Part shown: piece after piece, positions 1 through 63,903 of the stretch | Numbering within the stretch: position 1 is the stretch's first letter | Layout of the letters: each line of letters begins with the position of its first letter | IMG/VR virus record: IMGVR_UViG_3300042898_001199 | Span: 1 to 63,903 of that record | Length of the DNA: 63,903 nucleotides | Strand: one strand, 5' to 3' | Source of the DNA: a virus | Lineage: Duplodnaviria > Caudoviricetes | Notes under the pieces: generated by a model | Told to the model about the DNA's origin: nothing | Seen by the model: the letters and a program-made list of their open reading frames with translations, nothing else | Databases searched by the model: none | Made by a program: the position numbers and the translations under genes

Positions 1-8
1 AAAGAACA

Positions 9-206
9 ATGGCTGATATAAGTAAGTGCATAGGGACAGATTGTCCCCACAAAGAAAAGTGCTACCGATTTACAGCACCGGCTAACGAGTACGCCCAAGC
101 CTATTTTACGGAGCCGCCAATCAAGGAGGACGGAACCTGCGATATGTTCTGGGGAAAGACACAGACAGACATCCTCTCCCAACTCAAGGAGATTGTCAAG
201 GGATAG
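9..206 (+). CDS. small Cys-containing phage hypothetical protein
   Basis: 65-aa ORF with C-x4-C-x5-C; in frame with the ATG at 63898 if the window ends are joined. Confidence 0.75.
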   Translation: MADISKCIGTDCPHKEKCYRFTAPANEYAQAYFTEPPIKEDGTCDMFWGKTQTDILSQLKEIVKG

Positions 207-1100
207 CGTGACAAATCCTCACGCCTTCAAAAATTGTCAAGATATCGTTTTACCTTTTGGATTTTTTTGTCCTGCAAGTCAATGACTTTTCGTGACAAAT
301 ACATAGGTAAAAATGTTACCACACTATAGTATGGTATAACAGTCATTAACCCCAATTTCACAGGCTAATGCATAGTATATCATACTTTAATGTGGTTTAG
401 GTAAAATGGCAAACCTCTCCCTTATAAGGAGCATAGCCGCCTAATTTTATCCCTCTAATGACATCTTATGAGTTAGATGCTATAAACCACACCTGTCCGA
501 TATAAGCGGACAACCAACAAAAGACAGTGTTCTCATTTACTGGCAAATGTTTGATTGTGGAAAATAATCCCCAGAACAGGCGATATAGTGGAAAATAATC
601 AATAAAGCATACACCTTTATCAATCATAGTGGAAATATCAGTTTCAAACTGACAAGGGTGATATAAAACGCCATTACTAAAAAATCACAAGAGTATTGGC
701 GAAATATAGAATGCCAAACTCCGTAACAAAAACACGCCAAACTCGGAAGTTCTCCGAATTACCTGCATGAATTTTTCCACAATCCCCATGCGCCATTGTC
801 AAGTTTATTACGCAAAAAACTAGACACAAGCACCTAGGGACAACTCGTCCCCACAGCAACACACAAATCTCACCTACACCCGAAAGGACCATTAGGTCGA
901 CACCAACAAGATGGTAGATTATATCTTAACGCTGTACGAAAATTATATATTAAAGCAGTCGGTTACAAAACGTAGCCAACTGGTGACAAAAACCCGTGAT
1001 AAACTGTCACGGGTTGGTTAGCACCACTACCCAACTGTAGACACATAGTCGACACTCCATAAAAATTTTTTTTTAGAGGGGTCGATTTCGACCACCTTTA
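206..1100. repeat. array of many different short inverted repeats (operator-like sites)
   Basis: e.g. GCGTGA-N7-TCACGC 206-224, AAGTCA-A-TGACTT 276-288, TGTCCG-N7-CGGACA 494-512, TCAGTTT-C-AAACTGA 638-652, GGGAC-N5-GTCCC 837-851, AACCCGTGA-N7-TCACGGGTT 991-1015, GGTCGA-TT-TCGACC 1080-1093; no credible ORF. Confidence 0.7.
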
Positions 1101-1140
1101 GCATTATGCAAGATCTGCATTTTACGATACCACCCCCCTC

Positions 1141-1329
1141 TTATCCTATAACCACATTAATCCGGTAGCCTAAGTGGGACAGCATCGAACACATATCGCC
1201 AAAGGACACGTCAATCGATCCTCTCTCAACACGACTCAGCCACGCACCACTCTTCCCCACTACACCAGCCAAAGAACATAAGCTCATACCATGTAACTTA
1301 CGCAAACGTCTCAAATCATCCGTCAACAT
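1141..1329 (-). CDS. XRE/Cro-family helix-turn-helix protein
   Basis: LRRLRKLHGMSLCSLAGVVGKSGAWLSRVERG matches the HTH_3 pattern. Confidence 0.8.
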   Translation of the reverse strand: MLTDDLRRLRKLHGMSLCSLAGVVGKSGAWLSRVERGSIDVSFGDMCSMLSHLGYRINVVIG

Positions 1330-1330
1330 A

Positions 1331-2122
1331 TTAAAATAATTTTAATTGACCCATGCTCTTAACGCCATCCATAATAGGTTGAACATTAGGGTCTATAATA
1401 TCAGCAAACTCTATCTCGCAAAAAGTACCGCAGTCAGGCACAATAGGTGGATCATGTCTCCCCTCACTCTCACTCATCTCATCCAAGAAACGCCCCTTAA
1501 TACACGAATGACCAACCTCCCTCTCCAAAACAGCCATACGCTCATACTGATCCGGGAAGTGCTTCCGTACATGATTCCAATAACCCTTTCCCCCCTTGAC
1601 ACAACCAATACAGTTATTGTTATGGAAACCGAGAGTATACATCTCAGGCAAGCGTATACCATTCTTCAATAAAAGCTCGGCACACATACTCTTAGTCATC
1701 CTCTGGTCAATCAAAGGATAAACAGGCCTGCTGTCAGGATACTGTTGAGCAAAGCGTATAGCTCGATTAACCTCCTTCTGGCTGAACTCAAAGCCAAATA
1801 CTTGCCCCTCATATTCAAAATCTTTCTCGATAGCCTTACGAACATCCTTCTTTAACTCCTTGGTACACCTAGCACCAGCAGCACCATTAACATAACCAGT
1901 ACGCTTGATCACATCAAACTGATCTACATACTTACCGCTACGCCTACGCTCAACAGGGACACCAATCCAACGCTCACAGTCAACAATAAAACGCTCGTTA
2001 TCCTTATGGGCAGAGTCAATCTCCATGTAAAACAAACGGACATTCTCTTTACCATACATCTCTACAGCTATGCGACACGCTACAGCCGAAGTAACACCAC
2101 AACTAAACCATCCAATGTACAT
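1331..2122 (-). CDS. PAPS-reductase-like (PP-loop) protein
   Basis: N-terminal WFSCGVTS PP-loop-like motif, RCTKELK, and C-terminal NNCIGCVKG Cys cluster typical of phage PAPS-reductase family. Confidence 0.75.
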   Translation of the reverse strand: MYIGWFSCGVTSAVACRIAVEMYGKENVRLFYMEIDSAHKDNERFIVDCERWIGVPVERRRSGKYVDQFDVIKRTGYVNGAAGARCTKELKKDVRKAIEKDFEYEGQVFGFEFSQKEVNRAIRFAQQYPDSRPVYPLIDQRMTKSMCAELLLKNGIRLPEMYTLGFHNNNCIGCVKGGKGYWNHVRKHFPDQYERMAVLEREVGHSCIKGRFLDEMSESEGRHDPPIVPDCGTFCEIEFADIIDPNVQPIMDGVKSMGQLKLF

Positions 2123-2152
2123 AATTTTTAAATTTTTTTTTAATGCGTTTTA

Positions 2153-2160
2153 CAAATATA
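2153..2160 (-). promoter_or_regulatory. Bacteroidota-type -7 promoter element (TATATTTG)
   Basis: matches TAnnTTTG, 30 nt upstream of the 2122 start. Confidence 0.55.
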
Positions 2161-3029
2161 CAACAAATTTACGTCTCAGTTAACAAAACGCGGTAAAAGT
2201 TTTACTCAGAAGTAAATAAATAACCGCAAAAAGGGGATCAGGGGATAACCAAATCCAAAACAAAAAGGGGGCAAGAAGTCAAATGTGAGGGGTTTCCAAT
2301 CCCATGGCCCACCCCCCTCAAGTAAATAAAATCGGGATTTGCGACCCCACCCCGGCCTAGCAGGAACCATGACCCAAGCCAAGACCTTGGTTATCAGCAT
2401 GTTGCATCCACGTTTCGCCCCTAACTTTAAGGATTGCCCAGCCAACACATTATATATGTAGCGATACATGATGTCGGCATCATACATCACACGTCAGCTC
2501 TAGCACACAGCATAGCAACCCAACAACAACAAGCCATGCAATACTATACAGCTCACACACAACGCATGCCTATTGCCCTGCAATACTACGGCATATCATC
2601 AGTCAACAAAGCCTTGACCTCAACCCCTTAGTGTATCATGTACACTTACTACGTTTTCCACATAAGCCTGTTCATAACTATAGTGTGCCGTCAACACAAT
2701 AAACCATGGCATACCTGAGTTGCGCCAAACCCTTGACCTTAGTGTACATTACACACCAACCTTAGTGTACTTCATACACATTAGCCTATTCGTTACGGCA
2801 GAAACCCTCCGCATGTGACCATTTATAAGTCCTGCCAAACCTACATTCCTTTCCTATAGACCTTCTGCATCCCTTGTCTTTGCTATGTTCTTAAAATAGT
2901 ACGAATTATTATCATTTTTTTATCATTGGTTATCAGTTAGTTACAATTTATTTTCATTTATTTTCATATGCCACACAATATAATCTAGCAATCTGCATTA
3001 TCCCTTCAAGAGCAACGGCTCGGAGCAAA

Positions 3030-3230
3030 GATTCCCTTACTGATTACTACCCGTACTGATGAGATATCAGTTGTACACAGGAGTGTTATTCGAATAGAGG
3101 TAGTAGAGGGTAGAGAGTTTAGCTAGATAGAAGTAGTACTCAACTATACTTAGCCGTCAAAGGTAACTAACTGAGCAAGGGTGTTACACGGAGAGAGTAC
3201 TAGTCACACAGGTCGGACTTAAAAGACCAA
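3030..3230 (+). ncRNA. structured leader RNA upstream of the early operon
   Basis: nested stems TACTACC/GGTAGTA, ACTGAT/ATCAGT, TAGTACTC/GAGTACTA, CCGT..GTAAC/GTTAC-ACGG, GGTC/GACC; no ORF. Confidence 0.5.
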
Positions 3231-3231
3231 A

Positions 3232-3243
3232 GTTCTTTGACAT
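3232..3243 (+). promoter_or_regulatory. boxA-like antitermination site
   Basis: GTTCTTTGACAT resembles rRNA-operon boxA (GYTCTTTRAMA) and follows a GGTC/GACC hairpin. Confidence 0.55.
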
Positions 3244-3256
3244 ATCGGTAACACAC

Positions 3257-3318
3257 TGAAACGCTTGGAGAGGTCTGCTCGTGAGAGAGGCTTTGGGGTT
3301 CGACTCCCCACGTTTCGC
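3257..3318 (+). ncRNA. tRNA-like element without an anticodon arm
   Basis: 7-bp acceptor stem TGAAACG/CGTTTCG, T-arm TGGGG-TTCGACT-CCCCA, stemless D-loop CTTGGAG, and a GTGA-tetraloop helix in place of the anticodon arm. Confidence 0.75.
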
Positions 3319-3339
3319 TAACCAATTAATACACACACT

Positions 3340-3699
3340 ATGTACAAAATTGCATTTCATCTAGCACGAGGAGTTCACTTCATGCATTGGCAAATTAAGG
3401 GAGATAACGGAGAGGTAATCTACGTTAACCCTAACGAGAGTGACATTGTTATTCACGGATGTAAACTGAAGAACCAAAGGAGTACCTCACTCAAGATTCA
3501 CCAAGGCGGTGACAAGTTCAGATGTGCTTGGGTTCAATTCGATTCATTCGAGATTGTGCCACTATCTAACTACACGTCAAAGACTCAAGTTCGTTTCAAT
3601 CCGAGGGTTAAACCTACGTGGGTTGTAGGAGGTGTTGACGAGCAGGACAACAGAGAGTTCAACGTCCTTTACACTAACCGTTCACAGCTATTTGCATAA
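3340..3699 (+). CDS. early hypothetical protein
   Basis: 119-aa ORF with TAACCAA..ACACAC leader. Confidence 0.8.
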   Translation: MYKIAFHLARGVHFMHWQIKGDNGEVIYVNPNESDIVIHGCKLKNQRSTSLKIHQGGDKFRCAWVQFDSFEIVPLSNYTSKTQVRFNPRVKPTWVVGGVDEQDNREFNVLYTNRSQLFA

Positions 3700-3752
3700 G
3701 GTTTACTGAAGAGAGTTTAATACTCGAAACGGGGGTTATCCCCGTCTAAACC
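3700..3752 (+). ncRNA. type I hammerhead ribozyme (HH1)
   Basis: stem I GGTTTA/TAAACC, core CTGAAGA, stem II GAGT/ACTC, GAAA, stem III CGGGG/CCCCG, GTC triplet; predicted cut after C3746. Confidence 0.93.
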
Positions 3753-3771
3753 AATTTAAATCAATAATGCC

Positions 3772-3879
3772 ATGGAGACTAAAATCTTAAGAATCGAGGG
3801 GAACTTTGAAGTAATCGGGTTCTTCATCAACGGAGTATTAGTACGCACTACGAAGAGACGTGTATACTCTTGGAACTAA
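3772..3879 (+). CDS. 35-aa early protein (not in ORF track)
   Basis: METKILRIEGNFEVIGFFINGVLVRTTKRRVYSWN, downstream of the HH1 leader. Confidence 0.6.
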   Translation: METKILRIEGNFEVIGFFINGVLVRTTKRRVYSWN

Positions 3880-3906
3880 AACATTAATCATCTAATACCA
3901 ATTGCC

Positions 3907-4062
3907 ATGAACTCAAATCAGAAAACCATCAACAGCCTGTCTTTACTAGGTATCGCAGGAGGACTTCTTCTAGTGAGCTTGAGCATGACCTTCTTTGGAG
4001 GAGTGTTCATCACACTATTCACCTTATCATTGACAGCTAACCTGCTGTTGCCACAACACTAA
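3907..4062 (+). CDS. 51-aa early membrane protein (not in ORF track)
   Basis: two hydrophobic segments; leader ATACCAATTGCC-ATG. Confidence 0.6.
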   Translation: MNSNQKTINSLSLLGIAGGLLLVSLSMTFFGGVFITLFTLSLTANLLLPQH

Positions 4063-4082
4063 CCAATAAATACATAGAAAAC

Positions 4083-4412
4083 ATGAACGTATTACAATTG
4101 AACATTGGGCTGAATAACAACCCTTACAGCCCTGAGGAAGTTACTCGACTACTTACTACATACTTTGACGGATTAGTGGGAGTCAGAGAACACATGGGCG
4201 AGTGGGAGGGTGAGCCTGAGCCAACGATGGTTGTTAAGATTGTTGTTGACATGGAGTATACCGATGCTTACATCATGGTCTCAACAATGGCTAGCAACTT
4301 CACTCAAGACTGCATCGCAATGAAGTTCAACGATAAAGGAACTTTGGTTTATAATGTCGATTACGAGGGGAACCCATTCGACTTCAGCGATGAATATTTC
4401 ATCGAGTTCTAG
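4083..4412 (+). CDS. acidic early hypothetical protein
   Basis: 109-aa ORF; its TAG stop overlaps the first base of HH2. Confidence 0.8.
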   Translation: MNVLQLNIGLNNNPYSPEEVTRLLTTYFDGLVGVREHMGEWEGEPEPTMVVKIVVDMEYTDAYIMVSTMASNFTQDCIAMKFNDKGTLVYNVDYEGNPFDFSDEYFIEF

Positions 4413-4471
4413 GTTAACTGATGAGTCCTGAGTGGACGAAACGTGAGGCTCTCCAGCCTCATGTCTTAACC
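4412..4471 (+). ncRNA. type I hammerhead ribozyme (HH2)
   Basis: stem I GGTTAA/TTAACC, core CTGATGA, stem II GTCC/GGAC, GAAA, stem III CGTGAGGCT/AGCCTCATG, GTC triplet; predicted cut after C4465. Confidence 0.95.
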
Positions 4472-4485
4472 AAATAATTATTGCC

Positions 4486-4722
4486 ATGAATACTGAAGAA
4501 CAACTGAAAAAAAGGCTTGCCCTTATTGAGGATGACTTGCGAGTAATTCGAGAGTTCATCTACATCCAAGGTTTGACATCGGAGTTCGAGAAATCGACCC
4601 CGTATTCTGACGAGGCTTGGGTTCACCTGAACAACATCGACATTGCATGTGACCTAAGCGATGACGAGTGCCTGACTTGGAAAACATTTACAAACTTTAA
4701 CGAACAAACTAGACCGCTATGA
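4486..4722 (+). CDS. early hypothetical protein
   Basis: ORF immediately after HH2. Confidence 0.75.
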   Translation: MNTEEQLKKRLALIEDDLRVIREFIYIQGLTSEFEKSTPYSDEAWVHLNNIDIACDLSDDECLTWKTFTNFNEQTRPL

Positions 4723-5000
4723 GCAGAATCACCAAACTTCAGAAGCAGATTGCCGATGCACACATCAGAGCAAATCGAGAGGGTTCATTCACTAACTTGA
4801 AAGTAAATTCAAAAGAGGAATTTCACCAAGCCTTGGAGAGAGGTGAGACCTACGAAATAGTCTACAAAGAAATTGTATACAGATACGCCTCGATGACTAG
4901 CCTGATAATGGCTAATGTACTAGACCACGAGAGCAAGGCTTACACACAGGCTGTGTACAAAGGATTTAAAAACGTGCTTAATTCAATCGATGTAAAATGA
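4719..5000 (+). CDS. early hypothetical protein
   Basis: ATGA-coupled ORF. Confidence 0.75.
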   Translation: MSRITKLQKQIADAHIRANREGSFTNLKVNSKEEFHQALERGETYEIVYKEIVYRYASMTSLIMANVLDHESKAYTQAVYKGFKNVLNSIDVK

Positions 5001-5209
5001 AACCGAGTTACCACAACATGAAGCTACCCATGATTAAGGGAGCAATAACCTTCCCCTGTAGGGCTAAGGTAGAACTACGCATTCAGGTATACGGAAGAGT
5101 GGTAGTGAGTGAGGTGAACTTCAGCAATGAGGTTCACGTTATGAACTACACGAAACTGATGTACCGCAAGATGATGGACGTACTGACAATTGAAAAACTT
5201 AATAACTAA
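4997..5209 (+). CDS. early hypothetical protein
   Basis: ATGA-coupled ORF. Confidence 0.7.
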   Translation: MKPSYHNMKLPMIKGAITFPCRAKVELRIQVYGRVVVSEVNFSNEVHVMNYTKLMYRKMMDVLTIEKLNN

Positions 5210-5222
5210 TAAATACACACAC

Positions 5223-5429
5223 ATGAACATTGACACACTAATCGCATACGAGTCAGGGGAACTGAACGATGCCGATACTATAACCTTCTTTGCAGACCTT
5301 GTTAAAACCAAGATGGCTTGGAGTCTTCAGGGAAGTTACGGACGCATGGCTTCAGCCATGATTGATGCAGGGTTTATCTCTCCTGAGGGAGAGGTGACCG
5401 AGTTAGCAGAAGAAACCTTTAATAATTAA
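5223..5429 (+). CDS. early hypothetical protein
   Basis: start moved to MNIDTL after the ACACACAC leader; AWSLQGSYGR motif. Confidence 0.75.
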   Translation: MNIDTLIAYESGELNDADTITFFADLVKTKMAWSLQGSYGRMASAMIDAGFISPEGEVTELAEETFNN

Positions 5430-5433
5430 TACA

Positions 5434-5661
5434 ATGGAAAAACTATTCAAACAATTAGTGGGGAAAAAAATCGCCAGTCTCCGTTACATGACCAAGGGCG
5501 AGTGCGAGGCACTAGGGTTCCACAAGAGTTCGATAATCATTCGACTAGACGATGGCACATGGCTCATCCCAATTGCAGATGATGAGATGAATGACGGAGG
5601 TTCTCTGTACACGATAGGCAAAGGGGAGGAAAATATAATACCAACAACGTACACCACATGA
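5434..5661 (+). CDS. early hypothetical protein
   Basis: ORF in operon, DDEMNDGG motif. Confidence 0.75.
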   Translation: MEKLFKQLVGKKIASLRYMTKGECEALGFHKSSIIIRLDDGTWLIPIADDEMNDGGSLYTIGKGEENIIPTTYTT

Positions 5662-5822
5662 AGACTAAAAGATATATCCTGACATTGCTCAATGAAACGG
5701 GAGGAGTAATTGACGCGAGAATATTTTACGCACTCAGTAGAGTGGATGCACTCGAGCAGGCAAAACTGTTCATGAATTTTCAAAATCTTAAACTTAAATT
5801 TAAACTAAACCTTTTTAAATAA
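5658..5822 (+). CDS. 54-aa early protein (not in ORF track)
   Basis: ATGA-coupled, fills the gap between neighbours. Confidence 0.55.
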   Translation: MKTKRYILTLLNETGGVIDARIFYALSRVDALEQAKLFMNFQNLKLKFKLNLFK

Positions 5823-5830
5823 TAAACACC

Positions 5831-6316
5831 ATGAAATACACAACACAAGAAGGCTTCAATTGGGAGATTGTAAGCAAGGAAAGAGCAATTGCATTACTTC
5901 AGGCAGGTGCAGAGGTCTACAAGGTATACGATGACGAGAGTGAATCTCTTATTGACTTGGAAGATGAATTATGGGACGTTTCCGGACTCATGTTCTACGC
6001 CATCGATGGAAACACTGCAAGGATTTTTCAGAAACAAGCACCGAGGAAATGGGCGAGGGTTGACACTGCGACTGGCAAAGGAATGAACGAGGGTTTCTGC
6101 GTAGGTGAGGGTGACGCTTACTTCGAGGAAGAGGCTGACCTGATTAAGTACCTGAGAGGGCTGAATGAAGAGGGGAACAAGGAGTTGTCTGATGACTTCA
6201 TTCTTGCCGAGGCTTACGCTTTGGAAGAGTATTACTACACAGAGTGGGACGTTGAAGACAGCGACTATTACTACGAGGAACAAGCGGACGGAACACTAAT
6301 AGAAATTAACCTTTAA
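5831..6316 (+). CDS. highly acidic early protein
   Basis: 161 aa, D/E- and aromatic-rich C-terminus. Confidence 0.8.
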   Translation: MKYTTQEGFNWEIVSKERAIALLQAGAEVYKVYDDESESLIDLEDELWDVSGLMFYAIDGNTARIFQKQAPRKWARVDTATGKGMNEGFCVGEGDAYFEEEADLIKYLRGLNEEGNKELSDDFILAEAYALEEYYYTEWDVEDSDYYYEEQADGTLIEINL

Positions 6317-6328
6317 AAAATAAACACC

Positions 6329-6577
6329 ATGAAAAAAGTAAATTCAGTAACAGCATCACGCTTCTTAGCTTGGTACTTCTCAGATTCAGATATGGTAGAA
6401 TCATTCGGCCAGCGTGCAGTAAAAATGCTACAGGATGAGGGGTTCGTGAATATCTCAGCAAGACAATTATTTGAAGATTGCGGATACATTCCTTCATTCA
6501 TCTGCGAACATGGGGACGTGGATTGGGATGATGCACGAGAGTACTCTCCTGAAGAAATAGAATTTATCAATGACTAA
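6329..6577 (+). CDS. early hypothetical protein
   Basis: ORF with AAATAAACACC-ATG leader, also present before 5831. Confidence 0.75.
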   Translation: MKKVNSVTASRFLAWYFSDSDMVESFGQRAVKMLQDEGFVNISARQLFEDCGYIPSFICEHGDVDWDDAREYSPEEIEFIND

Positions 6578-6595
6578 CCAATAAAACCAAACGCC

Positions 6596-6973
6596 ATGAA
6601 CACACAACAAGTAACACAGGAAGACATCTTCAAAGTAATCAACACACTTGCTATTCAGGTGCGAAATGACCTGATGGAGAGTGAGGTATTCGAAGATTCA
6701 GATACACTGGAAACGATAAAGACCATTGTCTTTCTAGCTCAACTACACAACTCTGATTGGAGCTACCCTTTTACCGAGGGAGATACTTACTATACCATCG
6801 AACATGATACAATTGTCGAGTCGGTGTGGGACGAGGAGAGTAAGGAGTTGTACCTGAGCGACAGCAATAAACTTTACAACCACTCAGACCAGCAATACTT
6901 CAGCAGTCTAGATGAAGCAGTACACTACTTCAAGAGTAAAGCTAAAACAACCCCTAAAATCTCATTGCTATGA
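6596..6973 (+). CDS. early hypothetical protein
   Basis: ORF with TAACCAA leader. Confidence 0.75.
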   Translation: MNTQQVTQEDIFKVINTLAIQVRNDLMESEVFEDSDTLETIKTIVFLAQLHNSDWSYPFTEGDTYYTIEHDTIVESVWDEESKELYLSDSNKLYNHSDQQYFSSLDEAVHYFKSKAKTTPKISLL

Positions 6974-7197
6974 ACGTAATAACCATTAAGAAACGCCCGA
7001 TGCAACAACACCTCGGAGGAAGTCAGGACATTGTCTTCTACACACGGAACAAGGCTCTCTCTCGCTTCTTCGAAATGACAGACGAGTTAGGCTACGAGGT
7101 GGAGGTAACCTACAAGAACAATCTTGTCACATACGAGGCAGGAGGGCGAGGCCATGATCATAGAATTGAACTTGAACTAACAAACGTACTAGTATGA
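6970..7197 (+). CDS. early hypothetical protein
   Basis: ATGA-coupled ORF. Confidence 0.7.
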   Translation: MNVITIKKRPMQQHLGGSQDIVFYTRNKALSRFFEMTDELGYEVEVTYKNNLVTYEAGGRGHDHRIELELTNVLV

Positions 7198-7373
7198 AAG
7201 AAACAACATTCTTCTTCAACGAGGTTGGAGAGACCTGCACCATCGAGGTGCATCTGAACCGCAAGCTAGACTACAGGAAGACCTTTAGCAAGGTGACATC
7301 ATTCTCTGAGGCAGTTGCCAAGTATGAGCAGTGGAAGGCAGACCAAGAAACATTTAAATCCGTAATGATATGA
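7194..7373 (+). CDS. 59-aa early protein (not in ORF track)
   Basis: ATGA overlaps at both ends. Confidence 0.65.
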   Translation: MKETTFFFNEVGETCTIEVHLNRKLDYRKTFSKVTSFSEAVAKYEQWKADQETFKSVMI

Positions 7374-7660
7374 ACGAGCAAGAATTTCTGGACTTCATGT
7401 ACAAAGAGTACATCGAGGTAATCGCAACGACTCAGCAGGTCTGTCCCATAACTTATGAACTATTGGACTACAAAACTTGTGTAGTGGTGGATGCTTATGA
7501 TGGTGATACTCTGAAGGATACGCAGGCACTCTCGCCTAACGCTATTGCAGAGGATAGCTTGAGGATAATCATAACCGACTTTGCTATTATGAGAATACGC
7601 CCAGTCTTCCTATCTTTGAACCCACTATTAAAGGACACAATCAAATCACTAAACAATTAA
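7370..7660 (+). CDS. early hypothetical protein
   Basis: ATGA-coupled ORF. Confidence 0.7.
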   Translation: MNEQEFLDFMYKEYIEVIATTQQVCPITYELLDYKTCVVVDAYDGDTLKDTQALSPNAIAEDSLRIIITDFAIMRIRPVFLSLNPLLKDTIKSLNN

Positions 7661-7664
7661 TCTA

Positions 7665-7823
7665 ATGGAACGAGACGAGAAAATCATCATCGGATGCGTA
7701 GCTGTGCTTATTGCCACGATATACTTCAGCATCCTGTTTAACATGAAGGCCATGGCCATAGTAAGCATGCTTGTTCTAGTCGCTGCCTTCCTAGTCGCAC
7801 AACTTATTGAATCAATTAAATAA
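7665..7823 (+). CDS. 52-aa membrane protein (not in ORF track)
   Basis: MERDEKIIIGCVAVLIATIYF..., two hydrophobic segments. Confidence 0.6.
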   Translation: MERDEKIIIGCVAVLIATIYFSILFNMKAMAIVSMLVLVAAFLVAQLIESIK

Positions 7824-7834
7824 ACCAAACACCC

Positions 7835-8239
7835 ATGAAAAAACAAATAGAAACATTAATCAGTCTAGCTCGCATGGTAGCAGACCTTCACTACAATTAC
7901 AATATCAAAGATGAGGTTGTAAACCACACGCACAACATCCGAGTAATTCAGGCTAACGAGAGAGATAATGAATTTATCGTGGTGGTATTCACTCGTAATA
8001 GACTTGATTTTAGTGTTCGTTTCTCTAACTACAGCGGAGTTAACTTGGAGTTCCCCTTCTCAGCAAATATTGAAGAGACCCTCGACCCTCTTATTGAAGA
8101 GGTGAGTGAGTCTCTGAACGAATGGCAGGCAAATAGTCAAGAGGATATAGTTCAAATGAAATTGGATGCCGTAGAGAAGAGAAGACAGACTTTGATAAAA
8201 TTAACAAACGAACTAAACGAATTGGAGGGCAAACTATGA
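7835..8239 (+). CDS. early hypothetical protein
   Basis: 134-aa ORF with TAAACCAAACACCC-ATG leader. Confidence 0.75.
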   Translation: MKKQIETLISLARMVADLHYNYNIKDEVVNHTHNIRVIQANERDNEFIVVVFTRNRLDFSVRFSNYSGVNLEFPFSANIEETLDPLIEEVSESLNEWQANSQEDIVQMKLDAVEKRRQTLIKLTNELNELEGKL

Positions 8240-8514
8240 AACACTTTGTAAAAGACATTGCAGACCAAGTAATGCTAGATGTATGTCCATCAGGAAGATT
8301 ACTAGCCTTCAACGAAGTCCATGTTGTGGATTGTGGGAACAAGAATATCAAGGTATACCTTCAAGGTGTAATTAACATGGATGAGGAGAACTTGATAATC
8401 CACACCGCAACTTACACGGATGATATGGAAGCAGATGAAGACTTGCCTGAGGACTGGAAAGAGTTCGATGACAGCGAGATTATTTATCTAGAAAAGCATT
8501 TACAATACTCGTAG
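8236..8514 (+). CDS. acidic early hypothetical protein
   Basis: last ORF before the terminator. Confidence 0.75.
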   Translation: MKHFVKDIADQVMLDVCPSGRLLAFNEVHVVDCGNKNIKVYLQGVINMDEENLIIHTATYTDDMEADEDLPEDWKEFDDSEIIYLEKHLQYS

Positions 8515-8534
8515 TTCATGGGTAAATTGGTTAG

Positions 8535-8570
8535 AAGAGAGGGGGTAGACTTTGTCTATTCCCTTTTTTT
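8535..8570 (+). terminator. intrinsic terminator ending the early operon
   Basis: GGGGGTAGAC-TTT-GTCTATTCCC followed by T7. Confidence 0.85.
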
Positions 8571-8761
8571 GTTTTCACTATCTTTGTAATCAATAGGTTA
8601 AACACTATCTCACTAATAAAAATACACGCTCACATGAATAAGCAAATATCACCCCGTAAAAACAACATGACTTACGCTGTAGTATACATGATGGTTGCTT
8701 TTAGAAAGCTCAGCAAAATCAACATCCAGAACGCATTTATCACAAAAAAAATTGGCCGTTT

Positions 8762-9085
8762 ATGATAGTAAGAGAAACCATTCAGGAGGGGACTTTAAAA
8801 CAAAATAAGAACCCATCAATAGAGATACCTAAGCATGTTTTAGACCACCTTATTTCATCTTGTAGGTCACACGCTGACGTATTAAACATGCACTATATAT
8901 GTAACAAGCAGAAACTCCCGTTAAGATTCATGAACGACCTTATCATCAGGAAGAAGCCTCTAAAGAATAGAGAGAAGATAGATTTGATGCTCAAGGGCTT
9001 GATTGAATACTGCGAAGAGGTAGACGAATTACGGCTCAAAATACAAAAGATAATAGATGAAATCGGTACACAAGACAAGGGCTAA
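8762..9085 (+). CDS. hypothetical protein
   Basis: 107-aa ORF; TATCTTTG promoter-like element at 8579-8586. Confidence 0.7.
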   Translation: MIVRETIQEGTLKQNKNPSIEIPKHVLDHLISSCRSHADVLNMHYICNKQKLPLRFMNDLIIRKKPLKNREKIDLMLKGLIEYCEEVDELRLKIQKIIDEIGTQDKG

Positions 9086-9296
9086 GTGGCTAATTTATTT
9101 TGCCAATAGGAATATCAACCCGAAGAAAGCTTTGATGGTATTCCGTCCTGAATATGACAAGCCTGATATAAGTAGGATGATGTCACTTTTCTTCGGTACG
9201 CCTAAATTTACCGAGGCTGACATTGAAGACTGGAGAGCAATTAAGAAATGTATAGAACGAACTGAAGATAGAAACAATGGCAAACTTTTCTCGTAG
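9057..9296 (+). CDS. hypothetical protein
   Basis: overlapping ORF in operon. Confidence 0.65.
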   Translation: MKSVHKTRAKWLIYFANRNINPKKALMVFRPEYDKPDISRMMSLFFGTPKFTEADIEDWRAIKKCIERTEDRNNGKLFS

Positions 9297-9564
9297 TAAT
9301 AAGTACAGAAGTCGGGCTGAGAAGTACATGGAAATTGACAGCCTACATAAAAGGGTTGTTGCCATACTCACAAAGACTGGCCTTAGAAATGATCCCAAGG
9401 CTTACCTGACATTTGATCTGGCTCTCTATCCCATGGATATCGATCAGAGGAGGAAGATTCTAAAGAAGATATTCAGCCCTGATGGGAGAGAGATTAAGGA
9501 GGAGCATAAACAACAAATAGAATTGTTAGAAACTTTTTTCGATAGGAATTGTAAAAGTTTGTAA
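9277..9564 (+). CDS. hypothetical protein
   Basis: ORF in operon. Confidence 0.7.
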   Translation: MANFSRSNKYRSRAEKYMEIDSLHKRVVAILTKTGLRNDPKAYLTFDLALYPMDIDQRRKILKKIFSPDGREIKEEHKQQIELLETFFDRNCKSL

Positions 9565-9580
9565 TTCTTTTGTATATTTG
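9549..9580 (+). promoter_or_regulatory. Bacteroidota primary-sigma promoter
   Basis: TTG(9549)-N21-TATATTTG(9573-9580). Confidence 0.75.
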
Positions 9581-9606
9581 CATAAACCAATAAATAATAA
9601 ATAACT

Positions 9607-9786
9607 ATGGAAACACACGACTTATTCTTCTGTCGCTACTGCGATGAAGACTTACTAGACGAAAGAATCAAAACCGTGGCCGAAGACCAGAACATCGAAG
9701 AGGATGAGGCCAAGGACATCATTGACACCGAGGGGGAGATTGGATTATGCAGAGCATGTCAAAGCGAAGAGGATTCAGACTGGTAA
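9607..9786 (+). CDS. 59-aa acidic Zn-finger-like protein (not in ORF track)
   Basis: CRYC...CRAC pairs; first gene after the promoter. Confidence 0.7.
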   Translation: METHDLFFCRYCDEDLLDERIKTVAEDQNIEEDEAKDIIDTEGEIGLCRACQSEEDSDW

Positions 9787-9811
9787 ATATTAACAAGTAA
9801 ATTACACACAA

Positions 9812-10681
9812 ATGTCAAACATAACAATTTCACCAAAGACGGTAATGCCGTTCATCGAACCTCGCAGAGAGGAAATGATTAAGCTGATGGGAGGAGAAGA
9901 AGTTCTCATGAGAGAGATGTCTTTCGCCATCCAAGCTGCTAACAACAACCAAGTGTTGGCAAATTCTAACCCACAATCAATTGCAATGGCTGTGTACAAC
10001 TGTGCATTGACCAAGTTGTCTCTGAACCCTGTAATGAACCTAGCTTATCTAGTTCCTTTCAAGGGCAACGCGAAGCTAATGCCAGGATATCAGGGGATGA
10101 TTAAGCTTATCTCTGACACAGGGATTATCAAGTCGGTATCTTCGGCGGTAGTTTATCGAGGGGACGATTTTGACTTTGTTCAGGGGACTAGCCCGGAGAT
10201 TATACACAAGCCTAAGGGTGAGACCTTCAAGAACAGCGATGTCATAGCCGTGTACGCAATCTTCGTACTACACAATGACGAGAAACTGTTCGAGATTATG
10301 TGGAAGCCTCAGATTGATGCCATCAAGAACCGATCGGAGACAGGGCGTAAAGATGAAGGGCCGTGGTCTACAGACTACGGGGAGATGGCACGCAAGACGG
10401 TTGTCAAGAGAGGTTGGAAGTCTATACCGAAATCATCTTTCGCACTAGACAAGATTGAGAAGGTTAACACGGCTATCAGCATCGACAACGAGGAGTACAA
10501 GACAGTCGAGTATGTTAAGATGAGCGAGGAGCAAATCGAGAGACTGCTTGAGAAGACAACCAACGTGGTAGAACTTGAGGCTGCACTATCTGACGAGTCG
10601 GTGATGATCGATCCAGAGCAGAAGAAAGAAATCATAGAGAAAGCTAAAAACAAAAATAAAAAAGGAGGTGACGATGAGTAA
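9812..10681 (+). CDS. recT: RecT-family ssDNA annealing recombinase
   Basis: LSLNP..LAYLVPF..GYQGMI and PWSTDYGEMARKTVVKR motifs. Confidence 0.9.
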   Translation: MSNITISPKTVMPFIEPRREEMIKLMGGEEVLMREMSFAIQAANNNQVLANSNPQSIAMAVYNCALTKLSLNPVMNLAYLVPFKGNAKLMPGYQGMIKLISDTGIIKSVSSAVVYRGDDFDFVQGTSPEIIHKPKGETFKNSDVIAVYAIFVLHNDEKLFEIMWKPQIDAIKNRSETGRKDEGPWSTDYGEMARKTVVKRGWKSIPKSSFALDKIEKVNTAISIDNEEYKTVEYVKMSEEQIERLLEKTTNVVELEAALSDESVMIDPEQKKEIIEKAKNKNKKGGDDE

Positions 10682-11357
10682 CTTGTTAAATGAAATCTTA
10701 AAGGAACAGGCCATGGCCGCAGATCAAAGGTCACAGGCATGGTTCAACGCTCGTGTGGGTAAGTTTACCTCATCAGAGATATACAAGCTTCTTACTAACC
10801 CTCAATCAAAAGAGGCCCGTGAGAAGGGAGAGATGTCTGAGACGGCTAAGACATACGTCATGTCTAAGGTTGCCGAGGAGATGGCCGGGATGGAGCAGAC
10901 TACTAACTCGGCAGCTACAGACTGGGGCTTGGACCACGAGGCAGAGGCTTGCAACCTATACGCAGAGATGATGGAGTCTCATGTTGACTCTACCGGATTC
11001 ATACCGTACGGAGACCACGCAGGGGGTTCTCCTGACGGTATCTGTTCACGCTTCGGAGTGATTGAGATTAAATGTCCTTACAACTTTGAGAATCACATTC
11101 AGAATCTACTCATAAAGGACGAGGCTGAGTTGCTTAAGGAGAGAAAGGCTTACTGGTGGCAACTTCAAATGAACATGCTGGTCGCAGGCAAGGAGGAGGG
11201 GATGTTTATATCTTACGATCCTAGAATGGATGGCAAGAGTAAATTACAAATAATTCCCGTACATTTGCAAAGCAACACAAAAGAAGTCATAGACACTGTC
11301 CTTGATAAAGCAGTAGCTTACAAGCAAATGTTAATTGAGATGATAAAAAACAGATAA
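10668..11357 (+). CDS. YqaJ/lambda-exonuclease-like recombination exonuclease
   Basis: QRSQAWFNARVGKFTSS, GGSPDG, EIKCP, YWWQLQ motifs; adjacent to recT. Confidence 0.9.
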   Translation: MTMSNLLNEILKEQAMAADQRSQAWFNARVGKFTSSEIYKLLTNPQSKEAREKGEMSETAKTYVMSKVAEEMAGMEQTTNSAATDWGLDHEAEACNLYAEMMESHVDSTGFIPYGDHAGGSPDGICSRFGVIEIKCPYNFENHIQNLLIKDEAELLKERKAYWWQLQMNMLVAGKEEGMFISYDPRMDGKSKLQIIPVHLQSNTKEVIDTVLDKAVAYKQMLIEMIKNR

Positions 11358-11359
11358 GT

Positions 11360-11686
11360 ATGTTAACAGACAAAAAGAAACACCAAATCATTGCCTCTGT
11401 GCTACACGCAAACTGTTTTGTAATACTATCTGACGAGATAGGGCCACCATACTGGGAAAAGGAAATCAAGATGATTGCCAAGAGGTATGTGGAAGCTATC
11501 GAGAAGAAGTACAAATTGCTAGCATCTGTTCTGTTCCAAATTGAAGGGGGGGATATGTATCAAAAGGCTCAGTCCGACTGTGAAGAACTTGTTGCCCTAA
11601 TTAGTAAGCTAGACTGGCACAAACACCACAAAGTAATTGAATACATTAAAACCCTTGAAGAAGATGAACAAGATTCAGAAAACTAA
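11360..11686 (+). CDS. hypothetical protein
   Basis: 108-aa ORF in operon. Confidence 0.7.
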   Translation: MLTDKKKHQIIASVLHANCFVILSDEIGPPYWEKEIKMIAKRYVEAIEKKYKLLASVLFQIEGGDMYQKAQSDCEELVALISKLDWHKHHKVIEYIKTLEEDEQDSEN

Positions 11687-12044
11687 TCTATACTTTATTG
11701 CTTTCATTGTCGTTCTTATTTTATCTGGAGTAATCCTGACTAAAATATACACTGGCGAGAAAGTAATGGTTAGATCTTACAACGATTCAATCTCAGCAAA
11801 CAATCTTAAAATAAGAGAGGCGCAAAAGATTGTAGATTCATTAAAGAAAGAGTTAGCTAAACAAGATGTAGAGTACGTCTACATAAAACAAAAAGAAAGT
11901 GAAACAATTAAAACCTACAAAAATGAAAAATCTATTATTGATCACGCTCCTATTAGCGAGCAGCTTGAGCTTTTCACAAAAAACCTCAAAAGGCTTGACA
12001 GCCTCAACAAGCAAGGATACTTTGATTTCAATCAACAAGAATGA
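11664..12044 (+). CDS. membrane-anchored coiled-coil protein (i-spanin-like)
   Basis: N-terminal TM LYFIAFIVVLILSGVIL followed by coiled coil. Confidence 0.55.
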   Translation: MNKIQKTNLYFIAFIVVLILSGVILTKIYTGEKVMVRSYNDSISANNLKIREAQKIVDSLKKELAKQDVEYVYIKQKESETIKTYKNEKSIIDHAPISEQLELFTKNLKRLDSLNKQGYFDFNQQE

Positions 12045-12372
12045 TGTTGACTTGTTAAACAAAGTAATTCTGTCAGAGAACTTCTACAGGTCTTTGTACG
12101 ATTTGAATGACGAAAAGATTAATTTGTTTGAGAGTAAAATAAAAACTCTTCAAGGTGTTGTGCTGTACGATTCAATTGTTATGAAAAACTTACAAGACAA
12201 TGTATACCTTTTAGAGTACGACTTATCTGTAGCTAAAGAAAGTGCTGACCGTTCTTACAGCGAAAGATCAAAAGCTGTTATAAAAGCATACGAGTGGAAA
12301 CAACGTGCAATTTTAGGTATTCCAATCTCTTTAGCCGGAGGATTTTTAATCGCAACTCTAATCCAACACTAA
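11923..12372 (+). CDS. secreted/membrane coiled-coil protein (spanin partner-like)
   Basis: signal peptide MKNLLLITLLLASSLSFSQ, C-terminal hydrophobic segment; overlaps the previous gene by ~120 nt. Confidence 0.55.
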   Translation: MKNLLLITLLLASSLSFSQKTSKGLTASTSKDTLISINKNDVDLLNKVILSENFYRSLYDLNDEKINLFESKIKTLQGVVLYDSIVMKNLQDNVYLLEYDLSVAKESADRSYSERSKAVIKAYEWKQRAILGIPISLAGGFLIATLIQH

Positions 12373-12373
12373 T

Positions 12374-12649
12374 ATGAAACCACTATTTGATCGTATAAAG
12401 TTTAAGCCACACATACGCAAGGCTGTAACGTCCGACATTATTATAACAGAGACTAATGAGAAAGTGTTTAAGGACGAGGGATACGTCACAGACATTGGAG
12501 AGGAGGTTGAGTTTGTAAAAGTTGGAGACAGGATTAAATTCCTAGAGAAAAATGTAACATGGGTTTCTGAAAACGATGTGACCTTTGGTCTTATCTCTGA
12601 GGATCATGTGTTAGCTATAATTGATGATGAGAACGTTCAGGAAGGTTAA
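12374..12649 (+). CDS. groES: GroES-like co-chaperonin
   Basis: MKPLFDRI..., VKVGDRI, LISEDHVLAII fit the Cpn10 pattern. Confidence 0.8.
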   Translation: MKPLFDRIKFKPHIRKAVTSDIIITETNEKVFKDEGYVTDIGEEVEFVKVGDRIKFLEKNVTWVSENDVTFGLISEDHVLAIIDDENVQEG

Positions 12650-12944
12650 GTACTGGAACGGCATCTTAATCGAATCTGGGGCCTGCTTTAGGTGGGTTAA
12701 TGACAATCAAGTTGTCCACTTCGATGGTGCTAAGGAAGGCTTCTTTCACTCTTGGGGGTTCTCAAGCGGAGAAACTGTCGGCATAGTTGAATCTCTCGAG
12801 GGGGAGATTCATCTTGTCGATCCTCCGTTCATTAGATTTACACACACAGATAGCACTACAGAATCTTTAAACGAGGCTCTAGAATTTATTAATGATGAGG
12901 AACAGAGACAGAGAGTAATAGATGTTATATTTAAAATGAAGTGA
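12621..12944 (+). CDS. hypothetical protein
   Basis: GFFHSWG..TVGIVE..GEIHLVDP..IRF motif. Confidence 0.7.
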   Translation: MMMRTFRKVKYWNGILIESGACFRWVNDNQVVHFDGAKEGFFHSWGFSSGETVGIVESLEGEIHLVDPPFIRFTHTDSTTESLNEALEFINDEEQRQRVIDVIFKMK

Positions 12945-13264
12945 TGAAGGTAAATGTAAAACCATTGTCTATAAACCAAGCGTTTCAGGGCAGAAGATTT
13001 AAATCTCCGGAATATAAGGCATACGAAAAAGAATGTCTTCTTAATTTACGACCGTTTAAGTTTCCACAGGGACAAGTATCTATAACTTTGATCGTGGGGT
13101 ACTCAAATAAGGCAAACGATATAGATAACAGTATTAAACCTATCCTAGATATACTACAGAAGAAATATACCTTTAACGATAAAGATGTATATGAGCTGCA
13201 TGTGTATAAGGTAATTGTAAAAAAGGGAGAAGAGTTCTGGCAATTTGATGTCAGGCCACTATAA
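12941..13264 (+). CDS. rusA: RusA-like Holliday junction resolvase
   Basis: PLSINQ, DIDNSIKPILDILQ, FNDKDV catalytic pattern. Confidence 0.85.
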   Translation: MMKVNVKPLSINQAFQGRRFKSPEYKAYEKECLLNLRPFKFPQGQVSITLIVGYSNKANDIDNSIKPILDILQKKYTFNDKDVYELHVYKVIVKKGEEFWQFDVRPL

Positions 13265-13294
13265 AGAAGTTTTAGTTAAACAAAAGAAGGGCGG

Positions 13295-13585
13295 TTACTT
13301 CAAACGTGGAGTGCCGCCTTTTCCATTTCTAGCGCGATTGCTAGACTGTTTCTCTTTTACTATCAACCCTTTCTTTGTGTGGCTCATGTCTTTACCGTCC
13401 TTGTTACCGTAAGTTCCAGATTTTTTATTCTCTTTATTCAGCTCTGAACGATACTTACGTCTCTCGGGAGTAGAGTGATATTCTTTGTTATACTCATCCT
13501 TCTTAGCCTTAGCCTTTGGGTTAGACTGAAAGTATTTAGCACTCTCTGATTTGCCTTTTTTAGTACCTGCTAGTGAATTTCTCAT
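13295..13585 (-). CDS. basic HNH-like protein
   Basis: DGKDMSH...SSNRARN motif. Confidence 0.6.
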   Translation of the reverse strand: MRNSLAGTKKGKSESAKYFQSNPKAKAKKDEYNKEYHSTPERRKYRSELNKENKKSGTYGNKDGKDMSHTKKGLIVKEKQSSNRARNGKGGTPRLK

Positions 13586-13609
13586 GTGACAAATATACAT
13601 ATAAAAATA

Positions 13610-14029
13610 TTACAAGCCTTCCGAGTAATATGCTATCTTAAGGATCCCGTAAAGCTTGAAGACATACTCCCACCTCTTATCCTTCCGCAAGAGTTTTTCT
13701 CTCGACAAGGTATGCCAATCTGTATGATACTCCGCGTTGACAAAAATGATATTGGAGGGATTGAGACGATAGGCAGGAAAAGCTCCTTTGCCTAGGATGT
13801 GAAAGCAGATTGATGGAGAGAACTCTAACTCTCTTCCGGTTACATAACAACGATGCTTACGACTCTCCCATAGATGTTTGAAGAGATCCATCTCTCCAGT
13901 AGGCTTATACTTTTTTTTGAAATCAGTTCTCTTGAGTCCTTTTGATTTAGGTTTTGCGTCTTCTCTATAGTTTTTACAGAATGCACGATTAAAATCCGTA
14001 CAAAAACACTCCTCGGCTTGGCACTTCAT
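13610..14029 (-). CDS. HNH-like nuclease (Ref/NinG-like)
   Basis: HRCYVTG..CFHILGKG..NII..YHTDWH. Confidence 0.6.
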   Translation of the reverse strand: MKCQAEECFCTDFNRAFCKNYREDAKPKSKGLKRTDFKKKYKPTGEMDLFKHLWESRKHRCYVTGRELEFSPSICFHILGKGAFPAYRLNPSNIIFVNAEYHTDWHTLSREKLLRKDKRWEYVFKLYGILKIAYYSEGL

Positions 14030-14042
14030 GGGCGTTGTGTTT

Positions 14043-14120
14043 AAAACAAATAAGGAGGATTGCTCCCCCTTATATGTAACCTAATAAATAATCAATAAAT
14101 CTATGAGAAACAATTGAACA
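14043..14120 (-). ncRNA. candidate sRNA antisense to TAACC-AATAAAT..ATG leaders
   Basis: promoter TTTG-N21-TATATTTG (14156-14124), ~75 nt non-coding, then GCAA-tetraloop hairpin (14050-14073) plus U-rich tail. Confidence 0.55.
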
Positions 14121-14167
14121 TTGCAAATATACAAAATAATCTTTTGTAATTACAAATGTTAATAAAT

Positions 14168-14293
14168 TTAATTCTCTTCGTCTGGAACTTCTTCCGTGAC
14201 CACTTCGTAATTTCCCCACTCAATAGCCTCTTGCTCGTTTAGTGTTTCGATGTAACCGTTCTCGGTAAACATTCTATATTTAGTTATTATCAT
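14168..14293 (-). CDS. 41-aa fibre-associated small protein (not in ORF track)
   Basis: ATGA-coupled to the tail fibre stop. Confidence 0.55.
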   Translation of the reverse strand: MIITKYRMFTENGYIETLNEQEAIEWGNYEVVTEEVPDEEN

Positions 14294-16254
14294 CGTGCTG
14301 TTGTTAAGATATTTTCATAACCGATATAGTCGCAATAAAAACCTCTCGTTGTGATGCCTATTGTTTTTGCAAGTCCTGTTTTCATAAGAACATATCTGCT
14401 ATTTGATGCAAGCGGAATGTTGGTTGTGTGCGTTGCGATAGCTGTACCATTAACGTAAAATGTAACCGATGTTCCTGCTGCATTAATCTCTATTCTTAAC
14501 TTATTCCAAGCCGATGCCGTTACTGCCGTTGTTGATGTCGTTAGTGTACGCACTGAGTTAGCAACCGTTACACATTGCCAGTTAGCACTTGCTACCGTTC
14601 CATTTGCAGTACCGCCTTCATCGTATGTAATAAATACACCATCTGCTTCTGAGCTATTTGAAATGACTGAGCCAAAGCCAAAAATCATTCTATACCGTTC
14701 AAGCGCAGTGCTTAAATTATTTATGTTAATTAACGCTTCGTAGTTCCATGCACCGCCACCAAACCAAAGTTGTGCGGCTCCCGAGCTGCTACAATAATTG
14801 ATGTAGTTAGTAGCAATTATATTCGTTTGAAAAAACGCTACTCCCTGCTGATTTGTTCTGTTAGGAATCTGTGATCCTACAATTAAACCTAATGAACCAC
14901 CCGATGCAAATGATTGGCCCCCATCTAACGTTGCGTTAGTTAAAAAGTCCGTAAAGAAAGATACCATTCTTTTGCCCTTGTCAATAAATGACAAAGAATT
15001 CACAGCGTCTACCGTTGGGAATTTTACTCCTGTTCCATCTATTGCTAACGAGTTCTGTTTGTTGGCTGCATCTTCGGGGGTGAAGCCTAACGCATTTTGC
15101 TTGCCGTTGAATGTAGCCCAATCTGTTGATGATAGCTTTCCTGTATTAGTAGCCGAGGCAATAGGGACATTAAACGTATGAGTAGTTCCTGTTGAGGAGA
15201 TGGCAAAGTCTGTTCCTGCTGTTCCTGTAGCTAGCGTTTGAACAGCTCCTGCCAATGAGTTAATGGCGGTAATACCTGTACCTGCCAATATACCTGCCTG
15301 CTGAGTAACTGTTAAGATTACTGAAGCAGCTGATGGAGGAGGAGATCCTGCGGCATAAAACTGCATTGTTACACTAGCAGCAGCAGTTGTACTCCACATC
15401 AACTCATAATATTGACCTCCGACTACATCAAGCAGATAGTTCCATGAAACTACACAATGTCCGTTAACACTACCATGTTTAGCTGGTACTCCAATAAAAC
15501 CACTTGACCCAGGTACATCTACTCCGTTTAATCGAAGCCAAATAGTTACATCATGTTCTTGATTATCTGTGTTTTGAAACTGGGATGAGAACTGAAGGTT
15601 GTATACACCTGTGTGAGCAAAGGTAATTCTTGTTAAATTGGTTCCATTAGTAATTACCGAGATGCCATTGGCTAAATCGATAGTTCTAAATATCATCGGG
15701 TAACCGGTATTGCTTACAGCCGCAGTTTGAGTTATGTCATCTTGCCACGCTCCGTAGTACCCTAAAGGGGTTGGAGCAGTTCCTGAAACTAATTCGTGAT
15801 AAGCACCTGCATCCCAATAGTATGCGATTCCTGTAGACTCGTCAATATATATTACTGAGGGAGTACCTACAGCAGGAAAAGAGAAGTAGTCGGGATAAGC
15901 CGCCACAACTCCTCCAACAAAGGTGGGTCCAGGGCAACATCCTTGGATAACGTCTGAAATTAAAAAGGCGTATATGTCGTAAAGTCTACTTACATAAGCA
16001 TCACTTGTGTCAGATGGGTCTATCCCTGCTGAGTATATCTTATTGCTTGTCGCTCCATAGATGGCAATTACATTAAATACATTGAAAGAGAGAGTCTTTA
16101 CGCTGTTTGAGAATACAATTGTCTTGGCTGTATTGTTCTCAGATCCAACAGAGACAGAGCTTGTAATGTTGAAAGAATCTACAATATCTGATCCGTTGTA
16201 AAACTGGACTATCCCGTTGGTTAAACGCTGTATTTTCGTTACATTTACATTCAT
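14290..16254 (-). CDS. tail fibre / receptor-binding protein
   Basis: G/T/S/A-rich; FPAVG..YID..YYWD linker, C1q/TNF-like ITFAHTGVYNLQFS, GKLSSTDWATFNGKQ repeat, lectin-like C-terminus. Confidence 0.75.
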   Translation of the reverse strand: MNVNVTKIQRLTNGIVQFYNGSDIVDSFNITSSVSVGSENNTAKTIVFSNSVKTLSFNVFNVIAIYGATSNKIYSAGIDPSDTSDAYVSRLYDIYAFLISDVIQGCCPGPTFVGGVVAAYPDYFSFPAVGTPSVIYIDESTGIAYYWDAGAYHELVSGTAPTPLGYYGAWQDDITQTAAVSNTGYPMIFRTIDLANGISVITNGTNLTRITFAHTGVYNLQFSSQFQNTDNQEHDVTIWLRLNGVDVPGSSGFIGVPAKHGSVNGHCVVSWNYLLDVVGGQYYELMWSTTAAASVTMQFYAAGSPPPSAASVILTVTQQAGILAGTGITAINSLAGAVQTLATGTAGTDFAISSTGTTHTFNVPIASATNTGKLSSTDWATFNGKQNALGFTPEDAANKQNSLAIDGTGVKFPTVDAVNSLSFIDKGKRMVSFFTDFLTNATLDGGQSFASGGSLGLIVGSQIPNRTNQQGVAFFQTNIIATNYINYCSSSGAAQLWFGGGAWNYEALININNLSTALERYRMIFGFGSVISNSSEADGVFITYDEGGTANGTVASANWQCVTVANSVRTLTTSTTAVTASAWNKLRIEINAAGTSVTFYVNGTAIATHTTNIPLASNSRYVLMKTGLAKTIGITTRGFYCDYIGYENILTTAR

Positions 16255-17105
16255 TGCTCAAGCATTAGTACAGACGCAATCTCGTCATCGGATGCGTTAA
16301 TACAAAAATACTGAAAATTATTGTACTTATCTGCCATTTCTGGACTTATTTTAGAAAAGGATTGGCTGTTTACACCAGCTGCTATCATTTTGCCGATCAC
16401 ATACTTAGCATCGGAATGAGTTCGAGATGTTGATGGAATAGGTTCTACCGGTATTTTATATTCCTGAACAGGTGTAGTTATACTATCATCTTCTTTCTTC
16501 GGTTCAAAAACACGTTCGGCCTTTCTCTTTTTAAAGCTAGACTTAACCTTGCTGTAGTTTGATTCTCCGTAGAGGAACTCAAAAAATTGCTTGGTTGTTA
16601 CCCTTTCCGAATCAAACTTTTTCTGAACTTCTTCCAGAGCCTGGCCAATAGGGAAATTAAGGGGCTTACAATACCTACGAAGAGACTTAATAGTACTGCA
16701 CTTAGAAACCATAATAGGATCCAAGGCATGCTCTTCAGCCACAATCTTCCACGACTTAACTTCATGATATTCTGTTGGTTTTTTATTCTTTTCAAATTGA
16801 AATTCTACGGGTATCCCAAGAGCGTTGCAGCACATTACAAGCAACTTAATAGTCGCTATGGCTGTTATCACCTCTCTAGGCCTGTTATCTTCGCAAATAG
16901 TTGTAAATGAATCGGATCTTCTCTCTAATCCATTCTCAACAATACTAATGTATCCGCTGATTTTTGCGCTTTTAGGGGAGAGAGACTCTTCCTTAACTAA
17001 GGACCATAAAGAATTAGGGTTATTCAGCTGGCCGTTTAAAATCGTGTAAAGATCCATCAGAGCCTTTTCTTCCGAGGAAAGAGAGAACGGTATTTTAAAA
17101 CTCAT
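16251..17105 (-). CDS. hypothetical protein
   Basis: 284-aa ORF with ACACAAC leader. Confidence 0.75.
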   Translation of the reverse strand: MSFKIPFSLSSEEKALMDLYTILNGQLNNPNSLWSLVKEESLSPKSAKISGYISIVENGLERRSDSFTTICEDNRPREVITAIATIKLLVMCCNALGIPVEFQFEKNKKPTEYHEVKSWKIVAEEHALDPIMVSKCSTIKSLRRYCKPLNFPIGQALEEVQKKFDSERVTTKQFFEFLYGESNYSKVKSSFKKRKAERVFEPKKEDDSITTPVQEYKIPVEPIPSTSRTHSDAKYVIGKMIAAGVNSQSFSKISPEMADKYNNFQYFCINASDDEIASVLMLEQ

Positions 17106-17117
17106 GCGTTGTGTTTT

Positions 17118-17366
17118 TTATTTTTCTTCTTCGGATGGTGTGTCATCCTTCTTCTTGTATCGCGTAAAGATACTCTCAATAACCGTAAGTCCCAAACCTC
17201 CTCCTGCTATGACAAGAAGTCCCTCAAACATATAGTCAGGGCATCTGTATGAAGTGAATGTGGCAATGTACGCAAGCGATATGCAAACGAGTAAAGATAA
17301 TAAAGCACTGACTCTTTTTGTACTCGCATCTCCTTCAGAACTTAGTAGTGATTTTATCCATTTCAC
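17118..17366 (-). CDS. holin-like membrane protein
   Basis: two TM segments, STKR motif, charged C-terminus, next to the putative endolysin. Confidence 0.6.
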   Translation of the reverse strand: MKWIKSLLSSEGDASTKRVSALLSLLVCISLAYIATFTSYRCPDYMFEGLLVIAGGGLGLTVIESIFTRYKKKDDTPSEEEK

Positions 17367-17536
17367 TTCTTTTTAGCCATTTTAATTATGGTGTAAATAG
17401 AGGCTATACCGGATAAGAAGAGGCAAAACATTTTAAGAGCAAACTCAACATCCAACAACCATGCTGGAACTGATAATAGAATGCTGCTGATTGTACCCGT
17501 TACCCCTTCCGCTATTTGTTGTTGGTGGTTGCTCAT
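17363..17536 (-). CDS. 57-aa membrane protein, holin/antiholin candidate (not in ORF track)
   Basis: hydrophobic ORF ending MAKKK, coupled to both neighbours. Confidence 0.6.
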   Translation of the reverse strand: MSNHQQQIAEGVTGTISSILLSVPAWLLDVEFALKMFCLFLSGIASIYTIIKMAKKK

Positions 17537-18090
17537 TATGAGAAGTCTTTTTCGTTAAACAATATGCACGAGAAATATTTAACTCCACTATTTTGGCAGA
17601 GTGTCATAAACTCGTTAAATTCTTTAGGGTTGTTTCTTACTTGACATCCGGCACTCCACTTATCAATTATTCTGCTAATTGCATTGGCATTTGCACGATG
17701 ATGGTTAATACCATAGTTACCATAGATAGCTTTACCTATCTGCTCGCTTTTATTGTTTTTATTTGTATCTCTGAATACAGGAAGGGGAGCGTATTGAACT
17801 AGAGCCTTGTATTGCTTCTTGTGATATCCTATTACCCATGAGTTTAGGTGCTGACCTTCTGCAAGGACAGCGGTACCTTTTGGGTTCATAAAGTTTTTCA
17901 ACCAATGCACGCCAGGATTAGTTGTTCCGGTATGCCATGTAACCTGTTCATCATGAACTACCCCCATGACATCATCAAATTGATCGGGAGCGTCATCAGC
18001 AGAGCGAATGTTCACCAATTGAAATGGTAACCATTTGTATCCCATCTTAGCGGCAACTGCTTTTAATTCTTCTATTGTTGGCTTTTTCAT
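17536..18090 (-). CDS. putative endolysin (L,D-peptidase/YkuD-like His-Cys motif)
   Basis: GINHHRA...WSAGCQV motif; next to holin-like genes. Confidence 0.6.
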   Translation of the reverse strand: MKKPTIEELKAVAAKMGYKWLPFQLVNIRSADDAPDQFDDVMGVVHDEQVTWHTGTTNPGVHWLKNFMNPKGTAVLAEGQHLNSWVIGYHKKQYKALVQYAPLPVFRDTNKNNKSEQIGKAIYGNYGINHHRANANAISRIIDKWSAGCQVRNNPKEFNEFMTLCQNSGVKYFSCILFNEKDFS

Positions 18091-18095
18091 ACTTA

Positions 18096-18127
18096 CAAAT
18101 TTACGTCATTTTGTTATTTGCTTTCAA
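18096..18127 (-). promoter_or_regulatory. promoter for the lysis cassette, probably leaderless
   Basis: TTG-N21-TAAATTTG ending 5 nt before ATG 18090. Confidence 0.6.
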
Positions 18128-21100
18128 TTTTATTGTCAATAATCTTGAAATAATTAGTTTTTATAGGCTTAACATTTGTCAACTTCTTATTGTATTGATA
18201 CAAGTCGTAGTAATATCTTTCTAAAGCTTGTTGACCACCTGCCTCACTAGCTTCATACTTACTGTAATCAGTATCTGTTTCAATTGATTTAGTGATGTAA
18301 TCAGACACTTCTTGATCGTATTCCTCTTTAGAGAATCCCTCTAAGAATTTACCTAACGCAACATCATCAAGGAAAGTTAAGTTTTCAAAGTTTAACTTAG
18401 GATAATCAGCAGGATCAACATCATACTTCAACTTCTTCTTAGCGTCAAACTTTGCCTTCTCAGCTAAGAATTTAATTACCGCATATTTACCCTCATCATT
18501 TCTATCTTTCAAGGCATATCTATTATTCTTCAACTCATCTTGTATGTAGTTCTTGAACATTGATGTAGCCTCTTGAGTCAGAGCTTCAGATCTTTCTTTT
18601 CTCTTTTCTGCTGAGACAAATTTAGAGTTGTCTTGTACAGACAAAACACCTACACCGTTCTGATCAAAGTTCAACACACCAGCTACCAAGTTGTATTTAC
18701 CGTCAGATGATAAAATAACTACGTCTTGTTGAATAGCAACCTCATCTTGAAGCGACTTGATAAAGTCTCTAGAGAATGGAATTTGCTTACCATCCATAGC
18801 AAGTATTAAGTTCGTTGCCATGATCGTAGCGGAAAGCATTTTATTTAGGTCTGCTGTTTCTTCGTTGAACAATTTACCACCCTCTTCCCATAAGTCATAA
18901 ATAGTTGCCTTGTTGTGTCCTGGCTCATCAAGATAATCTTTATATAACTTTTGAGCTTCTTGCATCAACATATATACTGGAGGAACGCTAGTTGCAAATG
19001 CTAAAGCGGCATACTTTTCTACAGCATCATATTTTTCAAAGTCAATACCTTCTGTAAAATAAAGAGATTGTAGAACTTCATCAATAGGTTGTCTTTCTGC
19101 ACCTTTCATATTTCTAGCAAACTGCAATAAAGATATAGCCATCGCTCTACCAGAAGCACCGTATCTAGAGGTGGTTACATTGGCCGCTAGATTAATACCC
19201 ATAGAGGCGATCATCTTCCACATCTTGTCCGGGTTAGTAAACATTTCTAAAGTTTCTTCACCTTTTTTCTTTTCCTTGTCATCATCACTAAAGAAAGCTC
19301 TTTCAATACCTTTTACAGCAGCAAATATCACAGTATACATAGTCAAACTTGTAGCTGAAGTGGCAAATTTAAATAATCCTCTTCCTAGATCTGCTCCCTT
19401 ATTCATCCGGTCATCCTTAGTGATACCTCTTCCAGCTCTCTTAGCTCCGTAAAGCATGTTGCTAACGTCTCTGTATACAAAGTTGTTGAATAAGTTAAGC
19501 ATTTGAGCGACAGTATCATTTGATGATACAAGACCTTTACTAACGTCAGATTTGCTTCCCTTGCCTGTCAATGCCATTTTAGGTATACTAAACAAATCGG
19601 GCAACCATCTGTAGTTTGCTCTTGCCTGACCTTTGAATGAACCACCTTTAATAGATTGAATTCTCTGATCTGCAAATGAGGCAGCCCTATCTAAATCATA
19701 TTTGTAATCACTATCATCAAAATGTTTAGCTTCAGAATAATCTTCGCCAGTTAAACGCTTGAACTCTGATCTAAAATAAGACATCCATTCCCCAGGAGTT
19801 AATGGTGCTGTTAAGTTGTGCAATGAAGCGATTGAGTTTTCTAATTGCTGAGAGAAAGTATTCTTTGTAAGGTTTCCTTTCTTAGTAGTTACCTTGACCT
19901 TAAAATCCCAGTTTAAATTAGCTACAGGGCTGCCAAATTTCTCCATAAGATTTTTAGCCTCTCTGTAAGACTTGGGGTCAAAACCTCTAAGGCTTAAAGT
20001 TCTAAAAATACCAGAACCTATATTTGTTAAAGTCTCAGCTGCTGTTCTTCCAATACCAATCAAAAGTTTAGCCGCAAAAGATTTTGTCAACTTTGTTAAG
20101 AAGTTATTTGCAGATCTGCTTAATTGATGGTCAACACGATTTCTGTTTGACTGTTGAAGAGCGTTTAATGTTTTGACATCTGCATCTCTTCCTTCCGCTC
20201 TAGCCGCCTCTCTTGCGTTTTTAAACACTTCATTAACGTAAGATATTGCGTTGCTAATATAGAAATCTCGTGCAGATTCAAAGGCGTTGTTTGCCACAAG
20301 AGAATCAACATTGAATTGTAATGGCCCAGCAGGATCTTTTGACACACGACTGTAAGATGACTGAGATCTAACAGTACCTCCAACAGCACCACCATATCCA
20401 AGCTCAACATTAGAGTCTTCAGACATTCCCTTTCCAATATATCTACGAGGAGAGAAGAACTCTGTCAGCTCACCATTAACACCTCTTACAGCGTTAGCGT
20501 TGATAATTAACTCGCCAGAAGTTCTGTTGGCCTCTCTAAATGCACTGTAAAGCTTTTGCTCGCTCTCAGACATCAAAGAAGAAGGGTCGTTAAGATAAGC
20601 TTCGTATATCTTTCTATAATCTAACTTGCCGTTCGTTACAAATGCAGGGTTAGATATTAAGTTGTTGTATACGTCTTCTACGATATTCAAGACACCTTCC
20701 TCATCGTATATCGCACGCTCGATAGAATCTTCTTTTAGCTGATTGCCTAACCAGTCATTCGTATTCTCGTTATACTGATAAGCTTTATGACCTGAGTCAA
20801 GGATATGAGAGAGTATACCAACTCTGTGTTTGAAATATTTCTTAGCACTTACAGAACCTTTTGCAGTCTTAACTCTATCTTTTAAGAATAAGAATTTACG
20901 ATTTGCAAATGATAAGTCAGCAGTTTTCTTGTAGTAAGAATCTAATATCTGATTTACCTTATCGCTCATCTTCTTAAACGATCTGTCGATAGGAGCAACA
21001 ACATATTGATATAAAGCATCTCCTTCTTTCAATCCAAGAACGTCTTCCCATTGGGCAGCCTCTTCAGACGATAACTTTCTCAACAAAAGATTAACCCCTT

Positions 21101-24100
21101 TCGTTAACTTTTTATAAATATCACCTAGTTGATTTACAATTCTTAATCCAGCCTCTTGCGATCTAATCTCAACACGATTAACCATTTCACGAACTTCCTT
21201 TTCCGGCATGAAGCCGTACTCCATTCTGTCTAAAGCTTCGTTTAATTTTAACAAGTCTTTTACATCTAAGTTCATTAACTCGTTAGCAGACAAGCTTCTT
21301 AATCTTTCAAACAAGCTTTTTTGCTCACCAACAAATAAATCGTTAGTAGTAATGCTTGAAATCTTCTGGAACAAATCATCTGTCAAACCTTCTTTCAAAG
21401 TGTCAATTTGATCTTGATGATTTGCCTCATAGACTCTCAGCCCATTTTCCATAGTGTAAAGATCTCCTGAGGCCCATTGCTCGTGTGTAGCGGCATCAAT
21501 TAACCCCTGGTTATACAGCGAGTCCAAAATTCTTTTAGCCTTGTTTACAGATCTTACAAATGCGGTATACTCCTCTAGCGTGTCAATAGGCATAGACTTG
21601 ATATCTGTTAGTAGATCAAAATAATCTGCCGGCAGAAATTCTTTCTTGCCTAAATCTGCGCTAAAAGCCTTGTCAGCCAAAGACATATCTAATCCCGTAT
21701 GATCAGGAACCGGCTTTGCCAATCTAGCAACCGCGTCTAAATAACGATCCATCTCTGCATCAGTCAATAGAGGATTGTTGTCCGTGTCAAACAAAGGAAT
21801 AGATACGAATCTTAAAACATCTTCTGTAAATTCATTGTGCCTTCTCTTAAGGGCTGTCTTTCTATTAGAAGCTAAAGCATCCATTTTAGCAGCAAACTCC
21901 TTGTTAGCAACAATCTTATCAACATACTGTATGAAGTTGTCAATTTGCTTGTCTGTAAGAGATGTCACTGCACCTGTAGCTCTGTTTACAATAGCTGAAA
22001 TTTGCTGGCTATTCAACCCACTCAGTTTAGCTAATTTTAAATATTCCTTAACAAAGTATCTAAAACTATTACGTTTGTTTTTCTCGTCAGCCTTAGCTTG
22101 CTTAATATTTTCTTTTGTTTGAGATAATTCAGTTCTCAGTTCTTTTAGTTTTTCTTTTAACTTAAACACATCAGGCTTTTCATCACCTCTCTTAGCCTTA
22201 AGTTCAGCCTTGTTTATTTTATCCCACTGTGCATTTACAGCGTCTTTTAACTCGTCAACCGTAAAGAACTCCATGCCATCTCTTGTGGCATCAGCAAATG
22301 CTTTTTCTATAGCAATAGCTTTTGAAGAGTTATCCATTTCGGAATATATCTTAGCAACAGTAGCAATATCTTCAGCTAATTTATTTTTTAAGTCCCTTTC
22401 AATATTCTCCTCAAACTCTCTTTTTTTCCAAGAAGACATATCTCTAAAGCCTTTAATCTTTCTAGCTTTAGCAATCAAGTCATTTACTGTATTTAAAATA
22501 CCAGCACCTTTCCTTACCTTATCCGCAGACTCGTCAAGAAGTAAACTGTATTCCAATTTATCACTATTATTCATTTGAAGTTTAGTAGTGATGTTTTCCG
22601 ATTTGCCTGTTGAGGTTTTATTTTTCTCAGCCAATACTTCGTTAGCCTCAAACATTTCTAAAGCTGGGTTGAACTCAATAGAAGAAGGATAATCTTTATC
22701 AGGTCTCTGATAAAACTCTCCCTTCATTTTCTCAGTTGTCTCAGCTCTTAAATCTTCACCCCACTTAACAACAATCATTGGATAACCTAAATTAGCCGCT
22801 TCTTGAGCAATGAATGCAGCTTGTTTATTAGGATCAAAAGCCTGGCCTGGATACATCTTCTCAAACGTAGCTTTTGCCGCATCATATAAGTTCAATGGAT
22901 CCTCATTAAAAGGATACACATTATCTTTAGGTATTCTTACAACATAACCATATTTACCTGATACATCTAATACGTCAGGTCGAGTGTAGTACATGCTGAT
23001 ATTTAACCCCGGTCTTTCGTCTTTTCCTGTTCTTGAGGTGTTTTTACCAAAGTACTTAGGATCGATAGAAGATATTTTATTTGGAGAGTAGTGGTAGAAC
23101 AAGTAATTACCTTGGTCATCCTCGGTCATATGCTTAGTTAACTTAGCATTGTCTACTAAAGATTTAACTTGAGACTTAGACACGAAATTTTTAAATCCTT
23201 CCGTATCTTTTTTGGAACCTAATACATGAACTTGTTTATTTGAATCAACCGCTATCTGATCCATCTCTGGAGTTAGCTCGTTAAATTTCTGGTATGCAGG
23301 CAATCCGTTCTCATCAACCGGCCCAACATATTCACCTATATATGTATTATTTTCACCTTCCGTTTTAAAGTCAACATAATTATCTTTATCAAGACCCTTG
23401 TAAGCAATAATAGCGTCAGCACCGTTTGTTACTTTAGAAACAGTCAACTCTTTAAGACCTGCGTATCCTCTTCTCCAGTTGGCATCTATATCAACTACAT
23501 GAAAATTATTAACATTAAGAATTGCAGCTGAAATTCTACCTTTGCCACCACCTGTATAGTCAGCAGATTTATTTTTATTAAGTGTCCAATATAAACCCTT
23601 GCCTAAGTTCTTAGCCCCTGTACCTTTTTCAGGATCTAAGTCTTCCGCTTCAATCATATCTGAATTTTCAGATCCTCTGTAAAAGATATTTTGCAATAAA
23701 CTTTTTGGGAAAATATTTTTGAGGTACTCGGCATATTTTTCAACTGTCCCAATAGATTTTAATTCGGGATTTTGTTCAAACACTTCGTTTAAAACTGCAC
23801 GTTGAGTATCATCTATTTGAGATTTAACTTGAGCTTTATATTTTATACCAGTATTAATTCTAACTACTGAATAAGGTATATTTCTAGCTCCTGCAAAATT
23901 AGCCGCATATTCTAAATCTCTTAAAGGAGTATTATCATTTTCAATTTTTTCTGATGTTCTAACTTCACCATCTTTTACTGAAGATAAAATATCTTTATAA
24001 TTTTTCCTTTCTGATAACATATGGACAGTTACTCTTTGGCCGTCTTCTGTTTTCATTACTCCTGGATAAGAAATGTGTTTTCTTTTTTTCGCTGGAATAT

Positions 24101-27100
24101 CAGACTCGTCTTCAACAATTAATTTAGAAGGTATTTCAATATAAGCAACTGCCGATTCAATAGGAGCGTTTTCCATAAAACCTTCTTCCTGTACATTGCC
24201 TAATCTTTTAGTTGCGGCATCAACTGTTATTTTACCGCTTTTATTTAATGGGATATTTAACTTCTTAGATAAACTACTAAAGTCAATTTCATTAGATTTA
24301 AATATTTCAGCTATAATTTTCTTCCCAACATCAACTCTTTTCTTAAAGGTTTCATCGTTAGAGTTTATAAAGTAGTCTTTAATAACACTATGAAGTTCTT
24401 TTGCGCTTAATTTTCCGCTAAATAATTTGATCCCCTCATTATCTTTTTCTTCTTTAACTGCCGTATTTAAAGCATTTCTAAATACACTTAATGGTATATC
24501 ACCATCTTGAACTGCTAACTCTAAAATATCTATAGCAGCAGCCATACCATCTCGACTACTTAATACTTTTAAATCTGTTGATTTAAATACAACTACTCTC
24601 ACAGGCTTGCCTGGGTATTTGTCAAATATTTTATTTACTAAATTGATAAATGTTTTTGACATCTTAGGAGTTGAAGCCCAGAATGTACCGTCTTTATTAT
24701 ATTTAATAGCAAAGTGCAAACCTCCATTTCCTTCTAATACTACTCTCTTATCTCCTTTTTTATACTTAACGCCATCAACTTCCGTGTCTTTGTCATAAGT
24801 GCCGTAAGATAAATCTCCAACCATTTTATTATCAGGGAACATTGATATTACGACCTCACCCTCTAACTCTTCAATCTTTGCATTTTGAACTAAATACCCC
24901 TCATCTTCCAATTTTTTCAAATCAGATGCAGGTATAAGATTAGCTTCAAAATTTCCACCTAATGAATATTTTGACTTTACTTCATCAGACGTGTTAACGT
25001 TTTCAGCAAATTTATTATCAAGTTTTATTTTTTGACCATAGTAAACTTTGCTTGCAAAAGTCTGGAAGAATTCCATAATCTCTTCTGGAGAAGATGTATC
25101 GTCAATAGGCTTAAGATCAGGGCCAAAATACTTAGCAATAAGTTGGTTGATATACTCAGCAATAGACTTTAAGAAAGATTTATTAGCAGGATCAGACTCT
25201 TTTAATTGAGACAATAAAGCTGTAACCTCAGAAACATATTCCTCAGCACGCTCAACATCGCTATACTCTTCATTAGAAGCTAAATCAGCAGCGATCTCAT
25301 CTATTGATATCTCAAATGGAACGCCATCTTTATCTAAGGCTATTAGTTTTTTACCCTTAGCAAGATCTGCTATTTTATTTTTAAACTGAGCGTATAACTC
25401 AGGCTTATCTCCAAACATTTTAAACAATAGAGCGTGAGTCATCTCATGCGCTACAGTACGAAGATTAGCAGACTCTAAATTAATCGCAATAACTCCAGTT
25501 TCTTCCCCAGGAAGAATTGTGAATAAACCTCTTGAGTCAGCATTAGCACCAACAGAGTTAGCGTAATTTTTAAAATCACTTTCATTATCAAAAACAATAA
25601 TGTTAAAGTTAGGAAGCACAGACTTTAATGTTTTTAAAGCCTTGACAACTTGAGCTACTACTCTCTTCTGAGTAGGGGTCTTTGCCACTTTTGCTAACTC
25701 CTTAGCTCTGTTGTTATCAGAAACATTATATCCGGTAGTATTTGCTTGGTTTAAAATATCGTCTGTTGTAGGCTGAACGTTTTCTTCATTAGAAGTCTCT
25801 ATTTTATTGCCATCCTTATCGAGCAAAGTATCAAAGTCGTATTCTATAGCAAAGTCTACTTTCTCACCAGCTACATTCATCGTGCTGTAATTATCTCCTT
25901 GAGATTCAAACTTCTCGGCTCCCTTGATTCTAGGATGGTAAGATCCATCTTGAAATACTAATCCGTCATGGGCAGCTACAGACTCTTGATCAAATTCTAT
26001 TGCAAAAGCAACAGCGTCTTCTCTAGACAAATTAGGAACAAAGAAACTAAGTTCTGAATTACCATACTTGCCAAATGCACCGTCAGTAGAGTAACCTCTT
26101 TCTTCTAGCCAAGATTTAGCAGCCTCATTTCTTTTAGCGTTTTCTTCATCGCTAAGAGATTTTCTTTGAGGGTTCCAAGCTGTAAGAAGACCAAATACAC
26201 CGTTCTTAATCGTTTCTATAAATGAATTACGGTCAGGAAAAGAAGACTCCGGTAAATTTGCTATAGCATTCTCATCCCAAGCCTCGTCTCTAACTATTTC
26301 TGGGGTGTTGGTTTCTGTTCCTGGAGTTTGCTCAGATTTAACTTCACGCAATAGAGGGGTGATAAGAGCATCGTATTTATCATAGATAGGCTTATAGATA
26401 GCGTACAAATCATCCGGCATGCTGCCTTGTGTATCACCTTTTGTATCTGAATAATTGTCTATATCAGGTATCGCATTACGAAGATCTTCCTGTTCTCTAG
26501 CTCTTAGATCAGCTATGTCTTGATCTTTGTTTTCTTCAACAGGCTTAACCTTTTCTTCTTCATCTTTTTGTTTATTAGCCTGCTCTCTTGCTTTTAACAA
26601 TTGAGCGTTGATTAATTCTTTTGCCTTAGGTAGATTTTCTTCAACCATACCTCCAGATACTTCAGGAGCAAAGTTCACTTCTTTAACAGTGCCATCTTGA
26701 TTCATTGAATAAGAAACCACACCTAGCTCAGAAAGAGAATTAACGAGAACGTCTGACGATTGTCTTCTCTTTTGATCAGCATTAAATGCAGTTAATATCT
26801 TATTATCTAATTCTTCAATTTTTGCAGTAGACTCCACGTCAACTATGCCTAATTTTTCAGCTTCTTTAGTCGCTTGAACTAGTTTGCCTTTTTGAATGTA
26901 TAGGTCTAAAATCTCAGCCTTGGCCAAGTCTCCAGCTTTCTTAAAAGGAATTACTCTTTCTAACTCTTTATAAGTATTGTTAACCTTTTGGAAGTCCTTA
27001 TACTGATCAGTTTCTTTTACATCGGCATTTCTCTTTTCAGCTTGAGCTAAAATTTCCTTGCCGTTTTTACCAACCTCTAATTGCATGAATTTCAAACCAG

Positions 27101-30100
27101 CAGTCTTATCAGTTTTTTCTGAAATAACTTCTGCGGTAGTTGCTATAGATGCGCTAGCTGTTCCGATTAAAGCCCCGATGGCCCCTTGAACTAAAACTTC
27201 TTTAGCCGCCTCAGGAAGAGTGTCATTTTTAATTTCTGCTAAATTCATGATTGTAGACTCTACAACACCAGAAGTTATCTCTTCCCCAGCTTCTTTTGTA
27301 CCTTGAGAGAACACTTTAAACCCAGCATTTCTAGTTATTTCGTATGCGTTTGCAAGAAGTGCCTTGGAAATTTGTTGAGCAGATAAACCATCAGCTAATC
27401 CTCTAGAAATGATTTGAGCTGAATTCTTTTTAATAGTAATTCCCACAGCGTCCGGAAGTTCAGGTACTAAAGCTTCAATAGAAGCTAGTGTGCCTGCTGT
27501 CAAGGTTCCGTACAACATTGCTAATCCTTTGTCATACCCAGCGTCTTCAAATTGCTTAACCATATCTCCTTCCATTACAAGGAAGTTATATGTAATAACT
27601 CCTGCTGCGCCAAAAGACATGGATGCTCCTACATTATACACTAGATTTGGCACTTGAGATATAGCGTTGCTATACCACCACATTCCACTATACTCTTCTA
27701 AATAAGGATTGACAGCCATTTCTGACCATCTTGTTTTTCTAAACTGAGTATTTTGCATATTTGCATCTACCTCGTCCCAAGTATTACTATCATCTGTAAA
27801 CACAGATTCAATAACATTATACGTTTGAATAAAACCTTCCCCAATATTTTTATTTGCAGTGAAAATAGTTTTCACTGTTGATTCAAGAATATTATCCTCT
27901 TTAGCACTTTTTTTCAAATAAGCGTTCCACTCGTCTTCTTTTAATTTTGCAGCGGAATATGCTCCTGAATATCCGCCACCAGAAACTACAGAATATTGAG
28001 GGTTTTCACGAAGATTAATATCTAAATTGTCAATAGTATATTTAATTGATTTTAAATCAGCAAAACCTTTATCTTTAGACACGATATTCAACTTAGAACT
28101 TAAAAAAGCAATCTCTTCGTAATCTTCTTTATGATCATCATAAAACTTTTGAAGCTTACCAGCGTCTCCACCAAGTGACTTGCTAGACTCAACTATCTTA
28201 TTTCTTTCTTCTATTAATTGTTTTTGTTTAGCGAGAATCTCGTTAACCTTATCAGAATTCTCATTTTTAATATAAGATTCTCCCTTTTCATTTTTGTCTA
28301 AATAGGGTTGAAGTTCGCCTTCTAACTTATCTAATTGATTTATTTTTTGATTAACTAAATCTAATAATTCTTGAGCTTTATTTTTATCAACACCATCCTT
28401 AAGGTGCAATCCATCTTCTTGAACATCATAATACTGTTCAATCTCTTTAGATATTTCCTGAACCTCTGTATTAAGTTTTGTTAAATCCTCAGAAATCTTC
28501 GCAGCTTTTGCCGATCCGTCAGTAGATTTCAAAATAATCTGATTGTCAACAACATCGGCATATTGAGCTAGCTCAGTTTCTGTTTCTTTAATGGATTTAT
28601 CAAAGTTTGAAATAAGCTCATTGTTTTTCTTAATCTCTTGTAGGTTAATATCTAATTCAGATTTATCTATATCTAATTTAGATTCTTCATCTGCAATTTT
28701 ACTATTTAAATTTTCTAATCTTCGAGAGTCTTTATCAGCAGTTCTCAAAGCACCAGATGATTTCAAGTCATCCGTCTTTAAATATGCAGATGCACTATAA
28801 AAAGATGTTACATCATTTAAAGCAGATCTTCTAATATTCATAGCCCATTGAGCATCTGCTTGAAAACCTTTATCCATTTCACCATACCCTCTTCCGGCAA
28901 CATTGTTTTCATGAATTTGCTTCATGTGATCAAGATCCTCTTGCTTAAACTTACCAGTCTCAATACCTTTTTCGATGTATTTTAAATCCATGTAATAAGC
29001 AACGTCCTCGTTCAATTTATTGTAAAGATCATCAGCAGCTTTAGCTTTTGCCTGTGCTTCTAATTCCTTAACTTTTGCAAAATCATATTCAATCGGATTG
29101 CCAAATTGATCTACCTCTGGCAACTTAACATTCTGAACGTATTCAGAGTTTGCAATTAAGCGTTTTAAGTCATTTTGATTGCCAATTAAAAACTCTTTTG
29201 GAGAGATGCCCATGCCACTCAATATTTGAGCAGATTCAGACACATTTATATTGTTGAAGAAATCTTCGTCAATTTTATCAACATGTGCGTTGTTAGTAAC
29301 TATTTGCTCTGCACTCTCTCTATTTTTTCTTTTATTAATACCAGCAAAGAAAGTTCCTTCTCCAGGACGGCCAAGTATACCTCCAAGAATGTTAAACTTG
29401 CCGTCTAAAGATTTAGCTTGAGTTTTTTGGACTTCCTTGTTTTTCTTGATCGTGCCTCTAAGAACATCCATAAATGTTTTAGGAGCATTCTCGTCAGCTG
29501 TAGCTACTACTTCCTGCTCTCCCATCAAACCTTCAATGGTTCCTAAGTTATATTGCCCTTGGTGTTTAGTCAAGGCCAAGTCTACAAGAGCTGTAGCGGA
29601 GTTTTCATCCCATTCGGGATTACTAGCTCTAATCTCTTCCTTAAGTTTAGTTTCTTCCTCAGCACTCATGCCGTGAAATAAAGAAACTGTTTTTCTATTA
29701 AGGTCATTCCACGCATCATCATTACCAGTGTAATTACGAATAGTAGAAGAAGATTTTTTGATATAATCATTATAAACAGCGTCACCCACTTGGCCTGTGT
29801 AGTTATTTGCTGTTTTTTTAGCTTTAGTTACATAATCTTTTGAGTAATCGCTTTCTTCATTTTCAGAGAAGTATACAATTTCATAAGTGCCATCTGCATT
29901 ATCCTTATACCCCAATATCTGATCAACTCCATATTCAGGACCTTGATCTACACTCGGGTCGTTTTTTCTTGCAAATGAAAATTTCTTTTGCTTTTCCTTT
30001 TTTTTTCTGCCTGGTTTTTCCGGGTCATCAACTTCTATATCTTCCTCCACAACTTCTGGCTCTTCAAAAAATCCTCCCCCTGTTGATTGGGAAAGTAAAT

Positions 30101-30527
30101 TACTAGCTTTAGATCGAAGATCCTTTAAGTCAGAAGCATCCTGCATGAAGTTCTGTGGTGCTGGGGCAGCAAATGTCTGCGTAGGCTCAGTTGGCGCAGG
30201 CTCACCTGCACTATCTATAACAGAACCCTGCTGAGTATCAGCAGAAACCTGACCGGTTGCTTCTGTAGTCTCTAATGGCTGATCTGTAGGCTGAGATAAT
30301 TCTTCCTCTCCAACCTCTTTTTTTTTTCCAGAAATCAGATTTTCAAAATCCGACAGAGTTTGTACACGCAAATGTTCTGGAGCGTCAGATGAAAACTTCA
30401 AAACCTTGGCAATTCTTGTCTTATAGACATCGTTGCTTGATAATAAAGTATCAAATTCTTCTTTGTCAGAATTAATCTTACCATTTGTTTTCAAATACGA
30501 ATACAATTCTTCTGTTTCTAAAGCCAT
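18114..30527 (-). CDS. giant polyvalent internal virion/ejection protein (4137 aa)
   Basis: last of the ejection-like genes; DUF3293-like LTAWNP..EENAKRN, zincin VAHEMTH, two ART-like YRG/YHY..[GM]xY[WY]T segments, long coiled coils. Confidence 0.8.
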   Translation of the reverse strand: MALETEELYSYLKTNGKINSDKEEFDTLLSSNDVYKTRIAKVLKFSSDAPEHLRVQTLSDFENLISGKKKEVGEEELSQPTDQPLETTEATGQVSADTQQGSVIDSAGEPAPTEPTQTFAAPAPQNFMQDASDLKDLRSKASNLLSQSTGGGFFEEPEVVEEDIEVDDPEKPGRKKKEKQKKFSFARKNDPSVDQGPEYGVDQILGYKDNADGTYEIVYFSENEESDYSKDYVTKAKKTANNYTGQVGDAVYNDYIKKSSSTIRNYTGNDDAWNDLNRKTVSLFHGMSAEEETKLKEEIRASNPEWDENSATALVDLALTKHQGQYNLGTIEGLMGEQEVVATADENAPKTFMDVLRGTIKKNKEVQKTQAKSLDGKFNILGGILGRPGEGTFFAGINKRKNRESAEQIVTNNAHVDKIDEDFFNNINVSESAQILSGMGISPKEFLIGNQNDLKRLIANSEYVQNVKLPEVDQFGNPIEYDFAKVKELEAQAKAKAADDLYNKLNEDVAYYMDLKYIEKGIETGKFKQEDLDHMKQIHENNVAGRGYGEMDKGFQADAQWAMNIRRSALNDVTSFYSASAYLKTDDLKSSGALRTADKDSRRLENLNSKIADEESKLDIDKSELDINLQEIKKNNELISNFDKSIKETETELAQYADVVDNQIILKSTDGSAKAAKISEDLTKLNTEVQEISKEIEQYYDVQEDGLHLKDGVDKNKAQELLDLVNQKINQLDKLEGELQPYLDKNEKGESYIKNENSDKVNEILAKQKQLIEERNKIVESSKSLGGDAGKLQKFYDDHKEDYEEIAFLSSKLNIVSKDKGFADLKSIKYTIDNLDINLRENPQYSVVSGGGYSGAYSAAKLKEDEWNAYLKKSAKEDNILESTVKTIFTANKNIGEGFIQTYNVIESVFTDDSNTWDEVDANMQNTQFRKTRWSEMAVNPYLEEYSGMWWYSNAISQVPNLVYNVGASMSFGAAGVITYNFLVMEGDMVKQFEDAGYDKGLAMLYGTLTAGTLASIEALVPELPDAVGITIKKNSAQIISRGLADGLSAQQISKALLANAYEITRNAGFKVFSQGTKEAGEEITSGVVESTIMNLAEIKNDTLPEAAKEVLVQGAIGALIGTASASIATTAEVISEKTDKTAGLKFMQLEVGKNGKEILAQAEKRNADVKETDQYKDFQKVNNTYKELERVIPFKKAGDLAKAEILDLYIQKGKLVQATKEAEKLGIVDVESTAKIEELDNKILTAFNADQKRRQSSDVLVNSLSELGVVSYSMNQDGTVKEVNFAPEVSGGMVEENLPKAKELINAQLLKAREQANKQKDEEEKVKPVEENKDQDIADLRAREQEDLRNAIPDIDNYSDTKGDTQGSMPDDLYAIYKPIYDKYDALITPLLREVKSEQTPGTETNTPEIVRDEAWDENAIANLPESSFPDRNSFIETIKNGVFGLLTAWNPQRKSLSDEENAKRNEAAKSWLEERGYSTDGAFGKYGNSELSFFVPNLSREDAVAFAIEFDQESVAAHDGLVFQDGSYHPRIKGAEKFESQGDNYSTMNVAGEKVDFAIEYDFDTLLDKDGNKIETSNEENVQPTTDDILNQANTTGYNVSDNNRAKELAKVAKTPTQKRVVAQVVKALKTLKSVLPNFNIIVFDNESDFKNYANSVGANADSRGLFTILPGEETGVIAINLESANLRTVAHEMTHALLFKMFGDKPELYAQFKNKIADLAKGKKLIALDKDGVPFEISIDEIAADLASNEEYSDVERAEEYVSEVTALLSQLKESDPANKSFLKSIAEYINQLIAKYFGPDLKPIDDTSSPEEIMEFFQTFASKVYYGQKIKLDNKFAENVNTSDEVKSKYSLGGNFEANLIPASDLKKLEDEGYLVQNAKIEELEGEVVISMFPDNKMVGDLSYGTYDKDTEVDGVKYKKGDKRVVLEGNGGLHFAIKYNKDGTFWASTPKMSKTFINLVNKIFDKYPGKPVRVVVFKSTDLKVLSSRDGMAAAIDILELAVQDGDIPLSVFRNALNTAVKEEKDNEGIKLFSGKLSAKELHSVIKDYFINSNDETFKKRVDVGKKIIAEIFKSNEIDFSSLSKKLNIPLNKSGKITVDAATKRLGNVQEEGFMENAPIESAVAYIEIPSKLIVEDESDIPAKKRKHISYPGVMKTEDGQRVTVHMLSERKNYKDILSSVKDGEVRTSEKIENDNTPLRDLEYAANFAGARNIPYSVVRINTGIKYKAQVKSQIDDTQRAVLNEVFEQNPELKSIGTVEKYAEYLKNIFPKSLLQNIFYRGSENSDMIEAEDLDPEKGTGAKNLGKGLYWTLNKNKSADYTGGGKGRISAAILNVNNFHVVDIDANWRRGYAGLKELTVSKVTNGADAIIAYKGLDKDNYVDFKTEGENNTYIGEYVGPVDENGLPAYQKFNELTPEMDQIAVDSNKQVHVLGSKKDTEGFKNFVSKSQVKSLVDNAKLTKHMTEDDQGNYLFYHYSPNKISSIDPKYFGKNTSRTGKDERPGLNISMYYTRPDVLDVSGKYGYVVRIPKDNVYPFNEDPLNLYDAAKATFEKMYPGQAFDPNKQAAFIAQEAANLGYPMIVVKWGEDLRAETTEKMKGEFYQRPDKDYPSSIEFNPALEMFEANEVLAEKNKTSTGKSENITTKLQMNNSDKLEYSLLLDESADKVRKGAGILNTVNDLIAKARKIKGFRDMSSWKKREFEENIERDLKNKLAEDIATVAKIYSEMDNSSKAIAIEKAFADATRDGMEFFTVDELKDAVNAQWDKINKAELKAKRGDEKPDVFKLKEKLKELRTELSQTKENIKQAKADEKNKRNSFRYFVKEYLKLAKLSGLNSQQISAIVNRATGAVTSLTDKQIDNFIQYVDKIVANKEFAAKMDALASNRKTALKRRHNEFTEDVLRFVSIPLFDTDNNPLLTDAEMDRYLDAVARLAKPVPDHTGLDMSLADKAFSADLGKKEFLPADYFDLLTDIKSMPIDTLEEYTAFVRSVNKAKRILDSLYNQGLIDAATHEQWASGDLYTMENGLRVYEANHQDQIDTLKEGLTDDLFQKISSITTNDLFVGEQKSLFERLRSLSANELMNLDVKDLLKLNEALDRMEYGFMPEKEVREMVNRVEIRSQEAGLRIVNQLGDIYKKLTKGVNLLLRKLSSEEAAQWEDVLGLKEGDALYQYVVAPIDRSFKKMSDKVNQILDSYYKKTADLSFANRKFLFLKDRVKTAKGSVSAKKYFKHRVGILSHILDSGHKAYQYNENTNDWLGNQLKEDSIERAIYDEEGVLNIVEDVYNNLISNPAFVTNGKLDYRKIYEAYLNDPSSLMSESEQKLYSAFREANRTSGELIINANAVRGVNGELTEFFSPRRYIGKGMSEDSNVELGYGGAVGGTVRSQSSYSRVSKDPAGPLQFNVDSLVANNAFESARDFYISNAISYVNEVFKNAREAARAEGRDADVKTLNALQQSNRNRVDHQLSRSANNFLTKLTKSFAAKLLIGIGRTAAETLTNIGSGIFRTLSLRGFDPKSYREAKNLMEKFGSPVANLNWDFKVKVTTKKGNLTKNTFSQQLENSIASLHNLTAPLTPGEWMSYFRSEFKRLTGEDYSEAKHFDDSDYKYDLDRAASFADQRIQSIKGGSFKGQARANYRWLPDLFSIPKMALTGKGSKSDVSKGLVSSNDTVAQMLNLFNNFVYRDVSNMLYGAKRAGRGITKDDRMNKGADLGRGLFKFATSATSLTMYTVIFAAVKGIERAFFSDDDKEKKKGEETLEMFTNPDKMWKMIASMGINLAANVTTSRYGASGRAMAISLLQFARNMKGAERQPIDEVLQSLYFTEGIDFEKYDAVEKYAALAFATSVPPVYMLMQEAQKLYKDYLDEPGHNKATIYDLWEEGGKLFNEETADLNKMLSATIMATNLILAMDGKQIPFSRDFIKSLQDEVAIQQDVVILSSDGKYNLVAGVLNFDQNGVGVLSVQDNSKFVSAEKRKERSEALTQEATSMFKNYIQDELKNNRYALKDRNDEGKYAVIKFLAEKAKFDAKKKLKYDVDPADYPKLNFENLTFLDDVALGKFLEGFSKEEYDQEVSDYITKSIETDTDYSKYEASEAGGQQALERYYYDLYQYNKKLTNVKPIKTNYFKIIDNKIESK

Positions 30528-30535
30528 ATTATTTT

Positions 30536-32029
30536 TTATTTGAATTTAGTACCGCTACTTTGCCAAAACGTCCACATATCAGGGTTAGCTACATTTGAAT
30601 TTAACTGATTTGCAAAGAGCAAAGAGTTATTTTTAGAAATATTTTTAAGAGTTGGCTTATCAGACCATAAGAAAACGATAATATCATCATTTAAATCAGC
30701 AGGATCTCCACCTTCTAATACACCAACAAGATCTCCTGAGGCAGTGTGTCTTACCGAAGTAATCTTGCCTGTTATAGTTTCACCTTTGGTATTTTTGTAT
30801 GAATTTGATTTCATTGCTTGCCCAGAAGCTAAACTATCTGTAATAGTCATCTCTTGATCAGCAGATAACCCAAGAACATCTGAATTTACTTTTACGGAGC
30901 CATCTCCCTCTAAAGAATAAATATATTTATTAGACAAGTCTGAACTTATCGTTTGATTCATTGCATCAACATCAGCTTTAGTAAATGCAGAACCATCGTT
31001 TTTCTTTATACTTATGGTTCCATTTGTAGTGCCTCCTGTTAAATCGTAATTAACACTATTGAAGTCAATAGGATTATTAGCAATACTTGTTGCAGGAAGA
31101 ATTTGAGCTTGACCAATAACTGGAGTTGTTTGAGTATTGTTAATTTTCACTGTAATATTTTGCGGTGCTTTAGGATCTTTATAAACATCCGCACTTACAC
31201 CTTTAATATCAACTTGATTTAAAACTAAATCTTTTAAATATTCATCAAAATCTTCAAATCCACCGTATTGTGCCTTGTCAAAAATACCTTTTTCTTTTTT
31301 AAAATCAAAAATACCTCTTGCTTTTTGTATTTCTGGATTAGAATTTAAGTTAGCTAAAATTGCAGGGATCTTAGTTTCATTTATTTCCTTTGTTAATGTA
31401 AGAATTTCATCACTCTTTTTGCTAGAAAAATCAGCTTTTTTTAAATCTTCAATTAACACATCTAAACCAGCGGCTCCAACTGAATTTGTGACAGCATCGG
31501 TTACTTTTGGTATCGCTGTTAATAAATCTTTGCTATTATTATACTCTTCAATTGTTTCTCTAATACCCTCAACAGTAGGGTTGGTCATGATTTTATCATG
31601 GAAATAATTATACACATCGTTATCTGCTCCTTTGATCCCATTTATGCCCTCCATTTTTTTTGAAACATCGGCCATCTGAGCTTGAAAACTTTTAAGATCA
31701 TTTATATCAGATTGCAACGCTTTACCAGCAGGTGTTGTTGCGTCCCAAATAGGTAATTCTTGAGATCCCCATTCAGAATAAATATCCGTGATTTTATCAG
31801 CTTTTAATTGAATAGCTTCATTTATTATTGCGCTTGGAGTTAAATCCGCTTTTGCTAATTTAAGACCGCTTAAAGCAACGTCACCCTTAGCTTTATTAGC
31901 TTTCCTCTGCTCAAGCTCGTATCTTAATTTAGCATCTTTCTTATTTGCAACATTTTCTATCTTTCCACCTATATCGGCAGCTTGATAAACATATGGTGTA
32001 GGTATATCCGCATTGGTTTCTAATGCCAT
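30536..32029 (-). CDS. putative internal virion/ejection protein
   Basis: position between small ejection-like gene and giant protein; starts MALET like the giant protein. Confidence 0.6.
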   Translation of the reverse strand: MALETNADIPTPYVYQAADIGGKIENVANKKDAKLRYELEQRKANKAKGDVALSGLKLAKADLTPSAIINEAIQLKADKITDIYSEWGSQELPIWDATTPAGKALQSDINDLKSFQAQMADVSKKMEGINGIKGADNDVYNYFHDKIMTNPTVEGIRETIEEYNNSKDLLTAIPKVTDAVTNSVGAAGLDVLIEDLKKADFSSKKSDEILTLTKEINETKIPAILANLNSNPEIQKARGIFDFKKEKGIFDKAQYGGFEDFDEYLKDLVLNQVDIKGVSADVYKDPKAPQNITVKINNTQTTPVIGQAQILPATSIANNPIDFNSVNYDLTGGTTNGTISIKKNDGSAFTKADVDAMNQTISSDLSNKYIYSLEGDGSVKVNSDVLGLSADQEMTITDSLASGQAMKSNSYKNTKGETITGKITSVRHTASGDLVGVLEGGDPADLNDDIIVFLWSDKPTLKNISKNNSLLFANQLNSNVANPDMWTFWQSSGTKFK

Positions 32030-32030
32030 T

Positions 32031-32738
32031 TTATTCTGCTTTAAGGTTTGGATATGCTTGTATAAGAGCTTTACCTGCCGCTGTGGTAGGACCTCCAGCT
32101 TCAGCTAGTTTTTCTGTAAATTTCGCTTGATCGTATCCCAAATCTTGAAAACTCTTAATAATTGTAGGATCTAAATTTATCGATTGAGCTGAGATAGCAG
32201 ATCCGATAGTATCAAAGCCTGATGCAATACCTCCACCAATATTGCTAGCTCCAGCAGCTTTCATATCAGCAATCTGCTGTTGCTTCTGCATGTATGGTTG
32301 AAGCTCATTAATGTCATATGCTTTATCAGCATAATTCTGCAACCCCGAAACTCCTTGTAAATAATTTTGCTGTAACCCTAATTTAGTCTGGGCAGCTTGA
32401 CCTAAAACATCAGCAGAGGCCTGCATACCTGAAGCGTTAGCTTGAACTAAAGCACCAAGACCAGCAGCTCCAGAGGGAGCCATTGTTTGAATATTTTGAG
32501 TAGTGTTTGCTAGGTTTTGATTAATACCCTGCATCTGCTGAGCAAGACCTGGAGCCTCACCTTGTGCTAAGGCTAACTGTCCCTGAACAGCTCTTTGAGC
32601 ATCATTATATTCATATTTTGGTCGAGGGCCTAACTTTTTTTGAAGATCTTTAGCCTGTTTATTTTGGTAAATACCATAACCAATCTGACCTGCGGCTTGT
32701 ACTGCACCTGCTATTGCTAAACCTGCTCCTGGAATCAT
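32031..32738 (-). CDS. putative ejection/pilot protein
   Basis: G/A/Q-rich, hydrophobic N-terminus GAGLAIAGAVQAAG, typical of podovirus ejection proteins. Confidence 0.65.
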   Translation of the reverse strand: MIPGAGLAIAGAVQAAGQIGYGIYQNKQAKDLQKKLGPRPKYEYNDAQRAVQGQLALAQGEAPGLAQQMQGINQNLANTTQNIQTMAPSGAAGLGALVQANASGMQASADVLGQAAQTKLGLQQNYLQGVSGLQNYADKAYDINELQPYMQKQQQIADMKAAGASNIGGGIASGFDTIGSAISAQSINLDPTIIKSFQDLGYDQAKFTEKLAEAGGPTTAAGKALIQAYPNLKAE

Positions 32739-32779
32739 AGTAATAATTTGAATGTAAAGTTCAAATATACAAATAAAAT

Positions 32780-35700
32780 CTATTGCATCATCGGTTCTGA
32801 AGGAACAAAGTTAACATTTGCTGAAAACAATATCATTTTATTTGTTGTGTCTGAGTTTGTTAAAGAGTGGTCTAGGACATACCCCCTTAACTCTCTCCCG
32901 TTCAATCTTTTTAAAGCGTATGGTAAAAATGGGTTAGGATCTGACATATCTCTAAAATATTTAGAGACGTAATAAGACTCTTGATTTCTAAAATTATCAA
33001 TCAATATATTAGAAGACATGCCGCCCGGGTATTGATTTGTTGGAGGGACAATAACCTGAACTTGAAAAGGCATGTTCGACTGAGTGGTAAACGTTAAAAA
33101 CCTTTTCATTGTTGTTGGGTTAGATTTAAATAAAAATCTTACATTCTGATTATAACCTCTATCAAAAAATGTCAACTCGCTACCACCCTTATCCTCCTCG
33201 TATAATTCACCCATATTAGTTGTAGGGTAACCTCCAACAGTATAAGCTCTGTTACCAAACTGAGTGGCCCATAAAACAGGTTGGTTCATATAGGAAGACC
33301 ATCTTTGCCTGTTAAACGAATAAACAATAGCCTCTGTAGAAATGTCTGCCTCTGGGTATATTGTAATAGTTCCTGGGCTTGGTTTTTCCATTGTTGAAAG
33401 CGTTCCGTTAATAGAGATAGATGTTACATCTTTCCCTGGATTATAACTAGATCCAATTACTGTATACGTCCCATTATTATTAGAGTCAAAAGCACCCGAA
33501 ATAACAAATGTAGTTCCTGGTTGAAAATACGAGGTGTAATCACCAACAAAATCAATTGTGCCTGGGGGTATTATTGAAAACTCAGTAAGCTCAATACTAT
33601 TAGGTATATTATCTAAACTAGAACCTGCATATAAAATATATTCACCATTAGAGCGATTAATATGAGAAATTATATTCATTAATTGTCCGCTGTCGTATTC
33701 AGCCTGTCTTATAGAGTTGGTGAAATTTTCAATACCCAAACCAAATTTACGCTCTCCTTCACATATGTTAACTAATCCACCTTGAGTTGCCTGAACTGCG
33801 GCAGCGTTGTAGAAGTCGTAAAAAAACACGTTGTTCTCAACTTTTGCTACAGAACCTGGATGAATACATCCGTAATCATCATCGTGTGGGCGAATACCTG
33901 CAAATGTTTTATCGGAAATAATTACATTGTTAGTACCATCCCCGTTAAGAGCAAATGCCTTTTGGATATAAACAGATGTAATTTTCTTATCTTGGAAAGC
34001 CTTGAGAGTGTCTCCAATTTGCGTCAGTCTATTGATACTTCCATGTTCATCTTTCAACACCACGTTGTTAAAAAACTCTATTCGGCTAAGTCCGTTAATC
34101 TGAGTGTTGTCAATAAGAGCGTTGGTGTGATAAATAGATGCCTTTAAGTGTTGCTGTTTAGCAAATGGTGAAAATAAACCTACACGACCTTTATTATTCC
34201 AATTTGAAATATAAAAGTCAGAGTAATGAGGATCTTCACAGAACCAAGCACCTATATGGTCATTTGCATCTTTAACATCTGCTAAACTGCCTTCATAATC
34301 ATATCCTGTTGACATCACCCTTTGACGTATATAAACATCACCACAATTTAAATTAACTACAGCTTCTCTAATTCCGTAAATTTGATTCGTATCACCACCG
34401 TGTGATCTTGTAGATGTATGGGGATTTAGTACAGGGAACTCAATTCCAACCTCATACCAAGGATCATTTTCACTTTCTTTTTTAGGAGTGTATATTTCTA
34501 TTTGAAATCCTCCTGTTGCAAATGGTCGTTGAGGATTACTTCCTCCAAACCTTAAATACTCACCTAATAAATTAACGTCAAAATTATTTACAATAATAAC
34601 CTCTTCTCCATTAGGACCTCCTCCGAGTTCATAAGCTAAAACATTTAATTCTTGAATTATATTATTTTCATTAGTTATATAATCTGGATAATATTGACTA
34701 TTATTATAATTACAATCCAATAATGATATAGAATATGATGAATTTGAATTTGACATTAATATATTCAAAGGCCCGCTTGCAACGCTATACTCGCAATAAA
34801 ATGTTAATGTGTCAGAAGCAACTAAAGGAATTTCAAAACTTCCACTGTAGGAGAAGACAGAACTTCCAATAGCATTAAGAACCCCTCCCACAAAACTTGT
34901 TCCTGGAAAACTATTTTTTCTTACAGTTATTTCTAAAATAGGAGATCCAGTAAAACCAGATCCAGTAATTGTTGTTGTTGTTTCAAATTTAATGCGATAT
35001 GTACCAGAAATCGGTGCTGTAAAAACTCCTGAACTCATTGTTGAATTTGGATCATACGTTTCATTAATGTATGACGATAAATCTAACTGATACATAAATA
35101 CATTTGGCATCGTCCCACTTGCAATTCTTGGAACATTAATAGAAACCTGATTTGCTGTAAATTGATTGTAAATAACAAAATCCTTCTCAAACAAAGCCCT
35201 TGCTCTTACAAAACGTACAAAATCACCTTTTGAAGGAGTGTGGTTTATTGAAGATCCTAAAACTTGTTCTTTATAATAATTATCTAAAACAAGTTTAACG
35301 GTAGTATCTGGATTGTAAATAACTTGCTTAACGGACCTTTGCTGGAAGTTAGAAATATTTGTAGACGGCTTGTATAATATTTGATAGGTATCTGCCCACA
35401 TTGGTGGTTGATATGTAGAAGCAATTATTATGTCTATATTGTTGATATACGGTCTTTTCTTCAATCCAAAATTTCCACTATTAAGTGCAAGGTCAGTTAA
35501 ATCCGTATTGAATGGAACGTAAACATCTCCAGCAGGAACCGTTAAAACTGTTCCGTCACGATTTGCTCTATCGTAATATTGAAAAGCAAACTCGTGTTTT
35601 GCTCCTGATTTGAAAGTTCTTGTAGCTTTATTTTCACGATAAACGATCATTGCTCCTACTGTAGGAGTGTTTAGCTGGGCCTGAGTTCTAGTATACCAAG

Positions 35701-37162
35701 TTTTTCCTAATATTTGTAATGTTGGCCATGTTACAGTAGTATTCCATGATGCAGGAGCCATTACTTGTGACGTAATACCCAATGTATTTAAATAGTTTTG
35801 AAGCTCTACACATAATTGATTTATTTTTTGGAGATCACTTATGTAAATACTAGGATCTATATAAGGAACTAAAAAGTATATAACAGGATCAGGCAAAACA
35901 GTATTTAAAGAAAATAAATCATTATTTTTTAATTGAAGAGCTATTATGTCTCCAGCTTGAAATCTGTATTTTATAAAATCACCACCAACTTGTAGAAATG
36001 AAATAAATAGTCGATTAAAAGTTGTATAATCACAATAAAAAGAAGCTTGAGGATATGTAAATGCTGTATTTTCAATAGCCCTTCTATCAACAGTAAAATA
36101 AACACTACTATTTGTAATTTCTTGTTTATCGTAACCTTCTATATAATTACCTAGAGCAAACTCATTAGACGGCAAGTATTCAATTGTTTTTACAATCTGA
36201 GGTATTAGGTCATAATTTCTCTCAGAATTGCTTATTGCTGGTCCAGAAGTTTCATTTTTGAAATTAATTGTCTCTGTTGAATAGTCGGACCATCCTAATT
36301 GGTTTTTATCGTATTCCTTATATAAGAAAAATTCTCCTGTGTTTCCTATACGATATGCCACTCGAATCAAACGAGAAATTGAAGATCCAGTTTCAATGTT
36401 AAGTCTTATTGTGTTATCAATGTATGAATCAATATTAACGGTTTGCGTAATATACTCGGAAGAATTAGGCAATACCATTTCTGATATTGGAGACCATGCA
36501 GACTCTTCGTTGTCATCGTAAACGTATTGATAACGAAATTGAAAAAGTTTATTTTTTAAGTTGTTAACTGATTCAGTTGTATCTGAATCGTATGTAAATG
36601 TCGGAGAAAACAGCGGAGGGTGTTTAATCCAATCTAAATTATTAAATGTGATCTCTGAATATCCTTCAGGATCTGTTCCTCCAGATTGAGTATACAAGAT
36701 TGCCTTTTGAATATTAATCTTGCGAGGAGGGTTAAAATTATTATTGATGTAAGTCTTAAAGAAATTGTCTGTCCAGTACAATAAGTTATTAACAACAGAT
36801 GCGTGATAAATTTGGTTTTCTTTTTGGAAATTTAATATTTTATCTTCAAGAATAAGGGTATATTGAAAATCTTCTACAGTGTATCTCCATATTGAATGAT
36901 TTTCATTATCATTCCACACGAACAAGATAATTGCCTTATGCTCTACATCTTCGCAAGAGCCGATAACGATATTAACACCAGCAGCAAGATGGGTATTTTC
37001 TTGAAGTAGATTCCCTGTCCTAGACTGCAAAGCACCTTCTGATGGAGCGTTTCCTCCATAGTTTCTAGAAAATGCTGCGTATCTATAATCTCCATTAGGG
37101 ATAAGACGATCTTCATCGTCTGTATTCATACCTCCGTTAAAAAATATTCCTTCTTGATACAT
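32780..37162 (-). CDS. tail nozzle/muzzle (stabilisation) protein
   Basis: GGMNTDDEDRLIPNGDYR N-terminus, LLYWTDN..NPPRKIN, FRYQYVYDDNEESAWSP, TFKSGAKHEF; similar to crAss-like muzzle proteins. Confidence 0.75.
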   Translation of the reverse strand: MYQEGIFFNGGMNTDDEDRLIPNGDYRYAAFSRNYGGNAPSEGALQSRTGNLLQENTHLAAGVNIVIGSCEDVEHKAIILFVWNDNENHSIWRYTVEDFQYTLILEDKILNFQKENQIYHASVVNNLLYWTDNFFKTYINNNFNPPRKINIQKAILYTQSGGTDPEGYSEITFNNLDWIKHPPLFSPTFTYDSDTTESVNNLKNKLFQFRYQYVYDDNEESAWSPISEMVLPNSSEYITQTVNIDSYIDNTIRLNIETGSSISRLIRVAYRIGNTGEFFLYKEYDKNQLGWSDYSTETINFKNETSGPAISNSERNYDLIPQIVKTIEYLPSNEFALGNYIEGYDKQEITNSSVYFTVDRRAIENTAFTYPQASFYCDYTTFNRLFISFLQVGGDFIKYRFQAGDIIALQLKNNDLFSLNTVLPDPVIYFLVPYIDPSIYISDLQKINQLCVELQNYLNTLGITSQVMAPASWNTTVTWPTLQILGKTWYTRTQAQLNTPTVGAMIVYRENKATRTFKSGAKHEFAFQYYDRANRDGTVLTVPAGDVYVPFNTDLTDLALNSGNFGLKKRPYINNIDIIIASTYQPPMWADTYQILYKPSTNISNFQQRSVKQVIYNPDTTVKLVLDNYYKEQVLGSSINHTPSKGDFVRFVRARALFEKDFVIYNQFTANQVSINVPRIASGTMPNVFMYQLDLSSYINETYDPNSTMSSGVFTAPISGTYRIKFETTTTITGSGFTGSPILEITVRKNSFPGTSFVGGVLNAIGSSVFSYSGSFEIPLVASDTLTFYCEYSVASGPLNILMSNSNSSYSISLLDCNYNNSQYYPDYITNENNIIQELNVLAYELGGGPNGEEVIIVNNFDVNLLGEYLRFGGSNPQRPFATGGFQIEIYTPKKESENDPWYEVGIEFPVLNPHTSTRSHGGDTNQIYGIREAVVNLNCGDVYIRQRVMSTGYDYEGSLADVKDANDHIGAWFCEDPHYSDFYISNWNNKGRVGLFSPFAKQQHLKASIYHTNALIDNTQINGLSRIEFFNNVVLKDEHGSINRLTQIGDTLKAFQDKKITSVYIQKAFALNGDGTNNVIISDKTFAGIRPHDDDYGCIHPGSVAKVENNVFFYDFYNAAAVQATQGGLVNICEGERKFGLGIENFTNSIRQAEYDSGQLMNIISHINRSNGEYILYAGSSLDNIPNSIELTEFSIIPPGTIDFVGDYTSYFQPGTTFVISGAFDSNNNGTYTVIGSSYNPGKDVTSISINGTLSTMEKPSPGTITIYPEADISTEAIVYSFNRQRWSSYMNQPVLWATQFGNRAYTVGGYPTTNMGELYEEDKGGSELTFFDRGYNQNVRFLFKSNPTTMKRFLTFTTQSNMPFQVQVIVPPTNQYPGGMSSNILIDNFRNQESYYVSKYFRDMSDPNPFLPYALKRLNGRELRGYVLDHSLTNSDTTNKMILFSANVNFVPSEPMMQ

Positions 37163-37165
37163 ATC

Positions 37166-37909
37166 TTATCGTAGTTTTAGTCCTGGTGCTGAGTAGAATG
37201 CGTCAAGGATTTCATCCATAGTGTTTCCTTGAGCCATTGCTGCTTCTGCCATAGACTCGGTATAAATTCTTTCTCTATTTTGAGAGTTAACAGGATATTT
37301 CTGAGGCTCGAACTCTGCAAGCTGCCAGATAATATAGTTACGCATCGGCTCAATGTAATAGTGAGGAACAAGCGTCTGAGCGTTTATATCAGCACCTGTG
37401 CTTAAATACTCAAGAACAACTTTATTATTCATAACTCCACTAGTAAATTGTATAAAAGTATTGGTGGGATCAATTCTATAATAAGCCTGATTAAAGCCAC
37501 CCCCTGATGCAAAAAGAGCAGGAAAATAATTTCCGTTATAAGAGTGATCTAAGAAAAACACTCCTGTTGTCACTGATGAGTTTTCAGCGGAAGTTAAGTT
37601 ATTTGAAAATTCCATTGTGGTAGGGATAGATAAATTTTCATCTAGTCCTAAAGTCCACAATCTTCCACCGTAATCGATCGCAATTTTGGTATATCTCATG
37701 AAATCTGAAGGTAGAGGAACCTGACCTACAGAGTTAATCATAAGATGAGCTACTTTTAAACACGGGAAAGAGGTAGTGCCTCTAACCACTTCGCTCATCC
37801 ACTCAATAGCAATTTGCTCTAGACGGGGAATCTCAGCAGTCTGACCTTTAACACGGTTAAGAGTAGACTGAGTTACATATTCTATATTTTTTACTGGAGT
37901 TCCTTCCAT
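37166..37909 (-). CDS. tail ring/adaptor structural protein
   Basis: VPLPSDFMRYTKI, VVLEYLSTG; synteny. Confidence 0.65.
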   Translation of the reverse strand: MEGTPVKNIEYVTQSTLNRVKGQTAEIPRLEQIAIEWMSEVVRGTTSFPCLKVAHLMINSVGQVPLPSDFMRYTKIAIDYGGRLWTLGLDENLSIPTTMEFSNNLTSAENSSVTTGVFFLDHSYNGNYFPALFASGGGFNQAYYRIDPTNTFIQFTSGVMNNKVVLEYLSTGADINAQTLVPHYYIEPMRNYIIWQLAEFEPQKYPVNSQNRERIYTESMAEAAMAQGNTMDEILDAFYSAPGLKLR

Positions 37910-38502
37910 TATGATGAGTAATTAGTAGGTCTTGGATTAGTATCCTCAACCGTATTGTTAATAACTTCTTCAGGGCGAGCGTCCGTTGATCGGATTAATT
38001 CAATCACACGAGCAAAAATAGGCCCTATAGCTGTTGGCATTACAACCTCATCATCTTCAGAAGAATCTAAGAATGAAGGTATGATATAAAACGTAATTGT
38101 ATCCGAGTAAGGTTTTGCTGTCCAGTTAACTTGTTTGCCGCGAACATAAAACTCAGGTCTTGCCATATTCTTAATTGTGTTCAAGAATATATTTTGATCT
38201 TCGCTTTGACGAGCAAAGTAATTGTTACACGAGTCATCTGTAGCGTATTTTACACTCTTGTTTCCTGCAATAGGAGATACTGGCAATACACTTGTGTATT
38301 TGCCATTAGAGCATGCTACAGGAACGTTGTAAGGAGTTGTCATGTTTGTAGTCAACTCATTATCAGAAACAGAGGCTTCCTGAAAAATAATATCTAAAAT
38401 TGCAGCTACAGTATTGTACTTGTATCTACCTAAAATATCATTCGGGACATCGCCTGAAGCAAGACGCTCCTGTATTAATTCTATTAGTTGTCTCTTTGTC
38501 AT
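37909..38502 (-). CDS. tail ring/adaptor structural protein
   Basis: synteny; translationally coupled to neighbours. Confidence 0.6.
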   Translation of the reverse strand: MTKRQLIELIQERLASGDVPNDILGRYKYNTVAAILDIIFQEASVSDNELTTNMTTPYNVPVACSNGKYTSVLPVSPIAGNKSVKYATDDSCNNYFARQSEDQNIFLNTIKNMARPEFYVRGKQVNWTAKPYSDTITFYIIPSFLDSSEDDEVVMPTAIGPIFARVIELIRSTDARPEEVINNTVEDTNPRPTNYSS

Positions 38503-39248
38503 GGCGTTCTTCCTTTTTCAATTTCTAAAATTCCAAGTGAATTAAGATCTTTAAGATTAATCATAAAGTATTTAGTCAGCTCATTTACCAAATCTATATG
38601 CACGTCTTCATACCACTCAAATTCTACACTTATACTTGGATCACCAGGTGAAAAATTAGGATTGCACGTTAATGTAGAAGAGTTACTATGAGTTGCCCCG
38701 GGAACAAGATAATACGGCATCCCTGTTGCTGTAATAATATCATAATCAAAAAACGGAATAGCAGGGTATCTTACATAAGTTAAATTAATTGTAGGAATAC
38801 CCTGAGGTCTTACAAGTAGCTTTTCGTTTTGTATGGTTACAATAGGACGAGCAAAACTTGGTGAAAATAAAGAGGTGGAAAGTCTGTAAGAAAAATCTTT
38901 ATTAGATAAAATCTCAACGTGACGATAAATTTGATTAGATCCGGTAGAAGTGTTTTCGTAATCATATCTGCTAGCTCTACCAAACCTTAAGTAATCATTA
39001 GGTAAAATTCCATACCCGTAAGAATCTAAGGGAAGGGGAGTAGATCCGTTATCGCCAAGAGTAACAATAAAAGGACGGAGATTATCAGTAAGTTCCTGAT
39101 CCTCTTCATATACCTCTAAAAAATCATTCATCTTAGCAGTATTTGCATAGTCAAGGGCCTGATTATAAATATCAGGAGTGATAAGGTTGCCGTAGGCATC
39201 CTTTCCGATCTTGTTATATACCTGATCTAATATCTCGTTAAGATTCAT
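38499..39248 (-). CDS. head-tail adaptor/ring protein
   Basis: GNLITPDIYN, LPNDYL, LTYVRYP motifs; synteny. Confidence 0.65.
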   Translation of the reverse strand: MNLNEILDQVYNKIGKDAYGNLITPDIYNQALDYANTAKMNDFLEVYEEDQELTDNLRPFIVTLGDNGSTPLPLDSYGYGILPNDYLRFGRASRYDYENTSTGSNQIYRHVEILSNKDFSYRLSTSLFSPSFARPIVTIQNEKLLVRPQGIPTINLTYVRYPAIPFFDYDIITATGMPYYLVPGATHSNSSTLTCNPNFSPGDPSISVEFEWYEDVHIDLVNELTKYFMINLKDLNSLGILEIEKGRTP

Positions 39249-39257
39249 AATCTTCTA

Positions 39258-40484
39258 TTAGTTATAAACTCTAATTTCAAAAGGATTAAGAGACAAAATT
39301 CCATCAGCTGAAGCTGTTGTTACAGTAATTATATTGTCCCCTGATCTTAACGCAATTGCTGCCCCACCTACAGAAGATGGATTTATTCTTACAAATGTTT
39401 TGCCACTAGGGAAAGCTCCGTTCAATGTTGCTGTATAGGATCCGGCAGCTGACCTTGACCACAATATACTTCCTATAGAATTTTCTAATTCAGTAGCAGT
39501 AGGAGCAGCTGTACTAGATTGACTAAGTAAAGCTACATATGATTTGTATCCACCGCCACTCGTGTTATCCACCCATTGAGGAGTAGAATCATCTCCGCTA
39601 CAACCGCAAGAAGAATCGCAACCGCAAGAAGTATCACCACAACCGCAAGAGCAATTAGATGAAGTATCTGTGCCAGTAACCAGCGCAGTGATTTTTTCAG
39701 CGTAGGCAGCTGCTGCAAGAGTGTCTCCACACGCTCTTTCAATTTGGTATTGAGTGTAGTAAGCATTGGCTAAAGTTAATTCTTGTGCATAACGAGGAGT
39801 GGTAGATCCACCAGCAACATCTTCTGCATATATTCTTGTTATTTTATCTAGAGTGTCGTTTACGCTGCATAGCTGAGCGTTGCAAGCCACATTGTGATTT
39901 AACGTCTTTGTTAAAACAGCAATTAAAACCAAACCGTCAGTTTGTGTCTTTGTTATATTTTTTGTTGCAATTACGGTCCACATCCCTGTAGCCAATGTAT
40001 TTACAACAAGAGTGTCTGCCGTTGTTGTTTCCTCATACAAAGAAATAGGAGCAGGAGTTAATCCATTCGGGTAATATAATCTAAGACTCTTGCTAGAGAT
40101 TGTCCAACCTGCGTAACTTGTAGAGTCGGTTGCTGTAATCTGACCGTTAGGGTAGAAGTTGCAATCGTTAGTTACAGTAACATCTTGACAAACAATATCA
40201 ACACCTAAGTAATTGTATAAAGTTGTAGTTACTCCAGAACCCATCCCTGCAACTGTGCCGAATTCAAATTTATAAGTACCTAATAAAACATTAGACGAAG
40301 TGTCTAAAGGCAAGTTATAAAATGCGGAAGTTGTAGATGCGGTAATAAAAGCATTTCCTACAGCACTCTTATCTAAAATTAGATTGCCTGCTGGGTCAGT
40401 CAACTTTGCGTAAATAGTTGCTGAGGGAGATGTTATCCCCTGATACTTTTTTGTGGAAACGTTAAAACTGAGGTTAGTAGGCAT
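39258..40484 (-). CDS. structural protein with Cys-rich cluster
   Basis: T/S-rich beta-type sequence; CSCGCGDTSCGCDSSCGCSG segment; start set at MPTN. Confidence 0.7.
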   Translation of the reverse strand: MPTNLSFNVSTKKYQGITSPSATIYAKLTDPAGNLILDKSAVGNAFITASTTSAFYNLPLDTSSNVLLGTYKFEFGTVAGMGSGVTTTLYNYLGVDIVCQDVTVTNDCNFYPNGQITATDSTSYAGWTISSKSLRLYYPNGLTPAPISLYEETTTADTLVVNTLATGMWTVIATKNITKTQTDGLVLIAVLTKTLNHNVACNAQLCSVNDTLDKITRIYAEDVAGGSTTPRYAQELTLANAYYTQYQIERACGDTLAAAAYAEKITALVTGTDTSSNCSCGCGDTSCGCDSSCGCSGDDSTPQWVDNTSGGGYKSYVALLSQSSTAAPTATELENSIGSILWSRSAAGSYTATLNGAFPSGKTFVRINPSSVGGAAIALRSGDNIITVTTASADGILSLNPFEIRVYN

Positions 40485-40561
40485 TTTCTTATAATTTATA
40501 CACAAAGATAAAAAAAATAGGGTACAAATAGTACCCCATTTCAGATTATTTTTATTTTAGT

Positions 40562-41431
40562 TTAAGCTAGGACTTTCTTGAGCAAAGCAAGAGCTTTCTT
40601 ATCCTTAGCTAAGTACTCAGATAAAGCCTGGCGATCGTCTACTGGAATGTCAGCTAAAACAACTTCTTTATCTCCTACTATCACCACGGTCTTTTCACCG
40701 TCACTACTAGGCATAATAGCGTCAATATTCCAAGCCTCTTCGATCATATTTCTAATTTCATCATCATGCTCGGGAGAAAATGTCTCAATTAACTTAACTT
40801 TTTTATCTGCGTTATTATCCATTTCGGTGTAGAGACGAGATAAAATTAATTCTTTATTTGTGTCATCGTAATTTAATGCAATTCCTAGACTTTGGCAAAG
40901 TTCAACCATTTTCTCTTTAGTCAAATTGCCTATTGCAGCTTTAGCTTTTGCTTCTGCAAACATGCTAATCGCTTTTGTTTTAGCGTCTTTTTCTGGCATT
41001 AAGAACTTAAAAGAAGAGCCTTGATTGCCTTTTTTACCATTTTCAAATGCTTGGCAAAAATTATAACAAAACCATAAAAGCTCTTTATGTCTTTCAGGAT
41101 TAAACATAAATCCAGAATCAATCATTAAACTTTTTGAACCATATTGTCTTCTTCCATCATTACCAAACTTTGGTGCGGAATCAGTATAGCGAACTTCTCG
41201 CTCTTCTCCTGTTTCAGAATCAGCCCAAGTATGGAATAAAAGAATACCTTTTAATGGCTTAGAATGCACCCAAGGGACATGAGGATTGTTAGTTTGAACT
41301 CGTGTTGAAGCAGATTCAGTATAAGCAATTCTCTGAGGTTTGTTTTTCATCATAAACTCAGGAAAAACGGCTTTTAATTGGTTAAGCTCATCTTGGCCTA
41401 ACGTGAATTTTTCATCATCTATAAATAACAT
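40562..41431 (-). CDS. capsid-associated protein
   Basis: 289-aa ORF directly after the major capsid gene. Confidence 0.65.
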   Translation of the reverse strand: MLFIDDEKFTLGQDELNQLKAVFPEFMMKNKPQRIAYTESASTRVQTNNPHVPWVHSKPLKGILLFHTWADSETGEEREVRYTDSAPKFGNDGRRQYGSKSLMIDSGFMFNPERHKELLWFCYNFCQAFENGKKGNQGSSFKFLMPEKDAKTKAISMFAEAKAKAAIGNLTKEKMVELCQSLGIALNYDDTNKELILSRLYTEMDNNADKKVKLIETFSPEHDDEIRNMIEEAWNIDAIMPSSDGEKTVVIVGDKEVVLADIPVDDRQALSEYLAKDKKALALLKKVLA

Positions 41432-41461
41432 ATTGTGTTTTTTTTTGTGTGTTAAAAAGAT

Positions 41462-41497
41462 AAAATGCTGGGGAGGGATATTCCGCTCCCCAACATT
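41462..41497 (-). terminator. terminator after the major capsid gene
   Basis: minus-strand hairpin ATGTTGGGGAG..CTCCCAGCAT followed by TTTATCTTTT. Confidence 0.6.
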
Positions 41498-41518
41498 TAT
41501 TAAAGAAGATTATGCAGA

Positions 41519-43003
41519 TTATGCATATTTCAAACGTCCGAATTGCTCCAAACAGTAGAAATCAAATCCTAAGTCTGAAGACAAGTAAAGACGAGCAACG
41601 TCAGTTTGTCCGATCTTACGAGCAGATGCACGACCATCATCAGTTACTTCCATGAAACGGCTATAACCATCCATTTCCTTGTAAACTAATTCGATACGGT
41701 TGCGAAGTACTCCTTCAGCATCAGCCATCTTGTTCAATGGGATAGCCCATCCACGGTAACGCAAGTTCGGAGCTGTAGTAGCATCAAGAACAGCGGTAGT
41801 GTTAGGATCTTGCATGAAACGAGCTTGCTTGATCATGAAGTTGTAACCATCTACAATAAGTCCATTGTAAGACAAAGTACCCATTAATGATTCAACGTCA
41901 TTCATTTTTCCACCGAAGAATACGTCAGCAACTGATTCATTCAATGCATTTACGTTAGCATTACCGAATCCGTTAGCACTAGTTGTGTTAACTGCACCAG
42001 CAGAGTCATTCAAACTAGAGTATAACTCTTGAGTTAACCATAGTAAGAACAAATTGCTAGAATAACGCTTAGACATTGCATTAGCCATATCTCTTAAGTC
42101 CTGAACTGTTAAAGTACTACCAACAGTTAAATCAACTCCACGAGAAGCAATTTGAGAATCCAAACCAGAAAACGTAGTAGGTACGTTAGAGTTTGTATTT
42201 GTCTTACCAAAGATCATTGATAAAGCGATTTGCTTAATCAAACGATATTCAGCCTCGTCTTGTCCTTCGTAGAAGAAACCGTTCATCTTCTTAGTCTTAC
42301 CATCACCATACTCAACTTCCATCCATTGTGGTTGGTTAGTTTTTTGAGTACCAGTTAATTCGTAAGTTTCTTTGAAGATTTGAGTCTGCCAGTTATACTT
42401 AGTCCAAAAAGACTGAGATGAAGTTGGTTGGTTTGTTCCTTCGCCCCAAGCAGAACCTACAACTACAGCAGTAGCAGTAGCAGCAACAGAAGCAAAAGCA
42501 CCATTTTCAATTGCGTCAATAACAACTGTAAAGATATCAGCAACACCTAAACCAGTAGTTGTAGCAGTAACTGAACGAACACGACCTAAAGGAAGAGTTG
42601 AATGAGAAGCAAGCATTACTACTTGACCTTCTTTAGCGTAAACTAAATCAATAAAGTCGTTAGGAGAACCTGCTGGAGGAGGAGTTCCTGTTTGAGATGT
42701 AACGAAAGCAGTGTAAGTACTGTTTGCAGTACCACTTGGGCTAGCTGAAACAACACCACCTGTCATTGAAATAGGAGCATCATAGAAGCCCTTTTCCCAG
42801 TGCCATCCAGTTGTGTTTTGAACGCCACGCTTCATTCCAAGTCCCATCAAAAGTTGGAAGTCAGAAAGACCGTTGTCACCATACTTGTTTTTCAAAGTAC
42901 GCAAATAATGTGGAACTAAAAGTCCACTTGTGTAAGACGCATCAAAGATAGATAGCATGCTACCACTCAGACCTGCGTTCGATACGGGATTAAAAAAAGC
43001 CAT
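41519..43003 (-). CDS. major capsid protein
   Basis: 494 aa after scaffold and portal; GSAWGEGT, QTQIFKETYELTG, TFSGL motifs; expression-biased codons; downstream terminator. Confidence 0.8.
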   Translation of the reverse strand: MAFFNPVSNAGLSGSMLSIFDASYTSGLLVPHYLRTLKNKYGDNGLSDFQLLMGLGMKRGVQNTTGWHWEKGFYDAPISMTGGVVSASPSGTANSTYTAFVTSQTGTPPPAGSPNDFIDLVYAKEGQVVMLASHSTLPLGRVRSVTATTTGLGVADIFTVVIDAIENGAFASVAATATAVVVGSAWGEGTNQPTSSQSFWTKYNWQTQIFKETYELTGTQKTNQPQWMEVEYGDGKTKKMNGFFYEGQDEAEYRLIKQIALSMIFGKTNTNSNVPTTFSGLDSQIASRGVDLTVGSTLTVQDLRDMANAMSKRYSSNLFLLWLTQELYSSLNDSAGAVNTTSANGFGNANVNALNESVADVFFGGKMNDVESLMGTLSYNGLIVDGYNFMIKQARFMQDPNTTAVLDATTAPNLRYRGWAIPLNKMADAEGVLRNRIELVYKEMDGYSRFMEVTDDGRASARKIGQTDVARLYLSSDLGFDFYCLEQFGRLKYA

Positions 43004-43031
43004 TTTTTCTAAATATTAAATTTATTATTTT

Positions 43032-44129
43032 TTACATTTGAGATTCGAAGTACCTCTGTAGTTGAGACTTTTCAGACTGAGCATCAGGTTTCTCCAGCTT
43101 TACCACTTCTGAGCCGTTGTGAAATTCCTTGAGAGCTGATTCACGGGCCTCCCCTTTTACAGCTGATATCAAAGATTTATAAATGCTTGCCGCTTCCAAA
43201 GCTTCTGCACGATTCCGCACATATGTTTGAATTGCTTTCACATTCTGCTCGTCAGTTGGTAATGGGTTTGAAGAGATGATTCCTAGAACTTCTTGCTGAA
43301 TTTGGTTCATCGTTTGTTCCGATACCGGAGCTTTTATTTTTAAACCGTCAACTTCTACTTCTATTTCTCTAATCTTTGTTGCCTCTGCCGCAACAGGCTT
43401 CCAATCATTAACCAACTTTTCAGCACTTTGTTGTCTAGTGCTGAATTGTTCTCGCAAAGATGCAACAAAATCTTTGTTGTCACCAATATTTTGTAATTTT
43501 TCTTCTACAATATTTACATTTTTTCCCAATTTCATTTTCATTGTCTTAGGAGCATCTTCAAATGTAACATCAGAGTAGGTGTTGTTTTCTTCAGCTATAG
43601 TATCGCAAATCTCTTCAAATGTCATTGTTTTAAGCAAATCTGGCTCTTGTATTATTTGAGAAAGTGCCATTACCTGTACAGGGTTTTGCTTGATCTCATC
43701 TGTGGTTTTACCAACAAATTTATTAGCAACCCCTAAGTCATTAATGCCCGTGCCTTTAATAAAGGAATTTAAATTCGCCAACTTTTCATTAGCGAAAGGA
43801 GATTCTAATTGTTGCATCAAAGTTTCTTGCTCACGAATAAAAGGCTCAAACTCTTCGTACTTCTTTGACTTCTCTTCGAACATAGAATACTTTTCCTTTA
43901 CCGCATCGATAGAGTCGAAATCTCCAAAGATAGATCTTAGATCAGAAGCTTTAAATGTAGCTTCTTCTGTCACTACAGGGTCTACCGAAGGTATTGGATC
44001 TGGATTCTGATTATCATTATTAACAGGATCTGTATCCGGGTTAATATTTTCAGCAGGTGCTGGATCAGGGTTTTGAATACCTAAAGCAGCAAAAATACTA
44101 GTTGGGGTTTGTTGTTCTGAATTTTCCAT
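43032..44129 (-). CDS. capsid scaffolding protein
   Basis: acidic P/D/N-rich N-terminus and helical body, between portal and capsid genes. Confidence 0.65.
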   Translation of the reverse strand: MENSEQQTPTSIFAALGIQNPDPAPAENINPDTDPVNNDNQNPDPIPSVDPVVTEEATFKASDLRSIFGDFDSIDAVKEKYSMFEEKSKKYEEFEPFIREQETLMQQLESPFANEKLANLNSFIKGTGINDLGVANKFVGKTTDEIKQNPVQVMALSQIIQEPDLLKTMTFEEICDTIAEENNTYSDVTFEDAPKTMKMKLGKNVNIVEEKLQNIGDNKDFVASLREQFSTRQQSAEKLVNDWKPVAAEATKIREIEVEVDGLKIKAPVSEQTMNQIQQEVLGIISSNPLPTDEQNVKAIQTYVRNRAEALEAASIYKSLISAVKGEARESALKEFHNGSEVVKLEKPDAQSEKSQLQRYFESQM

Positions 44130-44153
44130 GTATGTTGTTTTGTGTGTTTTATA

Positions 44154-46493
44154 TTATTTCTTTCTCATCGATCCGGTAATTTCAGTCCCGGTTTGTTCTT
44201 GAAGATAGGCCTCTGTTTTAATTTCCTCAATATTACCTTGAGTTTTGGTCATGATTTCGAATTGCTTTTCTTTCATTCTTAATTCAGATAAAACAGTTTC
44301 TTCTTGAATCTTAGCTTGCATTTTAGCTTGGATAACTTGCAATTCAGATTGAAGCTTTTGCTGCTCTAGATCTATCAAAGATTGAGATTGAGCTTGCTGA
44401 GATTGGGCCGACTGCTCGTCATTATACTTTCTTTTCTTAGCAGACTTGTAATTTAAATACCAGGTAGCTTCTTTTATTCTACCTTTCTCAAGCATGTCTA
44501 AAATAAGAGTATAATCTGCAAGTTCAATTTCAGGCATACCGTTACGACCTACTTTCAAAGCGGTCTCAGCAGCCTCCATAATTTTAAACTTCTGCGTCTG
44601 AGAAACTTTATTGGTTAAGGAAAGTCCAAGCTCGTCTAATGTGATATCAGCTCCAGTTAAAATTGCATCTACAGCAGTCAACCCAAACACTTTACCGTAA
44701 TAGTCCTTAGTATCTTTATCATACTTCATGGTTGTTACAGCACGAAGAACCATATTTTCAGAGGCTTTCATTTTAATCTGCTCTAGAGCTTGTTGTAGTG
44801 GCCATAGAGCATTATTAGTAGCCTCAACCTCAAGCTCTGCAATACCTACTAGCTTATCACCCTTTGCAGGAGATGCAGCCATTGTTGGGGTTATGCCTGT
44901 AATCTGTAGCAACTTTTCCACGTCATGTTGATAGGCTAGAATCCATTCAGACAATTGCTTACCAATACCACCTTCTAACTCTTCAAAAGAACGAGAGGTA
45001 TTTACCTTACCACCAAGCACAGATGACTTATAAAAGAAATTACCTGTGTGAGAATATACTTGAACAAGATCAAAAGGAGTGAATAAAGAACCTGCAATGC
45101 TATTAACATTTAAAGCTCCAATATCAATTGCAATACCCTTAGGAGCAGCAGCTAATTTAGCTGCCTGTAACTTAAGGTGATTAATTTGCAAAGAATCGTA
45201 AACTGGAATAGCTGTCTCTGTAATAGACTTGCCCGGTATCTTTGTAAAACGATAAGACAGTTGAGGTCTTTGTTTGTTTACACGCTTCATGTTTTTTTGC
45301 TTGCCTCCAACACAAATATTTGCTCCTGGCAAGAAAAATCCTTCGTATATAAAATGACCGTCAATAACCACCGTTTTCTTTTTCTCGGTATTTACATATT
45401 CGCCAAACATGTCTTTGTAAAACTGAATTGACTGTTCTTTTTGTTTTTTCTTAAAGAACATGCTATCTTTAGAGATATACTCAAACTCAAGAACATCTAC
45501 AAAGAAGTCATCGTAACGCATACGATCAGTCATTGTGTCTCTCTGAGAATACCAAGACCATCCATAACGATCATTAGCGTAAACAGTATCGTAACACCAT
45601 TTAGCAATTTGATTTATAAATCCTTCGATTAACTCTTCTTCATATCCATTTTGAGCTAATAATTTACGAACTTGAGGAATGCTGTATTTCTCAAAATGTC
45701 CTGCAAATGGACTATTATCTCCCTGACTTTCATCTGTCCAGGCGCAAATAAATTTAGTTGCGTCTACATATTTAATCTTAGCGGCACCTGAGTCAGGATC
45801 TGAATAATCCTTAACAACCATAAATCCAAAATTAATAGCATCATCCTTTAATTGACGCTCTATCTTGGTCCAGTCGCTATTTTTAAATCCAAATTCAGCT
45901 AGTTTTTCTAACCCAATTTCAAAGTTTAATTTAAAGCCACCTAATGTTTCATAAAGCTCTAATTCTGTAATATTTTCGGGAGCAAATTCAGTATCAGCTA
46001 TCTGTGCCATTCCTATTTTTCTTAAAATAGGATCTAACTTACTCTTTATGAATAATCTATATTTCTTTAAAGCTCTTTGATTTCTAATATCTGGATTTAT
46101 TGAATCCACTTGTATTCTTTGGTTTTCAGTGCCAATTACAGACATGATAATTCTCTTTAGCTCTGGAGCCATTGAAAATATTTTAAAGTCAATGTTTGAA
46201 TAACCTTTGCGTTTTCCTCTTGCATTTGCCGCATTAAAATTAGCCCCAGTTCCACCAGCTCCTGTCTTCTCATCGCCTCTGGTTGACCACATATCAATAT
46301 ACTTTTGTGGGCTTTGATTTCCCTCAGAGTAATTTCTCATCTCCATTAAGCGAGACATATCAGATCTACTAAAATAAGTTTTATTATTTTCGTATCTGAA
46401 AAATATAGCACGGCCTACTTGAGATAACCACTTGTTATCTTTCTTTTTAGGGTCTACGTTATCCCTTGGCCATAATACTGTGTAATCACTCAT
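44154..46493 (-). CDS. portal protein
   Basis: 779 aa directly after TerL; ITGIT motif and Q-rich coiled-coil C-terminus. Confidence 0.8.
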   Translation of the reverse strand: MSDYTVLWPRDNVDPKKKDNKWLSQVGRAIFFRYENNKTYFSRSDMSRLMEMRNYSEGNQSPQKYIDMWSTRGDEKTGAGGTGANFNAANARGKRKGYSNIDFKIFSMAPELKRIIMSVIGTENQRIQVDSINPDIRNQRALKKYRLFIKSKLDPILRKIGMAQIADTEFAPENITELELYETLGGFKLNFEIGLEKLAEFGFKNSDWTKIERQLKDDAINFGFMVVKDYSDPDSGAAKIKYVDATKFICAWTDESQGDNSPFAGHFEKYSIPQVRKLLAQNGYEEELIEGFINQIAKWCYDTVYANDRYGWSWYSQRDTMTDRMRYDDFFVDVLEFEYISKDSMFFKKKQKEQSIQFYKDMFGEYVNTEKKKTVVIDGHFIYEGFFLPGANICVGGKQKNMKRVNKQRPQLSYRFTKIPGKSITETAIPVYDSLQINHLKLQAAKLAAAPKGIAIDIGALNVNSIAGSLFTPFDLVQVYSHTGNFFYKSSVLGGKVNTSRSFEELEGGIGKQLSEWILAYQHDVEKLLQITGITPTMAASPAKGDKLVGIAELEVEATNNALWPLQQALEQIKMKASENMVLRAVTTMKYDKDTKDYYGKVFGLTAVDAILTGADITLDELGLSLTNKVSQTQKFKIMEAAETALKVGRNGMPEIELADYTLILDMLEKGRIKEATWYLNYKSAKKRKYNDEQSAQSQQAQSQSLIDLEQQKLQSELQVIQAKMQAKIQEETVLSELRMKEKQFEIMTKTQGNIEEIKTEAYLQEQTGTEITGSMRKK

Positions 46494-46496
46494 ATA

Positions 46497-48902
46497 TTAA
46501 TAATAAAAAGTACCAAATAATTCACCATCTATTTTTGAAGCTTGTTCATTCATTTCTACAAATTTAGGGTATAATGACTTACTTCCCAAAAGTGCGTAGC
46601 CTCCAGCTGTAAATAAATCGTATTTTGTCATTTCTTGCTTCCCATCAATATTTGCCGTTTCTTCTAACATCTCAATATGATTCTCATAATCACAAGCATC
46701 TTTTAAATATTGCTCCCACACGTCAAATATATCCTGTTTTGTAGAATTATTTGAACCATCCGTAGTAATTCTACCCGGCAATGGCTTTTTCTCTCCCTGT
46801 TCGTTCATATCGTAAAGCAAGTATCCTCTCAAGCCCCAGTCAATAAATCTCTCATATAAATGAGTGATATTCATCTCAGGATAAAGCATGGCTCCAAAAA
46901 AGACACACGCCTTGGCTAGATCATCAGCATACTCCTCTCTACCTACATCTCTTTGTTTATAAGTTAGTACAAATTTATCACTAATCCACTGACTACGCAA
47001 TTTTATTTCATTGCCATTATCACCGTCAATTGAATTGTCTCTTTTGTAAAAAATAGCCCCTGCGTTGTAAGACTTTTTCTTACCGCTTACCTCTTGGGAT
47101 TCGTATTTTGCAGGGTCGGCCCCCATTACAAATCTATTCATCACGTTCCACGAAGGTCGCCAAGATTCTAATTCAGAGTCCCACTCTTTTAAATTTCTTT
47201 GGTCAGGCCTTGGGACATGTGATATAACAAATTTACCCTCCTCGTTTTCTTTTAATCTCACAGTAGATCCACGTCCGTCTACCCACTCTAAGTCATATCT
47301 TCTGGTGACGTGAGTTTGAAATGTCAGCTGAGTTATTCTTTTTCTTATTCTTAAAACTGGAAAAGAAGAGTCTTTTGAAGCAGACATAAAACATTCTTTC
47401 AGATTAAATGGAAAGTTTTGCATCTCCTCGATTAATCCTGTTTGGTCATCATTTGACTCAAGTGATTTTCTTTTGTTTTGTAGATATGTTCTTGCTCCAA
47501 TTGACACTAAGCGACCGTCACTATTTTTTACAGGTCTCTTAGGATCTGCTACAATAGAGTTGCCGTACTCGTCAATAAATCCATCTAAACCATCGTATGC
47601 CGGGAAAAATATAGTAAACAATCCCGAAGCAGTTTGTCCGTTATCATTTCTTTCATCAAATTTAGAGGCTAGGATAAGTCGCTTCATCTGATCACCACCA
47701 CCCTTCTCCATCTCCCCTAAGGTAGAGGTTAGAAGGCCAAGTCCGTGGATGTAAGGGCCTTGAGCAAGACACTTCATAACAACCCTCCACCTATCAATAA
47801 TATTCACGTTAATACCGTTCTTAGGATCAACCTTACCTACCTCATCATGGTGAATGAAGTGCAGCTTTTCCATGTCATACGCTCTCTCTCCTGATGGTCT
47901 GTGATTAATCCAACCCTCGTGTGGAGGAAGAGAAGTTGTTCCAACACCTCCTGCCGTTCTATTTGCCGGAGCTGTAAACTGTATTGCCTCCTTTGGAACA
48001 GAAGACCCTTCAGTCATTAACTTAAAGAAGAAGGGCATTCTTCTCAAACGCTTGGCAATATGATCCACAAATACTTGAGTGGAGTGGTAGTCAGACATGC
48101 TCTGAATACCTCCAAAACGCTGTATTCCTAGGGTTGCCGTCACATACCAATTCAAAAATCCTGCGCGAGATGTGGCACCTTCTCTTCGATGCTTAGGATA
48201 GATAACTCCATACATCGTTCTTTCACCAGTATCTACTAAGAACTTACCTTCCTCAACATATGATTTTGGGTTCATTTCTTTAAACTCATCTACACCTTTT
48301 TTAGTGTTAAAATATCTAACGAAACTATCTTTGCCGTCTGTATAAACAGCCTTGTGTTTATAAATACCATCTGTTGTTGTATATCCATACATTACACCTA
48401 AAAACCATCTTCTGTCTCGATCTCGGTACTCAGGATAACCTTCTCTGTTTTTAGAGTTACCAATAGGCCAAAAATTTAAATAGGTATACATGCAGCCGGG
48501 TATGTATGTTGGCTTACCGTTATTAAAGAAGAAATACCCGACATAGTGCCTCTTAATTTGTTTCTTAATCCACACTATCTCCTTAGAGTAATAGGCAGCG
48601 TTGTTAAATAGCTCTTCATCAATATCTTCTAGTTTAACAACTTCTTTCGGCTTAATTTTTTTCTTTTTTCGGATAACAGATTCAATATCTTTAAGCCTAG
48701 CTGGCATTTCCTGATATTGAAACTTTTGTTTGTCGGGAGGATTGCCATACCCATCAATTTTTTTTATAGCCTCCTCATATGGGAGGTTGTAAAATTTATC
48801 TGGAGTTAAGACTTTAACTTCAATTGGGAATAAGTCTTCATCATCTATATTTAGAAAAATAGACGAGTCGGCTTTATCATATTTATATTTTGTTTCACGC
48901 AT
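46497..48902 (-). CDS. terL: terminase large subunit
   Basis: Walker A-like PKHRREGATS, Walker B HHDEVGK, coupling LTST, nuclease MGADP and YPEMN. Confidence 0.9.
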   Translation of the reverse strand: MRETKYKYDKADSSIFLNIDDEDLFPIEVKVLTPDKFYNLPYEEAIKKIDGYGNPPDKQKFQYQEMPARLKDIESVIRKKKKIKPKEVVKLEDIDEELFNNAAYYSKEIVWIKKQIKRHYVGYFFFNNGKPTYIPGCMYTYLNFWPIGNSKNREGYPEYRDRDRRWFLGVMYGYTTTDGIYKHKAVYTDGKDSFVRYFNTKKGVDEFKEMNPKSYVEEGKFLVDTGERTMYGVIYPKHRREGATSRAGFLNWYVTATLGIQRFGGIQSMSDYHSTQVFVDHIAKRLRRMPFFFKLMTEGSSVPKEAIQFTAPANRTAGGVGTTSLPPHEGWINHRPSGERAYDMEKLHFIHHDEVGKVDPKNGINVNIIDRWRVVMKCLAQGPYIHGLGLLTSTLGEMEKGGGDQMKRLILASKFDERNDNGQTASGLFTIFFPAYDGLDGFIDEYGNSIVADPKRPVKNSDGRLVSIGARTYLQNKRKSLESNDDQTGLIEEMQNFPFNLKECFMSASKDSSFPVLRIRKRITQLTFQTHVTRRYDLEWVDGRGSTVRLKENEEGKFVISHVPRPDQRNLKEWDSELESWRPSWNVMNRFVMGADPAKYESQEVSGKKKSYNAGAIFYKRDNSIDGDNGNEIKLRSQWISDKFVLTYKQRDVGREEYADDLAKACVFFGAMLYPEMNITHLYERFIDWGLRGYLLYDMNEQGEKKPLPGRITTDGSNNSTKQDIFDVWEQYLKDACDYENHIEMLEETANIDGKQEMTKYDLFTAGGYALLGSKSLYPKFVEMNEQASKIDGELFGTFYY

Positions 48903-49560
48903 CTACATCCGGGAATATATTTCCTTTGTCTTGAAATTCTCTAATGTATTCTTCCGGTCTAATACCCAAAGAATCTAACAACGTAAATTCGGTTAACTCA
49001 TCTTCTAAATCCTTACTTTTTTCTCCTTGTAAAAATTCATTCTTAGAAGAAGTAATTTGACTCATCGTCATATTAATAATCTCTCTTCGAGTCTTCTCTG
49101 CTTGAACGATCTTTGCTTGAGCAACTTCATCCTCTGCCTCTAGTTTAATCTCTAACTCTGTGTAGCGCAAGAGAGCCTCCTCGGCAGACTTCCACACCAT
49201 GTACTGCTCACCACCCATAAGTAACAAGAAATATATTGCCCTTCTATTTACACCCTTAATTTTCCAAGACAACATGTCTGTAATATATTTTGGATAGGGA
49301 GGCTCAATATTTAAACACTGCATCGCCCACGTCTTCCTTCTTTTTAAATCGGGAATACCTTGCCCTGGAGATCCTAGGTCGTACATGTATATTAAATAAC
49401 GAAGCACAACATCTGGATCTAAATCTTTAGGCAAATCATTTGCTGAAAATATAACAGAGAACTTAGATAAATCTGAAAATTCAAATAAGACAGGCTGATC
49501 CATAGGTATCTTATGGATTGCATATTTTAACTTATCAAATTCGTTACTCTCGTACTTCAT
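48895..49560 (-). CDS. hypothetical protein, possible terminase small subunit
   Basis: helical protein overlapping the terL start; function from position only. Confidence 0.5.
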   Translation of the reverse strand: MKYESNEFDKLKYAIHKIPMDQPVLFEFSDLSKFSVIFSANDLPKDLDPDVVLRYLIYMYDLGSPGQGIPDLKRRKTWAMQCLNIEPPYPKYITDMLSWKIKGVNRRAIYFLLLMGGEQYMVWKSAEEALLRYTELEIKLEAEDEVAQAKIVQAEKTRREIINMTMSQITSSKNEFLQGEKSKDLEDELTEFTLLDSLGIRPEEYIREFQDKGNIFPDVDA

Positions 49561-50182
49561 ATCCCATTACTTCGTTATGTCTAATAAGATAATATCTGTC
49601 AGATAATCTTTTGTTTAAAGAGGCCTCCAAAGGAACCCCTGAGTTTTTTTTAACTTTTATATAACTACCCACTGTAGGTATAGCATCCGTGCCATAAACT
49701 AGTTCCTTTTCCGGGCTTGGACCTCCAACATGGGAGACTTTCCAAATATCTTCCTCATATTTATCTTCTTCGTAATTATCAAGAATAATAATTGTCTTGC
49801 TCTTTGGCTTGTTCTGTATTACAGGAAGGACTAAAGAAAAACCGTCTGGCGGTATTAATTTACCATCTCGAATTGTAAGGTAAACATATTCTGTATTTAT
49901 TAAGCATATTTGTAGTCCGTCTATGTAAACCACACGGGTAGATGCGTTTTCGGCACTCATGCCAAATACCGTTCTCATCTCTACATACTTAATAAATACA
50001 CGGTCTCCTTTTTTCCAACCCTTGTAATCTTCATGTACCGTGCAGTCTATATTAGTCCAATATTCTCCTTCCTCTCCATTTTGACGTATTACCAAATGAA
50101 TTTTCTGATCTCCTACATTAAAACCATCAGCCAAAGGATTTTTGTCATTTAAAACAACGGGCAAATAATTTAAATACTTCAT
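49544..50182 (-). CDS. tandem GroES-like-fold protein
   Basis: two segments resembling Cpn10 (KKGDRVFIKY; VGSYIKV..YYLIRHNEVMG). Confidence 0.45.
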   Translation of the reverse strand: MKYLNYLPVVLNDKNPLADGFNVGDQKIHLVIRQNGEEGEYWTNIDCTVHEDYKGWKKGDRVFIKYVEMRTVFGMSAENASTRVVYIDGLQICLINTEYVYLTIRDGKLIPPDGFSLVLPVIQNKPKSKTIIILDNYEEDKYEEDIWKVSHVGGPSPEKELVYGTDAIPTVGSYIKVKKNSGVPLEASLNKRLSDRYYLIRHNEVMGYEVRE

Positions 50183-50221
50183 ATAATCTTTTTTTTGTGT
50201 GTAAAATTGAAATACTTTTGT

Positions 50222-50293
50222 ACAGGACTGTTCTGGTCCTGTGTGTGTTTTTTATTTGTGTGCAGAAAGTGGGGGCAACGGTCCCCATTTTTT
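50222..50293 (+). ncRNA. candidate sRNA antisense to ACACACA leaders
   Basis: TACTTTTG at 50213-50220, 5' hairpin ACAGGAC/GTCCTGT, single-stranded GTGTGTTTTTTATTTGTGTG, plus-strand terminator TGGGGGC-AACG-GTCCCCA-T6 within a minus-strand gene block. Confidence 0.5.
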
Positions 50294-50294
50294 G

Positions 50295-50396
50295 TTAGTG
50301 ATTTCTTAACTGTGTAAAAGTGGTGGGCAACAACATTGCCTCTCTGCTGTTCTCTGTCTCATAGGCAGTGTCAAATGACAAAACGTGTAATTTCAT
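50295..50396 (-). CDS. 33-aa ORF (not in ORF track)
   Basis: MKLHVLSFDTAYETENSREAMLLPTTFTQLRNH with AAAACAC leader. Confidence 0.35.
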   Translation of the reverse strand: MKLHVLSFDTAYETENSREAMLLPTTFTQLRNH

Positions 50397-50415
50397 AGCT
50401 GTGAGTTATTGTGTT

Positions 50416-51573
50416 TTATTTAACATTGCTTTGTAAATATCCTTCAAGACCTTCATCATGGTTCCAAATAAACGCCTGAGCTGTTCTCAGTGCTTGATAA
50501 CCCATCTTCTTGTGCCATTCGTCTAACGCACAAATCGAAGGTAGAAATCTTACTTTCACACCTCGATATTCGTTTACCTGTTCTTTATGATAATGCCCAC
50601 AATGGGCCTCTCTAAATTCAGTCATCGCAAACATTTCCGGCTGCTCCGTAGCCATTATTAACGGCATATCAGAAGGCTTTTCATTATCTCCGTGAGTAAA
50701 CATTATCATGTTTTTTCCATACCTATAATATTTTCTAGGCGTTGTAGAGTTGTCTACATTAACATTGGGGTCGTTTCGATACCAACCTGCTATGACATCT
50801 CCAGCGTAAAACATTCTCTCGTAGTCGTGGTTGCCAGACACAACAATTATATCAACAGGAGCTACATCTTTCAAGAAATCTACCGCTCTAACTATTAGGG
50901 TCCAGTATCCTTTAAATGATTCTTTCCACCCTATGGTATCATGTTGAGGGGTTCCTTTTGTTGTAGCCATCCTCATGCCGTCTGTATTCATTCCATCGTT
51001 TCCAATTGGAAGAAGAATCTTCTCGATATTTATACCTCGACCTTTGTTGACTAAATCTTCAATTGTATCGAGAAATTGTTTTTCCATTTCCTCTAGGGTA
51101 ATGTCCGTCAACTTTCCATAATGAATATCAGGTAAAGATATTTCAAGAGTTGATTTTGTTTTGTAGTCGGGCCTTCTGCCTTTAGTTATTACTCTAGTTT
51201 TAGGGCTGTAACTAGCTGCAAATTCTTCAATATCATTTTGAATCTCTTCTACCGTCCTGTCATTTTTGGTAACTACAGAGAACCTTTGCTCTCCTTTCAT
51301 GTTTTGCCAATATTTAACAGAATTAACCATTGAATGGTCAATACCGTTTTTATCTAAATACTGCTCAAACTCAGTTATAACATTATCCGAATCGTTGGCC
51401 AATTCAACCTTTACTACTTTTCTATTAACTTGGTTTCTTTCGGCCCTTGCAGACTTCAATGCTGCTGTAGCGTCTTGTAAACTAACTTTAAATTTTCTTG
51501 CTATGTAACTTGGGCCTGACTTTAAGTAACCTGGCCTAGCGTGGAGTATCTGTACTAGTTTTGGGATTGTCAT
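50416..51573 (-). CDS. calcineurin-like metallophosphoesterase with N-terminal HTH-like region
   Basis: PDIHYG, GND, SGNHD, THGD, GHYH motifs. Confidence 0.85.
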   Translation of the reverse strand: MTIPKLVQILHARPGYLKSGPSYIARKFKVSLQDATAALKSARAERNQVNRKVVKVELANDSDNVITEFEQYLDKNGIDHSMVNSVKYWQNMKGEQRFSVVTKNDRTVEEIQNDIEEFAASYSPKTRVITKGRRPDYKTKSTLEISLPDIHYGKLTDITLEEMEKQFLDTIEDLVNKGRGINIEKILLPIGNDGMNTDGMRMATTKGTPQHDTIGWKESFKGYWTLIVRAVDFLKDVAPVDIIVVSGNHDYERMFYAGDVIAGWYRNDPNVNVDNSTTPRKYYRYGKNMIMFTHGDNEKPSDMPLIMATEQPEMFAMTEFREAHCGHYHKEQVNEYRGVKVRFLPSICALDEWHKKMGYQALRTAQAFIWNHDEGLEGYLQSNVK

Positions 51574-51589
51574 ATAGCTAATTTAAAAC

Positions 51590-51943
51590 TTAGTGGTTTG
51601 CGTTGTTGTGGAACTCGTTAGATTTTAAAAGCGTAAAATATTCTACAAAAGATTGGTATGGAGCGTCAATTATTAAAGGCTCTGTTGATCCTGTTATGTA
51701 TATTAAAGTTCTTGAACCTATTGACGTAGAACCATCGTTACGGAACTCCACATCTGCTTGTATTGCGGCAACCTTTGTAATATCAAAAATTATTGGAACA
51801 GAGTCTGTGTATACACTTTGTCCAGGGTTTGCTTCAATTTCTTCTTCGGTATTCCACACCACACAAACAGTAGCGCAAAGTACAGGAAGTGGTTTTTTAT
51901 CATCCTCTTCCTCTTCTCTCCTTTTTTTGGACTTAAAGAACAT
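51590..51943 (-). CDS. hypothetical protein
   Basis: start set at MFFKSKK; the longer track version crosses a terminator and the SSB gene. Confidence 0.65.
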   Translation of the reverse strand: MFFKSKKRREEEEDDKKPLPVLCATVCVVWNTEEEIEANPGQSVYTDSVPIIFDITKVAAIQADVEFRNDGSTSIGSRTLIYITGSTEPLIIDAPYQSFVEYFTLLKSNEFHNNANH

Positions 51944-51968
51944 ATGGTTAATTTTATCCAAAAATACA

Positions 51969-52000
51969 AAAATCCCCCTAAATAAGGGGGACTTTATTTT
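51969..52000. terminator. intrinsic terminator (possibly bidirectional)
   Basis: AAAATCCCCCT-AAATA-AGGGGGACTTTATTTT. Confidence 0.7.
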
Positions 52001-52004
52001 TAAC

Positions 52005-52349
52005 TTAGAATGGGAGGTCTCCGTCTTCTTTGTTTTGGTTTGTGGTCTGGGGGGTAGTTTCTGTTGGTACTGTTTCATTGTTGCTTGATTTAGATTCACC
52101 TTCAATCTTCCACGCCTGCAATGAGTTGTAGACCCTTCCATTATGCTCTCTTCCCTTGAGATTAAACTGTACATCAATCTCATCACCTACCTTATACGGG
52201 TCAATAATGAACGTGTTGTTGTTTATAAGTTGAAACTCAATGACCTCAGGGTACTTACCCTCGATCTCAAGAACAAATGTTCTAACAGCAAACTTGTCAC
52301 TCTTTTGTTCGGTCTGACCTACCGATTTGATTTTTCCTTTAATATTCAT
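52005..52349 (-). CDS. DUF3127-family single-stranded DNA-binding protein
   Basis: KYPEVIEFQ, FNLKGRE, YNSLQAWKI and acidic DLPF tail. Confidence 0.85.
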   Translation of the reverse strand: MNIKGKIKSVGQTEQKSDKFAVRTFVLEIEGKYPEVIEFQLINNNTFIIDPYKVGDEIDVQFNLKGREHNGRVYNSLQAWKIEGESKSSNNETVPTETTPQTTNQNKEDGDLPF

Positions 52350-52452
52350 TTTGTGTAATTTTGTTTGCAAATATATTTGTTTTATTTTTAAATACAATCT
52401 GTTGTTTTGTATACTTTTTAACAATTTGCTGTTTGTTTGTTATTAAAATTTA

Positions 52453-52485
52453 TTTGGAATATTTGTAAGAGTATCACTACATTTG
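52453..52485 (+). promoter_or_regulatory. promoter for the replication block (divergent from TATATTTG at 52375-52368)
   Basis: TTTG-N21-TACATTTG. Confidence 0.75.
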
Positions 52486-52516
52486 CAAAAGTAAAAACAC
52501 ACATAATAAAAAAACC

Positions 52517-52735
52517 ATGTTAAATATTGACAAAAACATTCCGATCCCAGATAGCAGTGGAAGAGGCCGCAAGACAGAATACATCTTGCCTGAATTAGAG
52601 GTTGGGGATTCTTTCTTTGTTAAAGGAGAGACCTCAAAGTACTTAGCTAAATTGTTCTACCAAAAGAAGAAAAGAAACTACGAGCTTACCGCAAGAACTA
52701 TGGAAGGCGGTGTTCGTATTTGGAGAGCAGCGTAA
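52517..52735 (+). CDS. small putative DNA-binding protein
   Basis: IDKNIPIP..LEVGDSFFV..GVRIWR, a common phage family pattern. Confidence 0.75.
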   Translation: MLNIDKNIPIPDSSGRGRKTEYILPELEVGDSFFVKGETSKYLAKLFYQKKKRNYELTARTMEGGVRIWRAA

Positions 52736-52745
52736 TAAGAATTTA

Positions 52746-52844
52746 TTTGTTTAGTTGGAGTCGAGGCCAACAAGTAAACAAGAATACTGGCCCTGTTGAA
52801 TGGTGTGAGACCTCGACCTCCCCATTCTTCGGGGCATTTTTTTT
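52746..52844 (+). ncRNA. kissing-loop two-hairpin RNA with terminator upstream of the initiator
   Basis: loop GTCGAGG (52760-66) complementary to loop CCTCGAC (52811-17); second hairpin followed by a T-run. Confidence 0.65.
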
Positions 52845-52852
52845 CACACACA

Positions 52853-53578
52853 ATGAATACAGGACAAATTGTAAGGGCAAAATCTATAAGAGATTTTACA
52901 ATGGTTAAGAACGATGTTCTTAGATCAAAAAGTTTAACAATAGAAGAAAGAGGTCTTCTTGTTTATCTACTTTCTTTACCAGAAGATTGGGTACTGTATA
53001 AATCAAAGTTACATGAAAATATGCCAGACTCTAAGGGTACTATTGATCGTGTGTTTAAAGGCTTGCAAGAAAAGGGATACATAGTATCTGTTAAAGTTAT
53101 TGAGCCTCAAACAAAAGTATTTAAAGGGTGGAATCACATTGTCTATGAAGATCCGATATTAGAAGAATCCGACACTCGGGAAAAGCCGACATCGGTGTTT
53201 GCCGACATCGGTCAAAGTATGCCTATACAAAGACAGAGTATTAATACAAATACAGATATAAATACAAATACTTTGGTGAAAAAACCGAAAAGTAGTTTTA
53301 TGCCACCTAAAGTAGAAGAAGTAAAAATGTTTTTTAAGGAGAAGGGTTATACAGAAGAAGCAGCGGTAAAAGCCTTTGACTATTACACAGATGGTAATTG
53401 GCACGACAAGAGTGGATCTCCCGTTAGAAATTGGAAACTCAAGATGCATGTTTGGTTTAAGGATGGTTATAAGATTCAAGAGGGCAAGATTAAGGTGAGA
53501 GATATTTTCGGAAGCACACACTTAAAAACACAAGAAGAAATAAATAGAGCTGAACCAGGATACTTCAAACAAATATGA
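52853..53578 (+). CDS. replication initiator (HTH, lambda O/DnaD-like architecture)
   Basis: FTMVKNDVLRSKSL..GLLVYLLSLPEDW N-terminus, internal repeats, FMPPKVEEV..FDYY..W..VRNWK C-terminus. Confidence 0.8.
   Translation: MNTGQIVRAKSIRDFTMVKNDVLRSKSLTIEERGLLVYLLSLPEDWVLYKSKLHENMPDSKGTIDRVFKGLQEKGYIVSVKVIEPQTKVFKGWNHIVYEDPILEESDTREKPTSVFADIGQSMPIQRQSINTNTDINTNTLVKKPKSSFMPPKVEEVKMFFKEKGYTEEAAVKAFDYYTDGNWHDKSGSPVRNWKLKMHVWFKDGYKIQEGKIKVRDIFGSTHLKTQEEINRAEPGYFKQI
53169..53271. repeat. iterons plus AT-rich tract: probable replication origin
   Basis: CCGACACTCGG 53169, GCCGACATCGGT at 53185 and 53201, then AATACA repeats inside the initiator gene. Confidence 0.65.
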
Positions 53579-55323
53579 GCAACTACCAAAAAATAACAGC
53601 ACTAGGAATTAAGTGCAAGGACATCTCAGGACAACAGAAAGTTAATTGCCCATTCTGTGTAGACGGGAGATCAAACAAAAAGGACAAGAGCCTATCTGTC
53701 AATGTGGAGATGGGTGTGTACAAGTGTCACTACCCAGCATGCTCCGCGTCAGAAGGTAAAAGCGTAAATCTAAATGAGAGAAAGGTAGAATATGTGAGAC
53801 CTATCTCTCGATTGCAAAAGGTAAGCGATAAGGTTGTCACTTGGTTTGAGTCGAGAGGTATATCCAACAATACCCTACTGCAATTTAAAATTACGGAGGA
53901 GGAGCAGTTCTTTCCTCAGGTTCAGAAATCTAGAAATGCAATCTGCTTTAACTATTTCAAGAATGATGTTTTAGTTAACGTAAAGTACCGCGATGCCGAA
54001 AAGAATTTCCGTATGGTTTCCGGGGCTGAATTGATTATGTACAACTTGACCTCATTAGAGGGCTATAAATGGTGCGTAATCGTTGAAGGTGAGATAGACT
54101 GTCTGTCAATGCATGAAAGTGGAATCTACCCCGTTGTGAGTGTCCCAAACGGGGCCTCTAAAGGTAATCAGAACTTAAAATACTTAGACAACTGTATTGA
54201 TGACTTTGCTGATAAGGAGAAAATCATCATTTTCACGGACAATGATTCGGCAGGACTCTCTCTACGCGATGAGCTAACAAGAAGACTTGGTAGAGAGAGA
54301 ATATGGTATGTAAATAGTATTGATGGTTGTAAGGATGCCAACGAGATACTTCTCACCTACGGGTCAGATATGCTACAAAAAGTAATAGCTGAAGCATATC
54401 AGATACCAATAGAGGGTATAGAAAAAGTAAATGACGTTAAGGATAAGATAAATGATATATATCTTAACGGTTTCCCAACAGGGCTTAAGGCCGGATATCC
54501 AATGCTTGATGAACATATTTCTTTCAGGGGTTCGGAGTTTACAATTATTACAGGCACACCTAACGCAGGGAAGTCTACATTTCTGAGTAATATCATTGTT
54601 AGACTTGCAGCAAAGCACTCGTGGAAGATAGCAATGTTTTCCCCAGAAAAGCAACCTACAGAGATTTTATTTACCGAGTTAGCTGAGTTATTTATCGGCA
54701 AGTCTTTCTTCTCCTATAATCCAATAAGCAAGATGACCGAGAGTGAGGTTGATAAGGCCCGTGAATTTGTGGAGGATATGTTCTTTTTCATGAAGATAGA
54801 TGAGATGGATGTAACCATAGACGGCATACTTGATAAGGCTGCCGAGCTTGTAAAGAGAAATGGAATTAACTGTCTTGTAATAGACCCGTGGAATTATGTA
54901 GAGCATCAGGTCCCAAAAGGAATGAGCGAGACACAATATATATCAGAGGCATTAACAAAAGTAAAAAGATTTAAAGATCGTTATGGAGTACACGTTTTCC
55001 TTGTCGCACACCCGACTAAAATTAGAAAAGAGAATGGAGCTTATGTTGTCCCTACTCTCTACGACATCGCTGGTTCAGCGCATTTCTTCAACAAATGTGA
55101 CAATGGTTTTGTGGTCTATAGAGATTACGCAACTGGAGAGACGCAGGTCCATATTCAGAAAATCAGGTGGTCTTTTGTGGGAAGAGTTGGAGAGGTTAGA
55201 TTCGTATACGATGTAAAATGTAAAAGATTTACAGAGATTGGAAGCGAAGAGAGATTTAGCCCATTGAATGATTACGAACAAAAGAACAATGAAGAATATG
55301 GAAACGAAGATATACCATTCTGA
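53575..55323 (+). CDS. primase-helicase (T7 gp4/Twinkle-like)
   Basis: Zn ribbon CPFC..CHYPAC, TOPRIM VEGEIDCLS/SVPNGA/FTDND, Walker A GTPNAGKS, LVIDPWN, LVAHP. Confidence 0.92.
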   Translation: MSNYQKITALGIKCKDISGQQKVNCPFCVDGRSNKKDKSLSVNVEMGVYKCHYPACSASEGKSVNLNERKVEYVRPISRLQKVSDKVVTWFESRGISNNTLLQFKITEEEQFFPQVQKSRNAICFNYFKNDVLVNVKYRDAEKNFRMVSGAELIMYNLTSLEGYKWCVIVEGEIDCLSMHESGIYPVVSVPNGASKGNQNLKYLDNCIDDFADKEKIIIFTDNDSAGLSLRDELTRRLGRERIWYVNSIDGCKDANEILLTYGSDMLQKVIAEAYQIPIEGIEKVNDVKDKINDIYLNGFPTGLKAGYPMLDEHISFRGSEFTIITGTPNAGKSTFLSNIIVRLAAKHSWKIAMFSPEKQPTEILFTELAELFIGKSFFSYNPISKMTESEVDKAREFVEDMFFFMKIDEMDVTIDGILDKAAELVKRNGINCLVIDPWNYVEHQVPKGMSETQYISEALTKVKRFKDRYGVHVFLVAHPTKIRKENGAYVVPTLYDIAGSAHFFNKCDNGFVVYRDYATGETQVHIQKIRWSFVGRVGEVRFVYDVKCKRFTEIGSEERFSPLNDYEQKNNEEYGNEDIPF

Positions 55324-55720
55324 TCCGGCCTTTCAATACGGGCTTAGACAAGTGGCAATTACGAAATGGAAAGATGGTGAGTTAATTGGCTCTAAGCAAG
55401 ACTTTTACGAAAATATTGAGGCTGTTTACATTTGTGTTGATAAAAAATATATTGAAATAGTTGAAGTTTTATTTGCATTCTGTGAAAAAAATGTTAGATA
55501 TTTGCGTAAATATAATTTAATACCTAAAGAAGTAAATGAAAGAATCAAACGAAGTGCAAGTATTAGGTCGTGTAAAGACCTTGGAATTTCGAAAGCCAGC
55601 GGCTCCAAAAAGTACAGAGATACATATATGCATAATCTCTATAAGTTCGTCTACTGGGAATTCATTCAGAGTCATACATGTGAGCAAGTAAAAGAAATGT
55701 TTAACCAAATAAATCAATAA
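55268..55720 (+). CDS. hypothetical protein
   Basis: ORF overlapping the helicase end; true start uncertain. Confidence 0.6.
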   Translation: MITNKRTMKNMETKIYHSDPAFQYGLRQVAITKWKDGELIGSKQDFYENIEAVYICVDKKYIEIVEVLFAFCEKNVRYLRKYNLIPKEVNERIKRSASIRSCKDLGISKASGSKKYRDTYMHNLYKFVYWEFIQSHTCEQVKEMFNQINQ

Positions 55721-55726
55721 ATAAAA

Positions 55727-56239
55727 ATGACAACAGAAAAAAAAGAAAAGACAATTCATTTTGGAGATATCTTAGAATATGTGCCAAATGATCGCAAGGA
55801 AAGATTCATTAGTGATTTAATCCTCTACGTTCCTCACTTAAAAGAAGAGGCCGATAAGTTTAGTCATGTAATTCACAATGTTGCCGTAGGAACTAATATG
55901 AGGAACTACATTAACCTTATGAAAGATGTGAGTCTAAAGGTTTATAACGCTACGGGGAAAAAAGATAGGAAGAGAGCAAACATTCTTTACAGACAGTTAA
56001 TGTATTGGATGATATACAAAACATTACCTGTAACATTAGAAGGTATTGGTGACGAGTTTGAAAATAAAAAACACGGTACTATTTTACATGGCATTAAGAT
56101 GTTTGAAAATACGATGGAGACATCGTGGAAAGATAGAATGGTTGTCCAGTACTTTGTCGAGAAAATGGAAGAACTCGGATACCCACAGCCTAGACAGGCA
56201 TACAGAGAATTATTTTTTAAGTTAAACATTCAACACTAA
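55727..56239 (+). CDS. protein with DnaA C-terminal-like HTH domain
   Basis: RQLMYW..TLEGIGDEF..KKHGTILHG resembles DnaA domain IV. Confidence 0.65.
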   Translation: MTTEKKEKTIHFGDILEYVPNDRKERFISDLILYVPHLKEEADKFSHVIHNVAVGTNMRNYINLMKDVSLKVYNATGKKDRKRANILYRQLMYWMIYKTLPVTLEGIGDEFENKKHGTILHGIKMFENTMETSWKDRMVVQYFVEKMEELGYPQPRQAYRELFFKLNIQH

Positions 56240-56244
56240 AAAAA

Positions 56245-56481
56245 ATGGAGATTACAATTGAAAAGCCGCATCAGACTATTTACCATTTTAACGGTGAAGT
56301 TATTTTAGATATGAAGTATGAATACACTCTTACTAAGATTGTCAATTTCACAGGAACATCATATGAGGTAGAAGCTCATCCATCTTCAAATGAGACAAAT
56401 TGGGGAAACTGGAATGAATTAAAAAAACAATTTGTTGAGGATATCATTGTTAAACACTACGAGACACATGGAGCAGAGTAA
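56245..56481 (+). CDS. hypothetical protein
   Basis: ORF in operon. Confidence 0.65.
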   Translation: MEITIEKPHQTIYHFNGEVILDMKYEYTLTKIVNFTGTSYEVEAHPSSNETNWGNWNELKKQFVEDIIVKHYETHGAE

Positions 56482-56707
56482 GACCACTATAAGCAAAGTA
56501 AAGTACAATTACAAGGATGAAAAAAGTTCAAATACTCTTGAAGCAGTAATTGCAGACCTTCGCAAAAGGGAGGAAAAAGGTTTGAAAGAATATGGGACCA
56601 CCGTTGATCGAAAAGACTTAATTTTGAAAGATTGGATAAAAGAAGCCTATGAAGAAGCCCTCGACCTTGCCGTCTACCTACGAAGAGCTATGGATGACAT
56701 ACAATGA
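56468..56707 (+). CDS. MazG-like helical phage protein
   Basis: GLKEYGTTVDR..WIKEAYEEALDLAVYL. Confidence 0.55.
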   Translation: MEQSKTTISKVKYNYKDEKSSNTLEAVIADLRKREEKGLKEYGTTVDRKDLILKDWIKEAYEEALDLAVYLRRAMDDIQ

Positions 56708-56775
56708 AGAAACAGAGACTTACACCCCAGTAATTGTCACTTTAATGGATTACGACTACGAAGAAAATAAAAAAT

Positions 56776-56919
56776 ATGGAAAATAACTTGCCTTTTTTAA
56801 AGCACCTGATCAAGAACATGCATCCCGAATGGAGCGATGCTCAAATTGAAATGGAAGCTATCCGTGTTTTAAATTCTAATGATGAGGAAGAAGAGGGGTG
56901 TCTTTATTGCGGATCGTAA
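56776..56919 (+). CDS. 47-aa protein ending CLYCGS (not in ORF track)
   Basis: A-rich leader; acidic stretch followed by CxxC. Confidence 0.55.
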   Translation: MENNLPFLKHLIKNMHPEWSDAQIEMEAIRVLNSNDEEEEGCLYCGS

Positions 56920-56943
56920 CAAACTCTTGTTAATATCTTTTAA

Positions 56944-56973
56944 TTGACTTTATAAAATTCTTTTATATCTTTG
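56944..56973 (+). promoter_or_regulatory. Bacteroidota-type promoter
   Basis: TTG-N19-TATCTTTG. Confidence 0.65.
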
Positions 56974-56982
56974 TAAAAGAAT

Positions 56983-57189
56983 ATGAACACACACACGCTG
57001 ATTCTGGCTACAATTTTACTAGCAGGATGTCAAGAAACAAAATGTCTGGATGATAAGCGCATTCACGATCTCACCTCAACGGAGGTGGAAAGTGTTGACT
57101 CTTTACTAATAAAACAGTGCCAAGAATCAGGTGTTGATTATAACACGGTAGGTACCACAACAGATCCTACAGAAGAAGAACTTAACTAA
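56983..57189 (+). CDS. small lipoprotein
   Basis: signal peptide with lipobox LLAGC. Confidence 0.7.
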   Translation: MNTHTLILATILLAGCQETKCLDDKRIHDLTSTEVESVDSLLIKQCQESGVDYNTVGTTTDPTEEELN

Positions 57190-57301
57190 AATAAAATTTT
57201 ATTATGAACAATTGGTTGTTAACATCTATAATCATTTCTGTAATAGTAGTGATTATATCATACTTAAATAATGGTGATGACAATAAAAATGGTTTTGCCT
57301 C

Positions 57302-57787
57302 ATGACCATTACGCTAAACGAATCTGAAGTACATTTTCTTAGAACATTTGCATCGACAAGATCTTTTTTTAGTAGGAAGAAAAATGTCGTAGACCAAAAG
57401 TTTGCCTCAGACAAATCTGGTTTTGAAATAGACTTTGATGGGTGTCTCTCAGAGTATGCTTTTTGTAAGTGGCACAACATACATTTTAGTTTATCCTTTG
57501 GAGACGATACAGCAGGTCAACCTGATTGTATATATAAAGATTTGACAATAGACATCAAAAGCACTCGCCTACCAAATGGCCGCATGATTGTCAAGTTAAA
57601 TCCTCAGCCGATGGATATGTATATCCTTGCCATAGTAGAGGATGACTACACAATTCGCTTTGCTGGATACGCTCGCTCGGAGGATATAAAAAAAGAAGAG
57701 AATATTCGTAACATGGGAACAGGAGACTCGTATGTATTAGACCAACATCAACTATTAAAATTTAAAGAAAATGGCAAAACTAAATGA
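57302..57787 (+). CDS. PD-(D/E)xK-like nuclease-fold protein
   Basis: GCLSEYAF..QPD..IDIKST. Confidence 0.55.
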   Translation: MTITLNESEVHFLRTFASTRSFFSRKKNVVDQKFASDKSGFEIDFDGCLSEYAFCKWHNIHFSLSFGDDTAGQPDCIYKDLTIDIKSTRLPNGRMIVKLNPQPMDMYILAIVEDDYTIRFAGYARSEDIKKEENIRNMGTGDSYVLDQHQLLKFKENGKTK

Positions 57788-58406
57788 GAACATTGAATTG
57801 TTCAAGTGTTATGTAAAAGCATCTCACTTCACAAAAAGAGAGAAGGATTCAAATACTTACCACAAGACTTATGCATTTGCGGTACAATCTTGCGCTGGTA
57901 AAATACTTACCTTTCACGTTATGACAGATTACGGTATGATGAGATCAAGAGTGCCTATCTCTGAAATATACATGCACGAACCAACTAATGACGTTCCATT
58001 TCATTTTAAACAGCTGTGGGATTGTTTCTCAGAAAATGTCTCTGTCATAACTTACGACTATTTGTACGAGAAGAGATGTCAAGTAGTTCTGAGAGATAGC
58101 ACATTAATTTGGGCAACTTATCTTATGACAGTTGATTGGTATAGAAATCCATATAGCGATGAGCCTAGCGATTACAAAGCAGGACATATACTTATTGCCG
58201 ATGATGGTTATTTACTTTGTCAGCCTAATAATAGAATATACTGGAAAGATTCTAACTGGATCACAAAAGAATTCCCAATGGAGCCATCAACATTTAAAGT
58301 TGATACAGACTTACACTGCGTAGAGACTCTTTCTGATAAATGGGTTTCTGAAGACTCAGATTGTTATTACTATAATATAAAAGAAAATGCACACAAAAAA
58401 AATTAA
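57771..58406 (+). CDS. conserved phage hypothetical protein
   Basis: 211-aa ORF; QLWDCFS, YLMTVDW, QPNNR motifs. Confidence 0.75.
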   Translation: MAKLNENIELFKCYVKASHFTKREKDSNTYHKTYAFAVQSCAGKILTFHVMTDYGMMRSRVPISEIYMHEPTNDVPFHFKQLWDCFSENVSVITYDYLYEKRCQVVLRDSTLIWATYLMTVDWYRNPYSDEPSDYKAGHILIADDGYLLCQPNNRIYWKDSNWITKEFPMEPSTFKVDTDLHCVETLSDKWVSEDSDCYYYNIKENAHKKN

Positions 58407-58590
58407 AGTAGCTTACTTCCACGATAAAGAAGAAAGTAAATTACTAGAAGTCTCTGAATGGGCTAGTGGAGCCGGTGTAGACATAGCTATTACAAATGAA
58501 AAAGGGAGACAGTTAATCCCCCTGTCATATCGTGACGCTAAAAATTTGCGAAGACTTATTCGTTATATACTTAGGCCAATTGTTGATTAG
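58387..58590 (+). CDS. hypothetical protein
   Basis: VSEWASGAGVDI motif; last plus-strand ORF of the block. Confidence 0.65.
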   Translation: MHTKKIKVAYFHDKEESKLLEVSEWASGAGVDIAITNEKGRQLIPLSYRDAKNLRRLIRYILRPIVD

Positions 58591-58856
58591 CAATTCCACT
58601 TCTTTAGTGATAATGCTTTTCTTGTTGGCCGACCTTTCTCGTCCTTCATTGGACCAGGCATGCCGGACATTCTTGCACAGAATGATTTGCGCCTCTTATC
58701 GTCTTTGCTACCCTTTTTTATCTCAGAAGGTTTCTTAGTTACAGCAGTTTGCAACTTAGATCCTGGGTTTGCTTTTCTATACGAGGCAACACCTTTCTTG
58801 TTGAGTCCTCCTGTAGCACTCTTACCTTCCTTTCGAGTCCATGCAGCAGTTGCCAT
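58587..58856 (-). CDS. basic DUF6321-like protein
   Basis: GGLNKKG..RRKSFCARM..LKKWNC. Confidence 0.75.
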   Translation of the reverse strand: MATAAWTRKEGKSATGGLNKKGVASYRKANPGSKLQTAVTKKPSEIKKGSKDDKRRKSFCARMSGMPGPMKDEKGRPTRKALSLKKWNC

Positions 58857-59002
58857 TACTTTTTCTTTTTAATTTTACTCTCCTGTTTTAACATGGCGGC
58901 AGTAGGTTTTTTCCCAGACCCCTTGTTGGCGCGAATGTTATCCCAAAGTCCTCTTTGAGATACACTTCCATCCTTTCGTTTTAACATTTGTTTTTTAATC
59001 AT
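58856..59002 (-). CDS. 48-aa basic protein (not in ORF track)
   Basis: ..GLWDNIRANKGSGKKP..; coupled to neighbours. Confidence 0.65.
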   Translation of the reverse strand: MIKKQMLKRKDGSVSQRGLWDNIRANKGSGKKPTAAMLKQESKIKKKK

Positions 59003-59484
59003 CACTTCTTTCTTCTGCTTATAGACTCGTCCGCCTTAAACATTTGTCTAGCATATCTTGCATTAGAAGTTCCTCCGATAGAAGTTTTACTGGTAGCTCC
59101 AGAAACTTTATAAACAGGTTTGTCCGATCCAGATTTTGTTCTAAGCAATTGAGAGTTGTTGCTATTATTTGTTCTCTTAACAAAATTCTCTTTTACTCCA
59201 CCTGTGTTTTTAACTCCTACAGAGATAGATCTAGAAGGGCTAATAACAGCAGCGGTTTTAATCTTAGTTTTTTTTCCATCAGGATTAGTAAAAGAAGTTC
59301 TTCCAAAAGAGATAGATTTATCTCCAACTAATCTAGAACGCTCAATAGTTTTTCTATTGCCAGAATCACCGTAAGTTTTGGTTACATTTTTAACCAGCTT
59401 ACCGTTTCTTACAACATTTTTTACTCTTGAAACATTACCCTCTGAAGATACAGAGTAATTAATAGTTTTTTCTCTTCCTTTCAT
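59002..59484 (-). CDS. K/R/S/T-rich basic protein
   Basis: 160-aa ORF. Confidence 0.65.
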   Translation of the reverse strand: MKGREKTINYSVSSEGNVSRVKNVVRNGKLVKNVTKTYGDSGNRKTIERSRLVGDKSISFGRTSFTNPDGKKTKIKTAAVISPSRSISVGVKNTGGVKENFVKRTNNSNNSQLLRTKSGSDKPVYKVSGATSKTSIGGTSNARYARQMFKADESISRRKK

Positions 59485-59618
59485 TACCCTTGTCCTTTAG
59501 ACAGTTTAATATAATTACGAGAACACTTAGAGCAAGAAGACTTGGTTTTCGCATGAACGCCAGGTCTCCTTACTTTAGGTTTCTTTTTAAAAGTGGACGC
59601 TGTTTGTAGCTTTGCCAT
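59484..59618 (-). CDS. 44-aa basic protein (not in ORF track)
   Basis: MAK..RRPGVHAKTKSS..KGQG. Confidence 0.65.
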   Translation of the reverse strand: MAKLQTASTFKKKPKVRRPGVHAKTKSSCSKCSRNYIKLSKGQG

Positions 59619-59629
59619 CTTTTTATTTA

Positions 59630-60610
59630 TTATCGCTTACCAACACGTTTGTGTCGAGCAAAAACTTTAGTTTTAACATCTTCTGCTGTTCCTGTGTACC
59701 CTAATCTCGAATTAGTTACAACACCTCTTGTATCTCCAGAAGCCGCAAATCCTTTTTTAGTGCTAGTACCTACACGGTCAACTTGTTTACTTCTTCTTCC
59801 ATATTTTTTAGCGTTTTTACCAAATAAAAATGGAATGCCAGTATTATCCTGAACTGTTCGTGTTTTAGTAATAATTTTATCTCCGATTTGCTTAGATTTA
59901 GTTCCTTCACCCTGTGTTACAGCACCAAATTGAGCGGTCTTTGTTACAGCAACTCTTCTTCCAAGTAAATTTTTCCTGTAAACAGGTTGTTCTGGATTAC
60001 GTCTAGAATCACCTTTGGCTACCTCACCTCTTTTCTTTTTATCTGCAAATCTTTTTCTTCCAGCATACTCACGATCATTTTGTATAAACATCTGAGATTT
60101 TTTACCAGAAGCAGCATCAGGCTCATCAGTAGTTACTTTTGTATAAGTAGCATTACCTCTTGCTTTTGCTCCGCTAGTTGTTCTATATCCTTTTGAGTAA
60201 TTTTTTCTGATTTTATCCATGTTCTCGTCTTGAGCTTCTTGACGAGCTTCTGCAACTTGTCGCGCTACACCCTTATTATGGGCAGCCCCTTTAGAATAAT
60301 CAACTTTACCCATGGTCTTTTTTATGATTTCCGGGTAATCACTTTCGCCAAGCATTGTTTTTACTTTTTTGGTAACTGGATATCCACTTTCGTTATACAT
60401 GCCTTTAATCGGAACTTCAGTTACAACTTTTTGATCTCGAGCAAAATTAGCACGGTCAAATTGTTGTATATTACCCCTACGTTTAGCACCATATTCAGTA
60501 CCGCTTGCGTTTAATTTAGCTGGAGTTTGGTAACCCTTTTCTTTTGGTTGTTTTGGTTTTCTCTTTGGAGGAGTTCCAGTGTTTAAAGACGTGCGTCTTG
60601 TTGTTGCCAT
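59630..60610 (-). CDS. K/R-rich basic low-complexity protein
   Basis: 326 aa; TATCTTTG promoter element at 60654-60647. Confidence 0.7.
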   Translation of the reverse strand: MATTRRTSLNTGTPPKRKPKQPKEKGYQTPAKLNASGTEYGAKRRGNIQQFDRANFARDQKVVTEVPIKGMYNESGYPVTKKVKTMLGESDYPEIIKKTMGKVDYSKGAAHNKGVARQVAEARQEAQDENMDKIRKNYSKGYRTTSGAKARGNATYTKVTTDEPDAASGKKSQMFIQNDREYAGRKRFADKKKRGEVAKGDSRRNPEQPVYRKNLLGRRVAVTKTAQFGAVTQGEGTKSKQIGDKIITKTRTVQDNTGIPFLFGKNAKKYGRRSKQVDRVGTSTKKGFAASGDTRGVVTNSRLGYTGTAEDVKTKVFARHKRVGKR

Positions 60611-60679
60611 GATTTTTTTTTTAGTTTGTTTAATTAATTATAGACACAAAGATATACAAAATCTTATTATATTGCATTC

Positions 60680-60841
60680 ATGAAAACAAAAAAATATAAA
60701 TGTCCTGAGTGTGGATATTATAACGCTCACCAGCTCGGATGCTCCAAGATCGGAGAAAAGATAAAGCTATGCGATATTGTTAAAGATTACCAGAAAGCAA
60801 AAGACTCTGGAGAGGAGTACAAACTACCTTCAAACATTTAA
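60680..60841 (+). CDS. 53-aa Zn-finger-like protein (not in ORF track)
   Basis: CPECG..H..C. Confidence 0.55.
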   Translation: MKTKKYKCPECGYYNAHQLGCSKIGEKIKLCDIVKDYQKAKDSGEEYKLPSNI

Positions 60842-60861
60842 CAACATTGTTAATAACTTAT

Positions 60862-60894
60862 TTTGCATATTGTTTTTAATATTTTGTACATTTG
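60862..60894 (+). promoter_or_regulatory. Bacteroidota-type promoter
   Basis: TTTG-N21-TACATTTG. Confidence 0.75.
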
Positions 60895-60912
60895 TGAAAT
60901 ATATAACACACA

Positions 60913-61185
60913 ATGCAAAAATTAAGAGTAACTAACCAGACGGTACATGATTTTACCGCCTCTTGCCACACATTATTAACCGAGCTATTGGCACTCAACA
61001 TGGAGCTAACTAACGAAGAAATTATTGAGTCGTTCACAGGATTGACTCAAGAATTAGCCTCTCGTTCAAATGAGGCTTTTGACAAAATGAGAGAAGATCC
61101 TGAGTTTCAACAAGAGTCTGTAGCGTTTTCTAATGCAATAGAAGAAATCCCACTAGATGAAGATAGTGAAGCAGTTGGTGTATGA
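60913..61185 (+). CDS. acidic hypothetical protein
   Basis: ORF after promoter, ACACACA leader. Confidence 0.7.
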   Translation: MQKLRVTNQTVHDFTASCHTLLTELLALNMELTNEEIIESFTGLTQELASRSNEAFDKMREDPEFQQESVAFSNAIEEIPLDEDSEAVGV

Positions 61186-61403
61186 GCGTATGCTCCGCAA
61201 AACCTTTAGCGAGGATCTATCTGATGATTTAAAGCTAGAGGTCTTGACGTGGGTACTCTCTCAAATGAATAAGAAAGAAAAATAATAGCTCCGTTGGCCA
61301 GGAGATCGTAAAACACAGTAAGCCTCTGACACAAGCTCAAGTAACTGTTCTCATCGTATAGGAGATAGGGTTAGCCTTCCCGATGTCGTTTAAAAAGGCA
61401 CAT

Positions 61404-61540
61404 AGGGGAGTGGCGGAATAAAGACGCTAAGGAGGTAAGATAGATAACACATAATAGGATTACCTAAGGTATAAGCAGGAACACCTGTTATAGCCTTTCC
61501 AGTGAGTGTTGTCGTGCAGGGTTATAACCTGTCTCCCTTG
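61404..61540 (+). ncRNA. tRNA-like RNA with a large structured insert in place of the anticodon arm
   Basis: acceptor AGGGGAG/CTCCCTT, Leu/Ser-type D-arm TGGCGGAATAAAGACGC, T-arm GCAGG-GTTATAA-CCTGT with non-canonical loop. Confidence 0.6.
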
Positions 61541-61560
61541 CAAACTTAAAACTAAAGACA

Positions 61561-61947
61561 ATGAGCAAAAGATACACAATTGAACTATCAGAAGAGCAAA
61601 TGAGATTGATCTCAGATTGCATGGATGATGTGTCTCGTTTTGCTGCTGGACAATGGCAGTTAAGAAGCACCATTGAAGAAATGTTGAGAGGCTTGCCATT
61701 TGATGAGCAGATGAAAAGACGTGATGAAGCTGAGGAATTGCTAAGACAGGCTAAAAGAGTTCTTCTCCCTGACTTTGTAGACAACGAAAGTTTTGGATAC
61801 AACAGCACCGAGTTTATTGGAAACACCTATCAAATTACCAGAACAATATTGTATCAACTTGCAAAAGACAATGACTGGGATAATGTTTACTCCTCTCCTG
61901 CCTTGGCAAGTGGAACTTTAGGGACAATTAAAATTGAGCAGATATGA
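61561..61947 (+). CDS. hypothetical protein
   Basis: 128-aa ORF. Confidence 0.75.
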   Translation: MSKRYTIELSEEQMRLISDCMDDVSRFAAGQWQLRSTIEEMLRGLPFDEQMKRRDEAEELLRQAKRVLLPDFVDNESFGYNSTEFIGNTYQITRTILYQLAKDNDWDNVYSSPALASGTLGTIKIEQI

Positions 61948-62120
61948 AAGAAACACTTGAAGAAGCTGCTGAAAACCATATGAATAAAAAACTTAAAGAA
62001 ACGGCTGAAAGATTATTCCCAAAAGAAAAATACCCTACAGAGTTTGAAATATTTAGGAAGTGTTTTATTAGTAATGCTAAATGGGTAAGAGATAAAATCA
62101 ATGGAGGTAACAATGAGTAA
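61944..62120 (+). CDS. 58-aa KETLEEAAE-type protein (not in ORF track)
   Basis: ATGA-coupled ORF. Confidence 0.65.
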   Translation: MKETLEEAAENHMNKKLKETAERLFPKEKYPTEFEIFRKCFISNAKWVRDKINGGNNE

Positions 62121-62331
62121 CAAGAAGCAAACCTCGGTAGATGTCCTCTACGAAATACTATGGGATTGTCCAAGAGATAAGTGGGAGTGGAATGCATTAC
62201 TCAAGGAGGTAAGGGAAATACACAAGCAGGAGATGAAGGATTTGTATCTTGCTCATGTGACTAAAGTCCCTCGCCTGAGAGAAATCTTCGAGAAGCAATT
62301 TGAGGAATACTACACGAATACATTTGAGTAA
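62113..62331 (+). CDS. hypothetical protein (KQT[AS]V family)
   Basis: similar to 63679..63894 at both ends. Confidence 0.7.
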   Translation: MSNKKQTSVDVLYEILWDCPRDKWEWNALLKEVREIHKQEMKDLYLAHVTKVPRLREIFEKQFEEYYTNTFE

Positions 62332-62333
62332 TC

Positions 62334-62555
62334 ATGACAGCAAAGGAAAAGGCGAAGGAACTAGTCGACAAGTATTGGATCTATCTTCGAGCAGGACTGC
62401 TTTACGATGAGGAGGCAAAAGACGATGCGAAGCATTGTGCAATAATAGCCGCAAAAGAAATGCTAGAGGAGATCAAGGAGCATAAGTACGATGACAGCTC
62501 CGCTATTAGAATCATATACTGGTTTAAGGTAATTAACGAAATAGAGAAAATATGA
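62334..62555 (+). CDS. hypothetical protein
   Basis: MTAKEKAKELV..AKHCAII..YWFKVINEIEK. Confidence 0.75.
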   Translation: MTAKEKAKELVDKYWIYLRAGLLYDEEAKDDAKHCAIIAAKEMLEEIKEHKYDDSSAIRIIYWFKVINEIEKI

Positions 62556-62794
62556 GCAAGGTAACAATAGAATTTGACCGGGTAGAAGAGGCAGATGAAC
62601 TCCGTACTGCCCTCGATGGGATTAAATATAAAATGCTCCTCTGGGAACTCGACCAAAAACTCCGCAGCGTGCATAAATACGGAGCCGCCATCGAAGGATC
62701 AGGAGAAGCCACTCCAGAAGAAATGGACGTATGCTACAGGTTACGAGAGTACATCCGCCAGGAACTACAGGACAGTAATCTGACAATAGAATGA
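62552..62794 (+). CDS. hypothetical protein
   Basis: ATGA-coupled ORF. Confidence 0.75.
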   Translation: MSKVTIEFDRVEEADELRTALDGIKYKMLLWELDQKLRSVHKYGAAIEGSGEATPEEMDVCYRLREYIRQELQDSNLTIE

Positions 62795-62836
62795 TTAGCT
62801 TTTGGATATGGGCAGATTAATACGTATAAGTACGTA

Positions 62837-62868
62837 TTGCAATAATTCCAAAAATGTTAATATATTTG
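62837..62868 (+). promoter_or_regulatory. Bacteroidota-type promoter
   Basis: TTG-N21-TATATTTG. Confidence 0.7.
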
Positions 62869-62903
62869 CAAAACACACAATAACTAAATAAAAAAATTAA
62901 TTT

Positions 62904-63290
62904 ATGAAAACAAAAAGAACGGTGTTCATCTACAACACCAAAGAAACAACAGAGCAAGAAGCAAAGTACATTGTCGACATTCTGAACTGTGATGACTCAA
63001 TGCTATGGGATGAAGCAGATCACGACGGAGTAGAAGTCTTTGAAGTACCAGTTGAATCAAATGCAAATCAAGAAACATTTGAAGAATTTTTAGAAAGAGA
63101 AGGCTACGATGAAGGTAAAACCCAAGAGATATGGGAAGACGGTGCTAGAAAAGGTGCTGAATGGCAAGAGAAAAGAATGTATAGTAAGGATGAAGTCTTA
63201 AACTTACTAATAGAGATGAATTCTTGGCCTACTATCTTTGATGGTGAAGAAGATATTACAGAGTGGTTTGAACAATTAAAAACTAAATAA
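62904..63290 (+). CDS. hypothetical protein
   Basis: GAEWQEKRMYS motif. Confidence 0.75.
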   Translation: MKTKRTVFIYNTKETTEQEAKYIVDILNCDDSMLWDEADHDGVEVFEVPVESNANQETFEEFLEREGYDEGKTQEIWEDGARKGAEWQEKRMYSKDEVLNLLIEMNSWPTIFDGEEDITEWFEQLKTK

Positions 63291-63686
63291 CTATGGAAAA
63301 AGAATTTGTACCCTACGAGTTGGCTTGGGAACTTAAGCAACTTAATTTTGATGAAACTTGTTTTGGATATTATCATAACTTGGGGTCTCCCCAATTAGTA
63401 TTGTCCAAAAGGGATTTAAGAGCATATAATGGTAATAGCATTGAGTATTGTTTAGCACCATTATACCAACAAGCATTCAGATGGTTTAGAGAGAAGTATG
63501 ATTTATATGGAGAGGTAAAATTAACTTCTGTAAATCTACCCGATGAATCTGACTTTGCATGGTATGCTTATGATGCATCTGGAAATGATTGGGAAGATAA
63601 CGTATTTCAAGAGACATACGAAGAGGCTGAATTAGTTTGCCTACAAAAGCTAATAGAGATTGTTAAAACTAAATAACTATGGAAAA
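63279..63686 (+). repeat. 22-bp direct repeat at gene junctions
   Basis: AAAACTAAATAACTATGGAAAA at 63279-63300 and 63665-63686; degenerate third copy at 63877-63903. Confidence 0.8.
63293..63676 (+). CDS. hypothetical protein
   Basis: MEKEFVPYELA..APLYQQAFRWFREK..TYEEAELVCL. Confidence 0.8.
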   Translation: MEKEFVPYELAWELKQLNFDETCFGYYHNLGSPQLVLSKRDLRAYNGNSIEYCLAPLYQQAFRWFREKYDLYGEVKLTSVNLPDESDFAWYAYDASGNDWEDNVFQETYEEAELVCLQKLIEIVKTK

Positions 63687-63894
63687 GAAACAAACAGCGG
63701 TTGACTTATTAGTAAGCATACTAAACAAGGAAGGTTTTGCTCCCGTATTAACTGATGAAGAGATACAAATAGCCAGGCAAATGGAGAAGGAGCAGATACT
63801 TGATTCTTACATTGAAGGTCATAGCATATATGGTGAGTCTACAAATGCCGAACAATACTACAACGAAACTTACGGAAAAACTAAAAATTTATAA
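63679..63894 (+). CDS. hypothetical protein (KQT[AS]V family)
   Basis: MEKKQTAV..MEKEQI..AEQYYNETY. Confidence 0.75.
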   Translation: MEKKQTAVDLLVSILNKEGFAPVLTDEEIQIARQMEKEQILDSYIEGHSIYGESTNAEQYYNETYGKTKNL

Positions 63895-63903
63895 CTATGG
63901 AAA

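What the first reader, a model, noticed from the sequence alone, without database searches (positions are those of the whole stretch)
14043..14156. Stand-alone promoter-to-terminator sRNA complementary to AATAAAT..CTATG leaders
A consensus minus-strand promoter is followed by ~75 nt and a GCAA hairpin whose G-U pair works only on the minus strand. The RNA is the reverse complement of TAACCTAATAAATAATCAATAAATCTATGAGAAAC. That closely resembles the leader of the recombination operon (TAAACCAATAAATAATAAATAACTATGGAAAC, 9583-9614) and leaders before 55727, 63293 and 63679. The plus-strand ATG gives only 4 codons. Inference: a trans-acting antisense repressor of a class of phage, and possibly host, mRNAs.
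Basis: partly seen in the sequence, partly recalled or inferred. Interest (0 to 1): 0.78.

Follow-up and report, generated by a model that had tools for sequence, protein, structure and literature searches.

The report
Conserved short phage RNA unit, target unknown
A phage of a Flavobacterium-like host carries a strongly conserved promoter, short unstructured U-rich RNA and terminator next to a nuclease gene, but the proposed pairing with phage mRNA leaders is no better than chance.

Summary
On the minus strand at 14156-14041 lie a Bacteroidota-type promoter (-33 TTTG, -7 TATATTTG), a predicted start near 14119, about 45 unstructured U-rich bases, and an intrinsic terminator (14073-14050 plus U-tract). 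No coding frame is conserved on either strand.

The unit is conserved in every relative with upstream DNA. Promoter boxes, a 19-base core (14104-14086) and the hairpin are invariant or nearly so, while neighbouring bases vary like third codon positions. The hairpin shows compensatory changes.

Complementarity to phage leaders is no better than dinucleotide shuffles in the window or in 3 to 4 of 5 relatives' genomes. The best target, the leader of the gene at 9607, is marginal and missing from two relatives with the same core. No ortholog group is a conserved target.

The unit is not stand-alone here: the terminator sits 20 bases before an HNH-like nuclease gene, so any mRNA of that gene carries this RNA as its leader. 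A distant lineage has a probable homologue facing the nuclease gene, so the short RNA itself is probably the conserved product. Its partner is unknown. One metatranscriptome fragment crosses the promoter.

The parts
14153..14156 (-). -33 element TTTG
   Evidence: Sequence. It lies 21 bases before the -7 box. TTG is invariant in 23 aligned sequences and diversity is 0 among 21 close relatives. Consensus from PMC6847099, passages.
14124..14131 (-). -7 element TATATTTG (TAnnTTTG type)
   Evidence: Six of 8 positions are invariant in 23 sequences. The box is also present in L120 and in L256/L260. Consensus and positions -12 to -5 from PMC6847099 and PMC9723704, passages.
14119..14119 (-). predicted transcription start (+/- 2), inferred only
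   Evidence: G of the -7 box is at -5 (PMC6847099 passage). Not measured.
14107..14118 (-). variable 5' segment of the RNA
   Evidence: Diversity over 14123-14107 is 0.29, like third codon positions at 0.30. Two sequence versions exist among close relatives.
14076..14106 (-). conserved unstructured U-rich core; 14104-14086 is invariant among close relatives
   Evidence: Diversity is 0.08, and 0.00 for 14104-14086, in 21 distinct sequences. No conserved pairing. The sub-motifs UCAUAG and UUGAUU recur in distant lineages with variable spacing.
14050..14073 (-). terminator hairpin, 10 pairs, GCAA loop
   Evidence: In 22 sequences, 93.6% of cells are paired, 5 of 10 pairs show changes on both sides, and 0 of 500 shuffles reach the observed values. 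Among close relatives the only varying loop base gives GCAA, GAAA or GUAA.
14041..14049 (-). U-tract of the terminator
   Evidence: T-rich in all lineages, but interrupted in L120 and L125.
13610..14029 (-). 139-aa HNH-like nuclease gene, reachable only through the terminator
   Evidence: ORF. Invariant H77, K81, G82, N93 and H102 in 27 homologues. Model pLDDT 84.8. The top Foldseek PDB matches are HNH domains, though none has E <= 0.001. PHROG HNH endonuclease at E 0.0027; no Pfam match.
14168..14293 (-). 41-aa ORF, last gene of the tail-fibre operon before the unit
   Evidence: 86-92% identical copies lie next to the tail-fibre gene in L036/L037. Nucleotide homology with L037 (92%) stops at 14177.
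9585..9609 (+). best predicted pairing partner in the window (5' UTR and AUG of the first gene of the RecT operon); marginal
   Evidence: Duplex of -17.5 kcal/mol, rank 1 of 88, reached by 11 of 200 shuffles. Duplex of -24.4 with the 45-nt segment, reached by 13 of 300 shuffles. Not conserved in G001/G003.

Best explanation
This is a conserved non-coding transcription unit of phages of Flavobacteriia-like hosts. The host RNA polymerase starts at a TTTG/TAnnTTTG promoter near 14119. It transcribes about 45 unstructured U-rich bases and mostly stops at the intrinsic terminator (14073-14041), giving an RNA of about 78 nt.

The same terminator ends the tail-fibre operon and stands 20 bases before the HNH-like nuclease gene. 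Polymerases that read through therefore make that gene's mRNA with this RNA as its leader.

I take the short terminated RNA to be the selected product. It would act through its single-stranded core (the UCAUAG and UUGAUU motifs) on a partner not yet identified: a host RNA or an RNA-binding protein rather than the phage's own leaders.

Shown: conservation of promoter, core and hairpin; covariation in the hairpin; absence of coding; position relative to the genes.
Inferred: the transcription start, termination efficiency, existence of the discrete RNA, and action in trans.
For: 1. Three islands of constraint stand in a neutral background. Among 21 distinct close relatives, diversity is 0 at the -33 and -7 boxes, 0.08 in the core (0.00 over 14104-14086) and 0.035 in the hairpin. 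It is 0.29-0.32 in the flanking non-coding bases and 0.30 at third codon positions.
2. The hairpin covaries: 5 of 10 pairs change on both sides and 0 of 500 shuffles reach the observed values. The G-U pair is kept as G-U in 14, G-C in 7 and A-U in 1 of 22 sequences.
3. No conserved structure lies upstream of the hairpin. No ORF is conserved on the opposite strand, where the frame runs 4-75 codons.
4. There is one copy per genome. The covariance model gives one strong match in each of the window and G001, G002, G003 and G005; all other matches have E >= 0.01.
5. The host type fits the promoter type. Of 80 phage records matching the terminase, 79 are phages named for Flavobacterium, Cellulophaga, Tenacibaculum or Maribacter. 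Consensus from PMC6847099 passages.
6. The unit and the nuclease gene are separable.
- In L036/L037 the pair is inverted between the same neighbours.
- In L256/L257/L260 and G006-G008 a probable homologue lies on the strand opposite to the nuclease gene, with no gene of its own strand downstream. It scores 37.7-39.4 bits at E about 1e-4, is the best match in each genome, and has a -7 box, UUCAUAG, a UUGAUU motif and a hairpin.
7. Other terminators of the window lack the U-rich core.
Against: - No discrete RNA was seen. The only RNA-library record found is one 138-base insert (14081-14218, depth 5.4, adapters at both ends). It crosses the promoter and stops before the hairpin. It carries no strand information and DNA carry-over is not excluded.
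- In all homologues of 57% identity or more that have enough upstream DNA, the unit is the immediate upstream region of the nuclease gene: 36 of 36 viral loci and 11 metagenome loci. This fits a cis role as well.
- The homology of the L256-type unit rests on 38-39 bits. The best presumably unrelated terminators score up to 32.5 bits.
- No partner was found. Phage leaders do not pair better than shuffles and no ortholog group is a conserved target.
- The host genome is unknown, so host targets could not be tested.
Confidence: 0.45

Rival explanations
1. The RNA is a trans-acting antisense repressor that pairs with the A-rich leaders and start codons of a class of phage mRNAs (9607, 55727, 63293, 63679 and others) and blocks translation initiation.
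For: - The core is single-stranded and conserved.
- Its complement resembles real leaders. A 24-pair imperfect duplex covers the whole predicted 5' UTR and AUG of the 9607 gene, and an 11-base word is shared with the 55727 leader.
- TAACCAATAAATA-like words are enriched: 14 against 4.9 expected, with 0 of 100 shuffles reaching 14, and 7 of the 14 lie in plus-strand leaders.
- Two relatives show an excess. In G005, 15 of 74 leaders hold 8-base seeds against 6.3 expected, reached by 7 of 1000 shuffles. In G003, 20 leaders reach <= -10 kcal/mol against 9.8 expected, reached by 0 of 200 shuffles.
- Bacteroidota initiate on A-rich, unstructured leaders without Shine-Dalgarno pairing (PMC6847099, abstract and passages). 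A U-rich RNA could therefore mask them.
Against: - In the window, every global measure is no better than dinucleotide shuffles.
- G001, G002 and G006 show no excess by any measure. G003 shows none by seed counts: 9 leaders against 5.5 expected, reached by 129 of 1000 shuffles.
- Summed over the five genomes, 8-base seeds number 48 against about 39 expected, roughly 1.2 sd by my arithmetic on that call.
- The best target is marginal and its promoter-proximal gene is absent in G001 and G003, which keep the core.
- The best of 43 ortholog groups is not exceptional: P of the null minimum is 0.6.
Confidence: 0.12
2. A cis-acting leader and attenuator. The promoter is the nuclease gene's own promoter. 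The terminator keeps expression of a potentially harmful HNH nuclease low or conditional, the core is the binding site of a factor that tunes termination, and the short RNA is a by-product.
For: - The terminator lies 9-25 bases before the ATG in all 24 distinct upstream sequences.
- No other promoter can fit between the terminator and the ATG.
- The unit and the gene move together between the window type and the L036/L037 type.
- 0 of 39 loci that have the 101-aa neighbour but no nuclease gene give a model match at E <= 0.01.
- Even the 47%-identical homologue (L125-127) keeps a U-rich run, a hairpin and a T-rich tail before the ATG.
- T4 free-standing endonuclease genes are also held down by terminators and hairpins (PMC2988022, passages).
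Against: - No alternative (antiterminator) pairing is conserved. The short frame at the start of the RNA is absent in the second sequence version.
- In the L256 type the unit faces the nuclease gene, which is there joined to RusA's stop codon.
- A simple leaky terminator would not need an invariant unstructured 19-mer.
- The loci lacking the nuclease gene come from more distant phages, so their lack of the unit may only reflect distance.
Confidence: 0.22
3. A DNA-level element. The conserved 19-25 bases are a protein-binding site, such as an operator or recognition site of the neighbouring nuclease as in I-TevI autorepression. It would sit between an ordinary promoter for the nuclease gene and an ordinary operon terminator.
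For: - The core is conserved at the sequence level without any structure.
- It lies next to a nuclease gene in all three arrangements.
- Precedent: the I-TevI operator resembles its homing site (PMC2988022, passages).
Against: - The spacing between the two sub-motifs changes from 1 to about 13 bases between lineages. That is easier to accept for RNA than for one protein site on DNA.
- The site lies about +15 to +45, downstream of the promoter rather than over it.
- No close relative lacking the nuclease gene was found, so an empty homing site could not be compared.
Confidence: 0.1
4. An RNA partner of the nuclease. The short RNA binds and restrains, or directs, the HNH-like protein. The terminator sets the ratio of RNA to protein, as in type III toxin-antitoxin loci.
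For: - The order promoter, short repetitive RNA, terminator, protein gene matches the type III layout (PMC3401426, passages).
- The core is built of loose 6-8-base GAUU/GUUU-type repeats.
- RNA and gene are adjacent in all three arrangements.
Against: - Tandem Repeats Finder finds no tandem array.
- The protein has an HNH fold and is not an endoribonuclease family of type III systems; PADLOC gives no match.
- In the L256 type the RNA is not co-transcribed with the gene.
Confidence: 0.05

Closest known systems
Trans-acting phage or prophage small RNAs with their own promoter and intrinsic terminator (for example lambda OOP, P22 Sar, P1/P7 c4; recalled, not read here)
   Same: A short non-coding transcript between a host-type promoter and a terminator hairpin, with a conserved single-stranded segment.
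   Different: Those have defined complementary targets. Here no target passes a shuffle or conservation test. The host is Bacteroidota-like, where Hfq-type helpers are not expected (recalled). There is no Rfam match.
Small RNAs at the 3' end of an operon that have their own internal promoter and share the operon's terminator (for example MicL, DapZ; recalled)
   Same: The unit follows the last gene of an operon and uses the operon-end terminator, in the window and in the L256 type.
   Different: Here the promoter lies in the intergenic space, and in the window a further gene follows the terminator.
Lambda late promoter, 6S RNA and tR' (a short terminated leader before genes that need read-through; recalled)
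   Same: Promoter, short terminated RNA, then genes reachable only by read-through.
   Different: Only one or two small genes lie downstream. No antiterminator gene or recognition hairpin was identified. The core has no conserved structure.
Type III toxin-antitoxin loci (ToxIN, CptIN, TenpIN; PMC3401426, passages)
   Same: The order promoter, RNA, terminator, protein gene, with the terminator able to set the RNA-to-protein ratio.
   Different: There is no tandem array, the protein is HNH-like rather than ToxN-like, and the element is phage-borne.
Regulation of free-standing homing endonuclease genes in T4-like phages (PMC2988022, passages)
   Same: A small HNH-type gene sits in a variable junction between operons and is insulated by a terminator. 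The cassette changes orientation between relatives.
   Different: In T4 the terminators lie inside or around the genes and the promoters are phage middle or late types. Here a host-type promoter lies upstream of the terminator. Homing activity was not tested.

Membership tests
Any Rfam family | Match at the family's gathering score | tested here: not met
   0 matches over the whole window. With loose thresholds on 13980-14220 the only match is SIB_RNA at 14.1 bits against a gathering score of 56, E 2.2.
Intrinsic (Rho-independent) terminator | G+C-rich stem, short loop and a following U-tract on the transcribed strand | tested here: met
   10 pairs, loop of 4, T-rich tail. Pairing is kept with compensatory changes. 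The G-U pair works on the minus strand only.
Intrinsic (Rho-independent) terminator | Transcripts end there | not testable with these tools
   The only run is kept as contigs and no piece covers the hairpin.
Bacteroidota primary-sigma promoter | -7 element TAnnTTTG with no G at the two n positions | tested here: met
   TATATTTG at 14131-14124, conserved. Consensus from PMC6847099 passages.
Bacteroidota primary-sigma promoter | -33 element TTTG at a suitable distance | tested here: met
   TTTG at 14156-14153, 21 bases upstream, invariant among close relatives. The 19-21 base optimum is recalled.
Bacteroidota primary-sigma promoter | Mapped transcription start | not testable with these tools
   No raw reads were available. 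The contig spans the site.
Trans-acting base-pairing sRNA | Discrete short transcript | tested here: inconclusive
   One RNA-library contig (14081-14218) crosses the promoter, with no strand or end information.
Trans-acting base-pairing sRNA | Conserved single-stranded seed | tested here: met
Trans-acting base-pairing sRNA | Complementarity to targets above a composition-matched null | tested here: not met
   Window. Relatives: no excess in G001, G002 or G006, mixed in G003, excess in G005.
Trans-acting base-pairing sRNA | Target conserved across relatives | tested here: not met
Transcription attenuator or riboswitch | Conserved alternative structure competing with the terminator, or a conserved leader peptide | tested here: not met
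   RNAalifold finds only the terminator. The 6-codon frame at the start of the RNA is lost in the second sequence version.
Type III toxin-antitoxin locus | Tandem array of RNA repeats before the terminator | tested here: not met
   Tandem Repeats Finder returns 0 rows.
Type III toxin-antitoxin locus | Toxin of the ToxN/CptN/TenpN endoribonuclease families | tested here: not met
   No PADLOC match. HNH-type invariant residues and fold matches.
HNH nuclease (the neighbouring gene) | His, Asn and His of the beta-beta-alpha-metal motif | tested here: met
   H77, N93 and H102 are invariant in 27 sequences.
HNH nuclease (the neighbouring gene) | Profile or fold match | tested here: inconclusive
   No Pfam match. 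PHROG HNH endonuclease at E 0.0027. No PDB sequence match. The Foldseek top ranks are HNH domains, but the best E is 0.11 at probability 0.96.

The most novel reading that the evidence does not exclude
In phages of Bacteroidota, whose hosts start translation on A-rich, unstructured leaders without Shine-Dalgarno pairing, a leader-derived U-rich small RNA masks those A-rich start regions on early phage or host mRNAs. It would be an RNA counterpart of the T4 RegA translational repressor (recalled). The same terminator would meter a mobile HNH nuclease. The excess of seed matches in G005 and the full-length duplex with the RecT-operon 5' UTR in the window would then be the visible part of a broad, low-specificity interaction that shuffle tests cannot separate from composition.
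Probability: 0.12. Interest if true: 0.75.

Novelty: new member of a known kind. Interest (0 to 1): 0.42.

Why it matters
Very little is known about non-coding RNAs of phages that infect Bacteroidota, and about RNA-based control in hosts that lack Shine-Dalgarno-led initiation. This unit has clear, conserved signals: promoter, a 19-base invariant single-stranded core and a covarying terminator. It recurs in dozens of uncultured freshwater and marine phage contigs, so it is a well-defined candidate for experiment.

The comparison also shows that A/U-rich complementarity to leaders in such genomes must be judged against composition-matched nulls. Here the attractive antisense reading does not survive them.

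Tried and rejected
- Coding on the plus strand: rejected. The frame from the ATG runs 4-75 codons in relatives.
- Palindrome at 14156-14143 as an operator: rejected. It is not palindromic in relatives.
- Known RNA family: none. tRNA or tmRNA: none.
- Second copies in the same genomes: none with E < 0.01. G001 and G003 each hold a 32-bit match that looks like another U-rich terminator; I did not follow it up.
- Exact 23-base core in viral contigs: 25 contigs, all already found through the nuclease gene.
- Close relatives lacking the nuclease gene: not found through the 101-aa protein or RusA.
- Bacterial genomes: only two distant protein matches, which were no help for the host.
- GenBank phages by DNA: no match.
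- RNA evidence: one run, kept as contigs, holding 0.09 of the sampled words. Parts of the stretch without cover say nothing.
- Type III toxin-antitoxin membership: rejected.
- Literature: two keyword searches listed no paper on a small RNA of a Bacteroidota phage (listings only). This is not proof of absence.
- Supplementary files were not consulted. The promoter and terminator tables of PMC9723704 are in supplements that I did not see.

Full report
**Setting.** The window is a whole virus record of 63,903 bases, estimated 96% complete. Small early genes lie on the plus strand from 3340 to 13264. They include RecT (9812-10681), an exonuclease and RusA. A long minus-strand block runs from about 52183 down to 13295. 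It holds the terminase (46497-48902), structural genes, a 4137-aa ORF and a 654-aa tail-fibre-like gene (14290-16254). Replication genes lie on the plus strand after 52500. Of 80 GenBank phage records that match the terminase protein (24-27% identity), 79 are named for Flavobacterium, Cellulophaga, Tenacibaculum or Maribacter. A Bacteroidota host is therefore the working inference.

**The observation.** The finding lies in the 138-base gap between a 41-aa ORF (14168-14293) and a 139-aa ORF (13610-14029), both on the minus strand.
- Promoter. The sigma-70 scan gives only 9-of-12 matches. The minus strand reads TTTG (14156-14153), 21 bases, TATATTTG (14131-14124). This is the -33/-7 consensus of Bacteroidota, TTTG/TANNTTTG, whose G sits at -5 (PMC6847099, passages; PMC9723704, passages). 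The start is therefore predicted near 14119.
- Terminator. A 10-pair hairpin with a GCAA loop (14073-14050) and a T-rich tail follow. The pair 14067-14056 is G-U, so the stem is intact only on the minus strand.
- RNA. It would be about 78 nt, with an MFE of -18.9 kcal/mol, z -3.0, nearly all from the hairpin.
- Plus strand. The ATG gives 4 codons. In relatives the same frame runs 4 to 75 codons.

The description is correct, except that the promoter is of the Bacteroidota type.

**Conservation.** The 139-aa protein retrieved 37 related viral loci. A profile of the family added L120/L121 (61% identity) and L125-127 (47%).
- In 36 of 36 loci where upstream DNA is present, the same layout precedes the gene: boxes, a U-rich stretch, a hairpin, a T-run and then the ATG. 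L120 shows it as well. L125-127 keep the U-rich run and hairpin but have no clear promoter.
- Six of 8 positions of the -7 box are invariant across 23 aligned sequences.
- RNAalifold finds only the hairpin as conserved structure.
- A covariance model built from 24 distinct sequences finds one strong match per genome in the window, G001, G002, G003 and G005, and nothing else below E 0.01. These sequences match by construction.
- On 22 model-aligned sequences, 93.6% of cells pair and 5 of 10 pairs change on both sides. No shuffle out of 500 reaches the observed pairing or covariation, and slid partners give 44-69% pairing.
- I measured diversity among 21 distinct sequences from the window and the 30 loci of at least 90% protein identity. 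Identical rows and any locus shorter than the 590 bases were dropped, and I did not list which. Diversity is 0.30 at third codon positions of the 139-aa gene, 0.32 between the stop codon and the -33 box, 0.29 around the predicted start and 0.23 between the U-tract and the ATG. It is 0 at the two boxes, 0.08 in 14106-14076 (0.00 over 14104-14086) and 0.035 in the hairpin.

This is selection on a promoter, an unstructured 19-25-base core and a terminator.

**The antisense claim.** I called 89 ORFs by a simple rule and took their leaders.
- Duplex energies. With the 45-nt unstructured segment against 88 leaders (-40 to +10), mean energy and counts of good duplexes were no better than 300 dinucleotide shuffles. 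Only the best duplex, with the 9607 leader at -24.4, was reached by few shuffles (13 of 300). With the 30-nt core and leaders of -30 to +6, the result was the same: the minimum of -17.5 was reached by 11 of 200 shuffles, and the other measures by 77-106 of 200.
- Perfect 8-base seeds in the window. They occur in 8 of 88 leaders, against 10.6 +/- 4.0 for shuffles; 762 of 1000 shuffles reach 8.
- Relatives' whole genomes. G001, G002 and G006 show no excess. G003 shows an excess by energy counts (0 of 200) but not by seeds (129 of 1000). G005 shows an excess by all measures (1-8 of 200; 7 of 1000).
- The best target. The duplex with the 9607 leader spans its whole predicted 5' UTR and AUG. Its ortholog ranks 3 of 97 in G002. 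G001 and G003 keep the core but lack that promoter-proximal gene, and their RecT leaders rank 24 and 56.
- Conserved targets. Across 43 ortholog groups present in at least 4 of 6 genomes, the best combined rank is unremarkable, with P of the null minimum at 0.6.
- A weak leader motif does exist. TAACCAATAAATA with up to 2 mismatches occurs 14 times against 4.9 expected, and CAATAAA is in 3-6 of about 90 leaders per genome. It marks only a few leaders.

A broad, composition-driven interaction cannot be excluded.

**Relation to the neighbouring gene.**
- The protein. The 139-aa protein belongs to a small family without Pfam domains: 44 clusters, all unnamed. H77, K81, G82, N93 and H102 are invariant in 27 sequences. 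The model (pLDDT 84.8) is most like HNH domains, although no match reaches E 0.001.
- Dependence on the terminator. The hairpin ends 9-25 bases before the ATG in all 24 distinct sequences. The gene can therefore be transcribed only through the terminator, and in that sense the unit is not stand-alone.
- It belongs with the nuclease gene, not with the tail-fibre operon. L037 is 92% identical to the window over 14991-14177 and unrelated beyond that point. In L036/L037 the unit plus gene lie inverted, downstream of RusA on RusA's strand.
- Loci without the nuclease gene. 39 loci have the 101-aa neighbour but no nuclease gene; three of them are cut at the contig end. None has a model match at E <= 0.01. 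These come from more distant phages.
- Metagenome contigs. I searched 62 of 66 loci. Eleven homologues of at least 57% identity have the unit directly upstream. L223, with only 82 bases of upstream DNA, gave no match. Of 48 loci below 47% identity, 45 gave none.
- The exception. The other three, L256, L257 and L260, hold a match of 37.7-39.4 bits (E about 1e-4) on the opposite strand. It has a -7 box, UUCAUAG, a UUGAUU-type run, a hairpin and a T-run. It lies after a collagen-repeat gene and a 104-aa ORF, and converges on the 3' end of the nuclease gene, which there starts at RusA's stop codon. It is the best match in each of three records, G006-G008.

If this is a true homologue, the short RNA unit is separable from the nuclease leader and is the conserved entity. 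Unrelated terminators reach up to 32.5 bits, so the homology is probable rather than certain.

**Expression.** One lake metatranscriptome run, kept as contigs, holds part of the region. A 164-base contig at depth 5.4 carries a 138-base insert identical to 14081-14218, with sequencing adapters at both ends. Two pieces lie in the tail-fibre gene. If it is RNA, it shows that transcripts from the upstream gene run across the promoter into the core. It carries no strand or end information, and DNA carry-over is not excluded.

**Conclusion.** The best reading (0.45) is a conserved short RNA made from its own promoter and ended by a terminator that also closes the upstream operon and gates the HNH-like gene. 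Its single-stranded core would be the working part and its partner is unknown. The rivals are:
- a cis-acting attenuator of the nuclease cassette (0.22);
- a DNA-level protein site (0.10);
- an RNA partner of the nuclease in a type III-like layout (0.05). The last fails that family's defining features (PMC3401426 passages).

Terminators and hairpins that hold down free-standing endonuclease genes are known in T4-like phages (PMC2988022 passages). Two keyword searches listed no paper on a small RNA of a Bacteroidota phage.

Noticed in passing
window 3319-9603 and 55711-55723, plus strand: A word like TAACCAATAAATA, often starting with the previous gene's stop codon, recurs about 15-25 bases before several early-gene start codons. 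It occurs 14 times against 4.9 expected, and 7 of the 14 lie in plus-strand leaders. In G003, four consecutive genes carry an AATCAATAA-type word at -21 to -28. Its role is unknown.
   Followed up: partly
window 18114-30527, minus strand: A single ORF of 4137 aa in the structural block.
   Followed up: no
window 9573-9580, and upstream of 1331-2122, 32031-32738, 52517, 60913 and 62904: Several further TAnnTTTG-type boxes sit 19-36 bases before start codons. The one before 9607 shares a 15-base stretch with the promoter of the RNA unit.
   Followed up: partly
window 13610-14029 and its 44 homologue clusters: A small family of HNH-like proteins without a Pfam model. It has an N-terminal cysteine cluster and an invariant H...KG...N...H. 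Closer members have lost the usual zinc cysteines around the active site.
   Followed up: partly
window 14143-14156: A perfect 14-base palindrome overlaps the -33 element. It is not kept in relatives.
   Followed up: yes
G001 about 29926-30008 (L072:9926-10008) and G003 1954-2036 (L079), minus strand: A second U-rich stretch plus terminator scores 32 bits with the model in both genomes. It may be an unrelated terminator or a distant paralogue.
   Followed up: no
L207 (1-231 and 1448-1684): Two inverted copies of the first 80 codons of RusA on one short contig. This may be an assembly artefact.
   Followed up: no
window 1331-2122 and 57771-58406: Matches to a PAPS-reductase-like family and a family labelled ferredoxin (auxiliary metabolic genes) in PHROGs.
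   Followed up: no
window 10650-10680 and relatives: The exonuclease gene (10674-11357) is preceded by AAGGAGG, a Shine-Dalgarno-like word. That is unusual among this phage's A-rich leaders, and it is conserved in G001-G003.
   Followed up: no

Follow-up and report, generated by a model that had tools for sequence, protein, structure and literature searches.

The Gap between the Replication and Packaging Modules

The stretch of DNA analysed here (hereafter, the window) covers positions 1–63,903 of IMGVR_UViG_3300042898_001199, a Caudoviricetes virus, and is 63,903 nucleotides long. In this window, replication and recombination genes (SSB and exonuclease) meet packaging and structural genes (GroES-like co-chaperonin, a 221-aa gene, terminase, and portal) at a gap. 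A candidate small RNA (sRNA) unit lies on the plus strand at 50213–50294, inside a block of minus-strand genes, and the genes on both sides of the gap are all on the opposite strand to it. The gap adjoins an exonuclease gene on one side and the GroES-like gene, which opens the packaging module, on the other.

The exonuclease gene (50416–51573, minus strand) encodes a 385-aa DNA-repair exonuclease (phrog_704). It is the last gene of the replication/recombination block and is located upstream of the RNA unit. At about 90% identity, it is also found in otherwise unrelated 78–84 kb phages without the RNA. Between this gene and the unit is a 33-aa ORF (50295–50396, minus strand), which corresponds to the 3' end of a metallophosphoesterase-like gene of about 299 aa. 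That gene is intact in many relatives; in the window it has been replaced, and the 33-aa ORF is left as its 3' remnant. One relative (L063) has a frameshift within the region of the metallophosphoesterase-like gene or its remnant.

On the other side, a tandem Cpn10/GroES-like gene (49544–50182, minus strand; 212 aa) opens the packaging/structural block, ahead of the 221-aa gene, TerL, and the portal gene. Atlas leads for the 212-aa protein pointed to Cpn10. Its AF2 model (pLDDT 73.6) matched 7ekq_R (E = 1.3e-5), GroES/Cpn10 chains and, weakly, T4 gp31 in Foldseek. The leader of this gene (50183–50212, minus strand), with UUUUACACACAAAAAAAAGAUUAU before the AUG, overlaps the upstream part of the plus-strand promoter. 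The large terminase gene is about 1.3 kb from the unit, which is upstream of it. The relatives of the terminase are distant (24–27% identity) and belong to Flavobacterium, Cellulophaga, Maribacter, and Tenacibaculum phages. A blastn search against GenBank phages with 49400–51700 gave no match. The gap in the window contains no minus-strand TAnnTTTG, the nearest upstream minus-strand box being at 51959–51966; this only suggests that minus-strand transcription reads through the gap.

Anatomy of the Plus-Strand Unit

The preliminary description of this DNA had placed a -7 element, a 5' hairpin, an exposed tract and a plus-oriented terminator at 50213–50293, and all four are present there. The -7 box, TACTTTTG (50213–50220, plus strand), is of the Bacteroidota sigma-A type (TAnnTTTG) and is kept in relatives. 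The same box precedes many genes of this phage. In Flavobacterium psychrophilum, according to excerpts of PMC9723704, the TAnnTTTG box lies at -12 to -5 from the start site, which would put the start site of the unit near 50224/50225. The 5' helix opens 4 nt past the box, at the start site predicted in this way. As for the upstream element, the sole TTTG near the box (50194–50197) is 16 nt before it and is not conserved; groups D and E lack it. No -33 TTTG/TTG element at standard spacing is conserved in the aligned relatives. The non-standard -33 spacing, already noted as a caveat, is thus real, and other good promoters of this phage also have no clear -33 element.

The 5' stem-loop (50224–50240, plus strand) has a 6-bp stem, AGGACU (50224–50229) paired with GGUCCU (50235–50240), and the loop GUUCU (50230–50234). 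It is followed by the 22-nt G/U-rich tract GUGUGUGUUUUUUAUUUGUGUG (50241–50262, plus strand), which is unpaired in the minimum-energy fold and whose 3' half, UUGUGUG, runs into the C of the terminator stem. The intrinsic terminator (50263–50294, plus strand) has a 14-bp stem composed of a GC core plus an A/G-U extension. Its arms are 50263–50276 and 50281–50294, its loop is AACG, and T6 is at 50288–50293. In a consensus scan, hairpin 1 with a T-rich tail was terminator-like on the plus strand, and hairpin 2 was not flagged, apparently because its extended stem absorbs the T-run.

There is no ATG within 50224–50294 on the plus strand, and the listed plus-strand ORFs over the unit begin upstream of the predicted start site. 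The predicted RNA ends 1 nt short of the stop of the remnant ORF, whose stop codon complement is 50295–50297. The GroES-like start codon, which ends at 50182, lies 41 nt beyond the 5' end of the RNA. At this locus, the unit does not overlap the coding end or the ribosome-binding site of either opposite-strand neighbour.

Conservation among Relatives

Searches anchored on the GroES-like protein, which impose no selection for the element, gave 38 viral loci, one of them with only 34 nt upstream. In all of the 37 evaluable loci, the unit precedes the GroES-like gene and is encoded on the other strand. Metagenome loci with the GroES-like gene also have it in 15 of 15 cases (14 full matches and one cut by the contig end), and four of these 15 are probably the same records as IMG/VR ones. 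Each of the five whole records searched has one copy per genome. A covariance model of the unit has one strong match in the window (92.9 bits). No second copy or paralogue is seen in the window; one weak match at 14047–14128 on the minus strand (25.8 bits) is a different promoter-terminator unit.

Compared with eight relatives, the unit is 76–94% identical, the GroES-like gene 56–70%, and the remnant 58–82%. The unit is thus more conserved than its flanking genes. The bases TA..TTTG of the box are invariant in all 22 distinct variants, with CT, CA or AT between them, and the box is also present in L106 and L232. The 30 nt upstream of the box diverge, and the identity of the upstream flank falls to 38–59% in distant groups. 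The hairpin loop is GTTCT in 21 of the 22 variants and ATTCT in one. The 3' half of the G/U tract, UUGUGUGC, is invariant across variants. The 5' half varies in length by 0–10 alignment columns, with its composition still U/G-rich. The T-run of the terminator is kept in all variants (CTTTTT in L106). Groups D and E were first found with a pattern from the terminator/seed stretch and were later recovered via the protein, so the identity of their terminator and seed is partly due to ascertainment.

Covariation and Orientation of the Stems

Both stems covary. In the MAFFT alignment, 99.5% of 378 paired cells are complementary, against 42–61% in slid controls, and 27 cells carry double changes versus 11.1 in shuffles (0 of 500 reach 27). 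In the alignment fitted to the model, all 396 cells pair and 32 carry double changes versus 10.7 in shuffles (0 of 500); seven pairs show double changes (4 of 500 shuffles). In the same alignment, both sides are changed at five of the six pairs of the 5' stem, whose cores are of four kinds: GGAC/GUCC, GCAUC/GAUGC, GGCAUC/GAUGCC, and GCUC/GAGC. In the terminator, pair 64-73 is GC, GU, or AU; pair 65-72 is AU, GU, or GC; and pair 59-78 is GU, AU, or GC.

Such a conserved block at a mosaic junction might be a DNA-level element, either a boundary of module exchange or a packaging or protein-binding site beside the terminase genes. The gene upstream has been swapped (the ~299-aa gene versus the 385-aa exonuclease), the exonuclease occurs in unrelated phages, the unit is better conserved than both flanks, and it is placed not far upstream of the large terminase gene. 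A DNA element does not predict compensatory stems of free sequence, strand-specific wobbles, a directional T-run, or a conserved promoter box, and this explanation is considered extremely improbable.

The strand that folds can be read from the wobble pairs. On the plus strand, the 396 paired cells include 52 G·U cells, at eight pair positions, and no A·C cells, which indicates that the folded strand is the plus strand. Read as the minus strand, the same 52 cells (13%) are A·C mismatches, and only 86.9% of the cells pair. The mean energy is -26.7 kcal/mol for the plus strand versus -17.8 kcal/mol for the minus strand, and for the terminator-hairpin stretch -17.9 versus -10.4 kcal/mol; in both comparisons all 25 of the variants favour the plus strand. 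In the window, 50222–50296 of the plus strand folds to -32.0 kcal/mol (shuffles: mean -16.98, sd 2.82; z = -5.33; 0 of 200 as good), and the whole 233-nt gap on the minus strand has z = -1.70 (9 of 200 as good), a rough comparison as the two stretches differ in length. The G/U tract has an unpaired probability of 0.74–0.93 in 16 of 20 distinct variants and of 0.37–0.65 in the other four.

It could be considered that there is no plus-strand transcript and that the hairpins belong to the minus-strand message, as a terminator or processing site and a stabilising leader hairpin, with the TG tract being the complement of a CA-rich spacer. Hairpin 2 follows the stop codon of the upstream gene, or of its remnant, at a distance of 1 nt. 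Elsewhere in this phage, terminators directly precede ACACA leaders (41431, 52853, and 14029), which is the order seen here, and the minus-strand spacer is A/C-rich like other leaders. Against this, the 52 G·U cells would turn into A·C, with no reverse case inside the helices, and the folding energies favour the plus strand in every variant. T6 follows the terminator stem on the plus strand only; the tail on the minus strand reads CUUUCUG, and the positions at which a bidirectional terminator would have U are occupied by invariant C's. On the minus strand, the combination of a stable stem and a U-run, as would be needed for a terminator of the upstream gene, is not found. The plus-strand TAnnTTTG is kept with three inner dinucleotides while its flank diverges. 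A purely minus-strand role is therefore very unlikely. The CUUUCUG tail, the A·C mismatches and the remnant nature of the minus-strand 33-aa ORF likewise weaken the more specific suggestion that the hairpin is the terminator of this ORF.

The kept box, the compensation in both stems, and the plus-only wobbles and T-run strongly support a plus-strand sRNA unit in the minus-strand block, as the preliminary description had it. Judging from these sequence features, the unit is very likely a real phage small-RNA gene. It is a comparatively well-supported candidate that combines a promoter with a 5' hairpin that covaries, an open seed that does not vary and a one-way terminator, and it is fixed at the replication/packaging border in a whole group of uncultured Bacteroidota-type phages.

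Two irregular cells were seen beside the consensus. L069 has C·A at a pair outside the consensus helix, and L221 has A·C at the outermost pair, which may precede the start site.

Searches for Related RNAs

No match to Rfam 15 was found in the whole window at gathering thresholds. At relaxed thresholds, 50150–50420 gave five weak matches, all far below gathering. The best was STnc390 with 20.4 bits against a gathering threshold of 50 (E = 0.036), and GcvB was not among them. In 185,579 species genomes (596 billion bases), a 17-nt word from the seed and terminator is found in 85 stretches of scattered phyla, a number judged to be at chance level. When the covariance model was run on 80 of these stretches, none matched at E up to 0.1, the best two having E = 0.6 and 0.93.

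These searches bear on the possibility that the RNA is real and acts on the host, pairing with host mRNAs or titrating a host RNA-binding protein or defence factor, so that its likeness to leaders is incidental. The stand-alone sRNA architecture, the exposed seed and the conserved loop would fit such a role, and a seed that stays the same in diverged phages would be in keeping with a conserved host target. With the seed/terminator word at chance level in the species genomes and none of the 80 stretches matched by the model, a host target is regarded as highly improbable.

ACACA Leaders and Their Complementarity to the Tract

ACACACA occurs 21 times in the window versus 6.63 expected (0 of 100 shuffles reach 21), and all 21 copies are on the strand of the local genes. 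The density of ACACAC is 3.77/kb in the 40 nt before starts versus 0.15/kb inside coding sequences. ACACAC is carried by 11 of the 87 called genes, and the leader motif lies at -5 to -21 before their starts. Among the starts said earlier to be preceded by ACACACA, this was confirmed for 9812, 41431, 44129, 50182, 52517, 52853, 60913, and 62904; the leader of 52349 has only ACACAAA.

Orthologues keep the ACACA leader in 30 of 46 cases, versus 17 of 156 for other genes, and the leaders retained include the highly diverged ones of 289-aa and 365-aa late genes. ACACA leaders are enriched 3.5–8.6-fold in six of six genomes with the RNA and 1.0–1.6-fold in four of five genomes without it. ACACA leaders are real, gene-specific, and enriched in RNA-carrying genomes, with the exception of G005 (84% complete), which shows 3.4-fold enrichment without the RNA. 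Based on tblastx, 55–81% of the window is shared by the RNA-bearing genomes and 2–7% by those that lack the RNA, so that the ACACA contrast is essentially one lineage versus others and is confounded by descent.

Exact complements to the tract (at least 8 nt, with at least two C) are found in 11 of 87 start regions versus 1.30% of 5000 coding windows. When loops are tolerated, duplexes of -16 kcal/mol or better are found in 14 of 87 start regions versus 12% of coding windows, which is little excess. Apart from the unit itself, only the GroES-like gene's leader matches the complement of the RNA seed region anywhere in the window, at 14 of 17 positions. Between the linker and the leader of its own neighbour, no duplex was better than with dinucleotide-shuffled leaders (fraction as good, 0.05–0.48), and the linker–leader pairing of group D is likewise no better than chance. 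No specificity of own over cross linker–leader pairs was found. Co-variation of seed and leader across relatives was not found either, a comparison of low power as both the seed and the motif are essentially invariant in the clade.

A different role of the CA tract, as a repeated minus-strand late promoter, was also considered and dropped: TTCTGCACACAAATAAA, with up to three mismatches, is seen only at the element and the neighbouring leader.

In the preliminary description, leader motifs were proposed to be class addresses that matching sRNAs would read, the host being one without Shine-Dalgarno initiation. In its full form, the unit would produce a trans-acting anti-leader RNA reading the whole ACACA class (about 11–14 of about 85 genes) and would be one of several, each for one leader class (ACACA, TAACC), the motifs serving as addresses for co-ordinated translational control. 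The excess of exact complements in start regions, the position of the motif, its retention by orthologues, its enrichment in carriers, and the invariant, mostly unpaired seed are consistent with this. There is also a precedent: ACA motifs act as translation enhancers that are silenced by GcvB, as stated in extracts of PMC3879156. On the other hand, the contrast between genomes is confounded by descent and G005 is enriched without the RNA. Neither seed–target covariation nor own-versus-cross specificity is seen in a clade where seed and motif are near-invariant, and the complementarity largely restates the A/C-richness of the leaders. A class-address system is compatible with the data, possible but unproven; the full form, with one RNA for each class, is doubtful.

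The TAACC class bears on the same proposal, which had counted two anti-TAACC elements in its favour. The putative partner at 14047–14131 (minus strand) keeps its promoter and terminator in relatives, but in the alignment GGTTA is present in only two of five genomes, so the anti-TAACC sequence is not conserved. An exact-word scan for this unit found one other contig. The unit is in sense orientation before a gene, where it resembles an attenuator-bearing 5' leader. Genomes that lack the RNA described here also show TAACC enrichment before starts. These points weigh against a set of anti-leader RNAs.

Another plus-strand box, at 8579 with GGTTA downstream, was rejected as an sRNA; it precedes a 43-codon ORF, as read by eye, and is therefore not an sRNA.

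It can be speculated, with the likelihood rated as low, that phages of Bacteroidota without Shine-Dalgarno initiation sort their genes into translation classes by leader tags and that tiny host-transcribed RNAs with exposed mirror seeds switch a whole class on or off together. The 70-nt RNA would then read the ACACA class (about a dozen genes, including late structural ones) and time the late proteins by translation rather than transcription, a role that is similarly unlikely.

Possible Action of the RNA

The best explanation as a whole, with a probability of roughly 60%, is a gene for an RNA of about 70 nt that acts by base pairing on minus-strand leaders or messages. The RNA, from about 50224 to 50291–50294 on the plus strand, would be transcribed from the TAnnTTTG box by RNA polymerase with the primary sigma factor of the host. 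It would open with a stabilising stem-loop, then expose the G/U-rich single strand with its invariant 3' half, and close with a terminator that is predicted to be effective in the plus direction only. The G/U stretch may bind C/A-rich, structure-free leader sequences on minus-strand messages. Based on these sequences, the RNA probably tunes the expression of a subset of CA-tagged genes by base pairing.

By sequence, one partner would be certain: any message extending across the gap into the GroES-like and packaging genes, with 70 nt of perfect complementarity. The next best putative partner is the GroES-like gene's own ACACACAAAAAAAA leader, 45–60 nt away. Pairing on unstructured, A-rich, Shine-Dalgarno-less leaders, from which this phylum starts translation, should lower or time the expression of the downstream late genes. 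It is not evident that the cis-duplex would simply occlude the start, as the 5' end of the RNA is 41 nt upstream of the start codon. Silencing of further genes with ACACA leaders in trans, like that by GcvB, would be possible. Selection for an unstructured, A/C-rich spacer in the minus-strand message could have produced the G/U composition as a side effect.

The position of the unit also allows an explanation in which the RNA product is irrelevant. The convergent promoter and the one-way terminator could be a brake or insulator at the replication/late junction, where RNA polymerase firing against read-through transcription limits the early expression of late genes. The unit is fixed exactly at the module junction and is opposite to both neighbours, the upstream part of its promoter overlaps the leader DNA of the GroES-like gene, and a plus-only terminator would confine the antisense transcript and let minus-strand transcription pass. 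Such interference leaves the compensatory 5' hairpin, the conserved GUUCU loop and the invariant unpaired seed unexplained, and a 70-nt unit offers little space for polymerase collision. It is quite unlikely to be the function of the unit.

If the base-pairing RNA is expressed, it would give a handle on the timing of late genes in lytic phages that rely on the host RNA polymerase, and on the control of translation from unstructured A/C-rich leaders without Shine-Dalgarno sequences. The unit with its promoter (about 110 bp) could be a ready part for tests of RNA-based control in Flavobacteria. If it is only a local antisense brake, it would be an ordinary, though new, phage antisense RNA.

Comparison with Known RNAs

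The phage small RNAs known come from a few model phages of Proteobacteria and Firmicutes. In open-access text, word searches found no description of small RNAs of Bacteroidota phages.

In layout, the unit resembles OOP of lambda and sar of P22, which are of similar size (about 70 nt), each with a promoter and an intrinsic terminator of its own, and lie opposite a polycistronic message at a regulatory junction. The OOP RNA runs over the 3' end of cII, and the sar RNA lies across the ribosome-binding site of ant. The RNA described here differs from both in that it covers only non-coding spacer, and there is no homology. In the c4 antisense RNA of P1 and P7, which is likewise phage-encoded, exposed bases pair with short sites repeated in the leader of the phage's own operon and block the downstream genes. 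The c4 RNA is cut from the same transcript as its targets and is part of a temperate-phage immunity system. In contrast, the unit here is convergent to its neighbours and has its own promoter and no Rfam match. No lysogeny genes were recognised in the parts of the phage examined.

GcvB is encoded by the host, has about three times the length, and acts together with Hfq in bacteria that use Shine-Dalgarno sequences; it has no sequence relation to the RNA of this phage. The latter is phage-encoded, about 70 nt, from a phylum without Shine-Dalgarno initiation, and antisense in an operon-like block, and its action on multiple targets is putative. The two share a G/U-rich single-stranded seed between structured parts. 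They also share the potential for many targets with one motif and C/A-rich targets just upstream of starts, which themselves promote translation according to the extracts of PMC3879156.

Among cellular RNAs, the Rfp RNAs of F. psychrophilum, as presented in excerpts of PMC9723704, are similar in having TAnnTTTG at -12 to -5, short independent transcripts and intrinsic terminators, and many of them are antisense. The cis-encoded antisense RNAs of Bacteroides PUL, cited in the same excerpts, are a related chromosomal class. Both differ from the unit described here in being cellular, not phage, RNAs.

A Predicted RNA Unit at the Border of Two Gene Blocks

The 63.9-kb virus record is estimated to be 96% complete. 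Its expression signals are Bacteroidota-style, and its large terminase has distant relatives in phages of Flavobacterium, Cellulophaga, and Maribacter. The minus strand carries genes from 13295 to 52424; inside the structural block, one ORF spans 4137 codons (18114–30527, minus strand). A 233-nt gap lies between a 385-aa DNA-repair exonuclease gene (50416–51573, minus strand; phrog_704), with an SSB-like gene and a small gene upstream of it, and a 212-aa gene (49544–50182, minus strand), whose downstream neighbors are a 221-aa gene, the large terminase, and the portal. This gene order indicates that the gap is the border between replication/recombination genes and packaging/structural genes.

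Based on sequence reading, the plus strand of the gap contains a promoter box TACTTTTG (50213–50220), a 5' hairpin AGGACU-GUUCU-GGUCCU (50224–50240), a G/U stretch GUGUGUGUUUUUUAUUUGUGUG (50241–50262), and a 14-bp hairpin with T6 within its 3' arm (50263–50294). Every feature listed in the preliminary description was found in place. The unit contains no ATG and matches no Rfam family. The plus strand of 50222–50296 folds at −32 kcal/mol (z = −5.33), a value matched by none of 200 shuffles; over the whole gap, the minus strand has an unremarkable fold (z = −1.70).

The box TA..TTTG is invariant in relatives, its inner two bases taking three values, while the sequence upstream of it diverges to 38–59% identity. 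TAnnTTTG also stands shortly before many genes of the phage. The window contains 96 boxes versus 76 expected by chance, and 21 of the 96 fall in the 7.3% left non-coding by rough gene calling, a count in which the unit's own box is hidden under a spurious ORF call. In Flavobacterium psychrophilum, this box is located at −12 to −5 (PMC9723704), which would place the start at ~50224/50225. The predicted start coincides exactly with the beginning of the covarying helix, and we infer that the unit is transcribed from this box. As had been suspected, no −33 element is conserved among aligned relatives.

Covariation and the Folded Strand

Among relatives, the 5' hairpin has four different stem cores with an unchanged loop. 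The MAFFT alignment shows pairing in 99.5% of 378 cells and double changes in 27 cells, versus 11.1 in column shuffles (27 is reached by none of 500); slid controls show 42–61% pairing. In the model-fitted alignment, which is biased towards the structure, pairing holds in 396 of 396 cells, and double changes occur at 7 pairs.

Read on the plus strand, eight pair positions contain 52 G.U cells and no A.C cell. These 52 cells would be mismatches on the minus strand, indicating that the folded strand is plus and arguing against a purely minus-strand role of the hairpins. A boundary element acting at the DNA level is contradicted by the same strand-specific covariation. Two exceptions to the wobble rule are at or beyond the outermost pair, a position possibly lying before the start site. 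In one related locus (L106), a G.U in the lower terminator stem is changed to G-C. The plus strand folds better in 25 of 25 variants (mean −26.7 versus −17.8 kcal/mol on the minus strand). T6 follows the stem on the plus strand only, and the minus-strand tail is CUUUCUG, whose C's are retained in all variants; the hairpin is thus a one-way terminator. Judged by these patterns, the unit is a predicted plus-strand RNA. It is most likely a genuine phage small-RNA gene (probability of roughly 0.8).

Neighboring Genes and Distribution

The hairpin had alternatively been proposed to serve the minus-strand 33-aa ORF (50295–50396). This ORF turned out to be the leftover 3' end of a ~299-aa metallophosphoesterase-like gene (compare related loci L051, 2560–2890, and L052, 880–1205), which is intact in many relatives and replaced in the window by the 385-aa exonuclease. 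The replacement junction is inside the last ~30 codons of the old gene, and the remnant has a frameshift in another locus, L063. The exonuclease is ~90% identical at the protein level in 78–84 kb phages (L015–L035) that otherwise share 5–7% of the window (tblastx coverage, G001–G003), which points to recent horizontal exchange of a single gene.

The 212-aa protein has no Pfam or PHROG match. Its AF2 model (pLDDT 73.6) matches the tandem Cpn10 chain 7ekq_R (E = 1.3e-5), GroES chains, and, weakly, T4 gp31, in agreement with the Atlas leads. It is predicted to be a double-length, tandem GroES-like co-chaperonin encoded just before the terminase genes.

A search with the 212-aa protein family alignment, chosen to avoid ascertainment by DNA words, detected 38 viral loci, and the unit is on the opposite strand in all 37 with enough upstream sequence. 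A 17-nt seed/terminator word found 41 stretches (36 element and 5 chance), and a terminator-only word recovered the same 36; L106, missed by both words, was recovered by the protein family search. In metagenome contigs, 15 of 15 loci have the unit (14 full matches and one cut by the contig end), although four of these probably duplicate records already counted. On whole records, a covariance model built from the unit's alignment detected one copy in each of the five having the 212-aa gene and none in three complete 78–84 kb phages with the exonuclease and without the 212-aa gene. The window contains a single strong match. Exonuclease protein search found 48 viral loci, of which 45 could be read past the exonuclease gene; three were dropped because the match reached the locus end. 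The same gap is seen in 14 of the 45. In the other 31, an unrelated gene, whose product has no counterpart in the window, directly follows the exonuclease. The 22 distinct variants of the unit are 76–94% identical to that of the window, versus 56–70% for the flanking 212-aa gene.

Possible Targets and the ACACA Leaders

Within the window's gap, no TAnnTTTG was found on the minus strand, and the nearest one upstream is at 51959–51966. Transcription therefore probably reaches the late genes by reading through the unit, and the resulting transcript would have 70 nt of perfect complementarity to the RNA. In the favored mechanism, the G/U seed would base-pair with C/A-rich minus-strand message; the first candidate targets would be the read-through transcript and the leader of the GroES-like/packaging block headed by the unit, with the ACACA leader class as a possible extension. 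Rival explanations are that the unit acts by transcriptional interference alone, or that its RNA acts on a host target. Lambda OOP and P22 sar are similarly placed, and the unit is a member of neither family.

The proposed ACACA motif before starts is well supported. ACACACA is 3-fold over-represented in the window, with every occurrence in sense orientation. In the 40 nt preceding starts, the density of ACAC-type motifs is 8- to 25-fold that within genes, with a concentration at −5 to −21. Orthologues in five related genomes retain the ACACA leader in 30 of 46 cases versus 17 of 156 for other genes, despite otherwise diverged leaders, as in the 289-aa and 365-aa late genes. Exact complements of at least 8 nt to the open stretch are present in 11 of 87 start regions versus 1.3% of coding windows. 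Elsewhere in the window, the open stretch is matched best by the leader of the adjacent GroES-like gene (14 of 17 positions). ACA motifs are known translation enhancers silenced by the G/U-rich sRNA GcvB (PMC3879156), and initiation in Bacteroidota relies on unstructured leaders (PMC6847099). The unit resembles GcvB in its supposed action, a seed against ACA enhancers, but is not a member of that family.

The preliminary description went further, regarding leader motifs as class addresses read by matching sRNAs. The enrichment, the retention, and the seed complements are in line with this idea. However, the cognate leader has no pairing advantage over shuffled or foreign leaders, and a loop-tolerant energy scan of start regions gives little excess. 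ACACA enrichment is 3.5–8.6-fold in six of six genomes with the RNA, versus 1.0–1.6-fold in four of five without it and 3.4-fold in one, but the genomes without the RNA are nearly unrelated to the window (2–7% shared). The seed and the leader motif vary too little among relatives to reveal co-variation. A full class-address system with the ACACA leaders as extended targets is possible but considered unlikely.

Other RNA-Like Features

A second short promoter-terminator unit is seen at 14047–14131 (minus strand), with a TATATTTG box, ~80 nt, and a GC hairpin with a T-run (fold z = −3.1). Conservation of both the promoter and the terminator extends to four related genomes (G006, G007, G008, and G010). 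It had been taken for an anti-TAACC reader RNA. This interpretation is disfavored, since AGGUUA (GGTTA in DNA) is present in only two of five genomes and the unit directly precedes, in sense orientation, the ACACA leader of a 139-aa gene. Instead of an sRNA, it may represent an attenuator-containing 5' leader. At 41432–41480, 52800–52852, and 14030–14075, a terminator hairpin, a T-run, an ACACA leader, and a start codon follow one another on the gene strand with no intervening promoter box; expression there would occur only via terminator read-through.

A hammerhead-like ribozyme at 4413–4470 (plus strand) has a complete core (CUGAUGAG, stem II, CGAAAC, stem III, and GUC); it matches the RAGATH-1 hammerhead only weakly, below gathering (22.4 bits, E = 0.98). 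Cleavage is predicted after GUC and would yield an mRNA starting with UUAACCAAAUAAU, the TAACC-type leader belonging to the gene at 4486. The gene at 3340 also has a TAACC leader, and just upstream of this leader is a tRNA-like T-arm (GGGGTTCGACTCCCC; ~3270–3325, plus strand); ARAGORN detects no tRNA anywhere in the window. Together, the T-arm and the hammerhead suggest cleavage of the early plus-strand operon into individual messages that each start with the TAACC tag.
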